Shown here one piece after another: positions 1 through 64,000 of a stretch of DNA of 64,000 nucleotides. This DNA comes from Clostridia bacterium. GTDB taxonomy: Bacteria; Bacillota; Clostridia; UMGS1883; UMGS1540. The stretch lies in the NCBI GenBank assembly GCA_045590195.1, contig JAZNQN010000044.1:19186-83185 (forward strand). Reading direction: 5' to 3'. The notes below the pieces were generated by a model that saw only the letters and a program-made list of their open reading frames with translations, did not search any database and was not told the DNA's origin. The position numbers were made by a program, and so were the translations under genes. The number at the start of each line of letters is the position of its first letter. The stretch's first letter is position 1.

Positions 1-495
1 GATGAAGAACAAAACAAGCTCTACATCAGAACAAACATATACAGAGATAACGGAGAATTAAAAGAAGGTAAACCTAAAACGGACGAGGGCGAAAGATGCA
101 TCATACTGCCAAAGGCAACTGCGGATATGTTAAAACAGCGAAGGCGGATATCAAAATGGATATTCCCGAACCTGACAACTCCTGGATTACCCATAGCACC
201 GGAGGCAGCCTACAGAAAAGCAAAACTGATTCTAAAAAGTCTGAATCTGCCGAACATATCCTTCCATGACCTACGACACACCTTCGCAACACATGCCATA
301 GCAAGCGGTGTAGATGCAAAAACACTATCAACGATACTTGGACATACAAACCCAAGCTTCACCCTCGACACATACACACATGTAACAACAGATATGCAAC
401 AAAAAGCATCAAATATAATAGAAATCTTTATGGAAGATATACTCGGAAAGGAGATGAAACCATGGCAAGACGAAAAAGCGGACAAGGAACAGTAA
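1..495 (+). CDS. Tyrosine recombinase / phage-type integrase, 5'-partial (ORF continues upstream of window start); C-terminal catalytic domain
   Basis: Frame 1 is open from nt 1. Contains the box II catalytic motif 'HDLRHTFATHAIASGVDAKTLSTILGHTNPSFTLDTYTHV' (R..H..R..Y tyrosine recombinase signature). Overlaps the next integrase gene by 34 nt in a different frame. Confidence 0.8.
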   Translation, partial: DEEQNKLYIRTNIYRDNGELKEGKPKTDEGERCIILPKATADMLKQRRRISKWIFPNLTTPGLPIAPEAAYRKAKLILKSLNLPNISFHDLRHTFATHAIASGVDAKTLSTILGHTNPSFTLDTYTHVTTDMQQKASNIIEIFMEDILGKEMKPWQDEKADKEQ

Positions 496-1889
496 GACTC
501 AGAAAAGATGGTCGATGGGAAGGCAGAATTGTAATCGGTTACGATGAAAATGGTCTTCCTAAGACAAAAAATGTAACAGCCAAGACAAAAACGGAATGTA
601 TTGAGAAGCTGGAAAAGCTCAAAGATGAAACAGGTTTTATCCGCAGAGAAAAAGTGCATAGCAGAATGACCTTCGGTGAATGGATGGACTTCTGGTATCA
701 GAATTACTGCAAAATGCGAATAAAGGAATCAACTCAAGAGGGCTATGAAACAAGAATATATAATCATATAATCCCCAAGATAGGAAAAATTCCCCTAAAT
801 GAATTGACTCAAAATGACCTGCAGAAATTCTACAACAGCCTTAAACAAGACGGCAGACTGAGATATCGGGATACGCTCGGCGAAGGACTGTCCGACAGGT
901 TCGTGCGAAGCTGCCATGCAAACTGCAGAACTGCACTTCAAAAGGCAACGGATGACAGACTTATAAAAAAGAATCCTGCAATAGGCTGCAAGATACCACC
1001 TAAAAAGTCAAGAGAGATGCAGGTGCTGACGCCGGATGAAATTAAAAGGTTTCTTATACAAGCAAAATATGACGGATTCTTCGAAATCTTCTTAGTAGCC
1101 TTATCTACAGGCTTACGGCGAGGAGAAGATATGGCACTAAAATGGGAAGACTTAAACCTCGATACAGGAGAACTAAAGGTGCGAAGACAAGTCAAACGGA
1201 CAAAAGGCAGATTGGTCATAACAGAGCCAAAGACAGAAGAATCGGTAAGAACGATAATACTACCCAAAAGCCTTGTAAACATCCTGAAGGAATATAAGGA
1301 AACAATAGACTCAGAGTGGATGTTCCCATCACCAAAAGTTGAAGGGATGCCAAGAGATCCCTCAGCAGTATATGGAATGATGCAGGTAATATTAGAAAGA
1401 GCAGAATGTAAAAAGCTTCGATTCCACGATCTCCGCCACACCTTCGCAACCACATCGGTAGCAAACGGAATGGACATCAAAACCTTATCCACCATCCTCG
1501 GACATGTATCAAGCAAAACAACACTTGATATATACCTGCACAGCACCGAGGAAATGAAGAAAGAAGCGGCTGAAAAGATTAACGCCCGATTCAACAAGGA
1601 TACAAACGGTAGCGAAGAAACAATCACAGAAGAACAAGAGAAGCCTCCGCAAGCCAAATTTGAGCCTAAAAAGGGCAAGATGAGAAAGCCCGGCACAGGA
1701 TGCATCAGTAAGATAAACGACCACCTATACGAAGGAAGATACTCGCCAAAGGATGACTACGGCAAACGAATGGCAAGAAACATATATGCACCGACAAGAG
1801 AAGAATGTGAAGAAAAGCTCGGCATACTGATAAAGGAAATGAAAGCCGAAATCGCAGAACAAAAAGCAAAGCTCAAAAATGCAAAATAA
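462..1889 (+). CDS. Tyrosine recombinase / integrase with N-terminal AP2-like arm-binding domain and a C-terminal repeat of that domain
   Basis: N-terminus 'RKDGRWEGRIVIGYDENGLPKTK..ECIEKLEKLK' is the Tn916/phage Int AP2-like DNA-binding type. Catalytic motif 'RFHDLRHTFATTSVANGMDIKTLSTILGHVSSKTTLDIYLHS'. The ~100-aa C-terminal tail 'LYEGRYSPKDDYGKRMARNIYAPTREECEEKLGILIKEM' is homologous to its own N-terminal domain. Confidence 0.85.
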   Translation: MARRKSGQGTVRLRKDGRWEGRIVIGYDENGLPKTKNVTAKTKTECIEKLEKLKDETGFIRREKVHSRMTFGEWMDFWYQNYCKMRIKESTQEGYETRIYNHIIPKIGKIPLNELTQNDLQKFYNSLKQDGRLRYRDTLGEGLSDRFVRSCHANCRTALQKATDDRLIKKNPAIGCKIPPKKSREMQVLTPDEIKRFLIQAKYDGFFEIFLVALSTGLRRGEDMALKWEDLNLDTGELKVRRQVKRTKGRLVITEPKTEESVRTIILPKSLVNILKEYKETIDSEWMFPSPKVEGMPRDPSAVYGMMQVILERAECKKLRFHDLRHTFATTSVANGMDIKTLSTILGHVSSKTTLDIYLHSTEEMKKEAAEKINARFNKDTNGSEETITEEQEKPPQAKFEPKKGKMRKPGTGCISKINDHLYEGRYSPKDDYGKRMARNIYAPTREECEEKLGILIKEMKAEIAEQKAKLKNAK

Positions 1890-1894
1890 CACAA

Positions 1895-1932
1895 ATGGCA
1901 CGGACATAAAAAAATCCGTGCCATAGCTTTTG
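1895..1932 (+). terminator. Rho-independent terminator after the integrase gene
   Basis: 10-bp stem atggcacgga/tccgtgccat with an A-rich loop, followed by agcttttgg. Confidence 0.5.
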
Positions 1933-2035
1933 GTGTATTAAATTTTGATACGCCTTAAACAAAGAAAAAGACTTTGTCCCACAGTTGAAGATGAAAAAAT
2001 GTGGTCAAACTCGTTTTTTTGACATTTTTTTAGAC

Positions 2036-2073
2036 AAATCAAAAACCTCAGAAACCGCTTGGTTACTGAGGTT
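2036..2073 (-). terminator. Hairpin terminator downstream of tRNA-Pro
   Basis: Stem aacctcag/ctgaggtt followed on the minus strand by a T-run (tttgattt). Confidence 0.4.
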
Positions 2074-2078
2074 TAAGG

Positions 2079-2156
<78 letters not shown>

Positions 2157-2200
2157 TATAAAATATTTGGTTTTTTCTATATTCCCGTATCTGTGGGATA

Positions 2201-2231
2201 ACATGTGGTCAAAACTTATTTGACCACATGT
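2201..2231. repeat. Perfect 13-bp-arm palindrome acatgtggtcaaa-actta-tttgaccacatgt; a related imperfect copy lies at 1999-2026 on the other side of the tRNA
   Basis: Read directly from the sequence. Both copies share the atgtggtcaaa...tttgaca core and bracket the intact tRNA-Pro. Confidence 0.6.
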
Positions 2232-2317
2232 ATTTTGTTTTTTTAGTCACCGTAAAGTGGCATTGTTAAAAGGTTTGCGGGAGTTCGGCTGATTACTAAT
2301 GAATTGAATAGTACCGT

Positions 2318-2357
2318 GTCCCGAACGATGCGCGCTACCAAACTGCGCTACACCCCG
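2318..2357 (-). pseudogene. Partial tRNA-Pro copy: 5' half through the anticodon loop only
   Basis: Reverse complement CGGGGTGTAGCGCAGTTTGGTAGCGCGCATCGTTCGGGAC matches the D-arm and anticodon arm of tRNA-Pro. It diverges immediately after the anticodon loop, with no T-arm or acceptor 3' strand. Confidence 0.7.
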
Positions 2358-2443
2358 TAACAACCTAAATTATTATAGCACAGAGAATACATAAAGTCAA
2401 ATATTTTTTTAAAGGTGCAACAATTTGTTGCACCTTTAATCAG

Positions 2444-4204
2444 TTATTCCGCAATCATATATTCGCCAATAAACAATATTTCTTCGTTTGTATTATCACG
2501 AATTACAAAAGTAAATGGTTTATCAAATTTTACTTCGATTGGCTCTGTTGGCGCAGAGGCAGCACCTGCCATCATTATTGCAGTTACAGCTGCAGCTTCA
2601 GTTCCTTTTTCGTCAACATTTATATACGTTTTATGAAGTATTTTATCTATGTACATATTAAACTCGTCTTTTTTATCAAACATCTTTTCAAATTCAGCCT
2701 CAAAGGCATCAAAGGCCTTAATTATACCGGCATTTTTCAAAATATCGTTAAGCTCTATTGATGTTTCGATTTTGAATTTCGGCACATAAAGATGAATTCT
2801 TTGACCTTTCATTCTGCCAAGACCAATAATATTTTCCAGTTCAGCTACCCTATTCTCATAATCTGTCATCATTATATACATACTTATATTTACATTATCA
2901 CGATGAAAATCGGCCACAGAGCCATCATCATTTAAAGTGTGAGTAGTACTCTCATAAGGTAACTCTATTACAGTTGTTTTATCATCAGCAAAATACATAA
3001 AATTAGCTGTGTTTTGCATAAATTCAGCTTTTGAAACTGTTCCGTCGAAATTATAAAAATTATCTTTAGAGGTTAATTCTTCTTCAAATTCATTATTCCA
3101 GTTTCCGCTGAAATATACCGCATTTATAAGTGCGGCCCAAAAATCAGCGCTATTTATAATTTCAGGAATTTTTTCGTTTGTTTTATCCGAAACCCAGTTA
3201 TTTATTGTTTTAACAGCATTTTTTCTGTCAACCTCTTTTGCCTCAGCACCATAATAGGAATACACTGTGTCTTTATATGTTCTTGAAAAATTTTTGGTGC
3301 TTTCATCCTTATTAAGCCAAATAGAATTTGCAATACTAAGCTTAACAGCTTTTGCCTCTAAATAGCTTTCAATTAAAGACTTTGCAGTTTCATTATACTG
3401 AGCTATATCATAAATTTCGGCAACTTCGCTTATTTCTTTATAAGTTTCGCCCTCTGCCCCGTTTGCTGCAAGCGCAAGAGCCATTTTAATTGAAAGCGGC
3501 GAAAACATATAGTTACTATTTTTCGGCATACCGCTATTTAAATCATCTGCAAAATAACTTTTGGCAGGTGTACCGCCAAATAGTATTCCTTCAAAATCAT
3601 TTTGTGTGTAAAGTCCCTTATCAATTAGCTTTTTATAAAGCATTTGTCCGTCAGCACATTTTGATGTAAGAGCGCTGCGGCAAAGCCTTGTTACATCACT
3701 TCTTAAAAGACTGTAATTTCCTTCAACAACGCTTTTGGTAAAATTATTGTTTATTACATCTGCAGCTTTTCCAATTTTAAGAGCGTTTTCAATTGTAACT
3801 TCAGAATATCCCATAACAGTCAATAAAATTTTTAAAAACTCTTTTCCCGTAACAGTTCTTTGCGGCTGAAAAGTAGTAGCTGATGTACCGTCAATATAGC
3901 CTGCTATGTAAAATTTTTCTATAACATCGGCCGCCCAGTGGCCTTTTACATCTTCAAACGGGAAATCGGCCATAGCTATGTCACTAAATGCTACTCCTGT
4001 TGTGCGCCAGATGAAAGTTAGCGCTTCTGCACGAGTTACCTCTCTCTCCAGTTCATAACCAATATCTGTACCCTTTAAAATGCCAAGTATTGCCATACCT
4101 TCTGCACCGGTATCAATAGGTATTTCTTCCCTTGGTAAGATTGCTGCCGAAGCAGATACGAAAAGCATTAAGGCAGCTAACAATAAAGCAAATATTTTTT
4201 TCAT
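2444..4204 (-). CDS. Secreted serpin (serine protease inhibitor) with N-terminal signal peptide and SLH-like cell-wall-anchoring repeats
   Basis: Signal peptide MKKIFALLLAALMLFVSASA. SLH-like repeats (..VTRAEALTF.., FEDVKGHWAADVIEKFYIAGYIDGTSATTFQP..VTGKEF). Serpin core from 'MFSPLSIKMALALAANGAEGETYKEI' to the C-terminal signature 'KPFTFVIRDNTNEEILFIGEYMIAE'. RBS GGAGG. Confidence 0.8.
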   Translation of the reverse strand: MKKIFALLLAALMLFVSASAAILPREEIPIDTGAEGMAILGILKGTDIGYELEREVTRAEALTFIWRTTGVAFSDIAMADFPFEDVKGHWAADVIEKFYIAGYIDGTSATTFQPQRTVTGKEFLKILLTVMGYSEVTIENALKIGKAADVINNNFTKSVVEGNYSLLRSDVTRLCRSALTSKCADGQMLYKKLIDKGLYTQNDFEGILFGGTPAKSYFADDLNSGMPKNSNYMFSPLSIKMALALAANGAEGETYKEISEVAEIYDIAQYNETAKSLIESYLEAKAVKLSIANSIWLNKDESTKNFSRTYKDTVYSYYGAEAKEVDRKNAVKTINNWVSDKTNEKIPEIINSADFWAALINAVYFSGNWNNEFEEELTSKDNFYNFDGTVSKAEFMQNTANFMYFADDKTTVIELPYESTTHTLNDDGSVADFHRDNVNISMYIMMTDYENRVAELENIIGLGRMKGQRIHLYVPKFKIETSIELNDILKNAGIIKAFDAFEAEFEKMFDKKDEFNMYIDKILHKTYINVDEKGTEAAAVTAIMMAGAASAPTEPIEVKFDKPFTFVIRDNTNEEILFIGEYMIAE

Positions 4205-4254
4205 ATTATACCTCCTTTTTCCTTTTTAGACGAGCAGTTTTAAAAAAAGTTCCA

Positions 4255-4295
4255 AAAAACCCAAAAAATCCGCCAAGGCGGATTTTTTGGGTTTA
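4255..4295 (-). terminator. Rho-independent terminator after htrA
   Basis: Stem aatccgcc-aa-ggcggatt flanked by A/T runs (cccaaaaaatccgccaaggcggattttttggg). Confidence 0.6.
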
Positions 4296-4318
4296 GGGAT
4301 ATATCTATGAAAACGTGG

Positions 4319-5638
4319 TTATTGCGCTTTTGTAGTATCTTCGCCAAGAACAACCGAAACATCCATTGCAGAGCCGTTTCTGTTGATTTTAAGAGTTATA
4401 GTGTCGCCTGCTTTGTGTGAATCGCGTATTTCATTAAGGCCTTCGGAGCTTGTAACTTCCTGTCCGTTACAGGAAATAATTATATCACCCTTCATAATTC
4501 CGGCTTTTGCAGCACCTGTTCCCTCTGTAACTTCTACAACAAAAAGTCCTTTTGCAGGGAGATTGTAATAATAAGCTTCCTGCTCGGAAACATATCTTAC
4601 TGAAAGCCCAATAAGCGGACGGCCTTTTACATAGCCAAAGTTAATAAGGTCTTCAATAATAGGTTTTGCATCACTTATTGGAATTGCAAACCCAAGGCCT
4701 TCAACCCCGCTTGAAGAAACCTTAACCGAGTTAATGCCGATAACTTCGCCAAATTCGTTAACAAGCGCTCCACCGCTGTTACCAGGATTAATTGCAGCAT
4801 CTGTCTGAATCATTTTATAGGTTCTTCTGTCAACAGTAACAGTTCTGTTAACGGCACTTATAATACCCTGAGTAAGCGAGCCTGCAAACTCAAGCCCTAG
4901 TGGATTACCGATTGCAACAACTTTTTCGCCTGCTTCAAGATTTGTGCTTTCACCAAAAACAGCCGCAGGAAGATTTGTTTCCTCTATTTTAATTACCGCA
5001 AGGTCGGTTTTTTCGTCGCCACCAATAAGTTTTGCCTCATATTCTTTTCCTGTATTTAAAACAACTTTAACCGAGGTTGCACCTGCGATTACATGGTAGT
5101 TTGTAACAATGTATCCGTTCTCTGTAAAAATAATACCTGAGCCACTACCTGATGAAACATCTGAGAAAAAGCCCTGATACTGAACTGTGCTGACAATTCC
5201 AACTACTGATGGGCCAACAAGTTTTCCAATATCAACTGTTGACAACACTTTTCTGTCGTCTTTATTATAAGTTACGGGCTGTGCATTTGTTTTGTTTTCT
5301 TCGATTTGTGAAGTTCCAAATGAAAACTGCTGCATATTTCCGTTTTGCATAAGGCCGCTGATTACAGGCGATACAAGCGAAAAAATGAGAGCTCCCATTA
5401 TTGCGCTGACCGTTGCAACAAGCCAGGTTTTGGGCTTTTTATGCTTTTTCTCTCTTTTTATATTCTGCTTATAAGAAGAAACAACCACAGGATAAACATC
5501 ACCTTTTTTAAATCTGTAAGAAGTATCTTCATCTATTGTAAAGAAAGATTGTTGATTTTCATTTTCCAATGTTTCTGCATCAAAAGCCATATTTGCTTCT
5601 TCTTCAGAAAAATTGTTGTTTTCAAAATTTTCTTGCAT
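4319..5638 (-). CDS. htrA: Membrane-anchored HtrA/DegP-family serine protease (S1C) with PDZ domain
   Basis: Trypsin-like motifs 'TNYHVI', 'DAAINPGNSGGALVN' and a C-terminal PDZ domain. N-terminal acidic cytoplasmic segment then a TM helix (WLVATVSAIMGALIFSLV). Start set at the ATG (MQENFEN) preceded by AGGAGAG rather than the upstream GTG of the ORF track. Confidence 0.85.
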   Translation of the reverse strand: MQENFENNNFSEEEANMAFDAETLENENQQSFFTIDEDTSYRFKKGDVYPVVVSSYKQNIKREKKHKKPKTWLVATVSAIMGALIFSLVSPVISGLMQNGNMQQFSFGTSQIEENKTNAQPVTYNKDDRKVLSTVDIGKLVGPSVVGIVSTVQYQGFFSDVSSGSGSGIIFTENGYIVTNYHVIAGATSVKVVLNTGKEYEAKLIGGDEKTDLAVIKIEETNLPAAVFGESTNLEAGEKVVAIGNPLGLEFAGSLTQGIISAVNRTVTVDRRTYKMIQTDAAINPGNSGGALVNEFGEVIGINSVKVSSSGVEGLGFAIPISDAKPIIEDLINFGYVKGRPLIGLSVRYVSEQEAYYYNLPAKGLFVVEVTEGTGAAKAGIMKGDIIISCNGQEVTSSEGLNEIRDSHKAGDTITLKINRNGSAMDVSVVLGEDTTKAQ

Positions 5639-5723
5639 AGTTTCTCTCCTTTGTTTTATTTGATTTAATTTTAACACTTAATTATTATCAATCTATGAAC
5701 AAACTTAAAAAAAAATTTAAAAC

Positions 5724-7139
5724 CTAGGCTTTTTTTAGTTTAAACTTAAATCTTGCCCACCTGTCTTTTTCGCTTTCAACTAAAATTTTTTCGCCGTGAT
5801 TTGCCAAAATGCTGTGAACCATAAAAAGCCCTAATCCCATACCATTTTTATCATAGCTACGAGATTTATCTGACTTATAAAATCTTTCAAACACATGGCT
5901 TATTTCCTCAGGGGTAATACCAATGCCAGAATTTTCAACAGAAATATCAACCTTTCCTCCCGAAGCTCGCAATACTTTAATTTTTATATATCCGCCTTCA
6001 AAATTAAATTTAATTGCGTTATCGATAAGGTTAGTCATAACCTGTGAAATTGCATCTTTATCGGCGAAAACAAATTCGTTTTCATTTTCAAATTCAATAT
6101 CAACATCAATTTTTTTCTCGTTAATCTGATTTTCAAATCTTAATATAGTTATTCTTACAAGCTCGTTAATATCAAAGCTTCTTGGCGAAAGCTTCATAGT
6201 GCCCGATTCAATTCTGGAAAGGTCTAAAAGTTTTCCAACAAGCCTTGCAAGACGTTTTGTTTCATCAAGAACAATTTTCAGGTATTTATCCTTATCTTCT
6301 TCTGAAATAGTTCCATCAAGAATCCCCTCAACAAAACCTGAAATTGTAGTCATAGGCGTTCTAAGTTCGTGAGAAACGTTTGAAATAAAATCAGAACGCA
6401 TATCTTCAAGGTTTTTTAAAGAATCGGTCATTTTATTAAAGTTTTCAGCAAGTTCCGCAATATCAGTATTCCCTTCTGCCCGAACTTTCAAATCAAAATT
6501 CCCTTTTGCTATTTCTTTGGAAATTTTATTCATTTCCATTATCGGCCTTGATATTCTTTTAGAGTAAAAATAAAGCATAACAACAACGCCGAAAAAAACG
6601 ATAGTTATTGTTGTAAGAAAGGTTTTAACAAAATAATACTTTTGCTGATTAACAACCGGAGATGGAACAGACAAAAAAGTTGCCCCTACAATAGAGTTAT
6701 TCCCTTTAAGAGGAATTCCAACCGTTAAATATGTCCCCTTAAAAAGGCCGTTCATATTACCAATCTGCAAAAAATCGTTACCATCTAAAACCTTTTTGGC
6801 AATTTTATCTTCAGGAACTCTGTCTCCAAAATGCTTCGATGCATTGTTGCTGGTTAACAGATTTCCATACCTGTCCATAATATACACAACGCCGTTTACT
6901 TTGCTTGCAGAATCGTTTAAGCTTTTTTTATAAAGCTTTTCAACAGTAGGCGTTCTGTTTGACAGATAAAATATCGTAAGGTCATTTATTCTTTCTGCTT
7001 CATCTCTTAAAATGTCGCCTTTTTCATTTATAAAAAAGTCGCCTAAAAAGCCAAATAAAACAGTTCCCGTAACAATTAAAAGAACAAGCGTTATAATTAC
7101 ACTTACAAATATAATTCTCGAGTAAATTGTTTTAAGCAT
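5724..7139 (-). CDS. Sensor histidine kinase (two TM helices, HAMP, HisKA, HATPase_c)
   Basis: H-box 'SHELRTPMTTI'; N, G1 and G2 boxes 'NLIDNAIKF', 'GMGLGL'; N-terminal TM helices flanking an extracytoplasmic loop. Confidence 0.85.
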   Translation of the reverse strand: MLKTIYSRIIFVSVIITLVLLIVTGTVLFGFLGDFFINEKGDILRDEAERINDLTIFYLSNRTPTVEKLYKKSLNDSASKVNGVVYIMDRYGNLLTSNNASKHFGDRVPEDKIAKKVLDGNDFLQIGNMNGLFKGTYLTVGIPLKGNNSIVGATFLSVPSPVVNQQKYYFVKTFLTTITIVFFGVVVMLYFYSKRISRPIMEMNKISKEIAKGNFDLKVRAEGNTDIAELAENFNKMTDSLKNLEDMRSDFISNVSHELRTPMTTISGFVEGILDGTISEEDKDKYLKIVLDETKRLARLVGKLLDLSRIESGTMKLSPRSFDINELVRITILRFENQINEKKIDVDIEFENENEFVFADKDAISQVMTNLIDNAIKFNFEGGYIKIKVLRASGGKVDISVENSGIGITPEEISHVFERFYKSDKSRSYDKNGMGLGLFMVHSILANHGEKILVESEKDRWARFKFKLKKA

Positions 7140-7838
7140 TTACTTCACCTCAAACTTATATCCTACTCCCCACACAGTTTTAAGCGACCAGCCTTCATCA
7201 ACGCCTTCAAGCTTTTCACGAAGCCTTTTTACATGAACATCAACCGTTCTTGAATCGCCAAAATAATCAAAATCCCAAACTTCACCCAGCAGCTGTTCTC
7301 TAGTAAAAACGCGGTTTGGATGAGATGCAAGAAAATATAAAAGCTCGAGTTCCTTTGGCGGAACATCAATTTCTTCTTCCTGAACGCGAAGCTCGTAATT
7401 GTTAAGGCTTATGTAAAGCCCGGGAAGGGAAACCTCGCCATTATCGGCTTTGTCAGCTTTATTTTCAAATCTTCTTAAAACTGCCTTTATTCTTGCAGAA
7501 AGCTCTTTTGCCTCAAAAGGCTTAACAATGTAGTCATCCGCTCCCATTTCGAGCCCTAAAACTTTGTCAAATGTTTCGCCTTTGGCAGTAAGCATAATTA
7601 TCGGAACATTACTCTCTGCCCTGATTTCTCTGCAAACTCTTATTCCATCGATTTTAGGAAGCATAATATCAAGCACTATAAGGTCAGGCGATGCTGATTT
7701 AAACTTTTCTATTGCCTCTTCGCCATCGTATGCAAACAAGGTTTCATAACCTTCTTTTTTAAGATACAAACCTATAAGGTCGCAAATATTTTTATCATCG
7801 TCAACAACCAAAATTTTCGTTTCGTTCATTAAATTCAC
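7140..7838 (-). CDS. OmpR-family response regulator (CssR/VicR-like)
   Basis: Receiver domain 'ILVVDDD...DLIVLDIMLP'; winged-helix C-terminus 'VWGVGYKF'. Confidence 0.85.
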   Translation of the reverse strand: MNLMNETKILVVDDDKNICDLIGLYLKKEGYETLFAYDGEEAIEKFKSASPDLIVLDIMLPKIDGIRVCREIRAESNVPIIMLTAKGETFDKVLGLEMGADDYIVKPFEAKELSARIKAVLRRFENKADKADNGEVSLPGLYISLNNYELRVQEEEIDVPPKELELLYFLASHPNRVFTREQLLGEVWDFDYFGDSRTVDVHVKRLREKLEGVDEGWSLKTVWGVGYKFEVK

Positions 7839-8017
7839 TCCTTTTATTTTATTCTAACATAATTTGTTAATAAAATGTAGGTGTATTTTTTAAGTAAAAG
7901 TAAATTTTTTGTAAACTACTCTATTATTATATATAAATATGCAATAAAAATCAACACATTGACAAAATTTATAAGATGTTGTAAAATTGTCGTATAATAA
8001 AAACAAAGGGGTTTTTT

Positions 8018-9112
8018 ATGAATACTATAACTTCTGAACCTAAAATAGAAAAAAAGCGTATGCTTTTTATTGATATTCTTAAAACTATCGCAATTTTCGG
8101 CGTTTTAATAATTCATTTCACACCGAGAGCTTATACTGAATATTCTCCTTATTCATTTCAGTATATATTTACTGTTTTTATAAACTGCCTGGTACGCTTT
8201 AGTGTACCTGTTTTTGTAATGTGCAGCGGTACACTTTTTCTTGATGATAACAAATCAGTTTCAGTAAGGAGTATTTATAAAAAATACATACCACGTATAG
8301 TTATAGCCCTTTTCATTTTTGCGGTAATTTACGAAGGGTTTTCAATTTGTTGTTCTTTTCTTAATACGGGCGTTTGGGATACTGCTTTTTTTGTCACTGC
8401 CTTGAAAAACCTTTTAACCTTTAACACCCATTTTCACTTGTATTATCTTTACATAATTATAATTCTTTATGCTCTTACGCCAACAATTAAATTGTTTTTA
8501 AAATCTGCCAGGAAAAGAGATATTGAATATATAATTTTGTTTATTTTTATAACAAGCATTTTTCTGCCGTTTCTCAGAAACTTTTATCCTCTCGACCGCT
8601 ATTTCGGAGGTATGACTTTTCAGTACTCTTTAAATCTTGTATACAGCCTGATTGTTTACTACATACTTGGATACTATTTAAACAAATTCCCTCCAGAAGG
8701 CAAGAAATTTATTCTTACAATTGCACTTGGTATACTTAGTGTTTTTATAACATTTTTCGGCACAACAAACCGCCTTATTGAAAGCGGCTCTCTTTCCGAA
8801 ATTTATCTGCAGGGAACTTCGCCAACTGTATTTTTTATGTCGACAGCGCTGTTCTCTTCAGCAAAAAAACTAAGCAAAAATATCAGTGAACATTCTTTTG
8901 CATCAAGAATTTTTAAATTTATTTCAAAAGTAAGCTTTACAATTTATCTTGTACACGAGTGTTTTAATATTTTGTTTGAAAAACTTGGATTTACTATTTT
9001 TTGTATGAATCCTCTTATTTCTCTCCCTCTTTTGCTCATTTCAAACACAATACTTTCATCACTTGCATATCTGATTTTAAGAAAAATTCCAGGCATTAAA
9101 AGTATTTTGTAA
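8018..9112 (+). CDS. Acyltransferase family 3 (OatA-like) integral membrane protein
   Basis: ~10 TM helices; N-terminal 'FIDILKTIAIFGVLIIHF' motif typical of Acyl_transf_3. Confidence 0.6.
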   Translation: MNTITSEPKIEKKRMLFIDILKTIAIFGVLIIHFTPRAYTEYSPYSFQYIFTVFINCLVRFSVPVFVMCSGTLFLDDNKSVSVRSIYKKYIPRIVIALFIFAVIYEGFSICCSFLNTGVWDTAFFVTALKNLLTFNTHFHLYYLYIIIILYALTPTIKLFLKSARKRDIEYIILFIFITSIFLPFLRNFYPLDRYFGGMTFQYSLNLVYSLIVYYILGYYLNKFPPEGKKFILTIALGILSVFITFFGTTNRLIESGSLSEIYLQGTSPTVFFMSTALFSSAKKLSKNISEHSFASRIFKFISKVSFTIYLVHECFNILFEKLGFTIFCMNPLISLPLLLISNTILSSLAYLILRKIPGIKSIL

Positions 9113-9293
9113 TAAAAGCAAATCTATTGACAAAATATGATATTTTTTATATAATTAAGTATATTTTTCGAAATGTGGTGATTTTATTTTTTTACCAAGA
9201 TTTAATGTAACGGTTTCTTCGTCTGTTCATAATAAGACGGCAACCGATTGCTTTTACATAAACGGTTCATGCCCGCCCGGCGGCTCAAAAATT

Positions 9294-10196
9294 ATGACAA
9301 AACCTGTTCTTCGCAGCGTTAACGGGAAAAATCTTGTTTTTGCAGTTTCTGATAGTCTTTGCGTTTCAGAAGATATTCCAACACCTTCTCATACGCTTTG
9401 TACTATGCTAAAAAAATATCACGATAAGCTTGCTGAAGCAAATGTTGAACAGCTTGATGCAGTAATGCGTGATTTTGCAACAGATTTAAACGGAGAAATA
9501 AGCGTTATTGCTTCTGCTTCATCTTATAAAGACTACGCTTCCTCTCTTTCTCTTCTCACTGTAAACGGCGGCGTTGCAACAGTTACAAATGTTGGTAATA
9601 CTTCAGCTTTTTTAATGCGTGATGGTCAGCTTACTGAGCTTGCCTCGCCAAATGTTGCAAAATTGCATAAGGCTATCGTTCCAGGAAACGGAAATATGAT
9701 TGGAAATTTCAGAAGTGGCGAAACTTTAACGCCCGACCTTTCCGATTCATACGAAATTGTAAAAAACGATGTTTTCCTTCTTTGCTCTGATGGGCTTACT
9801 TCAGCACTTAATCAGCAAAGAATTTCATACATACTTTCACTTGATTTATCTGATGAGCGCCTTGCTACAAGGCTTGTAAGCGAAGCCCTCGCCCGCGGTG
9901 CAAACGATGATATAACTGTAATGATTATAAGAAATGGAGCAACACCTTATTCTTCGCCCAAGAAGAGAAAAACTGCTGTATCGCTTTGTTTTGGGGTTAT
10001 TTTACTTGCAGTTTTTGTTGCATTTATAACTTCATCATTCAAATCCTGTTCCAAAAAACCTGAAATTTCAAATGAAGGAGCAACTATCACAGAAACTGCA
10101 TCGCCGAAGCCTGATGAGTTTATGACTTCAGAAAACGATGCTTCTCCCACCCCGGTACCAACAGACGATTTTATTCTGCGAACACCAAAACCATAA
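9294..10196 (+). CDS. Membrane-anchored PP2C-like protein with degenerate metal-binding motifs (likely pseudophosphatase) and Pro/Thr-rich extracytoplasmic tail
   Basis: Aligns to PrpC/Stp PPM phosphatases ('LLCSDGLTSAL', 'GANDDITVMII' retained). The RxxNED, DGMGG and GDSR positions read RSVNGK, SDSLC and GNTS. TM helix 'VSLCFGVILLAVFVAFI'. Sigma-A-like promoter TTGACA-17-TATAAT at ~9133-9161. Confidence 0.6.
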   Translation: MTKPVLRSVNGKNLVFAVSDSLCVSEDIPTPSHTLCTMLKKYHDKLAEANVEQLDAVMRDFATDLNGEISVIASASSYKDYASSLSLLTVNGGVATVTNVGNTSAFLMRDGQLTELASPNVAKLHKAIVPGNGNMIGNFRSGETLTPDLSDSYEIVKNDVFLLCSDGLTSALNQQRISYILSLDLSDERLATRLVSEALARGANDDITVMIIRNGATPYSSPKKRKTAVSLCFGVILLAVFVAFITSSFKSCSKKPEISNEGATITETASPKPDEFMTSENDASPTPVPTDDFILRTPKP

Positions 10197-10232
10197 ATTT
10201 AAAGCTGAGCAAAATTTGCTCAGCTTTTTTAA
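10197..10232. terminator. Bidirectional terminator between the PP2C-like gene and yunB
   Basis: aaagctgagcaaaatttgctcagctttttt palindrome with flanking A/T runs. Confidence 0.6.
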
Positions 10233-10918
10233 TCGCCATCCGGCAAAAGGTTTAAAACTGCGTCCTGAGGGTCGCTTTGCCCTGTAACATTAGTATATGT
10301 TCCCGGTACTCCTCCAACAATTATTGTTTCCGCAATCGGTATCTGGGTTTTAACAGAAGTACTTTTTGAGCTGATTGGAAGAAGCACTGAGATTGTCATA
10401 CTTATTTCAAGATAAATTTCGTGTTTCGTTTGGTTAATACCGGCAGAAGTAAACTCATTTTTAACATCAATTCCGGCGTAACCAACAGGTACCATTTTTA
10501 TTTTAATTTTAGGCCCAAGGCCTGAAAACATACTTTGATTTAAAAGATTTCCAAGCGGTATTTTCGTAGTCATAAGGTCAATATCGCTTACCTTTTTTTC
10601 AACTTCCATAGCAATAGTTGACTTGAGTCTGTTTATCTCAACAACATTCGAAGTAACCGCAGCAACATTGTTTTCTCCATTTTTCTGAAAAGATACAAGG
10701 TCGCTGTATTTAATATCCGAATTTGCCATTATATCGTTTACAACATTTGCAATAACTCTTACTGCAACGCTTTTTGCCCGAGAAGATGCAACTTCGTTTA
10801 TTATTGGCCTCATTCGTACTTCGAAAATTGTAAATGAAATTATTGTACAAATCAGAAAAATGCAGAAAAATATGTAAAGCCATTTTTTCCTACTGCTTCG
10901 CCGATATTTCTTAGCCAC
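10229..10918 (-). CDS. yunB: Sporulation protein YunB-like
   Basis: N-terminal basic segment plus single TM helix, ~230 aa, overall similarity to the YunB family (recalled rather than aligned). Confidence 0.5.
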   Translation of the reverse strand: MAKKYRRSSRKKWLYIFFCIFLICTIISFTIFEVRMRPIINEVASSRAKSVAVRVIANVVNDIMANSDIKYSDLVSFQKNGENNVAAVTSNVVEINRLKSTIAMEVEKKVSDIDLMTTKIPLGNLLNQSMFSGLGPKIKIKMVPVGYAGIDVKNEFTSAGINQTKHEIYLEISMTISVLLPISSKSTSVKTQIPIAETIIVGGVPGTYTNVTGQSDPQDAVLNLLPDGD

Positions 10919-11001
10919 AAAGCATCACCATTTTTATTCTATTCAGCAAATTTTCTTTTCGTTACAAAAAACCGCCTGCAGAACAAACTTTCCGCAAACG
11001 G

Positions 11002-11964
11002 TTATTCTTCGTAAAACTCAAGTTTTACTTTGTATTTATTTTCAATATAATCTGCATTGCATCGCTTTTGTCCCAAATACTGGGAAAGTTTACCCTTGGG
11101 AACCTTCATTGAAATTACTTTTTCGCTAGAATTTTTCACAAATTCTTCAATTTCATCGCGTAAAATTCTCGCCCTGACCATTTCGCCCATAGCGCTATGA
11201 TATCCGCCTGCCAGAATTTCATCGCCAAGAGTATCTGTTTCCTGAAGACCTACCCTTATAACGTTAACGCCGCCGCTTTCTAAAATTTTAACAGCCTTTG
11301 CAGAAATTTCAACTGCTTCAGTAATGCTAAGTGGCTTATATTCGCTATATTTATACATTTCGCCAAGCTTTGTGTGTTTCAATACACAAGTTGGATATAC
11401 CCTCGCCTCGTCAGCACCAAGCCTCACAATTTCATTTGCTGTGAAAATAGTTTTTTCTTCTGTATCTCCGGGAAGACCGGGCATCATCTGAAGACCAAGA
11501 ATAAAGCCGTGTTTTTTAATAAGCTTTGCCGCATTTTCGGCATCTTTTGCACTATGGCCTCTGTTTGATAATTTAAGTACATCATCACACATCGACTGGA
11601 CACCAAGTTCAATATTTGTAACACCGTAATTTTTCAGCATTATCAGTATGTCTTCAGTTATATAATCAGGCCTTGTAGAAAGCCTTATGCCATCAACAAT
11701 TCCTCTGTCAACATATTCTTTTGCAACAGAAAGATATTCTTTTTGTTTTTCGGTTTCTATTCCCGTAAAACTTCCACCGAAAAAAGCAATAAGTGCTTTT
11801 CTGTTTTTCAAAAAACTCAGAAATGTATCAATAGTCGATTTAACATTTTCGGCAGTAGGCTCGCTTTTTTCTCCTGTGATTGAGTGCTGATTGCAAAAAA
11901 CGCAGTCATTTTTACAACCAAAATGCGGAATAAAAACCGGAATATTCGAATACTTTTCACTCAT
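11002..11964 (-). CDS. Radical SAM protein (ELP3/MiaB-like superfamily)
   Basis: CxxxCxxC motif 'CKNDCVFC' near the N-terminus; ~320 aa; abuts the rnc stop codon. Confidence 0.6.
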   Translation of the reverse strand: MSEKYSNIPVFIPHFGCKNDCVFCNQHSITGEKSEPTAENVKSTIDTFLSFLKNRKALIAFFGGSFTGIETEKQKEYLSVAKEYVDRGIVDGIRLSTRPDYITEDILIMLKNYGVTNIELGVQSMCDDVLKLSNRGHSAKDAENAAKLIKKHGFILGLQMMPGLPGDTEEKTIFTANEIVRLGADEARVYPTCVLKHTKLGEMYKYSEYKPLSITEAVEISAKAVKILESGGVNVIRVGLQETDTLGDEILAGGYHSAMGEMVRARILRDEIEEFVKNSSEKVISMKVPKGKLSQYLGQKRCNADYIENKYKVKLEFYEE

Positions 11965-12653
11965 CAGTTTATAACCCCAAACTCGGAAAGTGCCTTTTTT
12001 GCGGCAAGCTGTTCAGAATCTTTTTTAGTTCTGCCAACTCCGCGCTTAAACTCCTTGTTGTCAATTAAAAGAGAAGTTGTAAAAACCTTATTGTGGTCAG
12101 GCCCTTCTTCCAAAATGAGCTTATATGTTATTTTGCCGCCGTTTCTGCCCTGAATATATTCCTGAAGCGCAGTTTTATAATCAGAAATGTGCTTTCCGCC
12201 AAGAGCCTCTGCAATCTGCGGCTTTAATCTTTCAAGAACAAACTCCTCGGCACACTCAAATCCGCCATCAAGATACAAAGCGGCAATCAAAGCCTCCAGA
12301 GCGTCGGCCAAAATTGAAGGACGTTCTCTTCCGCCTGTCATTTCTTCGCCTTTGCCAAGATATATATATTCGCCAAGGTTTATTTCCTGAGCACATTCAG
12401 CAAGTGAGCGCTCGCAAACAATATTTGCTCTTGTTTTCGACATTTCGCCCTCTGCCAGAGTATTCAGAGAAAAAAGATATTTACTTATAACAAGGCTTAA
12501 AACCGAGTCGCCAAGAAATTCCATTCTCTCGTTATAAGGCGATTTTCCATGCATTTCATTTGCATACGAAGAATGAGTGAGCGCAGTTTTAAGAAGCGAC
12601 ATATTTTTAAATTCGTGATTTGTAATTTGCAAAAATATTTTCTTTAAATCCAC
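11964..12653 (-). CDS. rnc: Ribonuclease III
   Basis: Signature 'ALTHSSYANE' ... 'ERMEFLGDSVL' and a C-terminal dsRBD. Confidence 0.9.
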   Translation of the reverse strand: MDLKKIFLQITNHEFKNMSLLKTALTHSSYANEMHGKSPYNERMEFLGDSVLSLVISKYLFSLNTLAEGEMSKTRANIVCERSLAECAQEINLGEYIYLGKGEEMTGGRERPSILADALEALIAALYLDGGFECAEEFVLERLKPQIAEALGGKHISDYKTALQEYIQGRNGGKITYKLILEEGPDHNKVFTTSLLIDNKEFKRGVGRTKKDSEQLAAKKALSEFGVIN

Positions 12654-12715
12654 ATTGCAAACCTTCCTTCTGAAAAATCAAAAATAAATCCACACCTTGC
12701 AGTGTGGATTTAAAA

Positions 12716-12955
12716 TTATTCGGCAATTGAACCGATATAGTCTACAACATCTGCTACTGTTGAAATTTTTTCAGCAGCGTCATCGGGAATTTCAATTGAG
12801 AATTCTTCTTCAAAAGCCATAACAAGCTCTACAATATCAAGTGAATCCGCACCGAGTGTATCTACGAATGAAGCATCCATAGTAACTTTGTCTTCGGAAA
12901 CTCCAAGCTGGTCAACGATAATTGCTTTAACTTTATCAAATACCACTATCTGCAC
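12716..12955 (-). CDS. acpP: Acyl carrier protein
   Basis: '[19 protein letters not shown]' phosphopantetheine-attachment motif; 79 aa. Confidence 0.9.
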
Positions 12956-13959
12956 CTCCTTCTTCTACAGCCGAGTATTTTGCCATTTCTTCCTGAAGCT
13001 TTAATATAAAGTCGCTTTTTGCAAAAGCATCTGCCTGCTTTATTGTATGCATTATAGTTTTTGCATCACTTGTTCCGTGAGCTTTAATAACGCATTTTGT
13101 AACTCCAAGGAAAGGCGCACCGCCATATTCTTTGTAATCCATTTTTTTCTTAAGTTTATAAATACCTTTTTTAAGCATCAAAGCTGCAAGTTTTGAAACA
13201 ATACCGCTTAAAAAAAGTTCTTTAACATTTTTGAAAAGCACAAGACCAGTGCCTTCAGTTGCCTTGAGAAGAATGTTTCCTGAAAAACCATCGCACACAA
13301 CTACATCGCACGCGCCCATCACAGGATCTCTTCCCTCAACATTGCCAACAAAATTAAGGCCGCTGTTTTGTAAAAGTTCATAAGCTTCTTTAACAAGCTC
13401 GTTACCCTTACCGGCTTCAGCACCAATATTTAAAAGGCCGATTTCAGGGTTTTCTTTTCCTAAAACCCTTTGTGCATAAATTGAGCCCATAATTGCAAAT
13501 TCAAGCAGGTTTTTGGGTTTACAGTTTGTGTTTGCACCTGTATCAACAATAATAAAATTATCTTTATCGCTTGGAAGAGTTGGCACAAGAGCAGGCCTTG
13601 AAACGCCCTCAATTCTTTTAAGAAAGTGAATAGCACCGGTTAAAAGAGCACCTGTGCTTCCGGCAGAAACTAAAGCATCTGCCTTCCCCTCTGCAAGCAG
13701 ATTAAAAGCACGAACCATGGAAGAATCTTTTTTAGTTCTGATGGCCGAGGTGGGTTTATCATCGTTTGTAATTACCTCGGTTGCATTTATAATTTCAATT
13801 TTTTCTTTGTCATATTTTTCGTTTGCAAGGATATCGGAAATAGTTTTTTCTTCGCCTACAACTAAAATTTTACCGTCAATAACCAAAGAAGCCATAGCAG
13901 CTCCACGAACTATTTCCTTTGGGGCATTGTCGCCGCCCATTGCGTCAATCGCAATAACC
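12936..13959 (-). CDS. plsX: Phosphate acyltransferase PlsX
   Basis: '[12 protein letters not shown]' N-terminal motif. Start placed at the ATG preceded by GTGAGGTG rather than the upstream GTG. Confidence 0.85.
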
Positions 13960-14138
13960 ATAACAATCACCTCACTACATACTATTTAGGTATTATACCT
14001 TAAATACGCCAATTTTGCAAGAGAATTTTACAAAAAAATTAAAATCCGGTAACAAAAAAAGTTTTTTACCTATTTATATAACGATTTTTGTTGATTAAAT
14101 TTTCTTTTTCTGTTATACTGTATTATGAGGTGTTTTTT

Positions 14139-17100
14139 GTGTATTTAAAAAAACTAGAAATGCAGGGGTTTAAATCTTTTGTTGATAAAATCTCGCTTGA
14201 TTTCGGTAACGGAATAACCGCCATTGTTGGCCCGAACGGCAGCGGAAAAAGTAATATTTCCGATGCTATACGCTGGGTTTTAGGCGAGCAGAGCATTAAA
14301 ACTTTGCGCGGAAGCAAAATGGAAGATGTTATTTTTGCCGGAACCGAAAAAAGAAAGCCTACCGGCTTTGCCGAGGTTTCGTTAACACTTGATAACTCTG
14401 AAAGAATTTTTGATATTGACTATAATGAAATAACTGTTACACGAAGAGTTTACAGAAGCGGTGAAAGCGAATACTTTATAAACCGTGCAATTTGTCGCCT
14501 TCGTGATATTGCCGAACTTTTTATGGATACAGGCCTTGGTAAAGACGGGTATTCCATAATAGGCCAGGGTAAAATTGATGCGATAGTATCAGGAAAGCCT
14601 GAAGAACGCCGCAAAATTTTTGAAGAAGCGGCAGGTGTTTCAAAATTTAAATACAAAAAAATTCAGGCTGAGCATAAACTCGCCCAGACAGAGGACAACC
14701 TTGAAAGAGTACTTGATATTGCAGGCGAGCTTGAAAGCAGGCTCTCCCCTCTTAAAAAACAATCAGAAAAAGCTACGCGGTATCTTGAACTTCGTGACAA
14801 ACTTACTCAGCTTGACATAAATCTTTATGTTGAAAAAATTACACACCTCACAAAATCACTTGAACAGCAGAGAGAAAAACTTTCTTTCCACATAAAAGAA
14901 CTTGAAACTGAAAATGCGCTTTATGAGCAGTTTCAGGAAAAAGAGGCACAGTTTTATTCAGAAACCGCTGAAGTTGAGCTTAACTTATCAAACCTTCGCG
15001 AAGCGTTACATAAAACCCAGATTTCTCAAACAGAGCTTGCAGGCGAAATATCTCTTATTAAAAATAATATTAGTGATTTTGGCCGCAGAATTTCTGAAAC
15101 TGAAACTGAAATCAATATGATACTTGGCGACTTTTCCGGCGAAGATGCCAAAAAGGCAGAAATTGCCGCAGATATTGAAAAATATACTGCCGAAAAAAAT
15201 CGTCTGTTATCGGAGATTGACGGCATAAGCGAAAAAATTTCTGACATTTCTGCTGAAGTTGACCAGGTTAATTCTTCTCTTCAGCTTAAAATGCAGGAGG
15301 AAAACAACAAACAGCGTGAAATCGACTTGCTTCAGGGCAAAATTGCAACAATTGATGCACTTGATCAGAATTTCGATGAAAGGCTTGAAAAACTTACTCA
15401 GGCTGCAAACGATGCAAAGGCAAGCCATAATAGCGCAAAAGAAAAATATGATGAGTACGAAAAAGAAATAAATGATAAAAAAGCTCATCAGGCTAAGCTT
15501 TTGGAAACATCGAAAAAACTTGAAAGCGATGCCGAAGCCAAAAAAACTGAAATTTCACAGCTTAAAAATGAGTATAACGACTTAAATGACGAATATAATA
15601 AAAAGATGTCACGCCTGAATATTCTTACAGATATGGAAAAAAATCTTGACGGATTTGCACACGGCGTAAAAGCACTTTTAAAAAGTGATGTTTCAAAGGA
15701 ATATAATATTCACGGCATCTATTCAAAGCTTATTAAAACCGACGAAAAATATTTTACCGCAGTTGAAGTTGCCCTTGGAAATGCAATGCAAAACATAGTT
15801 GTTTCAACTGACAGCGATGCAAAAGCGGCAATAAGATACTTAAAAGGCGGAAATCATGGCCGTGTAACATTTTTGCCGGTATCATCTGTTAAAGGCAAAC
15901 GCGGAACATTTGAAGGCGAAATAAAATCGTGCCCGGGTTACCTTGGCCTTGTTTGCGACAAAATTGAATGTAGCGAGCAGTATCGCGAAATTACAGAGAG
16001 CTTATTAGGCCAAACTGCGCTTTTTGACAATATAGACAACGCCTTAAAAGCCGCAAAGCAATTTAACTATAAAATAAAAATTGTTACACTTGGCGGCGAG
16101 GCACTTCATCCCGGCGGTTCAATTTCCGGCGGAAGTGCACCAAAAAATTCAGGGCTTTTGGGCAGAGAAAGCGAAATTGCAAAGCTTACTGAAGTTTGCC
16201 GCAACCTCGAAAAGAAAATGGATAAAGCAGATGACAAAATTGCCGATTTCACCGATGAAATCCGCTCACTTTTAAAAGAACACGAGGTTTGCAGCGAAAA
16301 TCTTCGCAAAACAGGCGAAGAGATATTAAAGCTTATTGGTACACGCGAAATTCAATCGCACATTTTATCAAGAGAAGAATCGGAAATGGAAAAACTTTCC
16401 TCCGAACTTTCCCTTATTAAAAGAGCTGGCGAAAACAGCGCATCTGAAAAGAAACAGCTTCAATTACAAATTGATGCTGAAAACTTAAACAGGGAAAGAA
16501 TTAAAGCCGACGCAGAGCTTTTGCGTCAGCAAATAAGCGACCTTATCAAAAAACGTGAGAGCCTTAACTCAAAAACAGTTGAAATTCGTGTTAAAATTTC
16601 AACTCAGAATTCGCAAATCGAAATGTGTAATATGAAATCCGAAAACATTTCTGCCGAGCATCAGCGCCAGGAACAGCGAATTAAGCTTTTAAAATTCAGC
16701 ATTGAAGAAATGGAAAAGCGAATTTCCCAGCTTCAGGCTGAAATTAAAGTTAAAGAGCAAAATGTTGAAGAAAACAAGGCTTTAGCCGATAAATACGAAG
16801 GCGAAATTACAAGCATTATTTCTTCCAAGGCTGACAGTGACAAGGAAATTTCTGCTTTAAAGGAAAACATTCGGGTTCAGAACGAGAAATTAAACAATCT
16901 TAAAATTGCTTATGCAAGAATGGAAGATGGCATTTCTCACTCTGAGCAAAGCCTTGATGATGCAATTGGAAAGCTTTGGAGCGAATACGACATCAGCTTT
17001 TCTGAAGCGCAAAACCGTGCTACTGAAATTGACAATATTGAAGAAGCCAGGAAAACTGCAGGCACATTAAAAGCACAAATCCGTGCACTTGGTAATATAA

Positions 17101-17699
17101 ATGTTGAGGCAATTGAAGAGTACAAAGAAGTTTCAGAAAGATACGAGTTTTTGTCGAAACAAATTGAAGATTTAACAACTTCAAAAAATGAGCTCACTTC
17201 TCTTATCAGTGATACCGTTAAGAGTATGAACACAAGATTTATTACTGAATTTGAAAACATAAATCAGCATTTTGCAAATATTTTCCGAGAGCTTTTTGGT
17301 GGCGGTACTGCTGCACTCAGCCTTACCGACCCTACTAATATTGCCGAAACAGGAATTGAAATCAGCGTAAGGCCTCCGGGCAAAAAGCTTCAACGCCTAA
17401 GCCTTTTATCAGGCGGAGAAATGGCGCTTACTGCCATAGCAATTTTATTTGCAATTTTGAAAGTGCGCCCTACCCCATTTTGTATTCTTGACGAAATCGA
17501 GGCAGCACTTGACGACAACAACATTCAAAGATTTTGTAACTACATTAAAAACTTTTCAAACACTACTCAGTTTATCGTTGTAACTCATCGACGCGGAACA
17601 ATGGAAGCGGCTGATATTTTATATGGTGTTACAATGCAGGAGAAAGGCATTTCAAAACTTCTTTCGATGCGTCCCGATGAAGTAGAGGTTGAAAACTAA
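14139..17699 (+). CDS. smc: Chromosome segregation protein SMC
   Basis: Walker A 'GPNGSGKSNISDAI', long coiled coils, hinge, C-terminal 'LSGGE' signature and Walker B 'ILDEIEAALD'. GTG start with GAGGTG RBS. Confidence 0.9.
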   Translation: MYLKKLEMQGFKSFVDKISLDFGNGITAIVGPNGSGKSNISDAIRWVLGEQSIKTLRGSKMEDVIFAGTEKRKPTGFAEVSLTLDNSERIFDIDYNEITVTRRVYRSGESEYFINRAICRLRDIAELFMDTGLGKDGYSIIGQGKIDAIVSGKPEERRKIFEEAAGVSKFKYKKIQAEHKLAQTEDNLERVLDIAGELESRLSPLKKQSEKATRYLELRDKLTQLDINLYVEKITHLTKSLEQQREKLSFHIKELETENALYEQFQEKEAQFYSETAEVELNLSNLREALHKTQISQTELAGEISLIKNNISDFGRRISETETEINMILGDFSGEDAKKAEIAADIEKYTAEKNRLLSEIDGISEKISDISAEVDQVNSSLQLKMQEENNKQREIDLLQGKIATIDALDQNFDERLEKLTQAANDAKASHNSAKEKYDEYEKEINDKKAHQAKLLETSKKLESDAEAKKTEISQLKNEYNDLNDEYNKKMSRLNILTDMEKNLDGFAHGVKALLKSDVSKEYNIHGIYSKLIKTDEKYFTAVEVALGNAMQNIVVSTDSDAKAAIRYLKGGNHGRVTFLPVSSVKGKRGTFEGEIKSCPGYLGLVCDKIECSEQYREITESLLGQTALFDNIDNALKAAKQFNYKIKIVTLGGEALHPGGSISGGSAPKNSGLLGRESEIAKLTEVCRNLEKKMDKADDKIADFTDEIRSLLKEHEVCSENLRKTGEEILKLIGTREIQSHILSREESEMEKLSSELSLIKRAGENSASEKKQLQLQIDAENLNRERIKADAELLRQQISDLIKKRESLNSKTVEIRVKISTQNSQIEMCNMKSENISAEHQRQEQRIKLLKFSIEEMEKRISQLQAEIKVKEQNVEENKALADKYEGEITSIISSKADSDKEISALKENIRVQNEKLNNLKIAYARMEDGISHSEQSLDDAIGKLWSEYDISFSEAQNRATEIDNIEEARKTAGTLKAQIRALGNINVEAIEEYKEVSERYEFLSKQIEDLTTSKNELTSLISDTVKSMNTRFITEFENINQHFANIFRELFGGGTAALSLTDPTNIAETGIEISVRPPGKKLQRLSLLSGGEMALTAIAILFAILKVRPTPFCILDEIEAALDDNNIQRFCNYIKNFSNTTQFIVVTHRRGTMEAADILYGVTMQEKGISKLLSMRPDEVEVEN

Positions 17700-17716
17700 G
17701 CCGAAAGGAAAAAATT

Positions 17717-18637
17717 ATGGAAGAAAAAAAGGGATTATTTCAACGCCTTAAAGCCGGGCTTACTAAAACCCGTGAAGCAATTTCAGAAAGCGTTGAAAAT
17801 GTATTTAAAGCTTTTGTAAAAGTTGATGAAGATTTATTTGAAGAGCTTTTGGAGGCACTTATAGAAGCCGACCTTGGCGCAACACTGGCTATGGACATTA
17901 CCGACGAACTTCGTGACAAAGTTAAATCCGAACGAATTACTGACGGCAATGAGGTGAGAAATGCGCTTTACGAAATTATTGCAGAAAAACTTGCAACCGA
18001 TACACCTTCGCTTGATTTATCGGGAAAGCCTGCAGTTATTTTTGTTATTGGCGTTAATGGCGTTGGTAAAACCACTACAATCGGTAAAATAGCATCAAAA
18101 CTTAAAGCTGAAGGCAAAACAGTTTTATTGGCTGCGGCCGATACATTTCGTGCAGCCGCTATAAATCAGCTTGATATTTGGGCACAACGTGCAGGTGTTG
18201 ATATTATTAAAGGTGCAGAAGGGGCCGACCCTTCCTCTGTTATATTTGATGCATGCACAGCTGCAAAAAAACGCGGTGCAGATGTTCTCATATGTGACAC
18301 TGCCGGAAGGCTTCACAACAAGAAAAACCTTATGGATGAGCTTTCAAAAATGTATCGTGTAATTGGCAGAGAACTTCCCGAAAGCTCAAAAGAAACTTTG
18401 CTTGTACTTGATGCCTCTACCGGACAAAATGCTTTGGTTCAGGCTCAGATGTTTGCAGAAACCTCTGAAATTACAGGAATTATTCTTACAAAACTTGATG
18501 GAACTGCCAAAGGCGGTATCGTGATTTCAATAGTTTCAAGCCTTGATATTCCCGTGAAATTCATTGGTGTTGGCGAAGAAGCTGACGACCTTCAACCGTT
18601 TAATCCAAGCGATTTTGCAAAGGCACTTTTCGAATAG
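17717..18637 (+). CDS. ftsY: Signal recognition particle receptor FtsY
   Basis: SRP GTPase motifs 'GVNGVGKTTTIGKIA', 'DTAGR', 'TKLDG'. Confidence 0.9.
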   Translation: MEEKKGLFQRLKAGLTKTREAISESVENVFKAFVKVDEDLFEELLEALIEADLGATLAMDITDELRDKVKSERITDGNEVRNALYEIIAEKLATDTPSLDLSGKPAVIFVIGVNGVGKTTTIGKIASKLKAEGKTVLLAAADTFRAAAINQLDIWAQRAGVDIIKGAEGADPSSVIFDACTAAKKRGADVLICDTAGRLHNKKNLMDELSKMYRVIGRELPESSKETLLVLDASTGQNALVQAQMFAETSEITGIILTKLDGTAKGGIVISIVSSLDIPVKFIGVGEEADDLQPFNPSDFAKALFE

Positions 18638-18640
18638 GAG

Positions 18641-21337
18641 TTGATTGAAATTTTAAAAGGAAAAACTGTAAACCGCTTATTCTATGCTGCCATTTGGCTT
18701 GCAGCTTTCATACTGCTTTCATTTGTTCTGATTAAATTTGCAGCAAATGTTTTAGAAATAAGCGAAATCGGATACGAAGATGTTTATTTTAAAAATCTGT
18801 CTACAATTGTAGTAACAGGTTTAATTTCCTTTGGTATTTTATTTGTTGTTTTTGCCGCAAATCTTTTAATCTTGCGCAAAAATCTTGTGCGTATTTGGGG
18901 AACACCCAGCATAATGAAATCTGTTACATCTTCTTTTGTGTTCTCGGCAGTTTTTTCTTTGATTATATCAATTTTTGTAACATTAAGACTTTACCCACTT
19001 TACCTTCAGTTTTTCAGCAGTATTCCCTTTGGAACGGTTGACCCTATAATTGGGCAGGACATTGGTTACTATGTATTTCAGCGACCATTTTTGCTTGAAG
19101 CCTCAAATATGATTCAGTTTGTGCTTTTCTTTCAGATTATTTATTCTTTTGCAATTTATTCAATAAGCTATCTTAAAACAGATTTTCTTATGTATAAAGA
19201 GCTTTTTAAAGAAAAAAGAATTATGAATCATCTGTTAACATCTGTTGTAATTTACTTTATAAGTATTGCAATTTCTTATAAGTTTACTGCTGAAAATATT
19301 CTTTTCGGCGAATTTGGCAATCATCTTTCAGGGGCAGGTTTTACCGATGTTTTTATCTGGCAGAACCACTATAAAATTGCACCATTTGTTTTAATAGCAG
19401 TAATTGTGTTAACATTTATTTTTCTTAAGAAGAGCAAAATTAAATTTGCCGCTATCACCTTACTTATCGTTCCTCTTTTCTGGGTTGGAACTTTTATAAC
19501 CTCGGCTGTTTCCGAACTTTGGTTTGTAAAACCTTACGAGGTTTCCATGCAAAGAGCATATATAAATCATAATCTCGATGCAACCAAAAAGGCTTTTGGC
19601 CTTGATAACATAACTTTTAAAGAATTTCCTGCTGATGACAGCATTACTCTGCAAGATGTTTACGAAAATAAGAATACTGTTGATAATATTCGAATTACCG
19701 ACATAAATCAAACTCTTGCAGCTACTAATTCGCTTCAAAGCCTAAGAAGTTTTTATTCTTTTAACGACAGCGACATTATTCCGTATAATTTAAATGGTGT
19801 TAAAACTCCGCTTATGGTTTCTGTTCGTGAAACCGATCAGGATAAACTTCAGAAATCGGCCCAAAGCTATATAAATAAAAAACTTCGTTACACACACGGA
19901 TATGGCATTGTTGCAAATCCAACAAATTCTGTTACAGAAGAAGGTCAGCCAAACTATATTATTAAAGATATTCCTTCTTCTTCGCTTTCGGGTGCACCCC
20001 AAATTACTCAGCCCCGCATTTACTACGGAGAAAAAACCGACGATTATGTAATCGTTGGTACAAGATACAACGAGCTTGACTATATGGAAGGCGATAAAAC
20101 TGTTGAGTATTCTTATACCGGAAACAGTGGAATTAAATTAAATTTTTTAAACAGAATTATTTTCTCTGTTGATAAGCTTGACCCAATGCTTCTTATGTCA
20201 AGCTATATTTCGGGCGAAAGCAGGCTTTTAACTAATCGTGATATTTTAGACAGGGTTAATATTGCGGCTCCATTTTTAACCTACGATAACGACCCGTATA
20301 TTGTTATAGACTCAGATGGTACTTTAAAATGGGTTGTTGACATTTATACTACAACTAACCTTTACCCCTACGCTCAAAACTACAATGGAATAAATTATAT
20401 AAGAAACAGCGCCAAAGCGGTTGTAGATGCATACAGCGGCGAAGTTACTTTTTATATTACTGATATGACAGATCCTATTATAAGGGTTTTCAGCCGAATG
20501 TATCCAACTCTGTTTTGCTTTGATCCTATTCCTGAATGTGTTATAAATCAGGCGCGTTATCCTGAGTATATATTCAAACTCCAGTCGGAAGTTTATAAAA
20601 TGTATCATGTTACCGAGCCCGAGGCACTTTACAGTAATTCAGATATATGGGTAACTGCAAAAGAAAAATACTCACAGGATGAAACTGTTGATGTTGCACC
20701 CTATTATAACTTAATGAACTTAGGAAACGGCGATGACCTCGTTTTAATGCAGCCATATACCCCTCAGGGAAAAGAAACACTGGTAGCATGGATTGCCGCA
20801 AGCAGCCTTTACGACAGCTACGGCAAATTAACTGTTTACACCTTCCCTAAGGGAAAAACTGTTTATGGTACACTTCACGTAGAAAACAAAATCGATAACG
20901 ACCCTAACATTTCAAAAGAAATTTCACTTTGGGATCAGGGCGGCTCGAAGGTAATCAAAGGAAATCTTCTGGTAATACCTATTAAAAATTCTCTGCTTTA
21001 CGTTGAGCCAATATATATCACTGCAAAAAATTCGGCAGCTCTGCCTGAAGTTAAAAGAGTTGTTGTATGCTTTGGCGACAAAGTTGCCATGGAACCCACC
21101 CTTTGGGGAGCAATAGATGTTTTATTCGGCGGAAAACAGCCCACTGTTCCTGCCGACAGCACTCAGCAGTTAACTGTTGATGACCTTATGAAGGACGCAG
21201 TTAAAAAATACGAAGAGGCAAAAGAAAACAGCGCTTCGGGAAATTTTGAAACATTTGGCAAAGCCCTTGACCAGCTTGGCGATATTTTAAATCAGATGAA
21301 TGAAAAAATATCTGAAAACAAAGCTGAAACGGATTAA
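18641..21337 (+). CDS. UPF0182-family large membrane protein
   Basis: ~900 aa, N-terminal multi-TM region followed by a large soluble domain; TTG start. Family assignment from recall of architecture. Confidence 0.5.
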   Translation: MIEILKGKTVNRLFYAAIWLAAFILLSFVLIKFAANVLEISEIGYEDVYFKNLSTIVVTGLISFGILFVVFAANLLILRKNLVRIWGTPSIMKSVTSSFVFSAVFSLIISIFVTLRLYPLYLQFFSSIPFGTVDPIIGQDIGYYVFQRPFLLEASNMIQFVLFFQIIYSFAIYSISYLKTDFLMYKELFKEKRIMNHLLTSVVIYFISIAISYKFTAENILFGEFGNHLSGAGFTDVFIWQNHYKIAPFVLIAVIVLTFIFLKKSKIKFAAITLLIVPLFWVGTFITSAVSELWFVKPYEVSMQRAYINHNLDATKKAFGLDNITFKEFPADDSITLQDVYENKNTVDNIRITDINQTLAATNSLQSLRSFYSFNDSDIIPYNLNGVKTPLMVSVRETDQDKLQKSAQSYINKKLRYTHGYGIVANPTNSVTEEGQPNYIIKDIPSSSLSGAPQITQPRIYYGEKTDDYVIVGTRYNELDYMEGDKTVEYSYTGNSGIKLNFLNRIIFSVDKLDPMLLMSSYISGESRLLTNRDILDRVNIAAPFLTYDNDPYIVIDSDGTLKWVVDIYTTTNLYPYAQNYNGINYIRNSAKAVVDAYSGEVTFYITDMTDPIIRVFSRMYPTLFCFDPIPECVINQARYPEYIFKLQSEVYKMYHVTEPEALYSNSDIWVTAKEKYSQDETVDVAPYYNLMNLGNGDDLVLMQPYTPQGKETLVAWIAASSLYDSYGKLTVYTFPKGKTVYGTLHVENKIDNDPNISKEISLWDQGGSKVIKGNLLVIPIKNSLLYVEPIYITAKNSAALPEVKRVVVCFGDKVAMEPTLWGAIDVLFGGKQPTVPADSTQQLTVDDLMKDAVKKYEEAKENSASGNFETFGKALDQLGDILNQMNEKISENKAETD

Positions 21338-21409
21338 TATTTAAAATAGTCTTGATTAGTTTAGAAATATACTGTATAATATAGTTATACTTAAATTAGG
21401 AGAATTTTT

Positions 21410-21817
21410 GTGCGAATTATAGGATTTGACTATGGTGACAGCAGAATAGGCGTTGCAGTTAGCGACCTTTTAGGGCTTACAGCCCAGAGCGTTGGCCTTA
21501 TAGCCGAAAAAAACTTTGAAAAACAAGTTATAAAGGTTTTAGAGTATTGCGATGAATACAAAGCAGAAAAAATTGTTTTAGGTATGCCTAAAAATATGAA
21601 CGGAACAATTGGCGAACGCGGCGAAAAAACTCAGCTTTTTGCCGATGCACTCAGGGAAAAAACCTCTGTTCCCATAATTTTTTGGGATGAACGCCTTACA
21701 ACTTCTGCCGCACACAGAACACTTTCCGAAAGTAACGTAAGTGGAAAAAAACGAAAAGGTATTCTTGATAAAATAGCTGCAGTTTTTATTTTGCAGGGTT
21801 ATCTTGACAGCCTTTAA
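21410..21817 (+). CDS. ruvX: Putative pre-16S rRNA nuclease / Holliday junction resolvase-like YqgF (RuvX)
   Basis: 'MRIIGFDYGDSRIGVAVSD' N-terminus is typical of YqgF. Confidence 0.85.
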   Translation: MRIIGFDYGDSRIGVAVSDLLGLTAQSVGLIAEKNFEKQVIKVLEYCDEYKAEKIVLGMPKNMNGTIGERGEKTQLFADALREKTSVPIIFWDERLTTSAAHRTLSESNVSGKKRKGILDKIAAVFILQGYLDSL

Positions 21818-21842
21818 TATATTTTAAGAGAGGTAGTATAAA

Positions 21843-22130
21843 ATGAGCGAAGAAAGAGATAATATTGTTGTACTTGTTGATGATGAAGGCCAGGAGCTTA
21901 AGTTTGAAGTTCTTGATATAATCGAGTATGAAGGAAGCGAATATGCCGCAGGCCTTGATGCTGACAAGGCTGATTCTGATGATGAAGAAGATACTGTTAT
22001 TATTATGAAAATTGTTCACGCAAACGAAGAAGAAGATATTTTAGAGCCTGTTGCAGACGAGGCTACTCTTCAGGCAGTTTTCGAAATTTTCAAAGAACAT
22101 ATGGCAGACGAATTCGAATTTGAAGAATAA
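21843..22130 (+). CDS. DUF1292-family small acidic protein (YrzB-like)
   Basis: 'IVVLVDDEGQELKFEVLDIIEYEGSEYAA' pattern. Position after ruvX matches the B. subtilis yrrK-yrzB arrangement. Confidence 0.6.
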   Translation: MSEERDNIVVLVDDEGQELKFEVLDIIEYEGSEYAAGLDADKADSDDEEDTVIIMKIVHANEEEDILEPVADEATLQAVFEIFKEHMADEFEFEE

Positions 22131-22199
22131 TAAGTTCCCTGCTGTGTGTCGGGAGACGGAGCAATAATTTTTTCCGATGCTATTTTAAACGGGAGATTA

Positions 22200-22328
22200 A
22201 ATAAATACAATTGGTGTGTAAGGCCCCCCGCTTTGCGGTTTGAGGGTAACCCGTAGATTGTAATGATAATCACCCACCTGACTTTTCAGGTTAAAATTTA
22301 TCCGTTTATCGCCACTTGCGGGGCTAAA
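22200..22328 (+). ncRNA. Candidate structured RNA of unknown family in the 3' region of the DUF1292 gene
   Basis: GC-rich complementary segments (ggccccccgc ... gcggggc) enclose internal hairpins such as acctga-cttt-tcaggt. No protein-coding potential; lies in an otherwise AT-rich genome. Not assignable to a family by eye. Confidence 0.2.
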
Positions 22329-22329
22329 T

Positions 22330-22370
22330 AAAAAATAAGAGCTATGACAGCGTCATAGCTCTTTTAGTTT
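22330..22370. terminator. Bidirectional terminator shared by the ruvX-DUF1292 unit (+) and tyrS (-)
   Basis: agagctatgac-agc-gtcatagctct palindrome flanked by A-run and T-run. Confidence 0.7.
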
Positions 22371-22372
22371 TC

Positions 22373-23599
22373 TTATTTTAATGTAATTTTAAGGTATGCT
22401 TTCTTACCTCTTTTTGCAACAAGGCCATCATCGCCAAAATCTTCAACTGTAACCTTCTCATCAAAAGCAGCTACTTTTTTATCGTTAATTGTAAGGCCAC
22501 CCTGTTGAACAAGACGTTTAGCTTCAGATTTTGAAGGAAGGAAACCTGCGGCTACAACTAAATCTATTGCTGTCATACCTGCTTCAACATCAGCTTTTGA
22601 AACCTCTGCAGTAGGCATATCAGCCGAAACACCGCCACCTGCAAAAATTGCTCTTGCAGCATCCTGTGCTTTTTTAGCTTCTTCTTCGCCATGAACAAGT
22701 TTTGTAACCTCAAAAGCAAGGCGTTCTTTAACTTCATTAAGCTGCTGTCCTTCAAGTTTTTCATATTCTCTTATTTCTTCCATAGGTACAAATGTAACAA
22801 GCTTCATAAAGCGGCAAACATCGGCATCCTGAACATTTCTCCAGTACTGATAAAATTCAAACGGAGAAACTTTTTCGGGGTCAAGCCAAAGAGCACCTTT
22901 AGCAGTTTTACCCATTTTCTGGCCTTCGCTGTTTGTAAGAAGGGTAAATGTCATACCATAAACCTGTTTGTTTTCTTTTCTTCTTACAAGGTCGATACCG
23001 CCCAAAATATTGCTCCACTGGTCATCGCCACCGAGCTCAATTTTACAATCGTACTCTTTTGAAAGACAAAGGAAATCGTAGCTCTGCATAAGCATATAGT
23101 TAAATTCAAGGAACGAAAGACCTTTTTCAAGTCTTGTCTGGAAGCATTTTGCACGAAGCATTTCATTAACTGAGAAGCACGAGCCGATATCTCTTAAAAA
23201 TTCAATGTAATTTAAGTTTCTGAGCCAATCGGCATTATTTACCATAATAGCCTTGTCATCAGAAAAATCAACTATACATGAAAGCTGTTTTTTAAATCTT
23301 TCACAGTTATAGTTAATTGTGTCAACAGTCATCATCTGGCGCATATCTGTTCTGCCCGATGGGTCGCCAACCATAGCGGTTCCACCACCAACAAGGGCAA
23401 TTGGGCGATGGCCTGCGTTTTGCATATGGCGCATTACAACCATCTGCAAGAAGTGGCCGATATGGAGAGAATCTGCAGTTGGGTCAAAGCCAATATAAAA
23501 AGTTACTTTTTCTTTTCCTAAAAGTTCACGAATTTCTTCTTCGTGAGTTGTTTGCGCAATAAGACCGCGCTCTTTTAAAATATCAAAAACGTTAGTCAT
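22373..23599 (-). CDS. tyrS: Tyrosine--tRNA ligase
   Basis: 'HIGH' motif ([12 protein letters not shown]) and 'KMGKT' motif (QKMGKTAKG); C-terminal S4-like domain. Confidence 0.9.
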
Positions 23600-23629
23600 A
23601 AATTTATCCTCTCTTTAGCATAATATAGT

Positions 23630-23658
23630 ATTTTATCACATAAAAGTAAAACTTTCAA
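23630..23658 (-). promoter_or_regulatory. Sigma-A-type promoter for tyrS (TTGAAA-17-TAAAAT), short leader with no T-box
   Basis: Minus strand reads TTGAAAgttttacttttatgtgaTAAAAT about 30 nt upstream of the tyrS RBS. Confidence 0.5.
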
Positions 23659-23663
23659 GTGTT

Positions 23664-24590
23664 TTATACATATAATCCCAAAATTCCAAACATAATTGGT
23701 ATAGTAATTATACTTAAAATGTTCGACATAAATGTAGCTTTCGCCCCTGTAAGCGAATCGCCGCCGTATGCCTCGGGAAAAACAACGCTATTAAGCCCAA
23801 GTGGCATTGCTAGTGTAACAATAGCAACAGTTACAAATATTGTATCAACTTTTAAAAGCATCATTACTGCAAAAAAAGCTATCGGAATTATAATACCACG
23901 TAAAAATGCAGTAACAAACAGCCTGATGTCTTTAAAAATTGGCTTAATTGGCGTTGCACCAAGAACAAACCCTGTAAGAATCATTGCTGAAGGCGACATA
24001 CAGCTTTCTGCCGAGGTAAGCGCTTTCATAAGAAAAGTAGGAAGTTTTATTTCTGCAATTCCAAAAATCATTCCTAAAATCAAAGCAATAATTATTGGAT
24101 TTAAAAGTTTTTTTGCGGTAAAGCTTCTGTTTGGGTTTAGTATGTACATTCCGTAAGTATAAATTGTAAACTGATACGGAATTGCAAACATCATCATAAA
24201 AAAAAGCATCTGCTCGCCAAAAACAGCCTCCATAAGCGGGTAACCCATATAACCAAGGTTAGGAATTAAAAGACTGTACATATAAACATCTTTCTGCAAA
24301 TTATTCTTCGCGAGAAGTTTTGAAAAAATTTTCGCAGGAACAAAGCTTATTGCCAAAACTAAAATACCAAAAAGAAGTAAATACATATTCTCCGAAAGAT
24401 TTTTCAAATTAAAATTTTCAAGAAAATTCAGAAAAAACATGGCCGGAAGAAAAAGATTTACAAGCAAGCTTGATAAAACTTTGCTAACATCATCCCCGCC
24501 TATTTTCTTTTTCCTCATAATAAAGCCTATTATCATAAAAAGGAACATATTCCCAAGCTGATTTAATGTTAAATTTAATGTTTCAAACAA
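23664..24590 (-). CDS. AEC-family (auxin efflux carrier / malate permease-like) transporter
   Basis: ~10 TM helices, 308 aa, N-terminal 'LGNMFLFMIIGFIMRK' region typical of AEC permeases. Confidence 0.6.
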   Translation of the reverse strand: MFETLNLTLNQLGNMFLFMIIGFIMRKKKIGGDDVSKVLSSLLVNLFLPAMFFLNFLENFNLKNLSENMYLLLFGILVLAISFVPAKIFSKLLAKNNLQKDVYMYSLLIPNLGYMGYPLMEAVFGEQMLFFMMMFAIPYQFTIYTYGMYILNPNRSFTAKKLLNPIIIALILGMIFGIAEIKLPTFLMKALTSAESCMSPSAMILTGFVLGATPIKPIFKDIRLFVTAFLRGIIIPIAFFAVMMLLKVDTIFVTVAIVTLAMPLGLNSVVFPEAYGGDSLTGAKATFMSNILSIITIPIMFGILGLYV

Positions 24591-24592
24591 TT

Positions 24593-25432
24593 TTATGCCT
24601 CCAAATTATAAAGCTTTTTCAAAAGTGCAATTTCTCTGGCATAACCTTCAATTTCGTTTGGAGTTTCGAGATAAAATGGCAAATTACAAACCCTTTTATT
24701 ATTTATAATTTTTACCATAGCATCAATGCCAATATTGCCGTCGCCTATTTTTTCGTGACGGTCTTTGTGAGCACCTTGTGGATTCATACTGTCATTTATA
24801 TGAATTGCACGAAGGCGTGAAAGACCAATAACACGGTCAAATTCGTCTAAAACGCCATCGAAATTTTCTACAACATCATATCCGCCATCGTGTACGTGAC
24901 ATGTGTCAAGACAAACTCCTAATTTTTCAGAAAGTTCAACTTTGTCTATAATTTCTTTTATTTCCTCAAAGTTTCTGCCAATTTCACTGCCTTTTCCAGC
25001 CATTGTTTCAAGTAAAACAGTTGTTGTTTGCTCAGGTTTTAAAATTTCGTTTAAGGCATCGCTTATAAACTTAATTCCAACCTCTACTCCCTGCCCCGTG
25101 TGACTGCCCGGATGAAAATTATACAAATTGTTTGGGGTATATTCCATTCTCATAAGGTCGTCGGCCATAGTATTTTTTGCAAATTCTCTTATACCTTTAT
25201 CAGCTGAGCAAAGATTTAATGTATAAGGAGCGTGGGCTAAAATAACGTCTATTCCGTTTTCTTTAGAGAACTCCAAAAAAGCGGCAACATCTTTTTCGTC
25301 AATATCCTTAGCTTTTCCGCCACGTGGATTTCTTGTAAAAAACTGAAAAGTATTAGCACCTATACTAATTGCTTCTTTTCCCATTGCAAGATAACCTTTT
25401 GAAGCGGAAAGGTGACATCCTATTTTAAACAT
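24593..25432 (-). CDS. nfo: Deoxyribonuclease IV (endonuclease IV, AP endonuclease)
   Basis: Xylose-isomerase-like TIM barrel with 'AHAPYTLNL', 'NFHPGSH', 'LLETMAG' and '[11 protein letters not shown]' motifs. ATG start (MFKIGCHLS) with AGAGAGGA RBS. Confidence 0.8.
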
Positions 25433-25433
25433 C

Positions 25434-25847
25434 TTAATTCCTCTCTTTGTCAAATTTATCAACGTTTTCAAGTAGTGAATTCACGCTTTTGAACCATTCA
25501 ATAATCATATGGCGCATCATTCCAACATCTTCCGATTTTGCCAATAGACCAAAAATCGGTTTTCCCATTCCGTACGCCATACCTATTTCTGCCCATGCAT
25601 CGCATCCTGATGGGCCAACATAAATTATAAGGTCGGCACTTTTAACGGAGGTTACGCAAAAATTGAATACACCCTGTCCAACTTCACTATATATAAACGC
25701 ATCAAGGTCTTTTTTAGAAAGAAAAGCCTCTTCAGGTCTACCCTCACGAAGCCACGACAAAATCGTGTGTCCTCTCTCTTCTAAAAGATTTGTAAGCATT
25801 TCAACCGCGTGCTGATGCTTCCAGGAAGCCGCTATATATATTTTCAT
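25434..25847 (-). CDS. Nucleoside 2-deoxyribosyltransferase / DNPH1 (Rcl)-like small protein
   Basis: 'MKIYIAASW' N-terminus and '[19 protein letters not shown]' match the NDT/DNPH1 fold motifs (I/L-Y-x-AG ... D.G...E.G.A...GKP). Confidence 0.5.
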
Positions 25848-25973
25848 AATTATCCCTCCAAATTCCAGTTTATTTTACCACATTTTTTTATTTATGTACA
25901 CCCTTTTATTTAAAAAATATTGAAAACTTTAAAGTATTGTGTTAAAATTTAAGAAAAAACTTTGGAGTATCTA

Positions 25974-27095
25974 ATGAGTGATTTTGAAGTGATTTCACAA
26001 AAAGCAATTAAATACTTAAAGTCTTCGGGATTTGAGGCTTATGTTGTTGGTGGATTTGTAAGAAACACTTTAATGGGACTTCCTGTTTCTGATATTGATA
26101 TATGTACAAACGCTCTGCCCGAAGAAATAGGCAGGGTTTTTACCGAATTTAATGTTTATGAAACAGGAATTAAACACGGAACCGTAACGGTTATAATTGA
26201 TAAAACCCCCGTAGAAATCACAACTTACAGAATTGATGGCGAATATAAAAATCACAGGAAACCTGATGAAGTTTTGTTTACAACTTCAATTTACGAAGAT
26301 TTAAGCAGGCGTGATTTTACCATAAACGCAATGGCTTTTGACGAAAATCAAAACATTTTGGATTTGTTTGACGGCAGAGAAGATTTGATAAACAATATTG
26401 TTCGCTGCGTTGGAAATGCAGAAAAACGATTTGAAGAAGATGCTCTGCGAATTTTAAGAGCCCTTCGTTTTTCTTCGGTTCTGGGTTTTGATGTTGAAGA
26501 TACAACAAAAAAAGCTATTTTTTCAAAATTTAAGCTTTTATCATTTGTTTCAAAAGAAAGAATTACCGAAGAGATATTAAAACTTTTAGGCGGAAAACAC
26601 GCCAAAATTATTTTAAAAGAGTTTTCTGAAATTTTTGAATACTTATCGGGAGGCAAAATATCTGAAAAACTTTATCTTGAAAAAAACGATCCTCTCATTT
26701 TGCTTTCCTTTTTTGAAAAAACTGATTTTTTAAGGCTCTCGGCAAGCGACAGCAAAATCATTAAATTCATAAAAGAAAACTGCCACAAAACTATTATTTC
26801 TGACTACGATATTTTAAGCCTTTTAAATTGCGGTGGAGTTGATGCTACTGAAAAGATTATGCTTCTTTCAAAAAACTGCCACCTTCTTAAAACTTTTTAT
26901 AAATTGGCAGAAAACGGATGCTACTTTGAAAAACATCTCGCTGTTTCCGGCAATGATATTATAAAGCTTGGCTACAATGGAAAAGATGTTGGGAAAATTT
27001 TGAATAGCATTTTAAACCTCGTAATGCAAGGCGAAATTTCAAACAAATATGAGGTTTTAATGGACTTTATTAAAAAAAATAAATTTTTTGCATAA
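25974..27095 (+). CDS. cca: CCA tRNA nucleotidyltransferase / poly(A) polymerase family
   Basis: Pol-beta-like head domain 'YVVGGFVRNTLMGLPVSDIDICT', 'RDFTINAMAF', 'EDALRILRALRF'. ATG (MSDFEV) with GGAG RBS. Confidence 0.8.
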   Translation: MSDFEVISQKAIKYLKSSGFEAYVVGGFVRNTLMGLPVSDIDICTNALPEEIGRVFTEFNVYETGIKHGTVTVIIDKTPVEITTYRIDGEYKNHRKPDEVLFTTSIYEDLSRRDFTINAMAFDENQNILDLFDGREDLINNIVRCVGNAEKRFEEDALRILRALRFSSVLGFDVEDTTKKAIFSKFKLLSFVSKERITEEILKLLGGKHAKIILKEFSEIFEYLSGGKISEKLYLEKNDPLILLSFFEKTDFLRLSASDSKIIKFIKENCHKTIISDYDILSLLNCGGVDATEKIMLLSKNCHLLKTFYKLAENGCYFEKHLAVSGNDIIKLGYNGKDVGKILNSILNLVMQGEISNKYEVLMDFIKKNKFFA

Positions 27096-27171
27096 ATTTG
27101 CTTGCATTATTAAAAATTATGTGTTATAATAACTGAGTTATTAGATGTATTCTATGAAAGAGGTGAAACAA

Positions 27172-27375
27172 ATGAGAGAAGGAATTCATCCCGAATACCA
27201 GCCCACAACAATTAAGTGCGCTTGTGGAAATGTTATAGAAACCGGTTCGACAAAGGAAAATCTTTCTGTTGAAATTTGCTCCGAGTGTCATCCTTTCTTT
27301 ACAGGTAAACAGAAATTGGTTGATACAGGCGGACGTGTTGAGAAATTCAAAAAGAGATTTAACTTGGAAAAATAA
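27172..27375 (+). CDS. rpmE: 50S ribosomal protein L31
   Basis: '[10 protein letters not shown]...CACGN...[13 protein letters not shown]' zinc-ribbon L31; AAGAGGTGA RBS. Followed by terminator agaagcgcaaaaatttgcgcttttt. Confidence 0.9.
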
Positions 27376-27443
27376 GACCACAATAGTAAGAAGCGCAAAA
27401 ATTTGCGCTTTTTATTTTTACACTTTATTCTTGAGGTGATTAC

Positions 27444-28523
27444 TTGGTTAAAATAATTCACAGCGGCGACTTTCACTTCGATTCGCCATATATTGGCTTT
27501 CCTGATGAGGTTGCAAAAATCAGAAGTGAAGAACAGCTTGCCACACTTAAAAAAATAATTGAATATACCAAAAATGAAAAGGCGGATATTCTTCTTCTGG
27601 CAGGAGATATTTTTGAAAACGAATATGTTTCATATAAAACAGTTGAGTTTTTAAAGCATTGTTTTGCCGAAATTCCTGATACTTATGTTTTTATTTCTCC
27701 CGGAAATCACGATTGTATTTCAGGAAACGAAATATATTCTAACATAGATTTAGGCGAAAATGTTGTTGTTTTTTCTCCTGAAATAGATTTTGTAGAAATT
27801 TCTGCCCTTAACACCCGTGTTTACGGATACGGCCTTTTTACAAGAACAGATCAGGTAAACCTTCAGGAAAATATGCCAACACTTGACAAAAGCTTTATAA
27901 ATATTTTTCTTGTTCACGCCGCTCTTCCGCCATATACAGATACTTCTCCTATCACTAAAGAAGAAATAGCTGAAAGCGGGTTCGACTTTATAGCTTCCGG
28001 ACACATACATATTTTTGAAGGAATTAAAAAGTACGGCGACACCTATGCAGTTTTTCCCGGAATGCCTGAAGGCAGACATTTTAAAGTTGCCGAATGTGGC
28101 GAGAAAGGTTTTTTAAAAATTCTAATTGACAAAAATAAATTCGAAACAGAATTTATTAAAAGCAGCACAAGAACTTTATCAAAATACGAAATCGATGTTA
28201 CCGGTTGCCTTTTAAATTCTGACATTCTGGCAAAGCTTGGAGAATTAGATAAAAAGAATTTATATAACTTTGTTCTCACAGGCACTGTTTCAGAAAATGT
28301 TTACTTTAACATACCTTCACTTGAAAAGCTGCTCTGTGAAAACTTTTTCTACGCCAAGGTAACTGACAACACAGAAAAAAGCAAAAAAACATCACTCTCT
28401 CCTATTGAGCAGATGTTTTACGATACCCTTAAAAAAAGCGGCAAAAGCGACGAGATTATTGAAAGAGCTTTTAATATAGGCCTTTCAGCCATCAGAGGGG
28501 AGGAAATCAAAAGTGAAAATTAA
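27444..28523 (+). CDS. SbcD/Mre11-like metallophosphoesterase (YhaO-like)
   Basis: Calcineurin-like motifs 'IIHSGDFHFD', 'LAGDIFEN', 'GNHD', 'GHIH'. TTG start with GAGGTGA RBS. Confidence 0.7.
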   Translation: MVKIIHSGDFHFDSPYIGFPDEVAKIRSEEQLATLKKIIEYTKNEKADILLLAGDIFENEYVSYKTVEFLKHCFAEIPDTYVFISPGNHDCISGNEIYSNIDLGENVVVFSPEIDFVEISALNTRVYGYGLFTRTDQVNLQENMPTLDKSFINIFLVHAALPPYTDTSPITKEEIAESGFDFIASGHIHIFEGIKKYGDTYAVFPGMPEGRHFKVAECGEKGFLKILIDKNKFETEFIKSSTRTLSKYEIDVTGCLLNSDILAKLGELDKKNLYNFVLTGTVSENVYFNIPSLEKLLCENFFYAKVTDNTEKSKKTSLSPIEQMFYDTLKKSGKSDEIIERAFNIGLSAIRGEEIKSEN

Positions 28524-30492
28524 AAATTTAAACCTGATTTCCTACGGCAAGTTTGAAAACCGCGAAATTACTCTTTCTAATGGTTTTAATATTATTAAAG
28601 GCTCAAACGAGGCCGGAAAATCAACCGTTTTATCTTTCATTAAAGCAATGCTTTATGGTTTCAGCGGAAGAGGAAACATTTTAGCAAACGACAGAAAGCA
28701 TTATCTCCCCTGGGGTAAACAAACCCTTTCCGGCACAATGGAGCTTTCTCTTGACAGCGGAAAAACAGTTAAAATTTCGCGCACGTCGGGCAAAAGTCAG
28801 GGATACGATAAACTTGAATGTTTCGACGTTGCAAATGGCGATGATTTTAACTTTATACCTGAAAATGAGGTTACATGCAACGAAGATGCTTTTTTGAAAA
28901 CTCTGTGTATAAAGCAGCTTCAAACTGCTATAAGCGGTGAGGATGATGAAATTTCCAGAAAGCTTATTAACCTTATCGGTAGCGGAAACGAAGATATAAG
29001 CGCACAAAAAAGCGAAGCAATTATAACCGATTACATTAAAAAATTTAAAGCTTTGCGCGGCGAAAAAGGTTTGATTTTTGACCTGCAAAACCAGATTGCA
29101 GATATAAATTTAAAAATTTCAGAATCTGAACAACAAAGGCTTTTATCCTTTGAAAAAATTAAAGAAAAGAAAAGCCTTGCTGACAAGATTAAACAATGCA
29201 AGGATAAACTTTTAGTTATTAAAAAATATCAGCAAAGCGCAAAAAACCAGGAAATTTTTGAAAGACTTGATAACCTTATGAATAGCAAAAAAGGTTTGGA
29301 GGGCGAAATATCTTCTCTTAAAACTGAAATTTCACAACTTGAAGATGTTGCAACTTCTCTGACAGCCTACAAAAACGAGCCTCCTGAAGCTATTTTTACT
29401 CCACTTTGTGAAACTGCTTCACTTGAAGGCGAAATTTTAAATTGCAAAAGCAAAATTAAATCTGCAAATATGTTTTCTTTGCTTTCTTTGGTTCTGGCAG
29501 CGATTTTTGGCGTTTTATCAGTTTTTTACCTGCCATTGGTTTTTACTGAAATATTGTTTGTTACTGCCTTAGTTTTATTTTTGGTAAAAAGCAGTTCACA
29601 GCGCAAAAAACTTGTAAAAGCTGAAAACGATTTACACGAAACCGAAACACAAAACAATAATATTAAATCTGCACTTAATATTTATGGTGCGGCTGATATT
29701 AAAGAATTTGCCGAGAAAAAGGCTAAATACACCTCACTTATAAGCGAACTTGAAATTCTTGTTTCTACTCTCGAAACAGCCGAGAAAAAACTTAATGATA
29801 TTAACTCGGAAATTGATTTATATGAAAAGAAAACTGAAGGTATAGAGAGAGTTTCATCGCCATATACTGCCGATGAACTTGCAGAAGAAGAAAGAGATCT
29901 GAACATTATTTTTGAAGATGCAATTTCACGCAGCAGTCATATTGATGGTTTTTTAAGTGCGGCAGAAAACGAAGAAGAAACTCCTGATGTTCTTGTTAAT
30001 AAACGAACTGTGTTAATTGAAAAGCTTGACAGAGCTACAGCTGAGCACGATGCGGCAACATTGGCACTTGATGCAATAAACGATGTTTTCTCGCAAATGA
30101 GAAGCGACTTTACTCCGCTTGTAAATGGAAAAGCATCGGAATATTTAAGCCTTTTAACAGGCGGTAGTATTGATAAAATTTATATCGACAAAAAGTTTTC
30201 TGTTACAGCAGAAAAAGATGGTGTTTATGACCTTTCTTATTTCTCACTTGGTACATCTGACCAGACATATCTTGCAATAAGGCTTGCGGTTATAGATTTG
30301 CTCTTTGGAAAAGACAAGCCAATTTTTATCGACGATGCATTTTTACAATATGATGAAGAAAGAGAAAAAACTGCATTTAAGCTCCTTTCAGAAAGAGCAA
30401 AGGAAGGACAGCAGATTATATTTTTCACCTGCCGCCCTATTCCCGAGTTTGAAGGAAATGCAAATATAATTGACCTTGACAATTTAAACTAA
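28513..30492 (+). CDS. SbcC/Rad50-like AAA ATPase with central hydrophobic segment (YhaN-like)
   Basis: N-terminal Walker A 'GSNEAGKSTVLSFI', coiled-coil middle, C-terminal Walker B 'IFIDDAF'. Predicted membrane hairpin 'LSLVLAAIFGVLSVFYLPLVFTEILFVTALVLFLV' in the middle of the coiled coil. Confidence 0.7.
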   Translation: MKIKNLNLISYGKFENREITLSNGFNIIKGSNEAGKSTVLSFIKAMLYGFSGRGNILANDRKHYLPWGKQTLSGTMELSLDSGKTVKISRTSGKSQGYDKLECFDVANGDDFNFIPENEVTCNEDAFLKTLCIKQLQTAISGEDDEISRKLINLIGSGNEDISAQKSEAIITDYIKKFKALRGEKGLIFDLQNQIADINLKISESEQQRLLSFEKIKEKKSLADKIKQCKDKLLVIKKYQQSAKNQEIFERLDNLMNSKKGLEGEISSLKTEISQLEDVATSLTAYKNEPPEAIFTPLCETASLEGEILNCKSKIKSANMFSLLSLVLAAIFGVLSVFYLPLVFTEILFVTALVLFLVKSSSQRKKLVKAENDLHETETQNNNIKSALNIYGAADIKEFAEKKAKYTSLISELEILVSTLETAEKKLNDINSEIDLYEKKTEGIERVSSPYTADELAEEERDLNIIFEDAISRSSHIDGFLSAAENEEETPDVLVNKRTVLIEKLDRATAEHDAATLALDAINDVFSQMRSDFTPLVNGKASEYLSLLTGGSIDKIYIDKKFSVTAEKDGVYDLSYFSLGTSDQTYLAIRLAVIDLLFGKDKPIFIDDAFLQYDEEREKTAFKLLSERAKEGQQIIFFTCRPIPEFEGNANIIDLDNLN

Positions 30493-30539
30493 AAAGTATA
30501 GACTATTATAAAAAGCACTTTGCAGAAAGAGGTATAAAA

Positions 30540-31376
30540 ATGAAACTTGATATTCGTTATCCATCTCATCAGGACGATGCAAAACTTTACACAACAGAAG
30601 AACTCAGAGAGAAATTTTTAATTGAAAAAGTTTTCTCTGCTGATGAAATTTTATTTACATACAGCCATTTTGACAGAATTGTTGCCGGTGGCGTTATGCC
30701 GGTTAAAAAAGTGTTAAAGCTTGAAAGCGGCAAAGAATTCGGCACAGATTATTTTCTTGAAAGACGCGAAATGGGCGTTATTAACGTTGGTGGAAAAGGT
30801 AGAATTACACTCGACGGTAAAGAATACATTTTAAACCCACGCGATGGTATTTATATTGGTATGGGCACAAAAGATGTTATCTTTGAAAGCGAAGATGCAT
30901 CTGCACCTGCAAAATTTTATGTAAACTCCTGCCCTGCTCACGCGAAATATGACACAGTTCATATTGACATTACCAAAGCTAAAAAAGTACCTTGTGGAAG
31001 CGAAGCTGAGGCTAACAAAAGGGTTATAAATCAGTACATTCATCCTGAAGTAATAAAGTCATGTCAGCTTTCAATGGGCCTTACCGAACTTCAGGAGGGA
31101 AGCGTTTGGAACACAATGCCATGCCACACTCACGAGAGAAGAATGGAAGTTTACTTCTATTTTGATATGGAAGAAGATCAGGCTGTTTTCCATATGATGG
31201 GCGAACCTCAGGAAACCAGACATATTGTTATGACAAACGAACAGGCTGTAATTTCTCCTTCCTGGTCAATTCACAGCGGTTGCGGAACTAAAAATTATAC
31301 ATTTATCTGGGGTATGTGCGGCGAAAATCTTACATTTACCGATATGGACCACGTAAAAACAAACGAGCTTAAATAA
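30540..31376 (+). CDS. kduI: 5-dehydro-4-deoxy-D-glucuronate isomerase
   Basis: Near end-to-end similarity to E. coli KduI ('NEFLVEKVF', 'YFLERRELGVINIGG', 'WNTMPCHTHERRMEVYFYF', 'ETRHIVM.NEQAVISPSWSIHSG.GTK.YTFIWGM'). Confidence 0.85.
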   Translation: MKLDIRYPSHQDDAKLYTTEELREKFLIEKVFSADEILFTYSHFDRIVAGGVMPVKKVLKLESGKEFGTDYFLERREMGVINVGGKGRITLDGKEYILNPRDGIYIGMGTKDVIFESEDASAPAKFYVNSCPAHAKYDTVHIDITKAKKVPCGSEAEANKRVINQYIHPEVIKSCQLSMGLTELQEGSVWNTMPCHTHERRMEVYFYFDMEEDQAVFHMMGEPQETRHIVMTNEQAVISPSWSIHSGCGTKNYTFIWGMCGENLTFTDMDHVKTNELK

Positions 31377-31387
31377 AGGAGAGCATT

Positions 31388-32179
31388 ATGATATACTTAA
31401 AAATTGTTGACAAAGACGGTAACATTAAATTCAAAGAAGCAGGAAACAATATTAAAGCTACATACAACGCAAAATACGAAGAAGGCGACAAAATTTTAGT
31501 TGAACTTGCTGATATTGACAAAGTTGCAATTCAGCTTGACAGCACAATGAAAGAAAGCTTTGTATATTTAAGTGAAAAGAAATACGAGTTCCCTATTCCT
31601 TTTGGCGTTGCGGCAAAAAGCTATCATCCGGATGCCTGGAACAAAGATGTAAACGTTATTTCTGTTCGTACTGTTTCCGATGAAGAATATTATGCTTACA
31701 GAAATGTTGCTCTTAATACTGCGTGTGTAAGACATTATGAAAACTGCTTCCCATATGCTAAAGCAAATGTTGTAACACGTGATGAGCCATGGTTTGAAGA
31801 GAGAAACTCAATCGACGGTGTACTTGACAACTGCTCACATGGTGCATATCCTTATCAGTCATATGCAGGCGGCGCAAGAGAAGATATTGACTATACCCTC
31901 TATTTTGGCGGCGAAGTTGAGTTTGACAAAATCACAATTTACCTTCGTGCAGATTTTGCTGATGACCACGATACTTACTGGAAATCTATGACTGCAGAGC
32001 TTTCCGACGGAACTCGCCTCCCTCTTACTTTTGTAAAAACAGGCGAAGGCCAGTCGTTCACATTTGGAAAAAGCTTTAAAACTGACAGAATTCATCTTAC
32101 AGATTTTAAACAGGCAGCATATCCCCTTTCATGGGCAGCTCTTACACAAATTGAAGTTTATGGAAAATACGTAAAGTAG
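31388..32179 (+). CDS. Hypothetical protein, no recognisable family
   Basis: 263 aa, no signal peptide or TM helix; co-directional and adjacent to kduI. Confidence 0.4.
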   Translation: MIYLKIVDKDGNIKFKEAGNNIKATYNAKYEEGDKILVELADIDKVAIQLDSTMKESFVYLSEKKYEFPIPFGVAAKSYHPDAWNKDVNVISVRTVSDEEYYAYRNVALNTACVRHYENCFPYAKANVVTRDEPWFEERNSIDGVLDNCSHGAYPYQSYAGGAREDIDYTLYFGGEVEFDKITIYLRADFADDHDTYWKSMTAELSDGTRLPLTFVKTGEGQSFTFGKSFKTDRIHLTDFKQAAYPLSWAALTQIEVYGKYVK

Positions 32180-32187
32180 GTGCTGAT

Positions 32188-32634
32188 ATGATTAAATTTG
32201 ATATTAACATTAAAAAGCTTGATGCGCGAGCACAAATTCCTACATATGGTTCGCCTTTCGCAGCCGGAGCTGATCTTTATGCCCTTTGCGACAGTGAGGT
32301 TGAAATTGCTCCCCACACAACTATTTTAATTCACACAGGCATTTCAATGGAAATTCCTGAAGGTTATGGCGGATTTATTTTTGCAAGAAGCGGCCTTGCT
32401 TCAAAAAGAAATCTTGCGCCGGCAAATAAAGTTGGTGTTGTAGATTCAGATTACAGAGGCGAAGTAATGGTTGCACTTCATAACCACGGCGAAATTCCAC
32501 AAGTGATTTCAAACGGCGAGAGAATTGCACAGCTTTGCATTATGCCTTATGCGGCTGCAAACTTTGTAGAATGCGAAACACTTTCTGATACAGTTCGTGG
32601 CGCAGGTGGCTTTGGCACAACAGGAACAAAATAA
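32188..32634 (+). CDS. dut: dUTP diphosphatase
   Basis: dUTPase motifs 'AAGADL', 'ARSGLA', 'VVDSDYRGEV', 'GERIAQL', C-terminal 'RGAGGFGTTG'. Confidence 0.85.
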   Translation: MIKFDINIKKLDARAQIPTYGSPFAAGADLYALCDSEVEIAPHTTILIHTGISMEIPEGYGGFIFARSGLASKRNLAPANKVGVVDSDYRGEVMVALHNHGEIPQVISNGERIAQLCIMPYAAANFVECETLSDTVRGAGGFGTTGTK

Positions 32635-32662
32635 AAAAGATGGCTAAGCCATCTTTTTTATT
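32631..32662. terminator. Bidirectional terminator between dut (+) and eno (-)
   Basis: agatggct-aa-gccatct hairpin flanked by A-run and T-run. Confidence 0.7.
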
Positions 32663-33899
32663 TTTCGTGAAAATTACTTTCTATTTCCAGAAGTTTGTTA
32701 TATTTTGAATTTCTCTCACTTCGGCAAGGAGCCCCTGTTTTAATCTGTCCTGCATTTGTGCCAACTGCAAGGTCGGCAATAAAACTGTCTTCCGTTTCCC
32801 CGCTTCTGTGTGAAATAACTGTACCATAACCATTTTCCTTTGCAAGATGTATTGCCTGCAAGGTTTCGGTAACTGTTCCTATCTGATTTGGCTTTATAAG
32901 AATTGAATTTGCAATTTTTTTATCAATTCCCTTTTGAAGTCTTTTTGTGTTAGTAACAAACAAATCATCGCCAACAAGTTGTATTTTCTTCGAAAGTTTT
33001 TTTGTTAAATGGTCCCACGTTTCCATATCATCTTCTGCCGCTCCATCTTCAATTGACAAAATCGGGTAACATTCAATAAGATGCTCGTAATATGTGCAAA
33101 GCTCTTCCCCTGTCATGACAGTTCCTTTTTTCGGCATTTTGTACATTCCGTTTTCATACCACTCACTACTTGCAACGTCAAGGGCAATTTTTATATCATC
33201 ATAAAGCTTATATCCTGCTTTTTCGGTTGCTCGCATTATAAGTTCAATTGCCTCTTCCTCGCTATCTAAATCAGGTGCAAATCCGCCTTCATCTCCAACG
33301 CCCGTAGAATACCCCTGAGAGGATAAAAGCTTTTTAAGAGTATGATAAATCTCGCTACACATTTTAATTCCTACAGCAAAGGATTTGGCACTTACAGGCA
33401 TAATCATAAACTCCTGAATGTCTATATTATTATCTGCGTGTGCTCCGCCATTTAAAATATTCATCATAGGCAGCGGCATCATATAAGCATTTATTCCACC
33501 AATGTATTTGTGAAAAGGCACGCCAACGCACTTTGCCGCAAGGCGTGCATTGGCAATTGATACTGCCAAAATTGCATTAGCACCAAGATTTGATTTGTTT
33601 TCAGTTCCGTCTGCTTCAAGCATTATCCTGTCGATTTTTTCCTGTTCAAGGCAGCACTTTCCTAAGAGTGCATCTTTTATTGTGTTTTCAACATTACAAA
33701 CCGCCTTTAAAACGCCTTTACCATTAAAGCGACTGCTATCATCGTCACGAAGTTCAACCGCTTCGTGCACTCCTGTTGATGCACCTGATGGCACAGAAGC
33801 TTTTGCACTTTTGCCGCAAGAAGAAAAAATTTCTGCTTCAATTGTTGGGTTTCCTCTTGAGTCGAGTATTTCATAAGCTTTTATGTTTTTAATAATCAT
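32658..33899 (-). CDS. eno: Enolase (phosphopyruvate hydratase)
   Basis: '[13 protein letters not shown]' N-terminus and '[17 protein letters not shown]' active-site motif. Confidence 0.9.
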
Positions 33900-33960
33900 A
33901 AAGTTCTCCTTTTTGCAAATTTTTTCTTTATTGTTTGCCTAAAAGGAAAATTTATGCATA

Positions 33961-33985
33961 AAAAAACCGCTTTCGCGGTTTTTTT
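33961..33985. terminator. Rho-independent terminator after the transporter gene (possibly bidirectional)
   Basis: aaaaaaccgc-tttc-gcggttttttt. Confidence 0.7.
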
Positions 33986-33987
33986 GA

Positions 33988-35214
33988 TTAGAACAATATT
34001 ATCAAAAACTGTGACACAAGCACAACTGCAATAAGTGCAATAGGATAAGTTGCCGCATAAGCTGATGCAACATCTTCAGTTCCTGAAACATTTATAAGTG
34101 TTCCAAGGGCCGGAGTTGATGTCATACCACCGCAAATTGAGCCAAGAGCATTGAGAAGATTAAGCTTTAGTACATATCTTGCAAAAAGATATCCAAGTAT
34201 CATTGGCAAAATTGTCATAACAGCGCCATATACAAAGTAAACCGGCTGGAAATTCTCAACAAATTTTGCTCCGCCTGCAACACCTGCACCGATTAAGAAA
34301 AGCATAAGGCCAAGCTCGCGGAAAACTTTAAGAGTTGGCTGTGGAGGCATAATGCTTACCATACCAACCTTTCCGAAGTGACCAAAAACAAGTGCCGCAA
34401 GAAGGCATCCGCCCGTTGTTGTAAGCGAAAAAGTTGTTCCCGAAAGGCCACTTGAAGAAAGCGGAATTTTAACCATTCCAATAATAATACCAATAACTGC
34501 CGCAATTGCGAAAGCGCATATACCAAATGAATCAAGCTCTAAAAGATTTTTGGAAACCTCTTTTTTCTCAGCTTTTTCAGCGGCAACAAGCTTTTCTCTT
34601 TCCTTTGCCATATCAGCGTTAACAATCTTTGGAACAAGCTGAACAAAAAGCACAACGCCGATTACACCAAAAATATATGCAATACCATTACCAACAGCAA
34701 CTATATCTTCATACATTTCTCCAACAGTTGCTTTTGCGGCTGAAAATGCCGGTGTTGAAGTAAGTGCGCCTGAGAGAAGCCCTGCAACCATAGCAGTAAA
34801 CTTTTCTGTGTTGGTTTCTCCAAGTGCTCTGCCAATGAGAATACAAATTACAGCCGAAATTCCCCCTGCAATTATAATTATAAGGCCAAGCATAACATAA
34901 GATTTAAAATTCTTTTTCATATTGCTGAAAAATTTTGGTCCGGCAATAAATCCAACGGATGTTACAAAAAGAATAAGGCCTATATTTTCAACAATTTTAA
35001 GTGCATCTTTTGTAAAATCGCCAAGCTGTGCCTGCAGAGTTTTATAAAAAAGGCAACCAAAAACCAATGCAGCAATAAATACGCCTGCAGTACCCAGCGA
35101 TACACCTTTTATTGTTATACGGCCGAGAAGGTAGCCTGCTGCTGAAATAATAAGTACTGAAAAAACTAGAAATGTAATTCCTGTTATGGGGATAACTCCA
35201 CCAAATAAACTCAT
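33988..35214 (-). CDS. Asp-Al_Ex (YidE/YbjL/AspT-like) duplicated-repeat transporter without TrkA-C domains; putative C4-dicarboxylate/succinate transporter
   Basis: Two homologous halves each with the 'G..LG....G.F.AL.FG' (Asp-Al_Ex) motif. ATG (MSLFGG) with AAGAGGT RBS chosen over the upstream ORF-track start. Confidence 0.55.
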   Translation of the reverse strand: MSLFGGVIPITGITFLVFSVLIISAAGYLLGRITIKGVSLGTAGVFIAALVFGCLFYKTLQAQLGDFTKDALKIVENIGLILFVTSVGFIAGPKFFSNMKKNFKSYVMLGLIIIIAGGISAVICILIGRALGETNTEKFTAMVAGLLSGALTSTPAFSAAKATVGEMYEDIVAVGNGIAYIFGVIGVVLFVQLVPKIVNADMAKEREKLVAAEKAEKKEVSKNLLELDSFGICAFAIAAVIGIIIGMVKIPLSSSGLSGTTFSLTTTGGCLLAALVFGHFGKVGMVSIMPPQPTLKVFRELGLMLFLIGAGVAGGAKFVENFQPVYFVYGAVMTILPMILGYLFARYVLKLNLLNALGSICGGMTSTPALGTLINVSGTEDVASAYAATYPIALIAVVLVSQFLIILF

Positions 35215-35254
35215 TTTTAAAGACCTCTTTTCAAGTAAAATACACACAAATGCT

Positions 35255-35304
35255 ATAATGAATCTGTACCGATTCATTATAGCATAACTTCAATTATTTT
35301 ACAA
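35255..35304 (-). promoter_or_regulatory. Internal promoter (TTGTAA-17-TATAAT) for the transporter gene, overlapped by a perfect 10-bp-arm palindrome ATAATGAATC-tgtacc-GATTCATTAT (candidate operator)
   Basis: Read directly. The -10 hexamer overlaps one palindrome arm; the element sits between the frdA stop (35308) and the transporter RBS. Confidence 0.45.
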
Positions 35305-35307
35305 GTA

Positions 35308-36915
35308 TCAAATACCACTTTTCTGACCTGTGTAGTTTGGAAGAAGTTTAGGAGAAACCATATCGCCTGCAATGCCCGCCGCTTCTCTTTCAGCTTCAAA
35401 CGCAGCAATATGCTGGAGTGTAAGCTTGCCAACTTTAACATTTTTGCATTTAGCCGCCGCATTTTGACCTGCGTTTCTGCCAAATACAATAATATCTAAA
35501 AGTGAGTTACCCATAAGGCGGTTTCTGCCGTGAATTCCGCCAACAGCTTCGCCTGCAACATAAAGGTTTTCTACATTTGTTGTAGAACCATCAACATTTA
35601 TGTCAAGACCACCATTCTGATAGTGAAGTGTTGGGTAAACCAAAATTGGCTCCTTGCGGATATCAATTCCGTACTGACCAAACATTCTCATCATAGCAGG
35701 AATTCTTTTTTCAATTGTTCCCTCTCCACCTATTTTTTCAATCATAGGAGTATCAAGCCAAACACCAAGGCCGTTTCCTGTTTCAACGCCGTTGCCTCTG
35801 TCATTACATTCTCTGATAATAGAAGCCGCCGCAACGTCACGTGTTTCGAGAGGATGCATAAACACTTCGCCTTTTGAGTTTATAAGTTTGGCACCAAGTG
35901 AACGAACTTTTTCAGTAACAAGTGCACCGAAAATCTGCTGAGGATATGCAGCACCGGTTGGGTGATACTGCAAAGTTTCAGCATAAAGAAGCTTAGCCCC
36001 TACTCTGTAACCTAAAACAAGACCATCGGCAGTTGCGCCATAGTGATTCGATGTTGGGAAACCCTGATAATGCATTCTTCCTGCACCACCTGTTGCAATT
36101 ATGACAGTTTTAGCACGTGCAACCATAAGTTTTTCAGTTTCCATATTAAGGAGCACCGCACCTGCCGCGTTTCCGTTTTCATCAAGAATAATTTCGATTG
36201 CAGCTGTAAAATCAACAACAGGAATCTGTCTGTTTAAAACTTCATCTCGGAGTGTACGCATAATTTCAGCACCTGAATAGTCACGTGCAGCATGCATTCT
36301 CTTTCTTGATGTACCACCACCGTGAGTTGTAATCATTGTGCCATCTTCAGCTTTATCAAACTCAACGCCAAGGTTTGAAAGCCACCAAATAGCCTCAGGT
36401 GCATCGCAAACAAGTTTTGATAAAAGCTCGCGTTTAGCTGCAAAATGTCCGCCGCCAAAAGCATCAACAAAGTGAATTGCAGGGGAATCGTTTGGTTTGT
36501 CAGCCGCCTGAATACCACCTTCTGCCATCATTGTGTTGGCATCGCCAATACGAAGCTTTGTTACAATCATAACATCAGCCCCTGCCTCGTGAGCTTCGAT
36601 TGCGGCAGAAGAACCCGCTCCACCACCGCCAATTACAAGAACATCTACATCGTAGTCGGGTGCATCAAGGTTTACGTCTTCTGCTTTAATACGGCTTTTT
36701 GCCTCTAAAATTTCACAAAGCTCTTTTGGAACACACTGGCCTTTGTTAGGACCTATTTTAAGCTCAGAAAATTCGTCTTTTTTATAATCGGGATGATATG
36801 CCGCAAGCAAATCTTCTTTCTGTTTTGCAGTCATTCTGTCGGGCTCGTATGCAATATTTTTATCTCTCGCCGCCTCAACAGCTTTTATTGATTTTGTTAA
36901 TTCTTCTGAATACAT
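35308..36915 (-). CDS. Soluble fumarate reductase / succinate dehydrogenase flavoprotein subunit (TfrA/FrdA-like, non-covalent FAD)
   Basis: Rossmann 'VLVIGGGGAGSSAAIEA' with FAD-binding and fumarate-reductase catalytic-domain organisation. The position of the covalent-FAD histidine reads 'GDANTMMAEGG', with no His. 'HPTGA' motif present. Confidence 0.7.
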   Translation of the reverse strand: MYSEELTKSIKAVEAARDKNIAYEPDRMTAKQKEDLLAAYHPDYKKDEFSELKIGPNKGQCVPKELCEILEAKSRIKAEDVNLDAPDYDVDVLVIGGGGAGSSAAIEAHEAGADVMIVTKLRIGDANTMMAEGGIQAADKPNDSPAIHFVDAFGGGHFAAKRELLSKLVCDAPEAIWWLSNLGVEFDKAEDGTMITTHGGGTSRKRMHAARDYSGAEIMRTLRDEVLNRQIPVVDFTAAIEIILDENGNAAGAVLLNMETEKLMVARAKTVIIATGGAGRMHYQGFPTSNHYGATADGLVLGYRVGAKLLYAETLQYHPTGAAYPQQIFGALVTEKVRSLGAKLINSKGEVFMHPLETRDVAAASIIRECNDRGNGVETGNGLGVWLDTPMIEKIGGEGTIEKRIPAMMRMFGQYGIDIRKEPILVYPTLHYQNGGLDINVDGSTTNVENLYVAGEAVGGIHGRNRLMGNSLLDIIVFGRNAGQNAAAKCKNVKVGKLTLQHIAAFEAEREAAGIAGDMVSPKLLPNYTGQKSGI

Positions 36916-36927
36916 ATTGCGCCCTCC

Positions 36928-37602
36928 TTACTTTTCAATATCACGGTTATTATAAAGTTCTTTAATCTCATCAATTGGCTTTTGCATTAGAGCTTCAATA
37001 AGGTCATTGAAAGTACCATCTTTAATTTCTTTAACCCTTTCATCAAGATGGCCACAACCAGGAGCTAAATATTTACCGTTAAGTCTTCTTGCAAGCATTG
37101 CAACCTGTGGATGAGAAATACCTGCAGGACATCTTGAAGAACAAACGCCGCACATTACGCAGTCAAAAGATTCTTCAGCACATTTTTCATACTCAGCACG
37201 CTGTGCATAAGCAATATACTGCATTACATTAAGCTTCTGAGTACAAGCTTTTGTACAAGCATTACAGCCGATGCAGGAATAAATTTCAGGATAAAGCTGC
37301 ATCATAATCTGCTCAGTAGGTTTTACTTTTTCAATATCATAAATTTCTTTAACAAGCGGGAAGAATGGCAATGTAGCAATGTACATCTTATCTTCAACCT
37401 TTGTCTGACATGCAAGACAAGCTTTAAGTTCTCTGTCGCCCTCTATTCTGTAAATTGTGGCACATGCACCGCAAAAACCATTTCGGCATCCGCAACCACG
37501 TTTAAGCTGATAGCCTGCATATTCCATAGCACGCATAATTGTCATGCTGGCAGGTACTTCATATTTTTTACCGAACAAAAATATATTTACCATTTTTTCC
37601 AT
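36928..37602 (-). CDS. Fumarate reductase / succinate dehydrogenase iron-sulfur subunit (2Fe-2S + two cubane-cluster Cys motifs)
   Basis: N-terminal 2Fe-2S 'CGCRNGFCGACA' then 'CIGCNACTKAC' and 'CVMCGVCSSRCP'. ATG (MEKMVNIF) with GGAGA RBS. Confidence 0.7.
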   Translation of the reverse strand: MEKMVNIFLFGKKYEVPASMTIMRAMEYAGYQLKRGCGCRNGFCGACATIYRIEGDRELKACLACQTKVEDKMYIATLPFFPLVKEIYDIEKVKPTEQIMMQLYPEIYSCIGCNACTKACTQKLNVMQYIAYAQRAEYEKCAEESFDCVMCGVCSSRCPAGISHPQVAMLARRLNGKYLAPGCGHLDERVKEIKDGTFNDLIEALMQKPIDEIKELYNNRDIEK

Positions 37603-37621
37603 CAGTAGTATCTCCTTTTTC

Positions 37622-38452
37622 TTAGTATTCGTCAGGCAGCTCGTCAAGCTGGTCACACCTGAAAACCGGGCCGTCTTTACATACATATTTAGAACCAATG
37701 TTGCATCTGCCGCATTTACCAACGCCGCACTTCATTTTAAGTTCCATAGTAGTATAAATCTGAGTTTTTTCAAAGCCAAGTTCCTGAAGGCCCTGAAGGG
37801 TAAATTTAATCATAATAGGCGGACCACAGATTATTGCTGTTTTATTCGTGTCAAACCCGAGTTCCTTTACATAGTTTGGAACAAAGCCAACATGGCCATC
37901 CCATCCATCCTGAGGGTTATCAATTGTAAGATGAACATTTATTCCTTCATCCTTACACCATTCGTCGATAATTTCTTTATAATCAACAAGGTCGTCCATA
38001 CTTCTTGAGCCGTAAACTATATCAATTTTACCATAGCGGTCACGATAGTGACGGCAGTAGTTGATAACTGAACGAAGCGGTGCAAGGCCGATACCGCCGG
38101 CAATAAAGAGCATATCTTTGCCTGCAAATTCGGTGTCAACAGGGAAAGGATTTCCGTAAGGGCCACGAATTGTAATTTGCTGGCCTACTTCTGCCTGATG
38201 AAGCCACTCGGTAACGCAGCCGCACTTTTTAATGGAAAACTCCATATATTCAGTATTTGTTGGAGAAGAAGTAATTGAAAACATAGCCTCTCCCACTCCG
38301 GGAATTGAAAGCATTGCGCATTGACCCGGTTTATGGTCGAATGCTTTTTTGCCGTCGGGTGTTAAAACGCGGAAGGTTTTAACATCGGGGGTATCAATTC
38401 TTACATCACAAATTGTACCAATTTTTGGAATCAATGGATCTTGATTATTCAT
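37622..38452 (-). CDS. FAD/NAD(P)H-binding oxidoreductase with C-terminal Cys cluster (PyrK/NfnA/AsrB/sulfhydrogenase-gamma/FlxA-like)
   Basis: FNR-like fold 'FRVLTPDGKK..HKPGQCAML', 'LFIAGGIGLAPLRS' and C-terminal 'CGVGKCGRCN'. ATG (MNNQDP) with GGAGGTG RBS. Confidence 0.7.
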   Translation of the reverse strand: MNNQDPLIPKIGTICDVRIDTPDVKTFRVLTPDGKKAFDHKPGQCAMLSIPGVGEAMFSITSSPTNTEYMEFSIKKCGCVTEWLHQAEVGQQITIRGPYGNPFPVDTEFAGKDMLFIAGGIGLAPLRSVINYCRHYRDRYGKIDIVYGSRSMDDLVDYKEIIDEWCKDEGINVHLTIDNPQDGWDGHVGFVPNYVKELGFDTNKTAIICGPPIMIKFTLQGLQELGFEKTQIYTTMELKMKCGVGKCGRCNIGSKYVCKDGPVFRCDQLDELPDEY

Positions 38453-39461
38453 TGTCTGCACCTCCAAGTTCTTTCATAACCTTTACAATATTCATTGAAA
38501 TAGGACACTTTGAAAGGCATCTGCCACAACCAACACATCCGAATATTCCATCGTTATTTTCAGGGAAGTATACAAGTTTGTGCATAAATCTCTGACGGAA
38601 ACGTTCTTTCTGAGAATTACGGGAGTTGCCGTGAGCCATTTTAGTAAAATCGGAATACATACACGAATCCCAGCAACGAAAACGTTGAACACCATTTCCT
38701 GTGTTAAAATCTTTAATGTCATAGCACTGACAGGTTGGGCATACAAAAGTACAGGTTCCACAGCCAAGGCAGCTTTCAGAAAGTTCTTCCCATTTTGGGC
38801 TTTCAAAATACTTTTCTGTTTTACCTCCACCAAAAGCATCAGTTTTTAAATTTTTAAGTGGAAGTTTTTCAATGTAAGTGCGAATTTTTGCTTTTTCTTC
38901 ATCTGCGGCTACAGTATCGCACTCCTGGCCAATCCCTTCAAGAAGAGCAGTTCCTTTTTCAGTTTTTGCGTCGATATAAACCACATCATCAACAATTGTG
39001 CATTCAACATCTCCACCGGGTGCAGAAGCATCAATACCAAAAGCAGCACAAAAACAAGTTTCTTCAGGGCGCGAGCAAGCAACAGTTATTATAGTTGCTC
39101 CCTCTCTTCTTTTCTGATAGAATGTGTCAACAGGTTCTGAGAGAAAAACTCTGTCAAGAATTTCAAAGCTTTTAAGATCGCAGGCGCGAACACCAAAAAT
39201 CGCAAAATTACCAATATCTTCACGAATATCGATAACTTCTATATTTTTGCCTTCTGTTTTAAAGTGCATCATATTTTCAACCTGAGGAAAGAAAAAGTCT
39301 TTCGCGCTCCTGGTTGTGTTAAGTTTTTTGGAATATTCTATTCCTTCTTCCCATTTTTTAAATGAAGCACCTTCTTTTCCGTCAGCCGGGAGATAAAGTG
39401 GCATTTTATCGGCAACGGCCTTGAAAAAATCGCAAATGTTAATTTTACGCATTTTCGCCAT
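38445..39461 (-). CDS. 4Fe-4S cluster protein (AsrA / sulfhydrogenase-beta / FlxB/C-like)
   Basis: 'CLGCGTCTFVCPTCQCYD' and 'CVGCGRCLSKCP' ferredoxin motifs; ~338 aa as in AsrA. Confidence 0.65.
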   Translation of the reverse strand: MAKMRKINICDFFKAVADKMPLYLPADGKEGASFKKWEEGIEYSKKLNTTRSAKDFFFPQVENMMHFKTEGKNIEVIDIREDIGNFAIFGVRACDLKSFEILDRVFLSEPVDTFYQKRREGATIITVACSRPEETCFCAAFGIDASAPGGDVECTIVDDVVYIDAKTEKGTALLEGIGQECDTVAADEEKAKIRTYIEKLPLKNLKTDAFGGGKTEKYFESPKWEELSESCLGCGTCTFVCPTCQCYDIKDFNTGNGVQRFRCWDSCMYSDFTKMAHGNSRNSQKERFRQRFMHKLVYFPENNDGIFGCVGCGRCLSKCPISMNIVKVMKELGGADNE

Positions 39462-40437
39462 CTCCTTTCTCCACAGCCTCGGAAGGCTCTAAATCTTCTG
39501 TAGTGTAGTTTACAAGCGGAGCACGAAGGCCTACTTCTTCCCCTGCCTGATACTCACCATAGAAAGAGTTTATATCTTTTATAAACTTACGGTTTAAAAG
39601 ATGAAGTGGAATGTTTTGCGGACAAACTCTTGAACATTCGCCGCAATCTGTACATCTTCCGGCAACGTGAAAAGCTCTTATAATGTGAAACATTTTTTCT
39701 TCAAAGCTATCTGCTGCGGCTTTGTTTTCCACGCCTGATTTAGGATTGCCAAATACGCACTGTTCACAAGTACAAGCGGGACAGACATCGCGGCAGGCAT
39801 TACATCTTATACATCTTGAAAGCTCGCCCTGCCAGAAAGCAAATCTTTCATCGGCAGACATTTTTTCAAGGCGCTTAACTTCATCAAAGCGGTTAGAATC
39901 AATAATTTCGCCTTCGTCGCCAATAAGTTCATCGTATGCAACATGCTTGCGGCTTTTGCAAGAGATGCATCTTTCAGCTAAAACATCAGCTTTATTAAAT
40001 ACTTTTTCATCGCCATAAATTGATTTTACCAAAATTTCATCGCCGTTTTCCAAAATTTCAGAAACAGCAGAAATTTCAGCTTTAATTTTTGAAACATCAG
40101 TCATTCCATCGCAGGGAATTCCAACGGCATAAACTTTTTCGCGGTCTATGCGGTGTTCAGTTAAAAGCTGATTAAAACTGTATGTGTCACATGGTTTCAA
40201 GAAAACCAGCACTTTTCCATCTTTCTGGCATTCTTTTACTAGATATTTTGAAAAGTTTGCACCACAAAAAGCATTGTAAACAAAATCTTTTTTAAGAGAT
40301 TCGGCATCTTTAAACACACCGGGGGTTACATCGTATGAAAACTCGCCCTCTTTCCAGCCTAAAACTCTGTCAACCTTTCCGCTTTCAAGGAGGTTTAATG
40401 CTTTATCTATAAGAATATCACGATTTATTGTTTGCAT
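39445..40437 (-). CDS. FrhB/FdhB-like flavoprotein (coenzyme F420 hydrogenase/dehydrogenase beta-subunit family) with 4Fe-4S motifs
   Basis: N-terminal FrhB_FdhB_N-like region and C-terminal 'CIRCNACRDVCPACTCEQC' / 'CTDCGECSRVCP' clusters. Confidence 0.55.
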   Translation of the reverse strand: MQTINRDILIDKALNLLESGKVDRVLGWKEGEFSYDVTPGVFKDAESLKKDFVYNAFCGANFSKYLVKECQKDGKVLVFLKPCDTYSFNQLLTEHRIDREKVYAVGIPCDGMTDVSKIKAEISAVSEILENGDEILVKSIYGDEKVFNKADVLAERCISCKSRKHVAYDELIGDEGEIIDSNRFDEVKRLEKMSADERFAFWQGELSRCIRCNACRDVCPACTCEQCVFGNPKSGVENKAAADSFEEKMFHIIRAFHVAGRCTDCGECSRVCPQNIPLHLLNRKFIKDINSFYGEYQAGEEVGLRAPLVNYTTEDLEPSEAVEKGDGENA

Positions 40438-40859
40438 CTTAAATCCTCCAATCTTTTGTTTTCGCCAAGAGCAGCAACTGCTTCGGCAAATTCATTCATT
40501 GTTTGCGCAAATTTTGCGCCTTCAGCCGCAGAAACCCATTCAACACGGGTTCTTTCTTTTTCAATACCGAGAAAATCGAGCATTGAGAAAAGAAGCGACA
40601 TTCTTCTTCTTGTATAGTAGTTACCAGAAGTATAATGGCAGTCGCCAGGGTGGCAACCACAGATTATAACCCCGTCTGCTCCACGCTGAAATGCTCTTAA
40701 AATAAACATTGGGTTTACCCTACAAGAGCATGGAACACGAATTATTTTAACTTCGGCAGGGTAACTGAGTCGGTTATTACCTGCAAGGTCGGCACCGGCA
40801 TAAGAACACCAGTTACAGCAAAATGCCACTATTAAAGGTTTTTTCTCTTCTATTTGCAT
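40425..40859 (-). CDS. mvhD: MvhD/FlpD-family hydrogenase iron-sulfur subunit (FlxD-like)
   Basis: 'IVAFCCNWCSYAGADLAG...IIRVPCSCRVNP...GADGVIICGCHPGDCHYTSGN' matches the MvhD Cys pattern. Confidence 0.8.
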   Translation of the reverse strand: MQIEEKKPLIVAFCCNWCSYAGADLAGNNRLSYPAEVKIIRVPCSCRVNPMFILRAFQRGADGVIICGCHPGDCHYTSGNYYTRRRMSLLFSMLDFLGIEKERTRVEWVSAAEGAKFAQTMNEFAEAVAALGENKRLEDLRCKQ

Positions 40860-42844
40860 ATTGCATCCACCTCCGCTAAAATTTGTGCATTTTTAAAGCC
40901 TTTTAAATCCATTGCACCTGATGGACAGGCAACTGTACAAGCACCGCAGCCCTGACAAACAGCTTCATTAACCTGAGCTACGCGGCGCATTTTTGTTGTT
41001 CTGTTTGGCATACGGAACTCTTTAACTACATAAGTTATTGCACCATATGGGCAAACTCTTTCGCAACTACTGCATCCGTTACACATCATTTCGTCTGATG
41101 CGGCAATACAAGGATTACCAAGAAGTTTATCTTTGCATAAAAGGCCGATAACCTTTGAAGCCGCCGCTCCCGCCTGGGAAACAGTTTCAGGAATATCTTT
41201 CGGGCCTTGACAAGCACCTGACAAAAATACGCCTGCGGTTGGGCTTTCAACCGGACGAAGCTTTGGATGAGCCTCGGTAAAGAAATCGTTTGTATCCATA
41301 CTTGCAGTGAGCATTGTTGCAAGAGGACGAGCTGATTTATCAGGCTCGATTGCGGCTGCTAAAACAACCAAATCTGCATCAATGTTAATCTGTTTATTTG
41401 AAATTAAATCGCTTGCACGCACTTTAAGCTTATCGCCTTCAGGCATAATTTTGCCAACCATACCTTTAATGTAGTGAACACCAAATTCCTCGGTTGCTCT
41501 TCTGTAAAATTCGTCAAAGTTTTTACCGGGAGTTCTGACATCGATGTAGAATACTGTTACGTCAGTATCCGGATATTTATCACGAGTGAGCATTGCGTGT
41601 TTCGCTGTGTACATACAACAAATTTTAGAACAGTATTCCTTACCTTTTTCATTGCATGCATCGCATCTTGAACCTACGCACTGAACGAAAACGATTTTTT
41701 CAGGATGTTTTCCGTCTGAAGGGCGTAAGAGTTTACCTGCTGTTGGGCCTGCCGCATTGGTAAGACGCTCAAATTCGAGAGAAGTTATAACATCTTTCGA
41801 CTGGTTATAAGCATACTCATCAAATTTTTCCATACTGATAGGATTAAAGCCTGTTGCAACAACAATTGCACCATATTTTTCTTCTATAATTTCATCCTGT
41901 TGCTTATAATTGATAGCTCCTGCTGCACAAACCTTTTCACAAAGGCCGCACTTGCCATTTTTAAGCATATTACAGTAATCAGCATCAATTGTTGCAACCT
42001 TTGGAACTGCCTGAGCAAAAGGAATATAAACCGCTCTTCTCATATCCATTCCAAGGTTAAATTCATTAGGAACTTTCTTTTGAGGACATTTTTCTGTACA
42101 AAGGCCGCAACCTGTACATTTAGTTTCGTCAACAAATCTTGCTTTTTTCTTAATTTTTACATCAAAATTTCCTACAAAACCGGAAACTGCTTCAACTTCG
42201 CTATAGGAAAAAATTCTTATTTTATCGTTCTGTGCAACATCAACCATTTTTGGAGTTAAAATACAAGCCGCACAGTCAAGTGTTGGGAAGGTTTTATCAA
42301 TCTGCGCCATCTTGCCGCCGATTGTAGGATTTTTTTCAACTATATCTACCGGGAAACCTGCATCGGCAATATCAAGAGCTGTTTGAATACCTGCAATACC
42401 GCCACCGATAACCAAAGCACGCTTTGTAACAGGGCTTTCGCCAGGTGTAAGCGGAGCGTTAAGGTTAACCTTTGCAACAGCCGCTTTGCCCAAAATAATT
42501 GCTTTTTCAGTTCCTGTAGGGATATCTTTATGAACCCATGAGCACTGCTCACGAATGTTTGCAATTTCAACCATATAAGGGTTAATCCCTGCACTTTCAG
42601 CGGTTTTTCTGAAAGTATTCTCGTGCATACGGGGTGAACAGGAACAAATAACTATACCGGTAAGATTATGCTCTTTAATAGCATCTTTAATCATTTCCTG
42701 TCCCGCTTGGGAACACATATACTGATAGTTAGTGGAGAAAACAACACCAGGCTCTTTTTTCAAGGCTTCGCTAACTGCTTCAACATCAACAGTTGCCGCA
42801 ATATTGCTTCCGCACCAACATACGAATACACCAATTCTTTGCAT
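40850..42844 (-). CDS. hdrA: Heterodisulfide reductase subunit A (HdrA-like FAD/Fe-S flavoprotein)
   Basis: N-terminal 'CWCGSN' cluster, Rossmann 'ALVIGGGIAGIQTALDIA', inserted ferredoxin domain, 'CVGSRCDACNEKGKEYCSKICC' motif, C-terminal 4Fe-4S motifs. Confidence 0.85.
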   Translation of the reverse strand: MQRIGVFVCWCGSNIAATVDVEAVSEALKKEPGVVFSTNYQYMCSQAGQEMIKDAIKEHNLTGIVICSCSPRMHENTFRKTAESAGINPYMVEIANIREQCSWVHKDIPTGTEKAIILGKAAVAKVNLNAPLTPGESPVTKRALVIGGGIAGIQTALDIADAGFPVDIVEKNPTIGGKMAQIDKTFPTLDCAACILTPKMVDVAQNDKIRIFSYSEVEAVSGFVGNFDVKIKKKARFVDETKCTGCGLCTEKCPQKKVPNEFNLGMDMRRAVYIPFAQAVPKVATIDADYCNMLKNGKCGLCEKVCAAGAINYKQQDEIIEEKYGAIVVATGFNPISMEKFDEYAYNQSKDVITSLEFERLTNAAGPTAGKLLRPSDGKHPEKIVFVQCVGSRCDACNEKGKEYCSKICCMYTAKHAMLTRDKYPDTDVTVFYIDVRTPGKNFDEFYRRATEEFGVHYIKGMVGKIMPEGDKLKVRASDLISNKQINIDADLVVLAAAIEPDKSARPLATMLTASMDTNDFFTEAHPKLRPVESPTAGVFLSGACQGPKDIPETVSQAGAAASKVIGLLCKDKLLGNPCIAASDEMMCNGCSSCERVCPYGAITYVVKEFRMPNRTTKMRRVAQVNEAVCQGCGACTVACPSGAMDLKGFKNAQILAEVDAICK

Positions 42845-42858
42845 TTGCTTTCTCCTTT

Positions 42859-43251
42859 CTATTTACTATATTTTCTCATTGCACTTACAATTGCCTGTTG
42901 TGGCAACTGTTCATCTAAAAGTGAAGGTATTGCATCAGCTTTAAGATGATTTTCGCCCTGCTGACGTACTTTTAAAAGCCTTACTGCTTCAATAAGTTTT
43001 GCCGGCTCTACGCCTCTGGGACAACGCTCAACACAGGCAAAACAAGAAAGACATTTGAAAATTGAAGGCGACTCCATAAGTTTATCAACATCACCGTTTT
43101 CAACCATATAAACAAACTGATGAGGATGATATTCCATTTCATCATAAGAAGGACATGTACCTGTGCATTTGCCGCATTTCATACATTTTTTAGGATTAAC
43201 ACCGCTGATGCGCAAAATTTCGTTTGAAAGCTCTGTTTTATTCATTTGCAC
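42859..43251 (-). CDS. hdrC: Heterodisulfide reductase subunit C (HdrC, 2x[4Fe-4S])
   Basis: 'CMKCGKCTGTCP' and 'CLSCFACVERCP'. Confidence 0.8.
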   Translation of the reverse strand: MQMNKTELSNEILRISGVNPKKCMKCGKCTGTCPSYDEMEYHPHQFVYMVENGDVDKLMESPSIFKCLSCFACVERCPRGVEPAKLIEAVRLLKVRQQGENHLKADAIPSLLDEQLPQQAIVSAMRKYSK

Positions 43252-44032
43252 AGCCCTCCTTTACGCCAAGCGCCTGTGCTAAAAGCTCGGTAAAATATTT
43301 AATTTCTATACCGTCGGCGTGTTTTTCAAGATTATATTTGCAAAGTGGGCAAGCTGTTACTATCATATCTGCACCCATTTTTTTGGCACTTTCCAAAATA
43401 GCAATACTCTTCTTCTTTGCACTTTCACTATCTTCAAGAGCTATATATCCGCCGCAGCATTCGTTTCTGTATGGCGAAACTATTGCTTCCGCACCCATAG
43501 CTTTTACAAGATTTTCAAGAATCTGCGGATTTTCGCTGTCGTCCATCTGCATAACTTTACCAGGACGAAGCAAAAGACAACCATAATATGGAGCAATTTT
43601 TTTACCCTCAAGAGGATTTGTAACTTTTTTGGCAATTTCTTCAAAGCCAATTTCATCTCTCAAAAGCTCAAGATAATGAATAACCTCTGCATCTCCCTCA
43701 TAAGGCGTATCAAGATTCATATAGTTATTTGCTTTAAAAGCAAAATCGCTATCGTTATTAAACTGATAATTTGTTTGTTTTATTACATTATGGCAGGCAG
43801 CACAAACTGTTACAAGCTTCTGACCTTTTTCTTTTGCCTCTACAAGGGCACGAATTGAGGAAAGCTTTGTTGCAATTTCATCCTTCGAAGTTGTAAAAAC
43901 TCCGCCGCAGCACTGCCAGTTATTTATTTCTTCCAGATTAACCCCTAATGCCGCCGCACTTTCTCTTGCGTATTTATCAAGTTCTTTTGCTTTGGTTTTA
44001 AGAGTACAACCGGGATAATATGAAAAATTCAT
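43238..44032 (-). CDS. hdrB: Heterodisulfide reductase subunit B (HdrB, two CCG domains)
   Basis: 'YYPGCTL', 'CCGG' and 'CAACHN' in repeat 1; 'YYGCLL', 'CCGG' and 'CPLCKYN' in repeat 2. ATG (MNFSYY) with AGGGAG RBS. Confidence 0.8.
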   Translation of the reverse strand: MNFSYYPGCTLKTKAKELDKYARESAAALGVNLEEINNWQCCGGVFTTSKDEIATKLSSIRALVEAKEKGQKLVTVCAACHNVIKQTNYQFNNDSDFAFKANNYMNLDTPYEGDAEVIHYLELLRDEIGFEEIAKKVTNPLEGKKIAPYYGCLLLRPGKVMQMDDSENPQILENLVKAMGAEAIVSPYRNECCGGYIALEDSESAKKKSIAILESAKKMGADMIVTACPLCKYNLEKHADGIEIKYFTELLAQALGVKEGCANE

Positions 44033-44054
44033 ACCTAAACTCCCTTCTGCAAAA

Positions 44055-45431
44055 TTATACCATCTGTTCAGGATGGAACACTTCGTCAAATTTTTCTTCG
44101 GTTAAAAAGCCAAGCTCGATACAAGCCTCTTTAAGAGAAATATTGTCTTTATAAGCTTTTTTAGCTGTTTTAGCCGCATTTTCATAACCGATATAAGGGT
44201 TAAGCGCAGTAACAAGCATAAGTGAATTATGAAGATTATGATGCATTTTTTCGCGGTTTGCCTTAATGCCTACTGCACAGTTTTTGTTAAATGAAACAAT
44301 GGCTTCTGCCATAAGACGTGCCGACTGCAAAAAGTTATATATGCATACAGGCATAAATACATTAAGTTCAAAGTTACCCTGTGAAGCTGCCATAGAAACA
44401 GCAACATCATTACCCATTACCTGAACGGCAACCATTGTTACCGCTTCACACTGAGTTGGGTTAACTTTACCCGGCATAATTGATGAGCCCGGTTCATTTT
44501 CAGGGATGAAAATTTCTCCAAGGCCATCACGAGGACCGCTTGCAAGCCAACGGATATCGTTTGCTATTTTCATCATATCGCAGGCAAGGGCTTTAATTGC
44601 ACCATGTGCAAAAACAAGCTCGTCTTTTGAAGTTAATGCGTGAAATTTATTCTCAGCAGTTACAAATGGTTTTCCTGTTATTTTCGAAACCTCTGCCGCA
44701 ACGCCTTCTGAAAAACCTTTTGGAGCATTAAGTCCTGTTCCAACTGCAGTTCCGCCAAGTGCAAGTTCACAAAGCGGCTTTACGCTTTGCTTCAAAAGCT
44801 CTACATCTTTCTGGAGGCTTGATCTCCAGCCGCTGATTTCCTGGCTGAATTTTATTGGAGTTGCATCCTGAAGATGTGTTCTTCCGCTTTTTACTATATC
44901 TTCGTTTTCTTTTTCAAGGCGTGAAAAAGTATCGATAAGAGTTTGGACAGCAGGAATAAGTTTATCTTCTATCATCAAAACTGCGGAAATATGCATAGCT
45001 GTAGGGAAAGTATCGTTTGACGACTGGCTCATATTAACATCATCATTAGGATGAAGAATACTTTTGCCCGCAATCTGATTTCCACGGTTTGCAATTACTT
45101 CGTTTGCATTCATATTCGACTGAGTGCCGGAGCCCGTTTGCCATACAACAAGAGGAAAATGGCTATTAAGCTTGCCGCTTATAACCTCATCGCAAGCACT
45201 GGAAATTGCCGAAAGTTTTTCTTCAGTCATTTTTTCGGGTTTCAAAGCGTGATTTGCGATTGCTGCAGCTTTTTTCAAAATGCCGAATGCATGTGTAATT
45301 TCACGTGGCATTGTTTCAATATTTACACCGATTTCAAAATTTTCGTGACTTCTCTGGGTTTGAGCCGCCCACAACCTGTCGGCAGGAACTTTAACCTCTC
45401 CCATCGAGTCGTGTTCAATACGATAATCCAT
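44055..45431 (-). CDS. fumC: Fumarate hydratase class II
   Basis: '[15 protein letters not shown]', '[12 protein letters not shown]', '[16 protein letters not shown]' fumarase/aspartase signature. The AQTQRS and SSNDTFPT variants favour FumC over AspA. Confidence 0.8.
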
Positions 45432-45449
45432 AACTACTCCTCTTTTCTT

Positions 45450-46406
45450 TTATATATCCATTTGTTTTATAAGTGATTTCAAAGTATCTGCGCTATGGTG
45501 AAGTGCGCGAACCTCTTCATCATTAAGAGGCAAAAGCATTTTTCCACAAGCGCCCTTGTTGTCAACAACATTGAGAAGGCTCAAAGAAACATCATCTATT
45601 CCATATTCGCCGTGAAGCATTGTTGAAACAGTCATAGTAGTATTTATACCGCCGAGAATACATTTACAAATGTGGCAAACAGATACTGAAACAGCGTAGA
45701 ATGTTGCACCTTTTCTTTCAATAACTCTTCCGCCTGATTTGCGAACATAATCCTCAACTTCATCAAAGTCTATACTTGGCAGCTTAAAGCCTTTCTGAGA
45801 AAAATCGCCTACTACCGAAGACTGACCTTCCTGAATAGGAATGTTAGATACATTTGCAATTGACCACGGAACAAAAGAAGAATCACCATGTTCACCAAGA
45901 ACATAGGCGTGAACATTTTTCTGGTTGATTGAGTAATACTCCGAAAGCCTTGCACGAAGGCGGGCGGTATCAAGAATAGTTCCCGAACCTATAATCTGAT
46001 TTTCAGGAAGCCCTGAACATTTAAAGAATGTGTAAGTTAAAATGTCAACAGGATTGCTCACTATAAGGTAAACTGCATTTGGTGCATAGCGAACAATTTC
46101 AGGAATAATCTGTTTAGTAATATTAACATTTGTCTGAGCAAGGTCAAGCCTTGACTGACCTGGCTTTCTTGCAATACCTGAAGTTACTATTACTATATTT
46201 GAGCCTACTGCATCCTGATATGAACCTGCGTAAACTGTTGCTGATGAGCAAAACGGTGTTCCCTGGCGAATGTCAAGTGCTTCGCCAAGTGCTTTTTCCT
46301 GATTAATATCAATAAGCACAATTTCAGATGCCAGCCCCATAACAGTTAAAGTATACGCAATTGTTGAGCCAACACTACCTGTTCCTATTATTGTAATTTT
46401 GTTCAT
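45450..46406 (-). CDS. mdh: Malate dehydrogenase (LDH-like MDH family)
   Basis: 'ITIIGTGSVGS' Rossmann and 'GSGTILDTARLR'. Specificity motif 'GIARKPGQSRLDL' has Arg at the Gln/Arg discriminator, as in MDH. Confidence 0.65.
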   Translation of the reverse strand: MNKITIIGTGSVGSTIAYTLTVMGLASEIVLIDINQEKALGEALDIRQGTPFCSSATVYAGSYQDAVGSNIVIVTSGIARKPGQSRLDLAQTNVNITKQIIPEIVRYAPNAVYLIVSNPVDILTYTFFKCSGLPENQIIGSGTILDTARLRARLSEYYSINQKNVHAYVLGEHGDSSFVPWSIANVSNIPIQEGQSSVVGDFSQKGFKLPSIDFDEVEDYVRKSGGRVIERKGATFYAVSVSVCHICKCILGGINTTMTVSTMLHGEYGIDDVSLSLLNVVDNKGACGKMLLPLNDEEVRALHHSADTLKSLIKQMDI

Positions 46407-46447
46407 GGTATTCTTCCTTTCGTGTATGAAATATCGTTACAACCTCA

Positions 46448-46476
46448 ATTGTAGCACACATTTAAATTAAAATCAA
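46448..46476 (-). promoter_or_regulatory. Sigma-A-type promoter (TTGATT-17-TACAAT) for the mdh-fumC-hdr-flx-frd operon
   Basis: Minus strand reads TTGATTttaatttaaatgtgtgcTACAAT about 40 nt upstream of the mdh RBS (GGAAGA). Confidence 0.45.
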
Positions 46477-46482
46477 TAGAAA

Positions 46483-46500
46483 TTGATAATTTTTTAACAA
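46483..46500. promoter_or_regulatory. Rex-like operator (TTGTTAA-aaaa-TTATCAA on minus strand; 13/14 match to the Clostridial consensus TTGTTAAnnnnTTAACAA)
   Basis: Read directly; lies immediately upstream of the -35 of the mdh operon promoter. Confidence 0.45.
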
Positions 46501-46508
46501 TCTTTTTT

Positions 46509-46545
46509 AAAAAGCTAACTCTATATTTAAATATAGAGTTTTAGC
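46509..46545 (-). terminator. AT-rich perfect palindrome AACTCTATATTT/AAATATAGAGTT followed by a T-run: terminator of the upstream hydrogenase operon
   Basis: 24-bp perfect inverted repeat at 46517-46540 followed by agcttttt on the minus strand. Confidence 0.5.
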
Positions 46546-46546
46546 A

Positions 46547-47980
46547 TTATATTATACTGTTTGCATCACTCACGGCGTTATATATAGTTTTGTCTGCGGC
46601 CTTTTTTCCGAAGTTATCTATCATATTTTTATCGCGCGATGTGTGAGTAAGGCACCCTGCCCCACCAATACAACCACCAACACAAGCCATACCTTCTATA
46701 AAGTTTGCATCGAGCATCCCTTTGCTTTTCTTCAGAAGGTTTATTTTACACTCTTCAATTCCGTCGCACGAAATTGCATTAAGTGTAAAGTCGGTTACTC
46801 CTTTTTCTTTAAGCCCCTGTGCAACTGCATCGGCAAGGCCACCACAACGGGCAAAAATTCTTCCGAAATACGATGCGCCGTCAAGTTCGCTTTCTTCAAG
46901 AGAAGTAATATCTATATCGCGGCTGTCAAAAAGCGCCTGAAGCTCTTCAAAAGTTAAAACAGTATCAACATATTTTGAAACTTCTGCTTTCTGTGCCTCA
47001 GCTTTTTTTGCAGTACATGGACCGATAAAAATAACTTTTGCACTTTCATCGTGTTCTTTAATGTATTTTGCAATAGTTGCCATTGGCGAAAGATTATGTG
47101 AAATATTTTCAGAAAGGTTATCAAAATTTTGCTCAATATATTTTACAAACGCAGGGCAACAAGAGCTTGTTAAAAATCTTTTTTCTGCAAGCTCCTCTGC
47201 TTCGGATGCTGCAACCATATCAGCGCCAAGTGCAGCCTCAACAACATTGAAAAATCCGAGTTCTTTAATACCTGTCACAACCTGACCAAGCCTTGCATAG
47301 TTAAACTGACTTGAAATTGTAGGTGCAACAACGGCATAAATATTATACTTTGTATTATTTTCGCTACCTTTTAAAAGGTCGATTGCATCGAGAATAAATG
47401 ATTTATCTGTAATTGCGCCAAATGGGCACTGATATACACAGGCTCCACACGCAATACATTTATCATCAAGAATTTTTGCCGACATATCTACATTCGTTTC
47501 AATTGCATCCACCTTGCAAGCGCTTTGGCACGGACGACGGTAGTTTGCAATTGCGTTGAACGGACAAACTTTTGCGCAGGCACCACAGTTTTTACACTTG
47601 GTTTTATCAATGTGCGCTTTTGGGTTTTCATCAAAAGTTATGGCACCAAATTTGCAAACATCTTCACATCTGTGTGCCAGGCATCCGCGGCATGAATGAG
47701 TTACCTCGTATCCGCCCATAGGACATTCATCGCAGGCAATACTGATAACTTCAATTACATTTTTATTCCTTTTGTTACCACCCATCGCCATTTTAACTCT
47801 TTTTGCAAGAATGGCTCTTTCTTTATAAACGCAGCAACGCATAGTTGCCTCTTTCCCGGGCACAAGTATTTCCGGGATGTCGGATATATTTTCCATAAGA
47901 GTACCTGCCCAGTACAGACGGGCAACTTCTCTTAATACTTTATATTTCAGGTGTTGAACTTTAGTATCAAACTTTCTCAT
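46547..47980 (-). CDS. hydA: [FeFe] hydrogenase, monomeric type, with N-terminal multi-cluster ferredoxin domain
   Basis: H-cluster motifs 'TSSCCPAFV', 'FIGPCTAKKAE', 'EGMACVGGCIGGAG', plus four N-terminal CxxCxxCxxxC-type motifs. ATG (MRKFDT) with GGTGA RBS. Confidence 0.85.
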   Translation of the reverse strand: MRKFDTKVQHLKYKVLREVARLYWAGTLMENISDIPEILVPGKEATMRCCVYKERAILAKRVKMAMGGNKRNKNVIEVISIACDECPMGGYEVTHSCRGCLAHRCEDVCKFGAITFDENPKAHIDKTKCKNCGACAKVCPFNAIANYRRPCQSACKVDAIETNVDMSAKILDDKCIACGACVYQCPFGAITDKSFILDAIDLLKGSENNTKYNIYAVVAPTISSQFNYARLGQVVTGIKELGFFNVVEAALGADMVAASEAEELAEKRFLTSSCCPAFVKYIEQNFDNLSENISHNLSPMATIAKYIKEHDESAKVIFIGPCTAKKAEAQKAEVSKYVDTVLTFEELQALFDSRDIDITSLEESELDGASYFGRIFARCGGLADAVAQGLKEKGVTDFTLNAISCDGIEECKINLLKKSKGMLDANFIEGMACVGGCIGGAGCLTHTSRDKNMIDNFGKKAADKTIYNAVSDANSII

Positions 47981-47990
47981 AATATTCACC

Positions 47991-49163
47991 TTAAAAATAA
48001 CTTACTTTAATTCTTTTACCCATTTTTTCAAGATGTTTGGATAACTCTTCTACCATATTCATTTTGATATTAAAATTTATGGGCAAATCAGGATTTTGAT
48101 GAGCAGGATTTACAGCTCTTCCAACATAAAAGTTAATATCGGTTGCTTCTTCAAACAAAAGTTGAGAAATTAACGACGCAGCATCTTTACCCATTTCCCA
48201 GTCATTATAAAGGCGGTTTTCATTAACAAAGTCCTCGGCATATTTAAGCACATGGCTCATTGTAATTACACCTTCAGTTACCAGGTCAACGCCATCAATT
48301 ATCGCTACTGGCGGAATTCCTTGTTTTTCAAACTTCAAAGTTGGTTTTACTTCCTTGCCAAGGTATTCGGCTGCAATTGAAGATGTTGTACCGCCGCAAA
48401 CAATGTGTTTACCCTCTTTTGCAAAGAAAAGTGCCATCATTTTTCTGCAATCATCTCTGTTTGATGGTGGACCAAAAACAAGGTTTATAGGCGCTCTTTT
48501 TCTTATTCTTACAACGCAGGCACTGGTATCATCGCCCGGTTCTCCGCCATAAAGTTTATTACATTCATCAGTTAAAATGGTTGCCAGGGTTTTTGCGTTA
48601 TATCCGGCACATTCAATAGTTTCCATAAACTCAGTTATCTGCTCAGTTTTCCAACCGAAATTATAAATATTTCCAATTCCTGCATGAGGACAACCATCGC
48701 TCATTGCAAGAAATAAATCGTTTTCGCAAAGCTTTATTCTCGAACGAAGCATCTTTTTATCGCCAATTGAAAATGTTTCCTGGTTATATTCAAAGTTCTT
48801 TCCGTCGCGAAGCAAAATTACAGGCGGATTATCATATTGAATAATTTCTGCAAACTCATTATTAACAATATGAATAATTGTAAATGTTGAATATGCCACT
48901 CCCCTTTGCGAACAAACGGGAAGTGTTGCTGCAATAGTTGAAACGCAGTCTTCAATTGACAGCCCTGCTGCCAGAAGAGTTGAAATTATTTTAGAAGTAA
49001 GTGTTGACAAAATGCCAGCTTTAACACCACTTCCAAGCCCATCGGCAAGAACAATTACAGATGAATTTTCGCCTGAGCTTACAACATCTATATGATCGCC
49101 GCAAAGCTCCTCACCGTGGTGGTTTAATGAGCGATATCCAATATCAGCACACAAATCATTCAT
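47991..49163 (-). CDS. SpoIIE/RsbU-family PP2C Ser/Thr phosphatase with C-terminal accessory domain (hydrogenase-associated regulator)
   Basis: 'LCGDHIDVV...VIVLADGLGSGVKA' PPM-type metal-binding motifs; overlaps hydS by 8 nt. Confidence 0.7.
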   Translation of the reverse strand: MNDLCADIGYRSLNHHGEELCGDHIDVVSSGENSSVIVLADGLGSGVKAGILSTLTSKIISTLLAAGLSIEDCVSTIAATLPVCSQRGVAYSTFTIIHIVNNEFAEIIQYDNPPVILLRDGKNFEYNQETFSIGDKKMLRSRIKLCENDLFLAMSDGCPHAGIGNIYNFGWKTEQITEFMETIECAGYNAKTLATILTDECNKLYGGEPGDDTSACVVRIRKRAPINLVFGPPSNRDDCRKMMALFFAKEGKHIVCGGTTSSIAAEYLGKEVKPTLKFEKQGIPPVAIIDGVDLVTEGVITMSHVLKYAEDFVNENRLYNDWEMGKDAASLISQLLFEEATDINFYVGRAVNPAHQNPDLPINFNIKMNMVEELSKHLEKMGKRIKVSYF

Positions 49164-50838
49164 CAGCTATTGTCTCCTTAAGTTTTGTAAGCGCAATTTT
49201 TGTTTCAGCAGCTGTTTCGCCAAGTAACGATGCAATTTCCTGAACAATGCGCATTTGCTTTTCAACAACTTTATCTGCTACTTCGATGGTTTCTGTCCCA
49301 ATTCTCTCTTTACGCTCTTTCTCTCTTTCCTCGGCAGTTACATCACGCAAAATGCAAATTATAATTCTATACTCTTTATCCGGAATAATTGTTTTTTCAA
49401 CATATTTGTCGTATTCTGCAAGATATTTTCTTCTGTTAGAAATCCTTCTTCCGCTTTCCATTGCATTTATAAACGGAGTAGGGTCTAAAATTCTTACAAC
49501 AGGCTCACCCATTACATCGGAAACAGATTTTACGTTCAAAATTTTTCTTGCGGAGTTGTTGATAAGCTGAACTTCAAGTTGTTCGTTTACAACAATAATT
49601 CCGTTAGGTGTGTTGTTAACTATTGTATCTGAGAAAACTTCAGCTTTATCTTTTAAAAACGGCAAACACATTGAAAGGTCGGCCTTTCCGTGGTATATTG
49701 CAATTGCTTTTTCACGGCAGGTATCATATCCACAGGAGCCACAGTTAAGCTCGTCTTCAGGACGAACTTTTCCCATTGTTTTCAGTACTTTGACTATTTC
49801 TTCATCGGCAGGTGGCTGAAGTCGTCTTTCAATAGGCTCAATGCCTTTTTGAAGTTCAGTAAAATCAGGCTGTGAAATTTCAAAGTCTTTTTCGCCTGCA
49901 TAATCAGAAACAGCTTTAAATTCACTCACAGGAGCTGAATTGAATTTTTCCATTATCGGACCGCAAATACAGCTTCCGCTGCAGGCCGACATTTCAATAA
50001 AGCATCCGTGTACTTTTCCGCTTTCAATATCACGAAGCGCTTCAATACAGTTATTAGTGCCATCAATGGCCATATATGTATATTCAGGAAGTCGCTCGTC
50101 CATTGTTTTTAATATACCTCCCGTTGTCGGGAAAAGCCTTGCACGGCTTTTTTCGGTAACATCTAGCTCTTTTTCAATCTCTATATTTTCTTCTTTGAAC
50201 CAGTTTGTAAGTTCATCGAAGGTTAAAACTGCGTCTACAATATCTCCGTAGTAATCACCCTCATCTTTTTTGGAAAGGCAGGGGCCGATAAATACTGTTT
50301 TCGCACCTGGATATTTCTTTTTAATTTCTATGGAATGAGCCTGCATAGGCGACATTGTGTTTGAAAGGTAAGGCAAAACAGAAGGAAAATACTTCTGAAC
50401 AAGCAAATTAACACTGTGGCAACAGGAAGAAATAAGAATATCAGGCTTTTCTTCACGAAGTTTGCGCTGGTATTCGTTTTTTACAATTGTTGCACCAATA
50501 GCAGTTTCTTCAGCATCGAAAAAGCCAAGTTTTAATAAAGCCTTTTTCATTGCCTCTATTCCGACACCATCATAATTTGCAATAAAAGACGGAGCAAGAG
50601 AAGCAACAACCTGTTCACCATTTGCAATCATTACTCTTACTTTTTCGCGCTGGTCTGTAATTTCTTTAGCATTTTGCGGACAAACAACAAAGCATTGACC
50701 GCATAAAATACACTCATTGCCAATAATATGTGCCTGATTACCTGAGAAACGAATGGCTTTTACGGGACAATGTCTAATACATTTATAACAGTTTTTACAG
50801 TTTGATTTTTTAAGTTTAAGCCATTCCACTATGCTCAC
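49156..50838 (-). CDS. hydS: Sensory [FeFe] hydrogenase HydS: ferredoxin + H-cluster-like domain with non-canonical motifs + C-terminal PAS domain
   Basis: H-cluster motif variants 'SSCCHSV' (for TSCCP), 'FIGPCLSKKDE', 'EMSACSGSCICGP' (for MACxGGCxxG). C-terminal PAS-like region 'NTPNGIIVVNEQLEVQLINNSARKIL'. Confidence 0.8.
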   Translation of the reverse strand: MSIVEWLKLKKSNCKNCYKCIRHCPVKAIRFSGNQAHIIGNECILCGQCFVVCPQNAKEITDQREKVRVMIANGEQVVASLAPSFIANYDGVGIEAMKKALLKLGFFDAEETAIGATIVKNEYQRKLREEKPDILISSCCHSVNLLVQKYFPSVLPYLSNTMSPMQAHSIEIKKKYPGAKTVFIGPCLSKKDEGDYYGDIVDAVLTFDELTNWFKEENIEIEKELDVTEKSRARLFPTTGGILKTMDERLPEYTYMAIDGTNNCIEALRDIESGKVHGCFIEMSACSGSCICGPIMEKFNSAPVSEFKAVSDYAGEKDFEISQPDFTELQKGIEPIERRLQPPADEEIVKVLKTMGKVRPEDELNCGSCGYDTCREKAIAIYHGKADLSMCLPFLKDKAEVFSDTIVNNTPNGIIVVNEQLEVQLINNSARKILNVKSVSDVMGEPVVRILDPTPFINAMESGRRISNRRKYLAEYDKYVEKTIIPDKEYRIIICILRDVTAEEREKERKERIGTETIEVADKVVEKQMRIVQEIASLLGETAAETKIALTKLKETIADE

Positions 50839-51095
50839 TCCCCTATATTTAATACTTTAAGTATATGTTCCTTAAAAAAGTCATCGAACTTATGTATTGT
50901 AAGTCCTACAAAAACTTCATCGTTTATCTGAACGGTTACGCCTTCGCGATTGCATTTTCCAATGCAAAAGCTTCCGGCAACAGAAACTTTGTCGCCAATA
51001 TTATAATCACTTACTGCTTTTTCAAAAGCATTTGCTATTTCATATGAACCTTTAATATGACAGGAACTGCCAATACAAACTAATACTTTAAGCAA
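50835..51095 (-). CDS. Small thioredoxin-like [2Fe-2S] ferredoxin (paralog 2)
   Basis: 'VCIGSSCHIKGS...GSFCIGKC' four-Cys pattern; TTG start. Paralog of the 51161-51409 gene. Confidence 0.6.
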   Translation of the reverse strand: MLKVLVCIGSSCHIKGSYEIANAFEKAVSDYNIGDKVSVAGSFCIGKCNREGVTVQINDEVFVGLTIHKFDDFFKEHILKVLNIGE

Positions 51096-51107
51096 AAATA
51101 AATCATT

Positions 51108-51152
51108 CCTTTTTGATTTTTTAAAAGGCCGCAGTGCGGTTGCACCGCGGCC
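51108..51152 (-). terminator. Intra-operon GC-rich hairpin terminator/attenuator between the two ferredoxin paralogs
   Basis: ggccgcagtgc-ggtt-gcaccgcggcc (one mismatch) followed on the minus strand by ttttaaaaaatc. Confidence 0.55.
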
Positions 51153-51160
51153 ATATGTTA

Positions 51161-51409
51161 TTATTTTACAAGAGGAAGTATATTATCTTTGAAAAACGCT
51201 CTTGCCTCTTTTTCGGTAATTCGGAATGTTTTGTCATCTACTTTTACAGAAACGCCAACATTTGTACAATTTTTCATACAAAATGACGCCGCAAGTTCAA
51301 TTTTATCATGAAGATTATTATCTTCAATCATATGCTGAAATGATGACACAACATTATGTGCTCCGTTTAAATGACACGCGCTTCCAATGCATACACTAAT
51401 TTTTATCAT
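51161..51409 (-). CDS. Small thioredoxin-like [2Fe-2S] ferredoxin (paralog 1)
   Basis: 'VCIGSACHLNGA...ASFCMKNC'. Confidence 0.6.
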   Translation of the reverse strand: MIKISVCIGSACHLNGAHNVVSSFQHMIEDNNLHDKIELAASFCMKNCTNVGVSVKVDDKTFRITEKEARAFFKDNILPLVK

Positions 51410-51411
51410 TA

Positions 51412-53109
51412 TTATTCCTCCGATTTTTTCGCATAGTTCACATGTAAAAGTTTATGAACTTTACCTTTAATAATATTGTTATAAAGTGACGAAACAATTG
51501 GGTTTTCTTCTGAACGACGTATGCTTAAGAGTCTGTCAGATTTATAAAGTCCGCTCTTTCTGGCAGCAATCTCGTGCTGCATTGCAAATGGCTGACCGCC
51601 ACCATTTATACATCCGCCAGGGCAAGCCATAACTTCAATAAAGTCAATCTGTTCGCCGTCTTTTACGCGCTGAAGAACTTTTTCAGCATTTGCAAGACCG
51701 CTTACAACTACAATATGAAGTTCTCTTTCTCCATACATAAGTTTAAATTCTTTAATGCCATCAAGGCCACGCTGACCGCAATCTGCAATAGAAAGAAGTC
51801 CGCTTCTTGATTTATTTGCAGCAACACGGCGAAGTACAGCTTCTGTAACACCACCTGTTACACCAAATATTACACCTGCACCTGAAATAGTACCAAATGG
51901 CATATCGACAGCTTCAGGCTCTAAGGTATCAAACATAATACCTGCTTCTTTAACCATTGAAACAAGTTCCTGAGTTGTAATAACTGCATCAACATTAGGC
52001 TGACCGTCCATTTTGAACTCATCTCTTGCAGCTTCAAACTTTTTAGCTGTACAAGGCATTACTGCAACATGGAACATTTTTCTTGAAGCTTCTTTTGCCT
52101 GGTCTTTCAAAATTGAAGCCATCATCTGCATTGGGCTGCGGCAAGTTGATACATTAGGAAGAAATTCAGGGAATTTCTTTTCGCAGAACTGAATCCAGCC
52201 AGGGCAGCATGAAGTAATAAGTGGAAGATTTTCGCCTTTTTCAAGTTTAGTAAGAAATTCTTCACTTTCTTCCAAAACAGTTAAATCTGCTCCGAGAGAA
52301 GTATCATAAATTTCATCAAATCCCATACGATGAAGAGCGGCAACAATTTTACCCATTACATCTTCCCCGTCGCGAACACCAAGTTCTTTACCAAGTGCAA
52401 CTCTTACCGCAGGAGCAACCTGAACAGTTGTTTTAACTTCAGGGTCGCTTATTGCTTTCCAAACGGGAGCAATATTATTTTTAACAACAAGAGCACCTGT
52501 TGGACATACTGCAACACACTGACCACAGCCAACACATGGGCTTTCTGAAAGTGGTTTATTAAACGCAGTGCTGATTGTCATATTAGAGCCACGGTATGCA
52601 AAGTCGATAGCGCCAACATTCTGAACCTCGTTACACATTCTCACACAGTCGCCGCAAAGAATACATTTGCCTGTATCTCTTGTAATGCATACGGAAGACG
52701 TATCTTCATCTTTTGTTGAAACTGCAGTATTAGGGAAACGAACGCCTTCAATATTAAAGCGCATTGCCAAATCCTGCAATTTACATTTTGCGTTGTTCTC
52801 ACAGGTTGTACAGTCGCGGCAATGGTTAGCAAGAAGAAGTTCGAGAATATTTTTTCTGTATCTTCTAAGGCGCTCTGTATTTGTTTTTATGTTCATACCT
52901 GCACGAGGAGGTGTTGAACAAGCGGCATCAAGTCCGCCTCTTTCGTTTTCTACCATACACATACGGCATGCACCGTAAACCGAAAGCTCGGAATGATAGC
53001 AGAATGTAGGCATTTTTACGCCTGTTTTATTTATAAGTTCAAGAAGATTTTTCTCTCCGTTAATTTCAACGGGGATACCGTCGATTGTCAAATACTGTTT
53101 CTCAGTCAT
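51412..53109 (-). CDS. hydA: [FeFe] hydrogenase catalytic subunit HydA of a trimeric (NuoG-like N-terminus) hydrogenase, copy 1
   Basis: N-terminal 2Fe-2S and NuoG-like clusters; H-cluster 'TSCCPGWIQF', 'MPCTAKKFEA', 'EVMACPGGCINGGGQP'. Confidence 0.9.
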   Translation of the reverse strand: MTEKQYLTIDGIPVEINGEKNLLELINKTGVKMPTFCYHSELSVYGACRMCMVENERGGLDAACSTPPRAGMNIKTNTERLRRYRKNILELLLANHCRDCTTCENNAKCKLQDLAMRFNIEGVRFPNTAVSTKDEDTSSVCITRDTGKCILCGDCVRMCNEVQNVGAIDFAYRGSNMTISTAFNKPLSESPCVGCGQCVAVCPTGALVVKNNIAPVWKAISDPEVKTTVQVAPAVRVALGKELGVRDGEDVMGKIVAALHRMGFDEIYDTSLGADLTVLEESEEFLTKLEKGENLPLITSCCPGWIQFCEKKFPEFLPNVSTCRSPMQMMASILKDQAKEASRKMFHVAVMPCTAKKFEAARDEFKMDGQPNVDAVITTQELVSMVKEAGIMFDTLEPEAVDMPFGTISGAGVIFGVTGGVTEAVLRRVAANKSRSGLLSIADCGQRGLDGIKEFKLMYGERELHIVVVSGLANAEKVLQRVKDGEQIDFIEVMACPGGCINGGGQPFAMQHEIAARKSGLYKSDRLLSIRRSEENPIVSSLYNNIIKGKVHKLLHVNYAKKSEE

Positions 53110-53113
53110 TTTC

Positions 53114-54988
53114 TCAAACCTCCTTTATAGCCTTGAATGCACAAGCATCAATACAGCTACCGCAACGAATACATTTTGAAAGGTTAATTGTAAATGGTTC
53201 CTTAATTTTTCCTTCGATAGCTTCAACAGGACACTGACGGGCACATTTTGAGCAACCTTTACAAAGCTCAGGGTCAATAACAATTGTTTTAAGTTTCTGA
53301 CATTCACCCGCTGGACAACGCTTGTCGTAAATATGAGCTTCATATTCATCACGGAAGTTTTTAATTGTACTTACTACCGGAGAAGGAGCACTTTTGCCAA
53401 GTCCGCAAAGAGCTGTAGCCGAAATTGTATCAGCAAGCTCGAGAAGGAGTTCAATATCTCCATCCTGACCTTCGCCTGCGACAATTCTTTCAAGAATCTG
53501 AAGCATTCTCTTTGTACCTTCACGGCAAGGAACGCATTTACCACAGCTTTCGTTCTGTGTAAAGTTCATAAAGAATCTTGCAACCTCTACCATACAGGTA
53601 TTTGAGTCCATAACAACAAGTCCGCCGGAGCCTATCATAGCTCCAACCTTTTTAAGTGTATCAAAGTCAAGAGGAAGGTCTAAATGTTCTTTTGTAAGAC
53701 AAGCACCTGAAGGGCCGCCTATCTGTACGGCTTTAAATTCGCCGTCGCCTTTCATACCGCCACCGATATCAAAAATAATCTCGCGGAGAGTTGTTCCCAT
53801 AGGAACTTCGATAAGGCCTGTATTTGCAATGTTACCTGTAAGAGCAAAAGCTTTTGTGCCTGCACTTCCCTCTGTTCCGATACCGAGATACCAGTCTGCG
53901 CCACGGTTTATAATTTCAGCAACGTTTGCATATGTTTCAACATTATTAAGTACTGTTGGTTTATCAAAAAGACCATGTTCAACAGTTCTTGGAGGTTTAA
54001 CTCTCGGGAAACCACGTTTACCTTCGATTGAAGCAGTAAGCGCACTACCTTCGCCACAAACAAACGCACCTGCACCACGGCTGATGTGCATTTTAAACGA
54101 AAAGCCTGTTCCGAGAATATTTTCGCCAAGAAGGCCTAGTTCTTCTGCCTGAGTTATTGCATTTTTAAGTCTGTCAACAGCGAGAGGATATTCAGCACGA
54201 ACATATATGTAACCTTCACATGCGCCACAGGCAACACCTGCAATCATCATACCCTCAAGCATTCTGTGAGGGTCACCTTCCATAATACTTCTGTCCATAA
54301 ATGCACCGGGGTCACCCTCGTCACCATTACAAACAACATATTTAATAGGCTCTTTCTGGCGTTTAACCTGTTCCCATTTTCTTCCGGCAGGAAATCCGCC
54401 GCCCCCACGTCCGCGAAGGTTTGATTTACTGATTTCAGATACAATGTCATCAGCAGTCATATCAAAAAGTGCTTTTTCAAAAGCGGAATAACCACCAATG
54501 GCAATATATTCACGAATTGATTCGGCATCAATTTTACCGCAGTGTTCCAAAACGATACGGGTTTGCTGTTTATAAAAAGGAATTTCATCCTGTTTTTTGT
54601 ATGAAACGCCATCTTTTTTGCAGGCAAGGCGGTCAATGGGTTCTCCTTTAAGAACTGTTTTTTCAATAATTTCTTCACAGTCTTCAACTTTTACTTTTGT
54701 GTAAAGCCAACCCTGTGGGTCGATTCTGAGAAGTGGGCCCATTTCACAAAAACCATGGCAACCGCTCTTTTTAAGGCCTATGCTTTCATCGTGGGGATCA
54801 ACTTCAAGCTCCACTGCAACTTTAATGCCTCTTTCATCACAAAGTTCTTTAAGTCTGTCATAAATTTTAAGTGAGCCACCGGCAACGCAACCTGTTCCGG
54901 CACAAACAATGATTTTTTCGGTTTGTAGTTCATAAGACTTTTTCACTTCTTCACGAAGCTTCATAAAATCTTCTCTGTTTTTAAGCAT
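53114..54988 (-). CDS. hydB: NADH-binding flavoprotein subunit HydB (NuoF-like, with N-terminal thioredoxin-like 2Fe-2S and C-terminal 2x[4Fe-4S]), copy 1
   Basis: NuoF-like 'GGGGFPAGRKWE' and 'CNGDEGDPGAFMDR', 'ESCGKCVPCREG', C-terminal ferredoxin motifs. Confidence 0.9.
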   Translation of the reverse strand: MLKNREDFMKLREEVKKSYELQTEKIIVCAGTGCVAGGSLKIYDRLKELCDERGIKVAVELEVDPHDESIGLKKSGCHGFCEMGPLLRIDPQGWLYTKVKVEDCEEIIEKTVLKGEPIDRLACKKDGVSYKKQDEIPFYKQQTRIVLEHCGKIDAESIREYIAIGGYSAFEKALFDMTADDIVSEISKSNLRGRGGGGFPAGRKWEQVKRQKEPIKYVVCNGDEGDPGAFMDRSIMEGDPHRMLEGMMIAGVACGACEGYIYVRAEYPLAVDRLKNAITQAEELGLLGENILGTGFSFKMHISRGAGAFVCGEGSALTASIEGKRGFPRVKPPRTVEHGLFDKPTVLNNVETYANVAEIINRGADWYLGIGTEGSAGTKAFALTGNIANTGLIEVPMGTTLREIIFDIGGGMKGDGEFKAVQIGGPSGACLTKEHLDLPLDFDTLKKVGAMIGSGGLVVMDSNTCMVEVARFFMNFTQNESCGKCVPCREGTKRMLQILERIVAGEGQDGDIELLLELADTISATALCGLGKSAPSPVVSTIKNFRDEYEAHIYDKRCPAGECQKLKTIVIDPELCKGCSKCARQCPVEAIEGKIKEPFTINLSKCIRCGSCIDACAFKAIKEV

Positions 54989-55466
54989 TGTTTATCTCCT
55001 CTCTGAGTTTTTTCAAAAGCTCTGATGCTTTATCCGGTGTCATTGCAGAATATACAACATCGTTTACTGTAAGTACCGGAGCAAGACCACAAGCGCCGAG
55101 ACATGATACTGTTTCAAGTGTAAAGTTTAAGTCGTCGGTAGTTTTTTTGCTTTCGCTAAGTCCAAGTTCACTGCGAAGACGCTCCAAAATCGGAATGGAA
55201 CGGCGAACATGACAAGCTGTTCCGTCGCATATTTTTATTACATATTTTCCCTTTGGTTCAAGAGAAAAGTTTTCGTAAAATGTTGCTACGCTGAAAATCC
55301 TAACTTCAGGAATGTTAAGCTGTTTTGCAAGATGTGGAAAAATATCTTTTGGCAAGTAATGATATTCTTCCTGAATTTCCTGCAAAATTGCGATAATTGC
55401 CTGTGGATTTTTGTCGTATTTATCGACTATTTTATCTACGATTGCAAAATCAAACTGTTCACTCAT
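54981..55466 (-). CDS. hydC: NuoE-like thioredoxin-like [2Fe-2S] subunit HydC, copy 1
   Basis: 'CDGTACHVRRS...CLGACGLAPV'. Confidence 0.85.
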   Translation of the reverse strand: MSEQFDFAIVDKIVDKYDKNPQAIIAILQEIQEEYHYLPKDIFPHLAKQLNIPEVRIFSVATFYENFSLEPKGKYVIKICDGTACHVRRSIPILERLRSELGLSESKKTTDDLNFTLETVSCLGACGLAPVLTVNDVVYSAMTPDKASELLKKLREEINNA

Positions 55467-55488
55467 AGTTTTACTCCTTTGTTTTTAA

Positions 55489-56898
55489 TTATTTATTCTT
55501 AAGGTATTCATCGATTGCCTTGGCAGCAGTTTTACCTGCGCCCATAGCAGATATAACCGTTGCAGCACCTGTTACTGCATCGCCGCCTGCATAAACTGCA
55601 TCGCGTGATGTAAGGCCATCTTCATTTACAATAATTCCGCCTCTGTTATTAACTTCAAGGCCCTTTGTAGTATCTTTTATAAGCGGGTTAGGCGAAGTAC
55701 CAATAGACATTACAACTGCATCAACCTCTAACTCATATTCTGAACCCGGAATTTCTACAGGACGTCTTCTTCCTTTTTCATCAGGTTCGCCAAGTTCCAT
55801 TTTCATAAGGCGAATACCTGTTACAAAACCGTTTTTAGGATCTCTTGGATCCTCAGGATTGTTATAACCCAGAATTTCAACCGGGTTTCTGAGAAGCTGA
55901 AAATCGATTCCCTCTTCTTCAGCATGTTCAACTTCTTCCCTTCTTGCAGGAAGTTCTTCCATTGAACGACGGTAAATAATATAAACCTTCTCAGCTCCAA
56001 GTCTTAAAGCAGTTCTTGCAGCATCCATAGCAACATTACCGCCGCCTACAACTGCAACACGGCCACCTTTCATAATAGGTGTGCTGCCATCTTCACGATA
56101 AGCTTTCATGAGATTGCTTCTTGTTAAGAATTCGTTTGCAGAATAAACGCCTTTAAGAGATTCGCCGGGAATTCCCATGAAATTTGGAAGGCCTGCACCG
56201 CTGCCTACAAAAACAGCTTCATAGCCCATATCAAAAAGCTCGTCGATTGTAAGGGTTTTACCGATTACAACATTAGGCTCAACATTTACGCCAAGTTCTT
56301 TTAAAGTTTCAACTTCTTTAGCAACTATTGCCTTTGGAAGACGAAATTCAGGAATACCATAAACAAGTACACCGCCTGCTGTGTGAAGTGCTTCATAAAC
56401 TGTTACGTCGTAACCTTTTTTAGCAAGGTCACCTGCACAGGTAAGGCCTGAAGGGCCGCTACCAACAACGGCAACTTTGTGGCCGTTAGACAATGGTTTT
56501 TCAGCCTTTTCCTTGGCGTTTTCATTATGCCAGTCAGCAACAAAACGCTCAAGTCGGCCAATGCCTACAGGCTCAAACTTAATTCCAAGAGTACATTTAC
56601 TCTCACACTGTGTTTCCTGTGGGCAAACTCTTCCGCAAACCGCAGGAAGTGAAGATGATTTTGAAATAGACTGATATGCACCTTCAAAATCGCCATTTTT
56701 AATATGAGTAATAAAATCAGGAATATCAATATTTACAGGACAGCCTGCAACGCAAGGCTGGTTTTTACAATTTAAGCATCTTTCAGCTTCTCCTACAGCC
56801 ATTTCCTGAGTATAACCAAGAGCAACTTCATTGAAGTTATGGCCCCTCACATCAGCAGGCTGTGTTGGCATTTCATGCTTTTTAGGATTTATTGCCAT
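55489..56898 (-). CDS. nfnB: NfnB/GltD/SudA-family subunit (2x[4Fe-4S] + FAD + NAD(P)H)
   Basis: N-terminal 'CLNCKNQPCVAGCPV' and 'CGRVCPQETQCESKC'; Rossmann 'VAVVGSGPSGLTCAGDLA' and 'VAVVGGGNVAMDAA'. Confidence 0.75.
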   Translation of the reverse strand: MAINPKKHEMPTQPADVRGHNFNEVALGYTQEMAVGEAERCLNCKNQPCVAGCPVNIDIPDFITHIKNGDFEGAYQSISKSSSLPAVCGRVCPQETQCESKCTLGIKFEPVGIGRLERFVADWHNENAKEKAEKPLSNGHKVAVVGSGPSGLTCAGDLAKKGYDVTVYEALHTAGGVLVYGIPEFRLPKAIVAKEVETLKELGVNVEPNVVIGKTLTIDELFDMGYEAVFVGSGAGLPNFMGIPGESLKGVYSANEFLTRSNLMKAYREDGSTPIMKGGRVAVVGGGNVAMDAARTALRLGAEKVYIIYRRSMEELPARREEVEHAEEEGIDFQLLRNPVEILGYNNPEDPRDPKNGFVTGIRLMKMELGEPDEKGRRRPVEIPGSEYELEVDAVVMSIGTSPNPLIKDTTKGLEVNNRGGIIVNEDGLTSRDAVYAGGDAVTGAATVISAMGAGKTAAKAIDEYLKNK

Positions 56899-56923
56899 TT
56901 TAAATTCCTCCTTCTAAATCAGT

Positions 56924-57772
56924 TCAGGCATTTTTGAAAAGATTGCAAGCTTCTTCATATGCGTGACGCTCAAAATCTGCATACATTCTGCCTCTTGACA
57001 TTGCCTCGTCAAAATCGATTTCGTAGGCATTAAATTCAGGCCCGTCAACACATGCAAACTTTGTAACCTTTTTGCCATCCTGGTTCAAAGTAAGTCGGCA
57101 ACCGCCGCACATACCAGTTCCGTCGATCATAATAGGATTCATTGAAGCTGTTACAGGAACACCAAAAGGTTTGGCAGTTAGAGTAACAAACTTCATCATA
57201 ATAAGCGGACCAATTGTGATGATAATGTCAAATTTTTCTCCGCCTTCAAGCATTTCTTTAAGCGGAACAGTTACGTTACCGTGACGACCATAAGAACCGT
57301 CATCAGTCATTAAAATAAGGTTGTCCGAGCATTCTCTGAACTCATCTTCCAAAATTACAAGATTTTTATCTCTGAAACCGATAATGCTTGTAACTTCAGC
57401 CCCAAGGCGATGAAATTCCTGCGCAACAGGCATAGCAATAGCACAGCCAACGCCTCCGCCTACGATACAAACTTTTTTAATACCTTCAGTATGAGTTGCT
57501 CTTCCAAGAGGACCAACAAAATCTTCAATGAACTCACCTTCGTTTTTCTGACCGAGTTTTGCAGTTGTTCCTCCAACTATTTGAAAAATTATTTTAACTG
57601 TGCCATCTTCCTTGTTGCAACCTGCAACTGTAAGCGGTATTCTTTCGCCTTCGCTGTCGACACGTAAAATAATAAACTGACCTGGTTTTGCCTTTGCTGC
57701 AACTAACGGAGCTTCAATTTCCATCTGGGTTACAGTTGGGTTTAACACTCTTTTACGCACAATTTTGTACAT
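56924..57772 (-). CDS. nfnA: NfnA/SudB/PyrK-family subunit (FAD/NAD-binding with 2Fe-2S)
   Basis: 'PGQFIILRV' FNR-like fold, 'VGGGVGCAIAMP', C-terminal 'GMCGGCRL'. Confidence 0.75.
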   Translation of the reverse strand: MYKIVRKRVLNPTVTQMEIEAPLVAAKAKPGQFIILRVDSEGERIPLTVAGCNKEDGTVKIIFQIVGGTTAKLGQKNEGEFIEDFVGPLGRATHTEGIKKVCIVGGGVGCAIAMPVAQEFHRLGAEVTSIIGFRDKNLVILEDEFRECSDNLILMTDDGSYGRHGNVTVPLKEMLEGGEKFDIIITIGPLIMMKFVTLTAKPFGVPVTASMNPIMIDGTGMCGGCRLTLNQDGKKVTKFACVDGPEFNAYEIDFDEAMSRGRMYADFERHAYEEACNLFKNA

Positions 57773-57914
57773 AAAAATTCACCTCTCTATATTTTAAATA
57801 ATTGTTATATTACATACATAACTTTACATAATATATAATAACACAATTACACTTTTTTGCATATTATAAAATTTGCATATCCGTTATATACTTATAGGCA
57901 TATGGTTATTTCGT

Positions 57915-57958
57915 TTTTACATAACAACAGCGCGATACATTTATTATGTACCGCGCTG
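57915..57958 (-). terminator. Hairpin after hydA copy 2 (weak T-run)
   Basis: cagcgcgatac ... gtaccgcgctg, one mismatch. Confidence 0.3.
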
Positions 57959-57974
57959 CTTAAAATTATTTAAA

Positions 57975-59711
57975 TCAGTATTTCTTTCTTTCTACATAGT
58001 GAGTATGTAAAAGGTCGTGAGCTTTGTGTGAACCGGGTTCGCCAAAGTACTCTTTATAGAGTTTGTCAACATCAGGATTCTTATGACTCTGTCTTACAGT
58101 AGATGCTTTGTCTTCAGCATAAAGGGCTTTTGCCCTTTCAGCCTTAACATCCATATCCATACGAAGCTTAGCCGGAACAATCGGCTGACCGCCACCTGTT
58201 ACGCAACCACCGGGACAAGCCATAATTTCGATAAAGTGATAATCTGCTTTGCCCTCTTTAATACTGTCGAGAAGTGCACGTGCATTTCCAAGGCCATGAG
58301 CAATAGCAACTTTAACTTCTTTACCCCCGAGAGTAAGAGCAGCTTCTTTAATGCCCTCAACACCTCTTACTGCCTCAAAATCAAGGCTTGCAGGCTCTTT
58401 ACCGTCAAGAATTTCGGCAACTGTACGAAGTGCTGCTTCCATAACACCACCTGTTGCACCAAAGATAACACCTGCGCCTGTATCCATACCAAATGGGTCA
58501 TCGAATTTTGCATCTTCAAGAGAAGCAAAATCTATACCCTGTTCTTTAATCATTTTAGCAAGTTCTCTTGTTGTAAGAACGATATCAACATCTTGAAATT
58601 CGTTGCCAAGTTCTTCTCTGCCAGCTTCGAACTTTTTAGCTACGCAAGGCATAACGGAAACTACAACCATTTTTTCAGGGTCGATATTATTCTTTTCTGC
58701 ATAGTAAGATTTAAGAACAGCACCAAACATTTCGTGAGGAGATTTACAGCTTGAAAGGTTTGGAATAAATTCAGGATAGTAATGTTCACAGAACTTAACC
58801 CAACCAGGGCTGCAAGAAGTTATAAGTGGCAACTTACCACCATCTTTAATTCTGTTTATAAGCTCTGTTCCTTCTTCCATAATTGTAAGGTCGGCAGCTG
58901 TATTTGTATCAAAAACTTTGTCAAATCCGAGCATCTTGAGTGCATTTGCCATTTTACCTGTAACAGGTGTGCCAATTTCAAATCCGAATTCTTCGCCAAG
59001 TGCCGCTCTTACAGCAGGAGCTGTCTGAACGATAACATATTTTTCAGGATCGGCAATTGCTTCCCAAGTCTGTGCAATACTGTCTTTTTCATAAAGTGCA
59101 CCAACAGGACAAGCAGCAATACACTGACCACAGTTAACACAGGCAACATCGCCAAGTGATTGTTCAAACGCACAAGCAATTGAAGTGTTGAAACCACGGT
59201 TAACAGCGTCAATAACAGATACAGTTTGAATATTTTTACAAGCACTTACACAGCGACGGCAGAGAATACATTTGTTGTTATCACGAACAATTGATGCTGA
59301 TGAATCATCAATTTCCTGGACATTTCTCTCGCCTTCAAAAGCAATATCACGAACACCGAGTTCTTCAGCCAAAGTCTGAAGTTCACAATTTCTGTTTCTT
59401 TCGCAAGTAAGACATCTTTTGTCATGAGCGGAAAGAATAAGCTCAAGTGTGATTTTTCTTGCTTTTCTGACTTTTTCGCTGTTTGTTACAACCTCAAGGC
59501 CTTCTGAAACAGGATAAACACAAGCCGCCTGAAGTGTTCTTGCAGTTGAAACTTCAACTACGCACATACGGCATGAACCTGTTTTGCTTACATCCTTTAA
59601 ATAACAAAGAGTAGGGATGTGAATATTTGCACTGCGTGCAGCTTCAAGAACGGTATAATTTGCAGGAACGCTAAGGCTCTTGCCGTTAATTTTAATATTT
59701 ACATTTTCCAT
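57975..59711 (-). CDS. hydA: [FeFe] hydrogenase catalytic subunit HydA of a trimeric hydrogenase, copy 2 (with C-terminal extension)
   Basis: 'TSCSPGWVKF', 'MPCVAKKFEA', 'EIMACPGGCVTGGGQP'; extra ~60-aa C-terminal tail. Confidence 0.9.
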   Translation of the reverse strand: MENVNIKINGKSLSVPANYTVLEAARSANIHIPTLCYLKDVSKTGSCRMCVVEVSTARTLQAACVYPVSEGLEVVTNSEKVRKARKITLELILSAHDKRCLTCERNRNCELQTLAEELGVRDIAFEGERNVQEIDDSSASIVRDNNKCILCRRCVSACKNIQTVSVIDAVNRGFNTSIACAFEQSLGDVACVNCGQCIAACPVGALYEKDSIAQTWEAIADPEKYVIVQTAPAVRAALGEEFGFEIGTPVTGKMANALKMLGFDKVFDTNTAADLTIMEEGTELINRIKDGGKLPLITSCSPGWVKFCEHYYPEFIPNLSSCKSPHEMFGAVLKSYYAEKNNIDPEKMVVVSVMPCVAKKFEAGREELGNEFQDVDIVLTTRELAKMIKEQGIDFASLEDAKFDDPFGMDTGAGVIFGATGGVMEAALRTVAEILDGKEPASLDFEAVRGVEGIKEAALTLGGKEVKVAIAHGLGNARALLDSIKEGKADYHFIEIMACPGGCVTGGGQPIVPAKLRMDMDVKAERAKALYAEDKASTVRQSHKNPDVDKLYKEYFGEPGSHKAHDLLHTHYVERKKY

Positions 59712-59730
59712 AATTATCTGCTCCCCTCTC

Positions 59731-61611
59731 TTAGTGTTTTTCTATTGCGCCAAATTTACAGCTATCCATACACACGCCACATTTGATACATTTGTCTGTA
59801 TCAATTGTAAATGGCGATTTGATTTCGCCTGAAATTGCGCCAACAGGACATTTTCTTGCACAGAGTGAACACCCTTTACATTTATCTGCAACAATCTCGT
59901 ATTTAAGAAGTTTTTTACATACGCCTGCAGGACATTTTTTATCACGAACGTGAGCAATGTATTCATCCCTGAAATAACGAAGTGTGCTGAGTACAGGGTT
60001 AGGAGCTGTCTGGCCAAGGCCACAAAGTGAAGAAGTTTTAATAGCTTCACAAAGCTCTTCAAGCTTATCAATATCTTCCATTGTTCCCTTACCTTCTGTA
60101 ATTTTTGTAAGAATTTCAAGAAGGCGTTTTGTACCGATACGGCATGGCGAACATTTACCACAGCTCTCATCAACTGTAAATTCAAGGAAGAATTTAGCAA
60201 TATCAACCATACAGTTATCTTCATCCATTACAATAAGACCACCGCTGCCCATCATAGAGCCAATGCTCATAAGCGAATCGTAATCAATAGCTGTATCAAT
60301 CAAAGATGCAGGAATACATCCTCCCGAAGGGCCACCTGTCTGAGCGGCTTTAAATTTCTTACCGTTTGGAATTCCGCCGCCAATTTCTTCGATGATTTCA
60401 CGAAGAGTTGTTCCCATAGGAACTTCAACAAGACCTGTGTTATTGATTTTACCACCAAGAGCAAATACTTTTGTACCTGCGCTCTTTTCGGTACCAATAC
60501 CTTTAAACCAAGCGGCACCATTATTTATAATCATAGGAATATTTGCATAAGTTTCAACATTATTCAGAAGAGTTGGTTTCTGCCACAAACCTTTAACAGC
60601 CGGGAACGGAGGACGTGGACGTGGTTCGCCACGGTGACCTTCAATAGAAGTCATAAGAGCTGTTTCCTCGCCGCAAACAAATGCACCGGCACCAAGACGA
60701 AGCTCAAGGTTAAATTCGAAATCAGTTCCAAAAATATTTTTACCAAGAATTCCATATTCCCTTGCCTGTTCAATAGCAATATTAAGGCGGTCAACCGCGA
60801 TAGGATATTCGGCACGAATATAGATATAACCCTGCTTAGCGCCTACTGCATAAGCTGCAATTGACATAGCCTCTATAATAGTGTGAGGATCACCCTCAAG
60901 AACACTACGGTCCATAAACGCACCAGGGTCGCCTTCATCGGCATTACATGCAACATATTTTTCTTCGCCGGGAGCATTTGCAGTAAACAACCATTTCATA
61001 CCTGTTGAGAAGCCGGCACCGCCACGGCCACGAAGACTTGAGTTTTTAACTTCATCAATTACTTCAGCAGGTGTCATACTTGTAAGAACTTTTTCAAGGG
61101 CTTTATAACCATCGAAAGCTATGTATTCATCAATATTTTCAGGATTAACAACACCACAGTTACGAAGAGCAAGACGCTGTTGTTTTCTGTAGAAATTAAC
61201 ATCGTTAAGACCTTTGATATTTTCACCATCAATTGTTTCCTGATAAACAAGGCGTTTTACAACGTTTCCACCCTTAAGGTGTTCACTGACAATTTCCTTA
61301 ACATCTTCAATTTTTACGCAGCTGTAAAAACATCCTTCAGGATATACTATCATAATCGGGCCAAGTGCACAAAGGCCAAAGCAACCGGTCTGAACAACCT
61401 GAATTTCGTCTGCAATACCAAAATCTGCAAGCTGTTTTTTAAGTTCTGTAATAATTTTGGGCGAACCCGATGAAGTACAACCTGTACCGCCACATACGAG
61501 CACATGGTGGCGAATTTTATCGGGAACCACATTTTTATCTTTACGAAGTGAAATTCTTTTAAAAGTTTCACTACGTATAGCATTTATTTCATTTAAGCTT
61601 TTCATAATCAA
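59731..61611 (-). CDS. hydB: NuoF-like flavoprotein subunit HydB, copy 2
   Basis: Same architecture as copy 1 ('GGAGFSTGMKW', 'CNADEGDPGAFMDR', 'ESCGKCSPCRIG'). Confidence 0.9.
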   Translation of the reverse strand: MIMKSLNEINAIRSETFKRISLRKDKNVVPDKIRHHVLVCGGTGCTSSGSPKIITELKKQLADFGIADEIQVVQTGCFGLCALGPIMIVYPEGCFYSCVKIEDVKEIVSEHLKGGNVVKRLVYQETIDGENIKGLNDVNFYRKQQRLALRNCGVVNPENIDEYIAFDGYKALEKVLTSMTPAEVIDEVKNSSLRGRGGAGFSTGMKWLFTANAPGEEKYVACNADEGDPGAFMDRSVLEGDPHTIIEAMSIAAYAVGAKQGYIYIRAEYPIAVDRLNIAIEQAREYGILGKNIFGTDFEFNLELRLGAGAFVCGEETALMTSIEGHRGEPRPRPPFPAVKGLWQKPTLLNNVETYANIPMIINNGAAWFKGIGTEKSAGTKVFALGGKINNTGLVEVPMGTTLREIIEEIGGGIPNGKKFKAAQTGGPSGGCIPASLIDTAIDYDSLMSIGSMMGSGGLIVMDEDNCMVDIAKFFLEFTVDESCGKCSPCRIGTKRLLEILTKITEGKGTMEDIDKLEELCEAIKTSSLCGLGQTAPNPVLSTLRYFRDEYIAHVRDKKCPAGVCKKLLKYEIVADKCKGCSLCARKCPVGAISGEIKSPFTIDTDKCIKCGVCMDSCKFGAIEKH

Positions 61612-61632
61612 ACCTCCAAGTTCAAATCTGGT

Positions 61633-62121
61633 TTATTCCATATACTTTTTCAAGATGCCTTCAACTTCGTCAACGGTAAGTTTTCCGTAAACGTCTTCGC
61701 CAACTGTCATAACAGGAGCAAGACCGCAGGCACCGATACATCTTGTAGCATCGATAGAGAAAAGACCGTCGGGAGTACATTCTCCAACTTCTATTCCCAA
61801 AATTTCCTTAACCTTCTCCAGAATAAGATTTGAACCTTTTACATAACATGCAGTACCAAGACAAACACCTATCTGATATTTGCCCTTTGGATTAAGTGAA
61901 AACTGAGCATAAAAAGTTACAACTCCATAAATTTCAGCCAAAGGAATATTAAGTCCTTCTGCAATCATTGTCTGCACTTCGATTGGCAGATATCCATAAA
62001 TTTTCTGCGCTTCGTGCAAAACAGGAATAACTGCGCCGGGCTGATCTTTGTGCATTTCAATAACTTCGTTAAGCTTTGCAGCCTGTTCACTTGTTCCTGC
62101 AAATGGTATTGTTTGTGCCAT
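61633..62121 (-). CDS. hydC: NuoE-like [2Fe-2S] subunit HydC, copy 2
   Basis: 'CLGTACYVKGS...CIGACGLAPV'; GGAGGA RBS. Promoter-like TTGTGT-17-TATAAT upstream. Confidence 0.85.
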   Translation of the reverse strand: MAQTIPFAGTSEQAAKLNEVIEMHKDQPGAVIPVLHEAQKIYGYLPIEVQTMIAEGLNIPLAEIYGVVTFYAQFSLNPKGKYQIGVCLGTACYVKGSNLILEKVKEILGIEVGECTPDGLFSIDATRCIGACGLAPVMTVGEDVYGKLTVDEVEGILKKYME

Positions 62122-62166
62122 TAAAAACTCCTCCTATGTTTTATATTAATGCATAATAACACATCA

Positions 62167-62184
62167 TTGTTAATATTATATCAA
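62167..62184. promoter_or_regulatory. Second Rex-like box (minus strand TTGATAT-aata-TTAACAA) between the -10 and RBS of hydC copy 2
   Basis: Read directly; 12/14 match to TTGTTAAnnnnTTAACAA. Confidence 0.3.
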
Positions 62185-62399
62185 TTATATCACTTTTACA
62201 CAAGTACCTAAATTATTTTTGGTTACATTGTACAAAACTTACCGCGTATTTTCCGTTTTTACCTATGCTTTTTTTGCATAATGACTATATAAAAAATGTT
62301 GGATAACAAAATTACACAAATATAGCTAAAAAAACTTTGACTTTTTTCCTATAATATGTTATCATTATTTAATAATGCATTTTACGAGGAGTGAATCAA

Positions 62400-63962
62400 G
62401 TGGCAGAAAACATTAAAAGTACCACAGAAGAACAGGTACAGGATTTAAACGAAATTTTACAGGTAAGAAGAGATAAGCTTGCCGAACTTCAGCAAAGCGG
62501 CAACGATCCTTTTCAGATAACAAAATTTGACCGTACACATTCTTCAAAAGATATTTGCGAAGGATACACAACCGAAGAACGCACAGTAACTGTTCGCGGA
62601 GAGGAAACACAGGTAACTGCTAAAATCTCCCCTCTCGACGGGAAAATTGTTACTGTTGCCGGCAGAATTATGTCAAAACGTGGTATGGGTAAAGTTGGCT
62701 TTGCTCACATTGCTGATATTGACGGTCAGCTTCAGCTTTTTGTTAAAAAAGATATTCTTGGCGAAGATGACTATAATACATTTAAAAAATATGATATTGG
62801 CGACATTGTTGGCGCTGAAGGCGAAGTTTTCACAACACAGACAGGCGAAATTTCAGTTCGTGTAAATAAACTTACACTTCTTTCAAAATCACTTCAGCCT
62901 CTCCCTGAGAAGTTCCATGGTATGACAAATACCGACCTTCGTTACAGACAGCGCTATGTCGACCTTATTATGAACGCCGATGTTAAAGATACATTTATCA
63001 AGCGTTCAAAGATTATCAGCGCAATCCGCACATATCTTGCAAAAGAAAACTTTCTCGAAGTTGAAACACCAATGCTTGTTTCAAACGCAGGCGGCGCTGC
63101 TGCCCGTCCTTTCGAAACACATTTTAATGCTCTTGATGAAGATTTCAAACTTCGTATTTCTCTTGAACTTTACTTAAAACGTCTTATCGTTGGTGGTCTT
63201 GAAAGAGTATATGAAATTGGAAGAGTTTTCAGAAACGAAGGCCTTGACACCCGTCATAATCCTGAGTTTACTCTTATGGAGCTTTATCAGGCATATACAG
63301 ATTACCACGGTATGATGGATTTAACTGAAAACCTCTACCGCTATGTTGCAAACGAAGTTTTAGGCACAACTAAAATTGTTTATAACGGTATTGAAATGGA
63401 TTTAGGCAAGCCTTTTGAAAGAATTACAATGCTTGATGCAGTTAAAAAGTATTCCGGTGTTGACTTTAATGAAATTAAAACTACCGAAGAAGCTCACGCA
63501 GTTGCAAAAGAACACAATATCGAATTTGAGAAACATCATAAAAAAGGCGATATCTTAAACCTTTTCTTTGAAGAATATGTTGAACATCACTTAATTCAGC
63601 CTACATTTGTTATGGATCATCCGGTTGAAATTTCTCCTCTTACCAAGAAGAAACCGGAAAATCCTGATTATGTTGAACGTTTTGAATTCTTTATGAACGG
63701 CTGGGAAATGGCAAATGCTTATTCAGAACTTAACGACCCAATTGACCAGAGAGAACGTTTTAAGGCTCAGGAAGAACTTCTTGCTATGGGCGATGAAGAA
63801 GCTAACACAACTGATGAAGACTTTATGCGTGCACTTGAAATTGGTATGCCTCCAACAGGCGGTATCGGATTTGGTATTGACAGAATGTGTATGCTCCTTA
63901 CCGACTCTGCTGCAATCCGCGATGTACTTCTCTTCCCGACAATGAAACCGCTTGATAAGTAA
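62400..63962 (+). CDS. lysS: Lysine--tRNA ligase (class II)
   Basis: N-terminal OB anticodon-binding domain; class II motifs 'FRNEG', '[11 protein letters not shown]', '[14 protein letters not shown]'. GTG start at 62400 (GGAGTG RBS) preferred over GTG at 62391, which lies inside the SD. Confidence 0.85.
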
Positions 63963-64000
63963 AAACAAAAAACTCTTGCAAACGGCGGTGCTTCTTAGGG

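What the first reader, a model, noticed from the sequence alone, without database searches (positions are those of the whole stretch)
35308..37602. Fumarate-reductase flavoprotein lacks the covalent-FAD histidine and has only a 25-kDa Fe-S partner: soluble TfrAB-type enzyme
The Frd/Sdh flavoprotein position that normally carries the His for 8-alpha-N3-histidyl-FAD reads GDANTMMAEGG here. No hydrophobic anchor subunits are encoded anywhere in the operon. The Fe-S subunit has the 2Fe-2S plus two cubane Cys motifs but no CCG domain, because the CCG domains sit on a separate HdrB. The methanogen TfrB fusion (Fe-S plus CCG) is thus split into two genes here.
Basis: partly seen in the sequence, partly recalled or inferred. 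Interest (0 to 1): 0.6.

Follow-up and report, generated by a model that had tools for sequence, protein, structure and literature searches.

The report
Soluble Hdr-linked fumarate reductase module
These two genes encode the fumarate-reducing end of a membrane-free, 11-gene malate-to-succinate operon that gut Clostridia probably use to pass NADH electrons to fumarate and ferredoxin together; the idea is already published for related bacteria but has not been tested biochemically.

Summary
The 535-aa flavoprotein (36915..35308, minus strand) has Asn127 where E. coli FrdA His44 and SdhA His45 carry covalent FAD. All fumarate-site residues are kept. Its partner (37602..36928) is a 224-aa, 25.5-kDa protein with one 2Fe-2S motif and two complete CxxCxxCxxxC motifs. 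It has no CCG domain, and the operon encodes no membrane anchors.

TfrA is the closest curated model, but the score is 339 bits against a cutoff of 718. The protein lacks the C-terminal domain of TfrA, SdhA and NadB, and it carries a conserved 87-aa N-terminal extension. It falls in its own clade, outside TfrA, SdhA/FrdA and NadB.

The pair is the last module of a tightly packed operon: mdh-fumC-hdrBCA-mvhD-flxCBA-frdBA, followed by an AspT/YidE-type transporter. That order is conserved in every sufficiently long related locus among 80 examined, and at least 588 species genomes hold a close relative. The likely donor is therefore NADH through Flx-Hdr, probably with ferredoxin co-reduction, rather than methanogen thiols.

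The same operon was proposed as a bifurcating fumarate reductase in Pseudoclostridium thermosuccinogenes (2019-2020). A similar proposal exists for tubeworm symbionts. This is a new member of a known but untested kind.

The parts
35308..36915 (-). FrdA-like flavoprotein, 535 aa, 57.5 kDa. It has an 87-aa N-terminal extension, an FAD domain and a capping domain. Asn127 replaces the covalent-FAD His. The Succ_DH_flav_C domain is absent.
   Evidence: Pfam FAD_binding_2 covers residues 91-472. Alignments. AF2 model: pLDDT 89. Foldseek top hit: E. coli FrdA 1kf6_A, TMq 0.70. A GGAGGG SD precedes the ATG.
36928..37602 (-). FrdB-like Fe-S subunit, 224 aa, 25.5 kDa. It has an N-terminal 2Fe-2S domain, two CxxCxxCxxxC motifs and a ~60-aa helical tail with no known relatives. 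It has no CCG domain.
   Evidence: A natural FrdB-FrdA fusion, P0122, is 40% identical over residues 1-221.
37622..38452 (-). FlxA-like NAD(P)H-binding subunit with FAD and a 2Fe-2S cluster (AsrB / HydG-gamma type).
   Evidence: Pfam NAD_binding_1, FAD_binding_6 and DHODB_Fe-S_bind. NCBIfam PRK08345 at 230 bits and AsrB at 199 bits.
38445..39461 (-). FlxB-like Fe-S subunit (sulfhydrogenase beta / AsrA type, Fer4_22).
39445..40437 (-). FlxC-like subunit with two 4Fe-4S motifs.
40425..40859 (-). MvhD/FlxD (FlpD domain).
   Evidence: Pfam FlpD at 188 bits. It matches positions 643-774 of the HdrA2 model.
40850..42844 (-). HdrA, the presumed bifurcating flavoprotein with several 4Fe-4S clusters.
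   Evidence: NCBIfam HdrA2 at 789 bits over positions 1-641. Pfam domains.
42859..43251 (-). HdrC, with two 4Fe-4S motifs.
   Evidence: TIGR03290 at 70 bits. Pfam Fer4_17.
43238..44032 (-). HdrB with two complete CCG motifs (C41C42G..C77xxC80 and C192C193G..C228xxC231). The start is taken at the ATG, 19 codons inside the TTG ORF.
   Evidence: Pfam CCG twice. NCBIfam SdhE at 148 bits and HdrB at 135 bits. Motifs.
44055..45431 (-). Class II fumarate hydratase (FumC).
   Evidence: TIGR00979 at 715 bits, above the cutoff of 665.
45450..46406 (-). LDH-family dehydrogenase with Arg at the Gln102 specificity position, predicted to be a malate dehydrogenase.
33988..35214 (-). AspT/YidE/YbjL (AAE) family transporter with about 10 TM segments, a putative succinate exporter. 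It is present downstream in 52 of the 80 related loci.
   Evidence: Pfam Asp-Al_Ex twice. NCBIfam YidE_YbjL_dupl..

Best explanation
FrdA and FrdB form the cytoplasmic fumarate-reducing head of a multi-subunit, anchor-free enzyme encoded by one operon.

Proposed pathway: Mdh reduces oxaloacetate to malate, and FumC dehydrates malate to fumarate. NADH is oxidised at FlxA. Electrons pass through the FlxB/FlxC clusters and MvhD to the FAD of HdrA. From there one branch goes via HdrC and the two non-cubane clusters of HdrB into the three clusters of FrdB, and then to non-covalently bound FAD in FrdA. FrdA reduces fumarate using the conserved His/Arg site. The other branch probably reduces ferredoxin. 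That would be flavin-based bifurcation: 2 NADH + Fd(ox) + fumarate -> 2 NAD+ + Fd(red) + succinate. Succinate leaves through the AAE transporter.

Shown here: the sequence features, the domain content and the strict synteny. Inferred: the physical complex, NADH as donor, direct HdrB-to-FrdB electron transfer, and bifurcation.

Loss of the His and of the 3Fe-4S site fits a one-way reductase fed by low-potential Fe-S proteins rather than by quinol.
For: Fumarate chemistry. Every substrate and catalytic residue of FrdA/SdhA is kept. The fold matches E. coli FrdA. The genes sit next to fumC and an Arg102 LDH-like Mdh.

Pairing. frdB and frdA are adjacent in the 77 loci (of 80) that hold both, and a natural fusion exists.

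Link to Hdr/Flx. The eleven genes are on one strand with gaps of -17 to +22 nt. The same order appears in every locus with enough flanking DNA: 54 with hdrB and 45 reaching mdh. At least 588 species genomes hold a close relative. A 54%-identical relative keeps hdrA-mvhD-hdrC-hdrB-frdB-frdA but swaps flxABC for a 2-oxoacid:ferredoxin oxidoreductase.

Cluster chemistry. FrdB has a fourth Cys at the 3Fe-4S site, as TfrB does.

Literature. The same gene order (fumarase, 7 Flx-Hdr genes, 2 Frd genes, a putative succinate transporter) was described and proposed to couple succinate formation to ferredoxin reduction in P. thermosuccinogenes (PMC7282089). A Flx-Hdr plus AB-type fumarate reductase complex was proposed for tubeworm symbionts (PMC6315080) and is still called a suggestion in 2026 (PMC13147460).

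Energetics (my arithmetic). With fumarate at +33 mV, NADH at -320 mV and Fd at -420 to -500 mV, the net is about -49 to -33 kJ/mol.

Circumstantial. Hydrogenases and NfnAB lie in the same window.
Against: No biochemistry exists for this enzyme or any close relative. Bifurcation by Flx-Hdr itself rests on genetics and inference.

Canonical HdrB reduces a disulfide, so a thiol/disulfide shuttle between Hdr and Frd is not excluded.

The same FrdBA type also occurs with only a NuoF-like gene, alone, or as a stand-alone fusion. The module therefore does not need Hdr.

The FrdB structure model was poor (pLDDT 52.7), so its SdhB-like fold rests on motif alignment and weak HMM hits.

I could not obtain P. 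thermosuccinogenes sequences. Identity with that operon is inferred from the gene order as described in the paper.
Confidence: 0.62

Rival explanations
1. Plain NADH:fumarate oxidoreductase without bifurcation. The Flx and Hdr subunits act only as an electron wire from NADH to FrdAB, and no ferredoxin is reduced.
For: Relatives of the FrdBA pair sit next to a single NuoF-like NADH module in marine Gammaproteobacteria. This shows the head can work with a simple donor. A soluble five-subunit NADH-dependent FRD is characterised in Hydrogenobacter thermophilus (cited in PMC13147460).
Against: It would waste about 68 kJ/mol. It would also leave seven conserved redox subunits unexplained, including an end-to-end HdrA (789 bits). 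HdrA is known as a bifurcating flavoprotein. Physiology in P. thermosuccinogenes (H2 suppresses succinate formation) was read as ferredoxin coupling.
Confidence: 0.2
2. True thiol:fumarate reductase logic. FrdAB plus HdrB act like TfrAB and oxidise a thiol pair. The resulting disulfide is re-reduced by Flx-HdrA(BC).
For: TfrA is the best curated HMM. FrdB and HdrB are collinear with the two halves of TfrB. Both CCG motifs of HdrB are intact. Flx-Hdr is thought to reduce a DsrC disulfide in Desulfovibrio (Ramos 2015, cited).
Against: The operon encodes no thiol carrier or DsrC-like gene. CoM and CoB are not expected in Clostridia; this is background knowledge and was not tested. One HdrB cannot obviously both reduce and oxidise the same couple. 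The flavoprotein is outside the TfrA clade and scores below half the cutoff.
Confidence: 0.1
3. The flavoprotein is an L-aspartate oxidase (NadB) or another non-fumarate enzyme of the FAD_binding_2 family.
For: NadB also lacks the covalent His and shares all the active-site residues. The nadB HMM scores 265 bits.
Against: That score is below the nadB cutoff of 452.75. The NadB clade is separate with 100% bootstrap. NadB has the C-terminal domain and no Fe-S partner. The context here is fumC, mdh and an Fe-S subunit, with no nadA or nadC.
Confidence: 0.03
4. The complex runs in reverse, as a confurcating succinate dehydrogenase: succinate + reduced Fd -> 2 NADH.
For: Hdr-type complexes can be reversible. 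Syntrophs need ways to oxidise succinate.
Against: The mean potential of succinate (+33 mV) and Fd (about -450 mV) lies well above that of NAD+ (-320 mV), so the reaction is strongly endergonic (my arithmetic). Loss of covalent FAD abolishes succinate oxidation in E. coli FrdA His44 mutants (Blaut et al. 1989, from memory). The mdh-fumC-exporter context and the fermentative gut hosts point to the reductive branch.
Confidence: 0.03

Closest known systems
The 'succinate operon' of Pseudoclostridium thermosuccinogenes (Koendjbiharie & van Kranenburg 2019 preprint; BMC Microbiol 2020, PMC7282089)
   Same: As described, the gene order is the same: fumarate hydratase, seven Flx-Hdr genes, two fumarate reductase genes, and a putative succinate transporter. 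The host class (Clostridia) and the proposed NADH-to-fumarate-plus-ferredoxin function also match.
   Different: The window adds an LDH-like mdh in front. The host is an uncultured mesophilic gut lineage. I could not make a sequence comparison because the preprint and the sequences are not held.
Thiol:fumarate reductase TfrAB of Methanothermobacter (NCBIfam NF004900 / NF004898)
   Same: It is soluble and has no covalent-FAD His (Gly in P0198). TfrB has a 2Fe-2S cluster and two full 4Fe-4S motifs. It is the best-scoring curated HMM for both FrdA and FrdB.
   Different: TfrA has the C-terminal domain and no N-terminal extension. TfrB carries the CCG domains in the same chain. The donor is CoM-SH + CoB-SH. 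Scores are 339 against 718 and 40 against 385. The clades are separate.
FlxABCD-HdrABC NADH dehydrogenase/heterodisulfide reductase of Desulfovibrio vulgaris (Ramos et al. 2015)
   Same: The seven subunit types are the same: FlxA (FAD/NAD/2Fe-2S), two HydB/AsrA-like Fe-S proteins, MvhD, and HdrA, HdrB and HdrC.
   Different: The gene order is reversed (hdrBCA-flxDCBA). The acceptor there is thought to be the DsrC disulfide. Here an FrdBA module is attached and no DsrC is present.
tfrAB + flxABCD-hdrABC + korABCD rTCA clusters of tubeworm symbionts and Thioflavicoccus mobilis (Rubin-Blum 2019, PMC6315080)
   Same: An AB-type soluble fumarate reductase is co-located with Hdr/Flx. It is proposed to form a bifurcating complex that reduces fumarate and ferredoxin. 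Locus L088 (54% identical FrdA) has kor-hdrA-mvhD-hdrCB-frdBA.
   Different: The context there is autotrophic rTCA, not fermentative succinate production. I did not test whether their TfrA belongs to the same N-extension clade.
Quinol:fumarate reductase / succinate dehydrogenase (E. coli FrdABCD, SdhCDAB)
   Same: The FAD and capping-domain fold is shared (TMq 0.70) and the active site is identical. The partner has the same order of three cluster motifs.
   Different: In those enzymes FAD is covalent via His44/His45. They have a C-terminal domain, a 3Fe-4S cluster, membrane anchors and quinone coupling. All of these are absent here.
Soluble five-subunit NADH-dependent fumarate reductase of Hydrogenobacter thermophilus (Miura et al. 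2008)
   Same: It is a cytoplasmic, NADH-driven, multi-subunit FRD with an SdhA-like catalytic subunit.
   Different: Its genes are scattered and its subunit set differs. No HdrA-type bifurcating flavoprotein is reported (from memory; the paper is not held).

Membership tests
TfrA (fumarate reductase (CoM/CoB) subunit A, NF004900) | Whole-protein HMM score at or above the curated cutoff (718 bits). | tested here: not met
   The score is 338.7 bits and only profile positions 6-413 of 546 are matched. The control P0198 scores 765.4.
TfrA | C-terminal Succ_DH_flav_C domain. | tested here: not met
   Pfam finds none. Only 41 residues follow the FAD domain, against 137 in P0198. TfrA in L089 carries PF02910.
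TfrA | No histidine at the covalent-FAD position. | tested here: met
   The window has Asn127 and the genuine TfrA P0198 has Gly.
TfrA | Groups with TfrA in a phylogeny. | tested here: not met
   In the NJ tree of 56 sequences and 395 columns, the group lacking the C-terminal domain (window clade plus the ~400-aa clade) splits from TfrA+SdhA/FrdA and from NadB with 100% bootstrap. This was NJ only; no ML tree was run.
TfrB (NF004898) | The Fe-S domain and two CCG domains lie in one polypeptide. | tested here: not met
   FrdB is 224 aa with no CCG, and CCG occurs only in the separate HdrB. The TfrB model scores 40 bits against a cutoff of 385.
Quinone-linked complex II flavoprotein (SdhA/FrdA, TIGR01812) | Histidine for 8-alpha-N3-histidyl-FAD. 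| tested here: not met
   Asn127 aligns with FrdA His44 and SdhA His45. It is invariant in the family.
Quinone-linked complex II | Hydrophobic anchor subunit(s) in the operon, and a 3Fe-4S cluster next to the quinone site. | tested here: not met
   There are no TM-like segments and no room between genes. Cys151 completes a 4Fe-4S motif where FrdB has Val.
Quinone-linked complex II | Fumarate/succinate active-site residues (His, Thr-Glu, Arg, Arg proton donor, His, Arg). | tested here: met
   H318, T334, E335, R338, R359, H431 and R466 are invariant with FrdA, SdhA and NadB.
L-aspartate oxidase NadB (TIGR00551) | HMM score at or above 452.75 bits, and placement in the NadB clade. | tested here: not met
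   The score is 265.1 bits. The NadB clade (E. coli NadB, P0233, P0243) is separate with 100% bootstrap.
FlxABCD-HdrABC type complex | All seven subunit types are encoded together: an NAD(P)H/FAD/2Fe-2S subunit, two HydB/AsrA-like Fe-S subunits, MvhD, HdrA, HdrC, and HdrB with two CCG motifs. | tested here: met
   The CCG motifs are intact. The genes are contiguous and overlapping and syntenic across loci.
P. thermosuccinogenes-type succinate operon | Gene order: fumarase, seven Flx-Hdr genes, two Frd genes, transporter. | tested here: met
   The window order matches the published description. Sequence-level identity with that organism could not be tested.
Flavin-based electron-bifurcating enzymes | Obligatory coupling of ferredoxin reduction to reduction of the high-potential acceptor. 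| not testable with these tools
   This needs enzyme assays. Only the HdrA homology, the energetics and the context speak for it.

The most novel reading that the evidence does not exclude
The FrdA/FrdB pair defines an unclassified family of soluble fumarate reductase heads. Its marks are Asn for His, an 87-aa N-terminal extension in place of the C-terminal domain, and an all-4Fe-4S FrdB. Evolution has plugged this head into different electron-input modules: Flx-Hdr in gut Clostridia, Kor-Hdr, a NuoF-like subunit in marine Gammaproteobacteria, and stand-alone or fused forms.

In gut Clostridia it would form a genuinely bifurcating NADH:fumarate/ferredoxin oxidoreductase in which HdrB hands electrons directly to an Fe-S protein instead of to a disulfide. 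That would be a new class of Hdr-based bifurcating enzyme and a widespread, overlooked route to succinate in the gut and rumen.
Probability: 0.45. Interest if true: 0.7.

Novelty: new member of a known kind. Interest (0 to 1): 0.45.

Why it matters
Succinate is a key cross-feeding and signalling metabolite in the gut and rumen. Many Clostridia lack quinones and cytochromes, so how they reduce fumarate and what they gain from it is unclear.

This operon would let them recover part of the large NADH-to-fumarate energy drop as reduced ferredoxin, which can then drive H2 production or Rnf. It is present, at 81-91% identity, in at least 588 species-level genomes. Public annotation calls the two subunits only 'FAD-dependent oxidoreductase' and '4Fe-4S dicluster protein', so metabolic reconstructions will miss it.

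The enzyme has never been purified. A cultured carrier, Yeguia hominis NSJ-40, makes the bifurcation hypothesis directly testable.

Tried and rejected
1. NadB identity was rejected on HMM score, tree position and context.

2. TfrA membership was rejected on score, the missing C-terminal domain and the tree.

3. An AF2 model of FrdB from a shallow alignment (38 sequences, 76-88% identical) gave pLDDT 52.7. I did not use it for a fold search.

5. I tried to model the FrdB-FrdA interface through the natural fusion P0122. MAFFT mis-aligned the FrdB rows (14-19% apparent identity), so I did not submit it.

6. The N-terminal extension of FrdA and the C-terminal tail of FrdB have no Pfam or PDB sequence match even at E <= 10.

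7. The 2019 preprint and Miura 2008 are not in the library.

8. Literature searches for a biochemical characterisation of an Hdr-linked fumarate reductase found only proposals.

9. The promoter and terminator scan gave no counts clearly above shuffled controls.

10. The context of P0164 was uninformative because the contig is only 1.3 kb.
Full report
**What is at the coordinates.** The interval 35308-37602 holds two minus-strand genes.
- frdA (36915..35308) encodes 535 aa, 57.5 kDa.
- frdB (37602..36928) encodes 224 aa, 25.5 kDa.
- Each gene is preceded by a Shine-Dalgarno-like sequence.
- The longer TTG ORF listed for frdB (37722) would overlap flxA. No homologue supports it, since all are 224 aa.

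**Checking the observation: the flavoprotein.**
- PDB phmmer hits are SdhA/FrdA, flavocytochrome c3 and NadB, with E-values from 1e-63 to 1e-38.
- In those alignments, and in a MAFFT alignment with E. coli FrdA, SdhA and NadB, window Asn127 lies under FrdA His44 and SdhA His45. Invariant residues flank it on both sides, so no alternative gap placement would restore a His.
- Asn127 is invariant in 35 family members down to 38% identity.
- The fumarate-site residues H318, T334, E335, R338, R359, H431 and R466 are all conserved.

**Checking the observation: the Fe-S partner and anchors.**
- FrdB aligns with E. coli FrdB so that the four 2Fe-2S cysteines and the first CxxCxxCxxxC motif coincide.
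- The second motif has an extra Cys151 where FrdB has Val. It is therefore a full 4Fe-4S motif instead of a 3Fe-4S motif.
- Pfam finds CCG domains only in HdrB.
- None of the eleven operon products has a transmembrane-like segment, and the genes are 22 nt apart or less, or overlapping.
- All three parts of the observation are therefore confirmed.

- The flavoprotein ends about 40 residues after the FAD domain. It lacks the 120-180-residue C-terminal domain (PF02910) found in FrdA, SdhA, NadB and TfrA.
- It has an 87-residue N-terminal extension instead. This extension is conserved across the family, including distant members.
- AlphaFold models the extension confidently as helices plus a small sheet. 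Mean pLDDT for the whole chain is 89 and pTM is 0.90.
- The extension has no Pfam or PDB sequence relative.
- Foldseek's best match for the whole model is E. coli FrdA (1kf6_A, TMq 0.70, about 450 aligned columns).

**Family placement.**
- NCBIfam ranks TfrA first at 338.7 bits, ahead of sdhA_frdA (279) and nadB (265). All are far below their cutoffs (718, 567 and 453).
- A search of 1.84 billion cluster representatives gave 18,335 relatives.
- I took 56 full-length sequences, including E. coli FrdA, SdhA and NadB. I also included controls validated by NCBIfam: a genuine TfrA (P0198, 765 bits) and two NadB proteins (P0233, P0243).
- The NJ tree has three groups: NadB (100% bootstrap); SdhA/FrdA/TfrA; and a group without the C-terminal domain (100%).
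- The third group holds the window clade, in which every member has the N-terminal extension and Asn. Monophyly of that clade itself has only 57% support. Its sister is a clade of proteins of about 400 aa.
- The protein is thus neither a TfrA nor a NadB. The tree is NJ only.

**The operon.** In transcription order on the minus strand the genes are as follows.
- An LDH-family dehydrogenase with Arg at the Gln102 specificity position, predicted to be a malate dehydrogenase.
- Class II fumarase.
- hdrB, with two intact CCG motifs, then hdrC and hdrA.
- mvhD.
- Two HydB/AsrA-like Fe-S proteins.
- An AsrB/HydG-like FAD/NAD(P)H/2Fe-2S protein.
- frdB and frdA.
- After a 93-nt gap, an AspT/YidE/YbjL-family transporter.

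The middle seven genes are the FlxABCD-HdrABC set.

**Conservation of the operon.**
- A scan of one genome per GTDB species found at least 588 genomes with a close relative (81-87% identity). All listed were Clostridia, mostly gut or rumen MAGs, plus the cultured Yeguia hominis NSJ-40.
- I ran tblastn with the window proteins against the 80 retrieved loci. Every locus with enough flanking DNA showed the same genes in the same order and on the same strand.
- FrdA, FrdB, HdrA, MvhD, FlxA and FumC are the most conserved, at about 85-90% identity.

**Variants elsewhere.** The FrdBA type also occurs in four other settings.
- With korDABC-like genes followed by hdrA-mvhD-hdrC-hdrB, and no flxABC, in a relative whose FrdA is 54% identical.
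- With a single NuoF-like gene in marine Gammaproteobacteria.
- As a bare pair in Prochlorococcus sp. MIT 1201.
- As a single FrdB-FrdA fusion polypeptide.

The fusion supports a physical FrdB-FrdA pair. The variety of partners shows that the head is a portable module.

**Mechanism.** The reactions and electron path are set out under the best explanation. The reasoning behind them is as follows.
- Non-covalent FAD lowers the flavin potential. In E. coli FrdA His44 mutants it removes succinate oxidation while fumarate reduction remains (Blaut et al. 1989, from memory).
- An all-4Fe-4S FrdB suits input from Fe-S proteins, not from quinol.
- FrdB has no CCG domain, so it cannot oxidise thiols as TfrB does. 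The simplest reading is direct electron transfer from HdrC/HdrB to FrdB.
- By my arithmetic, bifurcation yields about -49 kJ/mol under standard conditions and about -33 kJ/mol with Fd at -500 mV.
- The operon structure and the sequence features are shown. The complex, the donor and the bifurcation are inferred.

**Comparison with TfrB.** A genuine archaeal tfrAB locus (L089) lets the 'split TfrB' idea be tested.
- FrdB aligns to TfrB residues 54-205 at 23% identity.
- HdrB aligns to TfrB residues 261-469 at 22% identity.
- HdrC aligns to TfrB residues 132-209 at 28% identity.

The domain analogy holds, but identities are low. HdrB is closer to the HdrB and SdhE models than to TfrB.

**Prior knowledge.**
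- The same operon layout was reported for P. thermosuccinogenes as a 'succinate operon' with a proposed ferredoxin-coupled fumarate reductase (PMC7282089, citing a 2019 preprint).
- A Flx-Hdr plus AB-type fumarate reductase complex was proposed for tubeworm symbionts (PMC6315080).
- A 2026 survey still treats this as a suggestion (PMC13147460).
- I found no biochemical characterisation.

**Verdict.** The 'TfrAB-type' label is a reasonable analogy but not a membership. The real unit is an 11-gene Flx-Hdr-Frd operon that is already described and hypothesised elsewhere. It is widespread, poorly annotated and untested. Interest is moderate.

Noticed in passing
window 45450-46406 (-): The first gene of the operon passes NCBIfam's L-lactate dehydrogenase cutoffs (348 against 339 bits). 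Its substrate-specificity motif reads GIARKPGQSRLDL, with Arg where LDH has Gln102. That is the classic malate dehydrogenase signature, so it is likely to be mis-named LDH by automatic annotation.
   Followed up: partly
window 35250-35304 (-), between frdA and the transporter gene: A promoter-like TTGTAA-17-TATAAT overlaps a perfect 15-bp inverted repeat (ATGCTATAATGAATC...GATTCATTATAGCAT) followed by a T-rich run. It could be a terminator or attenuator after frdA, or an operator for separate control of the transporter.
   Followed up: no
window 46547-62121 (-): A dense redox island lies directly upstream of the operon. It holds a group B monomeric [FeFe] hydrogenase, a SpoIIE/PP2C phosphatase, a HydS-like sensory hydrogenase with a PAS domain, a HydABC-type trimeric hydrogenase set, an NfnAB-like pair and a second HydABC set. 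All of these are ferredoxin/NAD(P)H-handling enzymes.
   Followed up: partly
L090 6001-8697 and L091 6001-8704: The sister clade of ~400-aa flavoproteins has neither the N-terminal extension nor the C-terminal domain. It has Asn or Lys at the His position and Pro instead of the active-site Thr. These genes sit next to class I fumarase subunits plus ComA, or next to a Lyase_1 gene, inside glycan-biosynthesis clusters. Their function is unknown.
   Followed up: partly
L084 / L085 9366-12891: Marine Gammaproteobacteria MAGs carry frdB-like, frdA-like (N-extension type, 45% identical) and a NuoF-like (Complex1_51K) gene as an overlapping trio. This looks like a minimal soluble NADH:fumarate reductase. 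Seen on 82 contigs.
   Followed up: partly
L086 6001-8357 (Prochlorococcus sp. MIT 1201, CP138947.1): A cyanobacterial genome carries the same N-extension FrdA type followed by an FrdB-like gene. No Hdr, Flx or NuoF-like neighbour is present. This is unexpected in an oxygenic phototroph.
   Followed up: no
L088 811-9771: This cluster reads korD/A/B/C-like 2-oxoacid:ferredoxin oxidoreductase, hdrA, mvhD, hdrC, hdrB, frdB, frdA, with no flxABC. It is an Hdr-Frd variant in which ferredoxin from the oxoacid oxidoreductase could be donor or acceptor. It resembles the tubeworm-symbiont rTCA arrangement.
   Followed up: partly
L092 5250-7433 (P0122): A single 727-aa polypeptide fuses FrdB (residues 1-221, 40% identical to window FrdB) to FrdA, starting about 27 residues into the N-terminal extension. 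It stands alone on a 7.7-kb contig with no Hdr or Flx genes nearby. An assembly or gene-call artefact was not excluded.
   Followed up: partly
window 32628-32664: A 17-bp-stem hairpin flanked by A and T runs lies between the convergent enolase (-) and dUTPase-like (+) genes. It looks like a bidirectional terminator closing the minus-strand gene row.
   Followed up: no

Follow-up and report, generated by a model that had tools for sequence, protein, structure and literature searches.

An nfnAB-hydCBA gene cluster encoding a putative NADP-type [FeFe] hydrogenase beside a second HydABC in a Clostridia bacterium

Introduction

The HydABC hydrogenase of Thermoanaerobacter kivui reduces NADP+ and not NAD+ (PMC8578170), and Arg340 of its HydB subunit contacts the bound NADP+ (PMC10021017). 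The 2014 T. kivui genome paper had wrongly predicted NAD from homology (PMC4320612), which makes sequence-based cofactor calls in the HydB family risky. A functional partnership of the T. kivui enzyme with NfnAB has already been proposed and modelled biochemically (PMC8578170). In Acetobacterium woodii, HydA1 has an unusual Ser (Ser301) as a ligand of the H-cluster [4Fe-4S] (PMC10021017). Genetic work in Thermoanaerobacterium found the Hfs, HydABCD and NfnAB gene sets to be jointly needed (PMC11837493), and in C. kluyveri nfnAB lies inside a catabolic cluster (PMC5861303). Here, we describe a locus in a 64,000-nucleotide stretch of a Clostridia bacterium contig (hereafter the window) in which nfnAB directly precedes one of two hydCBA sets.

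Results

The locus occupies the minus strand and reads, in order, hydC2-hydB2-hydA2 (62121-57975), a strong hairpin, and nfnA-nfnB-hydC1-hydB1-hydA1 followed by a small [2Fe-2S] gene (57772-51161). Domains were called with Pfam and NCBIfam.

62167-62184 (no strand): candidate Rex-like inverted repeat TTGTTAATATTATATCAA, two mismatches to the clostridial consensus TTGTTAANNNNTTAACAA
61633-62121 (-): hydC2, NuoE-like [2Fe-2S] subunit, 162 aa; PF01257, E 5e-52
59731-61611 (-): hydB2, NuoF-like FMN subunit, 626 aa; best solved relative A. woodii HydB (7q4v_B, 1006 bits)
57975-59711 (-): hydA2, [FeFe] hydrogenase catalytic subunit, 578 aa; NF040763 group A6, 933 bits against a cut-off of 765
57926-57960 (-): 15-bp hairpin 3' of hydA2, which probably terminates the copy 2 operon; weak U-tract, -24.9 kcal/mol, z -5.2
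57835-57843 (-): extended -10-like element TGtTATTAT, putative promoter upstream of nfnA
56924-57772 (-): nfnA, small subunit of NADH-dependent ferredoxin:NADP+ oxidoreductase, 282 aa; NF004862, 374 bits against a cut-off of 220
55489-56898 (-): nfnB, large subunit, 469 aa, GltD-like with 2x[4Fe-4S], FAD and NADPH site; TIGR01316, 573 bits against a cut-off of 472
54981-55466 (-): hydC1, NuoE-like, 161 aa; best solved relative T. kivui HydC, 156 bits
53114-54988 (-): hydB1, NuoF-like FMN subunit, 624 aa; best solved relative from T. kivui, 810 bits
51412-53109 (-): hydA1, [FeFe] hydrogenase catalytic subunit, 565 aa; canonical H-cluster motifs TSCCPGW, MPCTAKKFE and EVMACPGGCINGGGQP
51161-51409 (-): fdx, 82-aa Trx-like [2Fe-2S] protein (C-x4-C...C-x3-C), last gene of the unit; weak PF01257 match
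51123-51152 (-): intrinsic terminator 3' of fdx, 11-bp GC-rich hairpin (51127-51152) plus UUUU; -26.8 kcal/mol, z -5.4

As a sequence-only reading of the window had proposed, there are two complete NuoE/NuoF/NuoG-like HydABC gene sets that are diverged paralogs, both by their domains and by pairwise identities of 45% (HydA), 53% (HydB) and 45% (HydC). Judged by this divergence, the two hydrogenases are old and distinct lineages and not products of a recent duplication. HydB2 has a Trx-like 2Fe-2S domain at its N-terminal end, a 2x[4Fe-4S] domain at its C-terminal end and a NuoF-like part that carries an NAD-type site (GEETAL...PRPRPPFP, 60601-60672). The HydA2 motif TSCSPGW has a Ser in place of one Cys ligand of [4Fe-4S]H, a feature shared with its best solved relative, A. 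woodii HydA1 (800 bits). Copy 2 resembles the A. woodii enzyme, which would make it NAD(H)- and ferredoxin-dependent. The C-terminal tail ascribed to HydA2 proved not to exist: its 13-aa excess comes down to small indels inside the small-subunit-like domain, and both HydA proteins end at one and the same position. HydA1 scores higher against T. kivui HydA (552 bits) than against that of A. woodii (459), and falls below the NCBIfam A6 cut-off (681 vs 765).

NfnA and NfnB are of standard length and align end to end with NfnAB of T. maritima and P. furiosus. The best solved relatives of NfnA are the P. furiosus NfnI small subunit and T. maritima NfnA (full-length alignment, E 1e-79), while NfnB matches T. 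maritima NfnB (4ylf_B) over residues 6-467 with E 5e-160.

The genes from nfnA to fdx are closely packed, with gaps of 25 nt (nfnA-nfnB), 22 nt (nfnB-hydC1), -8 nt (hydC1-hydB1), 4 nt (hydB1-hydA1) and 2 nt (hydA1-fdx). The start of hydC1, 22 nt past the nfnB stop, is preceded by an AAAGGAG ribosome-binding site, and no stable structure forms at the junction (-2.2 kcal/mol, z +2.1), in keeping with the earlier observation of 22-25-nt spacing and no terminator before copy 1. No hairpin occurs in the unit until past fdx; the only hairpins of the strong type in the locus are those 3' of hydA2, whose stability was matched by 0 of 200 shuffles, and 3' of fdx. On spacing and hairpins, nfnA-nfnB-hydC1-hydB1-hydA1-fdx is almost certainly one six-gene transcription unit, which supports the predicted co-transcription of nfnAB with copy 1. 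Counting against a single transcript, Yeguia hominis has a terminator-like hairpin between nfnB and hydC. A promoter block, TTGTGTTAT(T/A/C)AT, is kept upstream of nfnA in two relatives (L161 and L162) that both lack copy 2 upstream; among the relatives compared, copy 2 in this position was seen in this genome only. A homologue of fdx follows hydA1 in most related loci. For copy 2, the proposal of its own promoter with a Rex-like box stands in part: the repeat is present and overlaps a TATAAT (62175-62180) some 50 nt upstream of hydC2, but two matches in the window against 1.36 expected from shuffles is no enrichment, and the box is statistically no better than chance.

The nucleotide sites of the two HydB subunits differ clearly, with CGEET...PPFP (NAD-like) in HydB2 and CGEGS...PPRT (T. 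kivui-like) in HydB1. The HydB1 signature, CGEGSAL...PRVKPPR at 53987-54058, places Gly314 and Arg334 at positions that align with T. kivui HydB Ser320 and Arg340, whereas Glu and Phe occupy them in HydB2 and in the NAD-dependent enzymes of A. woodii, T. maritima and A. mobile. The E. coli NuoF residue at the place of Gly314 is number 183, a Glu (E183) for which we assume the role assigned to it by mutagenesis. The two positions covary: among 104 diverse representatives, a non-Glu residue was accompanied by Arg, His or Lys in 18/18 cases and Glu by a basic residue in 3/86 (Fisher p = 2e-17), and the pairing appears in several separate clades of a distance tree. The HydB1 signature is present in 11/11 nfn-adjacent HydB of other genomes, in all 120 closest homologues (120/120), and in 79/80 metagenome loci. 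T. kivui HydB is 58% identical to HydB1, the same as for HydB2, and does not group with HydB1 in the distance tree; the shared signature is therefore convergent and not inherited. We infer the NADP specificity of HydB1 from two residues only. Copy 1 has its best match in the T. kivui enzyme, which is specific for NADP, and its own predicted nucleotide substrate is NADP(H) and not NAD(H).

Linkage of nfnAB to a hydrogenase recurs in 11/64 related species genomes (17%), with hydC at most 71 nt from nfnB in seven and at most 1.24 kb away in four more, one of which has a NAD kinase gene in between. The view that NfnAB is normally free-standing is therefore only roughly true (53/64 NfnB loci, 83%, are unlinked), as it passes over this recurring minority and the C. 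kluyveri cluster. Viewed from the hydrogenase, most HydB1-type loci lack the linkage: 10 of 39 clusters have nfnAB no more than 10 kb away, with nfnB directly upstream in five and other orientations in the remaining 5/39.

Downstream of the fdx terminator is an hfsABCD-like operon (TIGR04105, 555 bits against a cut-off of 450), with the gene order described for R. albus and Thermoanaerobacterium (PMC11837493).

46547-51095 (-): hfsABCD-like operon, four genes
50835-51095 (-): small [2Fe-2S] protein
49156-50838 (-): HydS, PAS-domain sensory hydrogenase
47991-49163 (-): PP2C/SpoIIE phosphatase
46547-47989 (-): monomeric ferredoxin-type [FeFe] hydrogenase, HydA2/HfsD type

Discussion

The locus would be a hydrogen-metabolism island of known enzymes. 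Its two HydABC hydrogenases, both electron-bifurcating/confurcating, would be independent and of different lineages, copy 2 having its own promoter and terminator. We regard it as probable that NfnAB and an NADP-type HydABC1 are two separate, soluble enzymes that are co-transcribed because they have substrates in common and that are linked through the pools of NADP(H) and ferredoxin. NfnAB would catalyse NADH + reduced ferredoxin + 2 NADP+ -> 2 NADPH and HydABC1 would catalyse NADPH + reduced ferredoxin -> 2 H2, both reversibly, for a net NADH + 3 Fd(red) -> 4 H2. Since NADPH/NADP+ is a more reducing couple in the cell than NADH/NAD+, H2 evolution through copy 1 should continue at H2 pressures that stall the NADH-dependent copy 2. 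We infer the flux direction and the physiological rationale of this route; the 1:3 NADH:ferredoxin stoichiometry, which does not match plain glycolysis, counts against it.

An ordinary NADH- and ferredoxin-dependent HydABC1 running in the uptake direction could instead supply its two products, NADH and reduced ferredoxin, to NfnAB, a two-enzyme route (2 H2 + 2 NADP+ -> 2 NADPH) to which the adjoining ferredoxin hydrogenase may contribute by H2 cycling. HydABC and NfnAB match exactly in stoichiometry, a scheme of HfsD, HydABCD and NfnAB has been proposed from Thermoanaerobacterium genetics (PMC11837493; PMC13277313), and the window has homologues of the three gene sets side by side. We nevertheless find this route unlikely, as the HydB1 site shares the Arg of the NADP-specific enzyme and is without the Glu, all nfn-adjacent HydB carry the NADP signature, and none of 80 genome loci showed an NAD-type hydCBA close to nfnAB. 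Adjacency without specific function, with nfnAB merely bordering an indel-prone hydrogenase island or at most sharing a general redox regulon with it, would suit the 83% of unlinked NfnB loci, the restriction of an upstream copy 2 to this genome, and two close relatives (L009 and L022) in which the whole hydrogenase block is missing and nfnAB is followed directly by ldh-fumC. It is improbable given that the linkage appears in seven or more distinct NfnB clades and in three arrangements (upstream, downstream and opposite strand), that its frequency is 17-30% where random placement in a 20-kb neighbourhood would give <1% for genomes of a few Mb, and that the 8-71 nt spacing persists even where HydA has diverged down to 60%.

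The sequence-only reading had raised a possible supercomplex. In such an assembly NfnAB, docked on HydABC1 along with the small ferredoxin-like protein, would tie H2 directly to both nucleotide pairs, NADP(H) and NAD(H). Tight spacing and the inferred co-transcription speak for it, as does the precedent of the NfnB-like module in a HydBC-type core of the Stn/Nfn-Bfu enzymes (PMC9304861; PMC10482914); the structure matches of NfnB include 8oh5_C, 9n5u_A and 9bov_A. Nothing in the locus points to such a complex, however, and we consider it highly improbable. NfnA, NfnB and HydA1 are neither fused nor altered in length and carry no additional domains, and NfnAB is indistinguishable from copies without an adjoining hydrogenase: these are 76-92% identical, with linked and unlinked NfnB interspersed in the tree. 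Some lineages have nfnAB on the opposite strand, kilobases away or with genes inserted, and Stn itself has its NfnB-like part fused into a HydA-like subunit and no NfnA, which is not the case here. The link between NfnAB and the hydrogenase does appear to involve NADP(H), as had been suggested, but the NADP-type site of HydB1 itself would account for it more simply than a supercomplex. The separate, pool-coupled enzymes that we favour would thus be known enzymes joined, in a gut or rumen Clostridia genome, in an unreported but ordinary way.

Comparison with known systems

Among solved structures, the T. kivui enzyme scores best with all three copy 1 subunits (HydA 552, HydB 810 and HydC 156 bits) and has the same domain set. 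Both have a non-acidic HydB residue at the NuoF-183 position and Arg at position 340, the canonical HydA Cys ligand (TSCCP), a HydB N-terminal insertion and a short HydA C-terminal region. They differ in that HydB1 has Gly and not Ser at the first signature position and, at 58% identity, is not sister to T. kivui HydB in the distance tree. The T. kivui hydABC genes (TKV_c19580-19600) are far from nfnAB (TKV_c22270-22280), whereas here both appear to form one operon with a small [2Fe-2S] gene; T. kivui is a thermophilic acetogen, and the host here a mesophilic gut or rumen fermenter. The NAD+-dependent HydABC(D) of A. woodii (PDB 7q4v/8a5e) is a close relative of copy 2 (HydB 1006, HydA 800 bits), with the same CGEET...PPFP site and TSCSPGW Ser ligand, but no hydD was seen beside copy 2 and the host context differs.

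T. maritima (4ylf) and P. furiosus NfnI (5jca) have the same full-length, two-gene nfnA-nfnB unit, which here lies at the promoter-proximal end of an operon with hydrogenase genes. The Stn/Nfn-Bfu enzymes (Sporomusa ovata StnABC, 8oh5; P. furiosus NfnABC, 9n5u) join an NfnB-like NADP(H) module to a bifurcating core of the HydB/HydC type, the NfnB-like domain being fused into a HydA-like subunit that lacks an H-cluster, with no NfnA, whereas complete and separate NfnAB and HydABC are encoded here. The HfsABCD (HydS-HydA2) operon of Thermoanaerobacterium has its like immediately downstream of fdx; in that genus the three gene sets have been described as separate clusters and the hydrogenase is assumed to be NADH-linked, whereas here all three lie in one window.

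Organization of the hydrogen island

The minus-strand region 62390–46547 comprises three blocks, each the size of a transcription unit. Coordinates, domains and gaps were re-derived and bear out the gene anatomy described in the sequence-only reading.

Features of the hydrogen island (gaps are to the preceding gene)
62121–61633, minus strand, hydC2 (Block 1)
61611–59731, minus strand, hydB2 (Block 1; gap 21 nt)
59711–57975, minus strand, hydA2 (Block 1; gap 19 nt)
57926–57960, 15-bp hairpin 3′ of Block 1, from folding of intergenic regions (−24.9 kcal/mol, z −5.2)
57772–56924, minus strand, nfnA (Block 2)
56898–55489, minus strand, nfnB (Block 2; gap 25 nt)
55466–54981, minus strand, hydC1 (Block 2; gap 22 nt)
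54988–53114, minus strand, hydB1 (Block 2; gap −8 nt)
53109–51412, minus strand, hydA1 (Block 2; gap 4 nt)
51409–51161, minus strand, fdx, 82-aa thioredoxin-like [2Fe-2S] protein (Block 2; gap 2 nt)
51123–51152, GC-rich hairpin and U-run at the end of Block 2 (−26.8 kcal/mol, z −5.4)
Block 3, minus strand, hfsABCD-like operon: small [2Fe-2S] protein, PAS-domain sensory hydrogenase (HydS), PP2C/SpoIIE phosphatase, and monomeric group-B [FeFe] hydrogenase (TIGR04105, 555 bits)

The gene order of Block 3 is that of R. albus hydS/hydA2 and Thermoanaerobacterium hfs (PMC11837493). A generic scan for promoter-like (55 vs. 41 expected) and terminator-like sites (12 vs. 14 expected) was uninformative, and intergenic regions were therefore folded directly. 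Block 1 is followed by an AT-rich spacer of 202 nt. The promoter-like block upstream of nfnA, with its extended −10 element, is conserved in two related loci (L161 and L162), which supports a transcript beginning upstream of nfnA. The 22-nt gap between nfnB and hydC1 contains solely a ribosome-binding site (AAAGGAG) and shows no folding. An Rfam search of the island region found no riboswitch or leader RNA. In the homologous locus of Yeguia hominis (L036), a terminator-like hairpin with a T-run (11711–11736) is located ~30 nt upstream of hydC, within a 360-nt gap after nfnB, and could be an attenuator or the boundary of a separate transcription unit. Co-transcription of nfnAB and hydCBA is thus not universal.

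The sequence-only reading also placed a Rex-like box upstream of copy 2. Such a box is present at 62167–62184, with two mismatches to TTGTTAANNNNTTAACAA and overlapping the −10 element TATAAT, but matches of this type occur in the window at chance frequency (2 vs. 1.36 expected), which leaves it a candidate only. No site of this type was found upstream of nfnA, a search of the promoters for the Thermus/Bacillus-type Rex consensus TTGTGAANNNNTTCACAA returned nothing, and no rex gene is present among the window ORFs checked. The best Rex-like box of the window (TTGATAATTTTTTAACAA, 46483–46500, one mismatch) lies in the 140-nt gap upstream of an ldh/mdh gene.

Directly downstream of the island, a minus-strand run of genes (33988–46406) encodes an L-lactate/malate dehydrogenase, fumarase C, an HdrB-like CCG protein, an HdrA-like FAD/Fe-S protein, two Fe-S proteins, a PyrK-like FAD/NAD protein, a 2Fe-2S/4Fe-4S protein, a fumarate-reductase-type flavoprotein, and an Asp-Al_Ex transporter. 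This run resembles the “succinate operon” of Pseudoclostridium thermosuccinogenes, which has a bifurcating Flx-Hdr complex (PMC7282089). The same gene set follows the island in L161 and partly precedes nfnAB in L162. The window also carries a 6S RNA gene (22133–22328, plus strand, 55.8 bits), a tRNA-Pro(CGG) gene (2079–2155, minus strand), and a gene for the sporulation protein YunB (10229–10918), the last of which suggests a spore-forming host. Relatives of its NfnB and HydB1 are found in Clostridia, Ruminococcaceae, and Oscillospiraceae assemblies from goat, sheep, and human gut.

Two diverged hydrogenases of the bifurcating type

HydABC hydrogenases (group A3/FeFe-Bfu) were recognized by three adjacent genes: a HydA with three H-cluster motifs and an N-terminal 2Fe-2S/NuoG-type 4Fe-4S/2x[4Fe-4S] F-domain, a NuoF-like FMN/NAD(P)H subunit HydB with added N-terminal Trx-like [2Fe-2S] and C-terminal 2x[4Fe-4S] domains, and a NuoE-like HydC. 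The H-cluster motifs are TSCCPGW, MPCTAKKFE, and EVMACPGGCINGGGQP in HydA1 and TSCSPGW, MPCVAKKFE, and EIMACPGGCVTGGGQP in HydA2, and both proteins contain PF13510, PF10588, Fer4, and PF02906. HydB1 and HydB2 each carry PF01257, PF01512, PF10589, and Fer4 and align over their full length to solved HydB structures, while PF01257 is found in HydC1 and HydC2. By these sequence criteria, both copies fit the electron-bifurcating group A3/FeFe-Bfu enzymes.

The two hydCBA sets are indeed complete and diverged, as had been noticed from the sequence, with full domain sets in both and identities of 45% (A), 53% (B), and 45% (C). The C-terminal tail attributed to HydA2 is absent, its 13 additional residues being small internal indels in the alignment to HydA1. 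The best match of copy 2 is the A. woodii enzyme (HydB 1006 bits, HydA 800 bits). In A. woodii HydA1, one of the Cys residues that normally ligate the H-cluster [4Fe-4S] is replaced by Ser301 (PMC10021017). HydA2 has the same substitution in its TSCSPGW motif (58803–58823, residues 297–303), whereas HydA1 keeps the Cys; being common to the A. woodii enzyme, the Ser ligand is no mark of inactivity. For copy 1, the T. kivui enzyme is the best match in every subunit: A, B, and C score 552, 810, and 156 bits against T. kivui and 459, 739, and 120 bits against A. woodii.

Upstream of nfnA, an amylomaltase gene is found in L161 (93% HydB1 identity) and an HU gene in L162 (91%), in the place of copy 2, and none of 80 NfnB-centred genome loci contains copy 2. 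The tandem hydrogenase position is thus peculiar to this genome. These absences in the nearest relatives, the 45–53% identity, and the differing characterized lineages led us to reject a recent tandem duplication. The conserved unit is nfnAB-hydCBA1-fdx.

The nucleotide site of HydB

The two NAD(P) sites, whose comparison the sequence-only reading had proposed, differ sharply. HydB1 has Gly314 and Arg334 (GAGAFVCGEGSAL...PRVKPPRT), whereas HydB2 has Glu and Phe (GAGAFVCGEETAL...PRPRPPFP), as do the NAD-dependent enzymes of A. woodii, T. maritima, and A. mobile. The HydABC of T. kivui reduces NADP+ and not NAD+ (PMC8578170), and its cryo-EM structure shows a Gly-rich loop, Phe205, and Arg340 holding the bound NADP+ (PMC10021017). 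The corresponding site of T. kivui HydB is CGESTAL...PRVRPPRT, in which Arg340 (the Arg of PPRT) is equivalent to HydB1 Arg334. The Glu of CGEE(T/S)AL, kept in the NAD enzymes and HydB2, is lost in both HydB1 (Gly314) and T. kivui HydB (Ser320). In a gap-free alignment, Gly314 falls at position 183 of E. coli NuoF and position 185 of T. thermophilus Nqo1. Substitution of Glu183 in NuoF reportedly enables complex I to use NADPH. Copy 1, the nfn-linked hydrogenase, is accordingly predicted to be NADP(H)-dependent.

HydB1 and HydB2 are each 58% identical to T. kivui HydB, and HydB1 and T. kivui HydB fall in separate clades, not as sisters, in a simple neighbour-joining tree of 145 sequences without support values. 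Copy 1 as a T. kivui orthologue was rejected on this BLASTP identity (58%) and tree position, and the NADP assignment of HydB1 therefore rests on the site, not on orthology. We suggest that HydB1 works like the T. kivui enzyme, with no claim to a shared clade; judged from these sequences, their likeness at the nucleotide site is convergent. A tblastn search of plasmids for the NAD-dependent R. albus HydB gave nothing above 53% identity.

The pairing of the two positions was followed in 104 diverse NuoF/HydB-type proteins with an intact CGE motif, each representing a 50%-identity cluster. Where the first position is not Glu, the second, ~20 residues later (HydB1 314 and 334), is Arg, His, or Lys in 18 of 18 proteins, compared with a basic residue in 3 of the 86 with Glu (Fisher p = 2e-17, a statistic that ignores phylogeny). 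In a distance tree, the 18 non-Glu proteins are scattered over several separate clades; the signature thus arose repeatedly, which argues that it is functional. Loss of Glu together with gain of Arg/His/Lys is a candidate for a general NAD/NADP switch of Bfu-type enzymes. Nearly all members of the HydB1 clade share the signature, with 120/120 among the closest homologues and 79/80 among metagenome loci. The sole exception in the HydB1-type clade (L150, 10001–11866, 72% identity) has an NAD-like site (CGEETAL...PPLT), with hydS-PP2C upstream and nfnAB absent within 10 kb.

Recurrent linkage of nfnAB and hydCBA

The NfnB-centred scan took one genome per species and yielded 64 loci with sufficient downstream sequence. 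In seven of these, two R. flavefaciens assemblies among them, hydC lies 8–71 nt from nfnB, and in a further four, including Yeguia hominis NSJ-40, hydCBA is located 0.18–1.24 kb downstream. The nfnAB-adjacent HydB proteins all carry the Gly/Arg signature (11/11). The HydB1-centred scan comprised 39 metagenome clusters at 97% identity, with nfnB directly upstream in 5 and hydS-PP2C in 9; nfnAB was found within 10 kb, downstream or on the other strand, in 5 more. A random gene pair would be expected within a 20-kb neighbourhood in <1% of genomes of this size, which makes the association genuine but facultative.

Neighbouring genes vary. In the close relatives L009 and L022, ldh-fumC directly follows nfnAB and the hydrogenase block is missing. 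Across L009, L022, L003, L034, and L062, some loci have nfnAB followed by ldh-fumC and others the hfs-like operon (hydS-PP2C-hydA2) alone, which indicates modular gain and loss of the hydrogenase blocks beside nfnAB. A second, divergent NfnAB-like pair (~47% NfnA and ~61% NfnB identity to the window proteins) is found just downstream of hydCBA-fdx in L110 (13855–16052, same strand) and L129 (8270–10500, opposite strand). In L056, an NAD kinase gene (4938–5795; E 6e-45 against models of that family) separates nfnB from the hydC of a hydCBA set that carries the NADP signature. NAD kinase is the enzyme that makes NADP+, and its gene is the third NADP-related gene of that cluster. The apparent nfnAB-hydCBA unit of Pseudoclostridium thermosuccinogenes (RS10790–RS10810) was set aside, as its hydrogenase of ~466 aa is more likely of the HfsD type. 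Our literature search found no published report of the nfnAB-hydCBA operon arrangement; these are known enzyme families in a recurrent but apparently undescribed arrangement.

NfnAB, proposed electron flow, and alternative explanations

NfnAB was recognized by two neighbouring genes, one encoding a PyrK-like small subunit (FAD/[2Fe-2S]) and the other a GltD-like large subunit (2x[4Fe-4S]/FAD/NADPH), both at full length relative to solved NfnAB. NfnA (NF004862, 374 bits, cut-off 220; 5jca_S, E 1e-79) and NfnB (TIGR01316, 573 bits, cut-off 472; 4ylf_B, E 5e-160) align end to end with NfnAB of T. maritima and P. furiosus, and additional domains are absent. They share 76–92% identity with unlinked copies in other families. 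In a simple neighbour-joining tree of NfnB, without support values, linked and free copies are interspersed, and linkage occurs in at least seven clades.

Should copy 1 use NADP(H), NfnAB could convert NADH + Fd(red) + 2 NADP+ to NAD+ + Fd(ox) + 2 NADPH, and HydABC1, turning over twice, could convert 2 NADPH + 2 Fd(red) to 4 H2. The net reaction would be NADH + 3 Fd(red) → 4 H2, by contrast with 2 NADH + 2 Fd(red) → 4 H2 for copy 2. Under physiological conditions, the NADPH couple lies ~100 mV below the NADH couple (PMC9304861; PMC6288185), so the Nfn route would pay additional ferredoxin for driving force. This gain could count at high H2, or when NADH drains to the adjacent lactate/succinate genes.

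A neutral adjacency of nfnAB and hydCBA is contradicted by linkage that recurs in several arrangements and clades. The sequence-only reading raised a possible supercomplex. In its fullest form, NfnAB and HydABC1 would join with the small [2Fe-2S] protein in one soluble assembly, with internal electron exchange between the Nfn and hydrogenase Fe-S chains. A physical supercomplex has a precedent in Stn/Nfn-Bfu (PMC9304861; PMC10482914). There, however, an NfnB-like domain is fused into a HydA-like subunit (BfuA) that lacks the H-cluster, and NfnA is absent, whereas HydA1 (565 aa) contains the H-cluster domain but lacks a GltD-like one, and nfnB is a separate 469-aa gene. The lengths, domains, and tree of NfnAB reveal no specialization, which is not the pattern of a docking partner dedicated to the hydrogenase, and we consider such a supercomplex very improbable. 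The interspersed tree, the relatives with ldh-fumC, and the standard NfnAB together fit co-regulation of two free, substrate-sharing enzymes.

Co-regulated free enzymes might also run the other way, with an NADH-linked HydABC1 working in the uptake direction and feeding NfnAB, as in the hydrogen-cycling scheme of Thermoanaerobacterium (PMC11837493; PMC13277313). The contiguity of the nfnAB, hydCBA, and hfs-like sets lends considerable support to a functional triad, but the nucleotide site of HydB1 speaks against NADH, and we favour an NADP(H)-linked HydABC1.

Implications and comparison with known systems

Among the H2 producers annotated in rumen and gut metagenomes, bifurcating hydrogenases of group A3 predominate, and their NADH linkage is routinely assumed. 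Members of the HydB1-type clade are frequent in gut assemblies from goat, sheep, and human, where they carry the annotation “NuoF”. If this clade does use NADPH and is fed by NfnAB, models of electron flow in fermenters would need a second route that differs in its NADH:ferredoxin ratio and is driven more strongly, which would bear on predicted H2 thresholds and methane mitigation. The two-residue signature (Glu vs. small; Phe/Tyr vs. Arg/His) may serve as a cheap NAD/NADP predictor across the Bfu family. The relevance to anaerobic bioenergetics and to rumen and gut H2 metabolism is moderate and mainly for specialists.

The contiguous nfnAB, hydCBA, and hfs-like operon provide independent genomic support for the three-system cooperation proposed from Thermoanaerobacterium genetics. 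A metabolic model of T. kivui already pairs NfnAB with HydABC (PMC8578170). In T. kivui, however, nfnAB and hydABC are ~270 loci apart (PMC4320612), whereas in the window they form one predicted operon.
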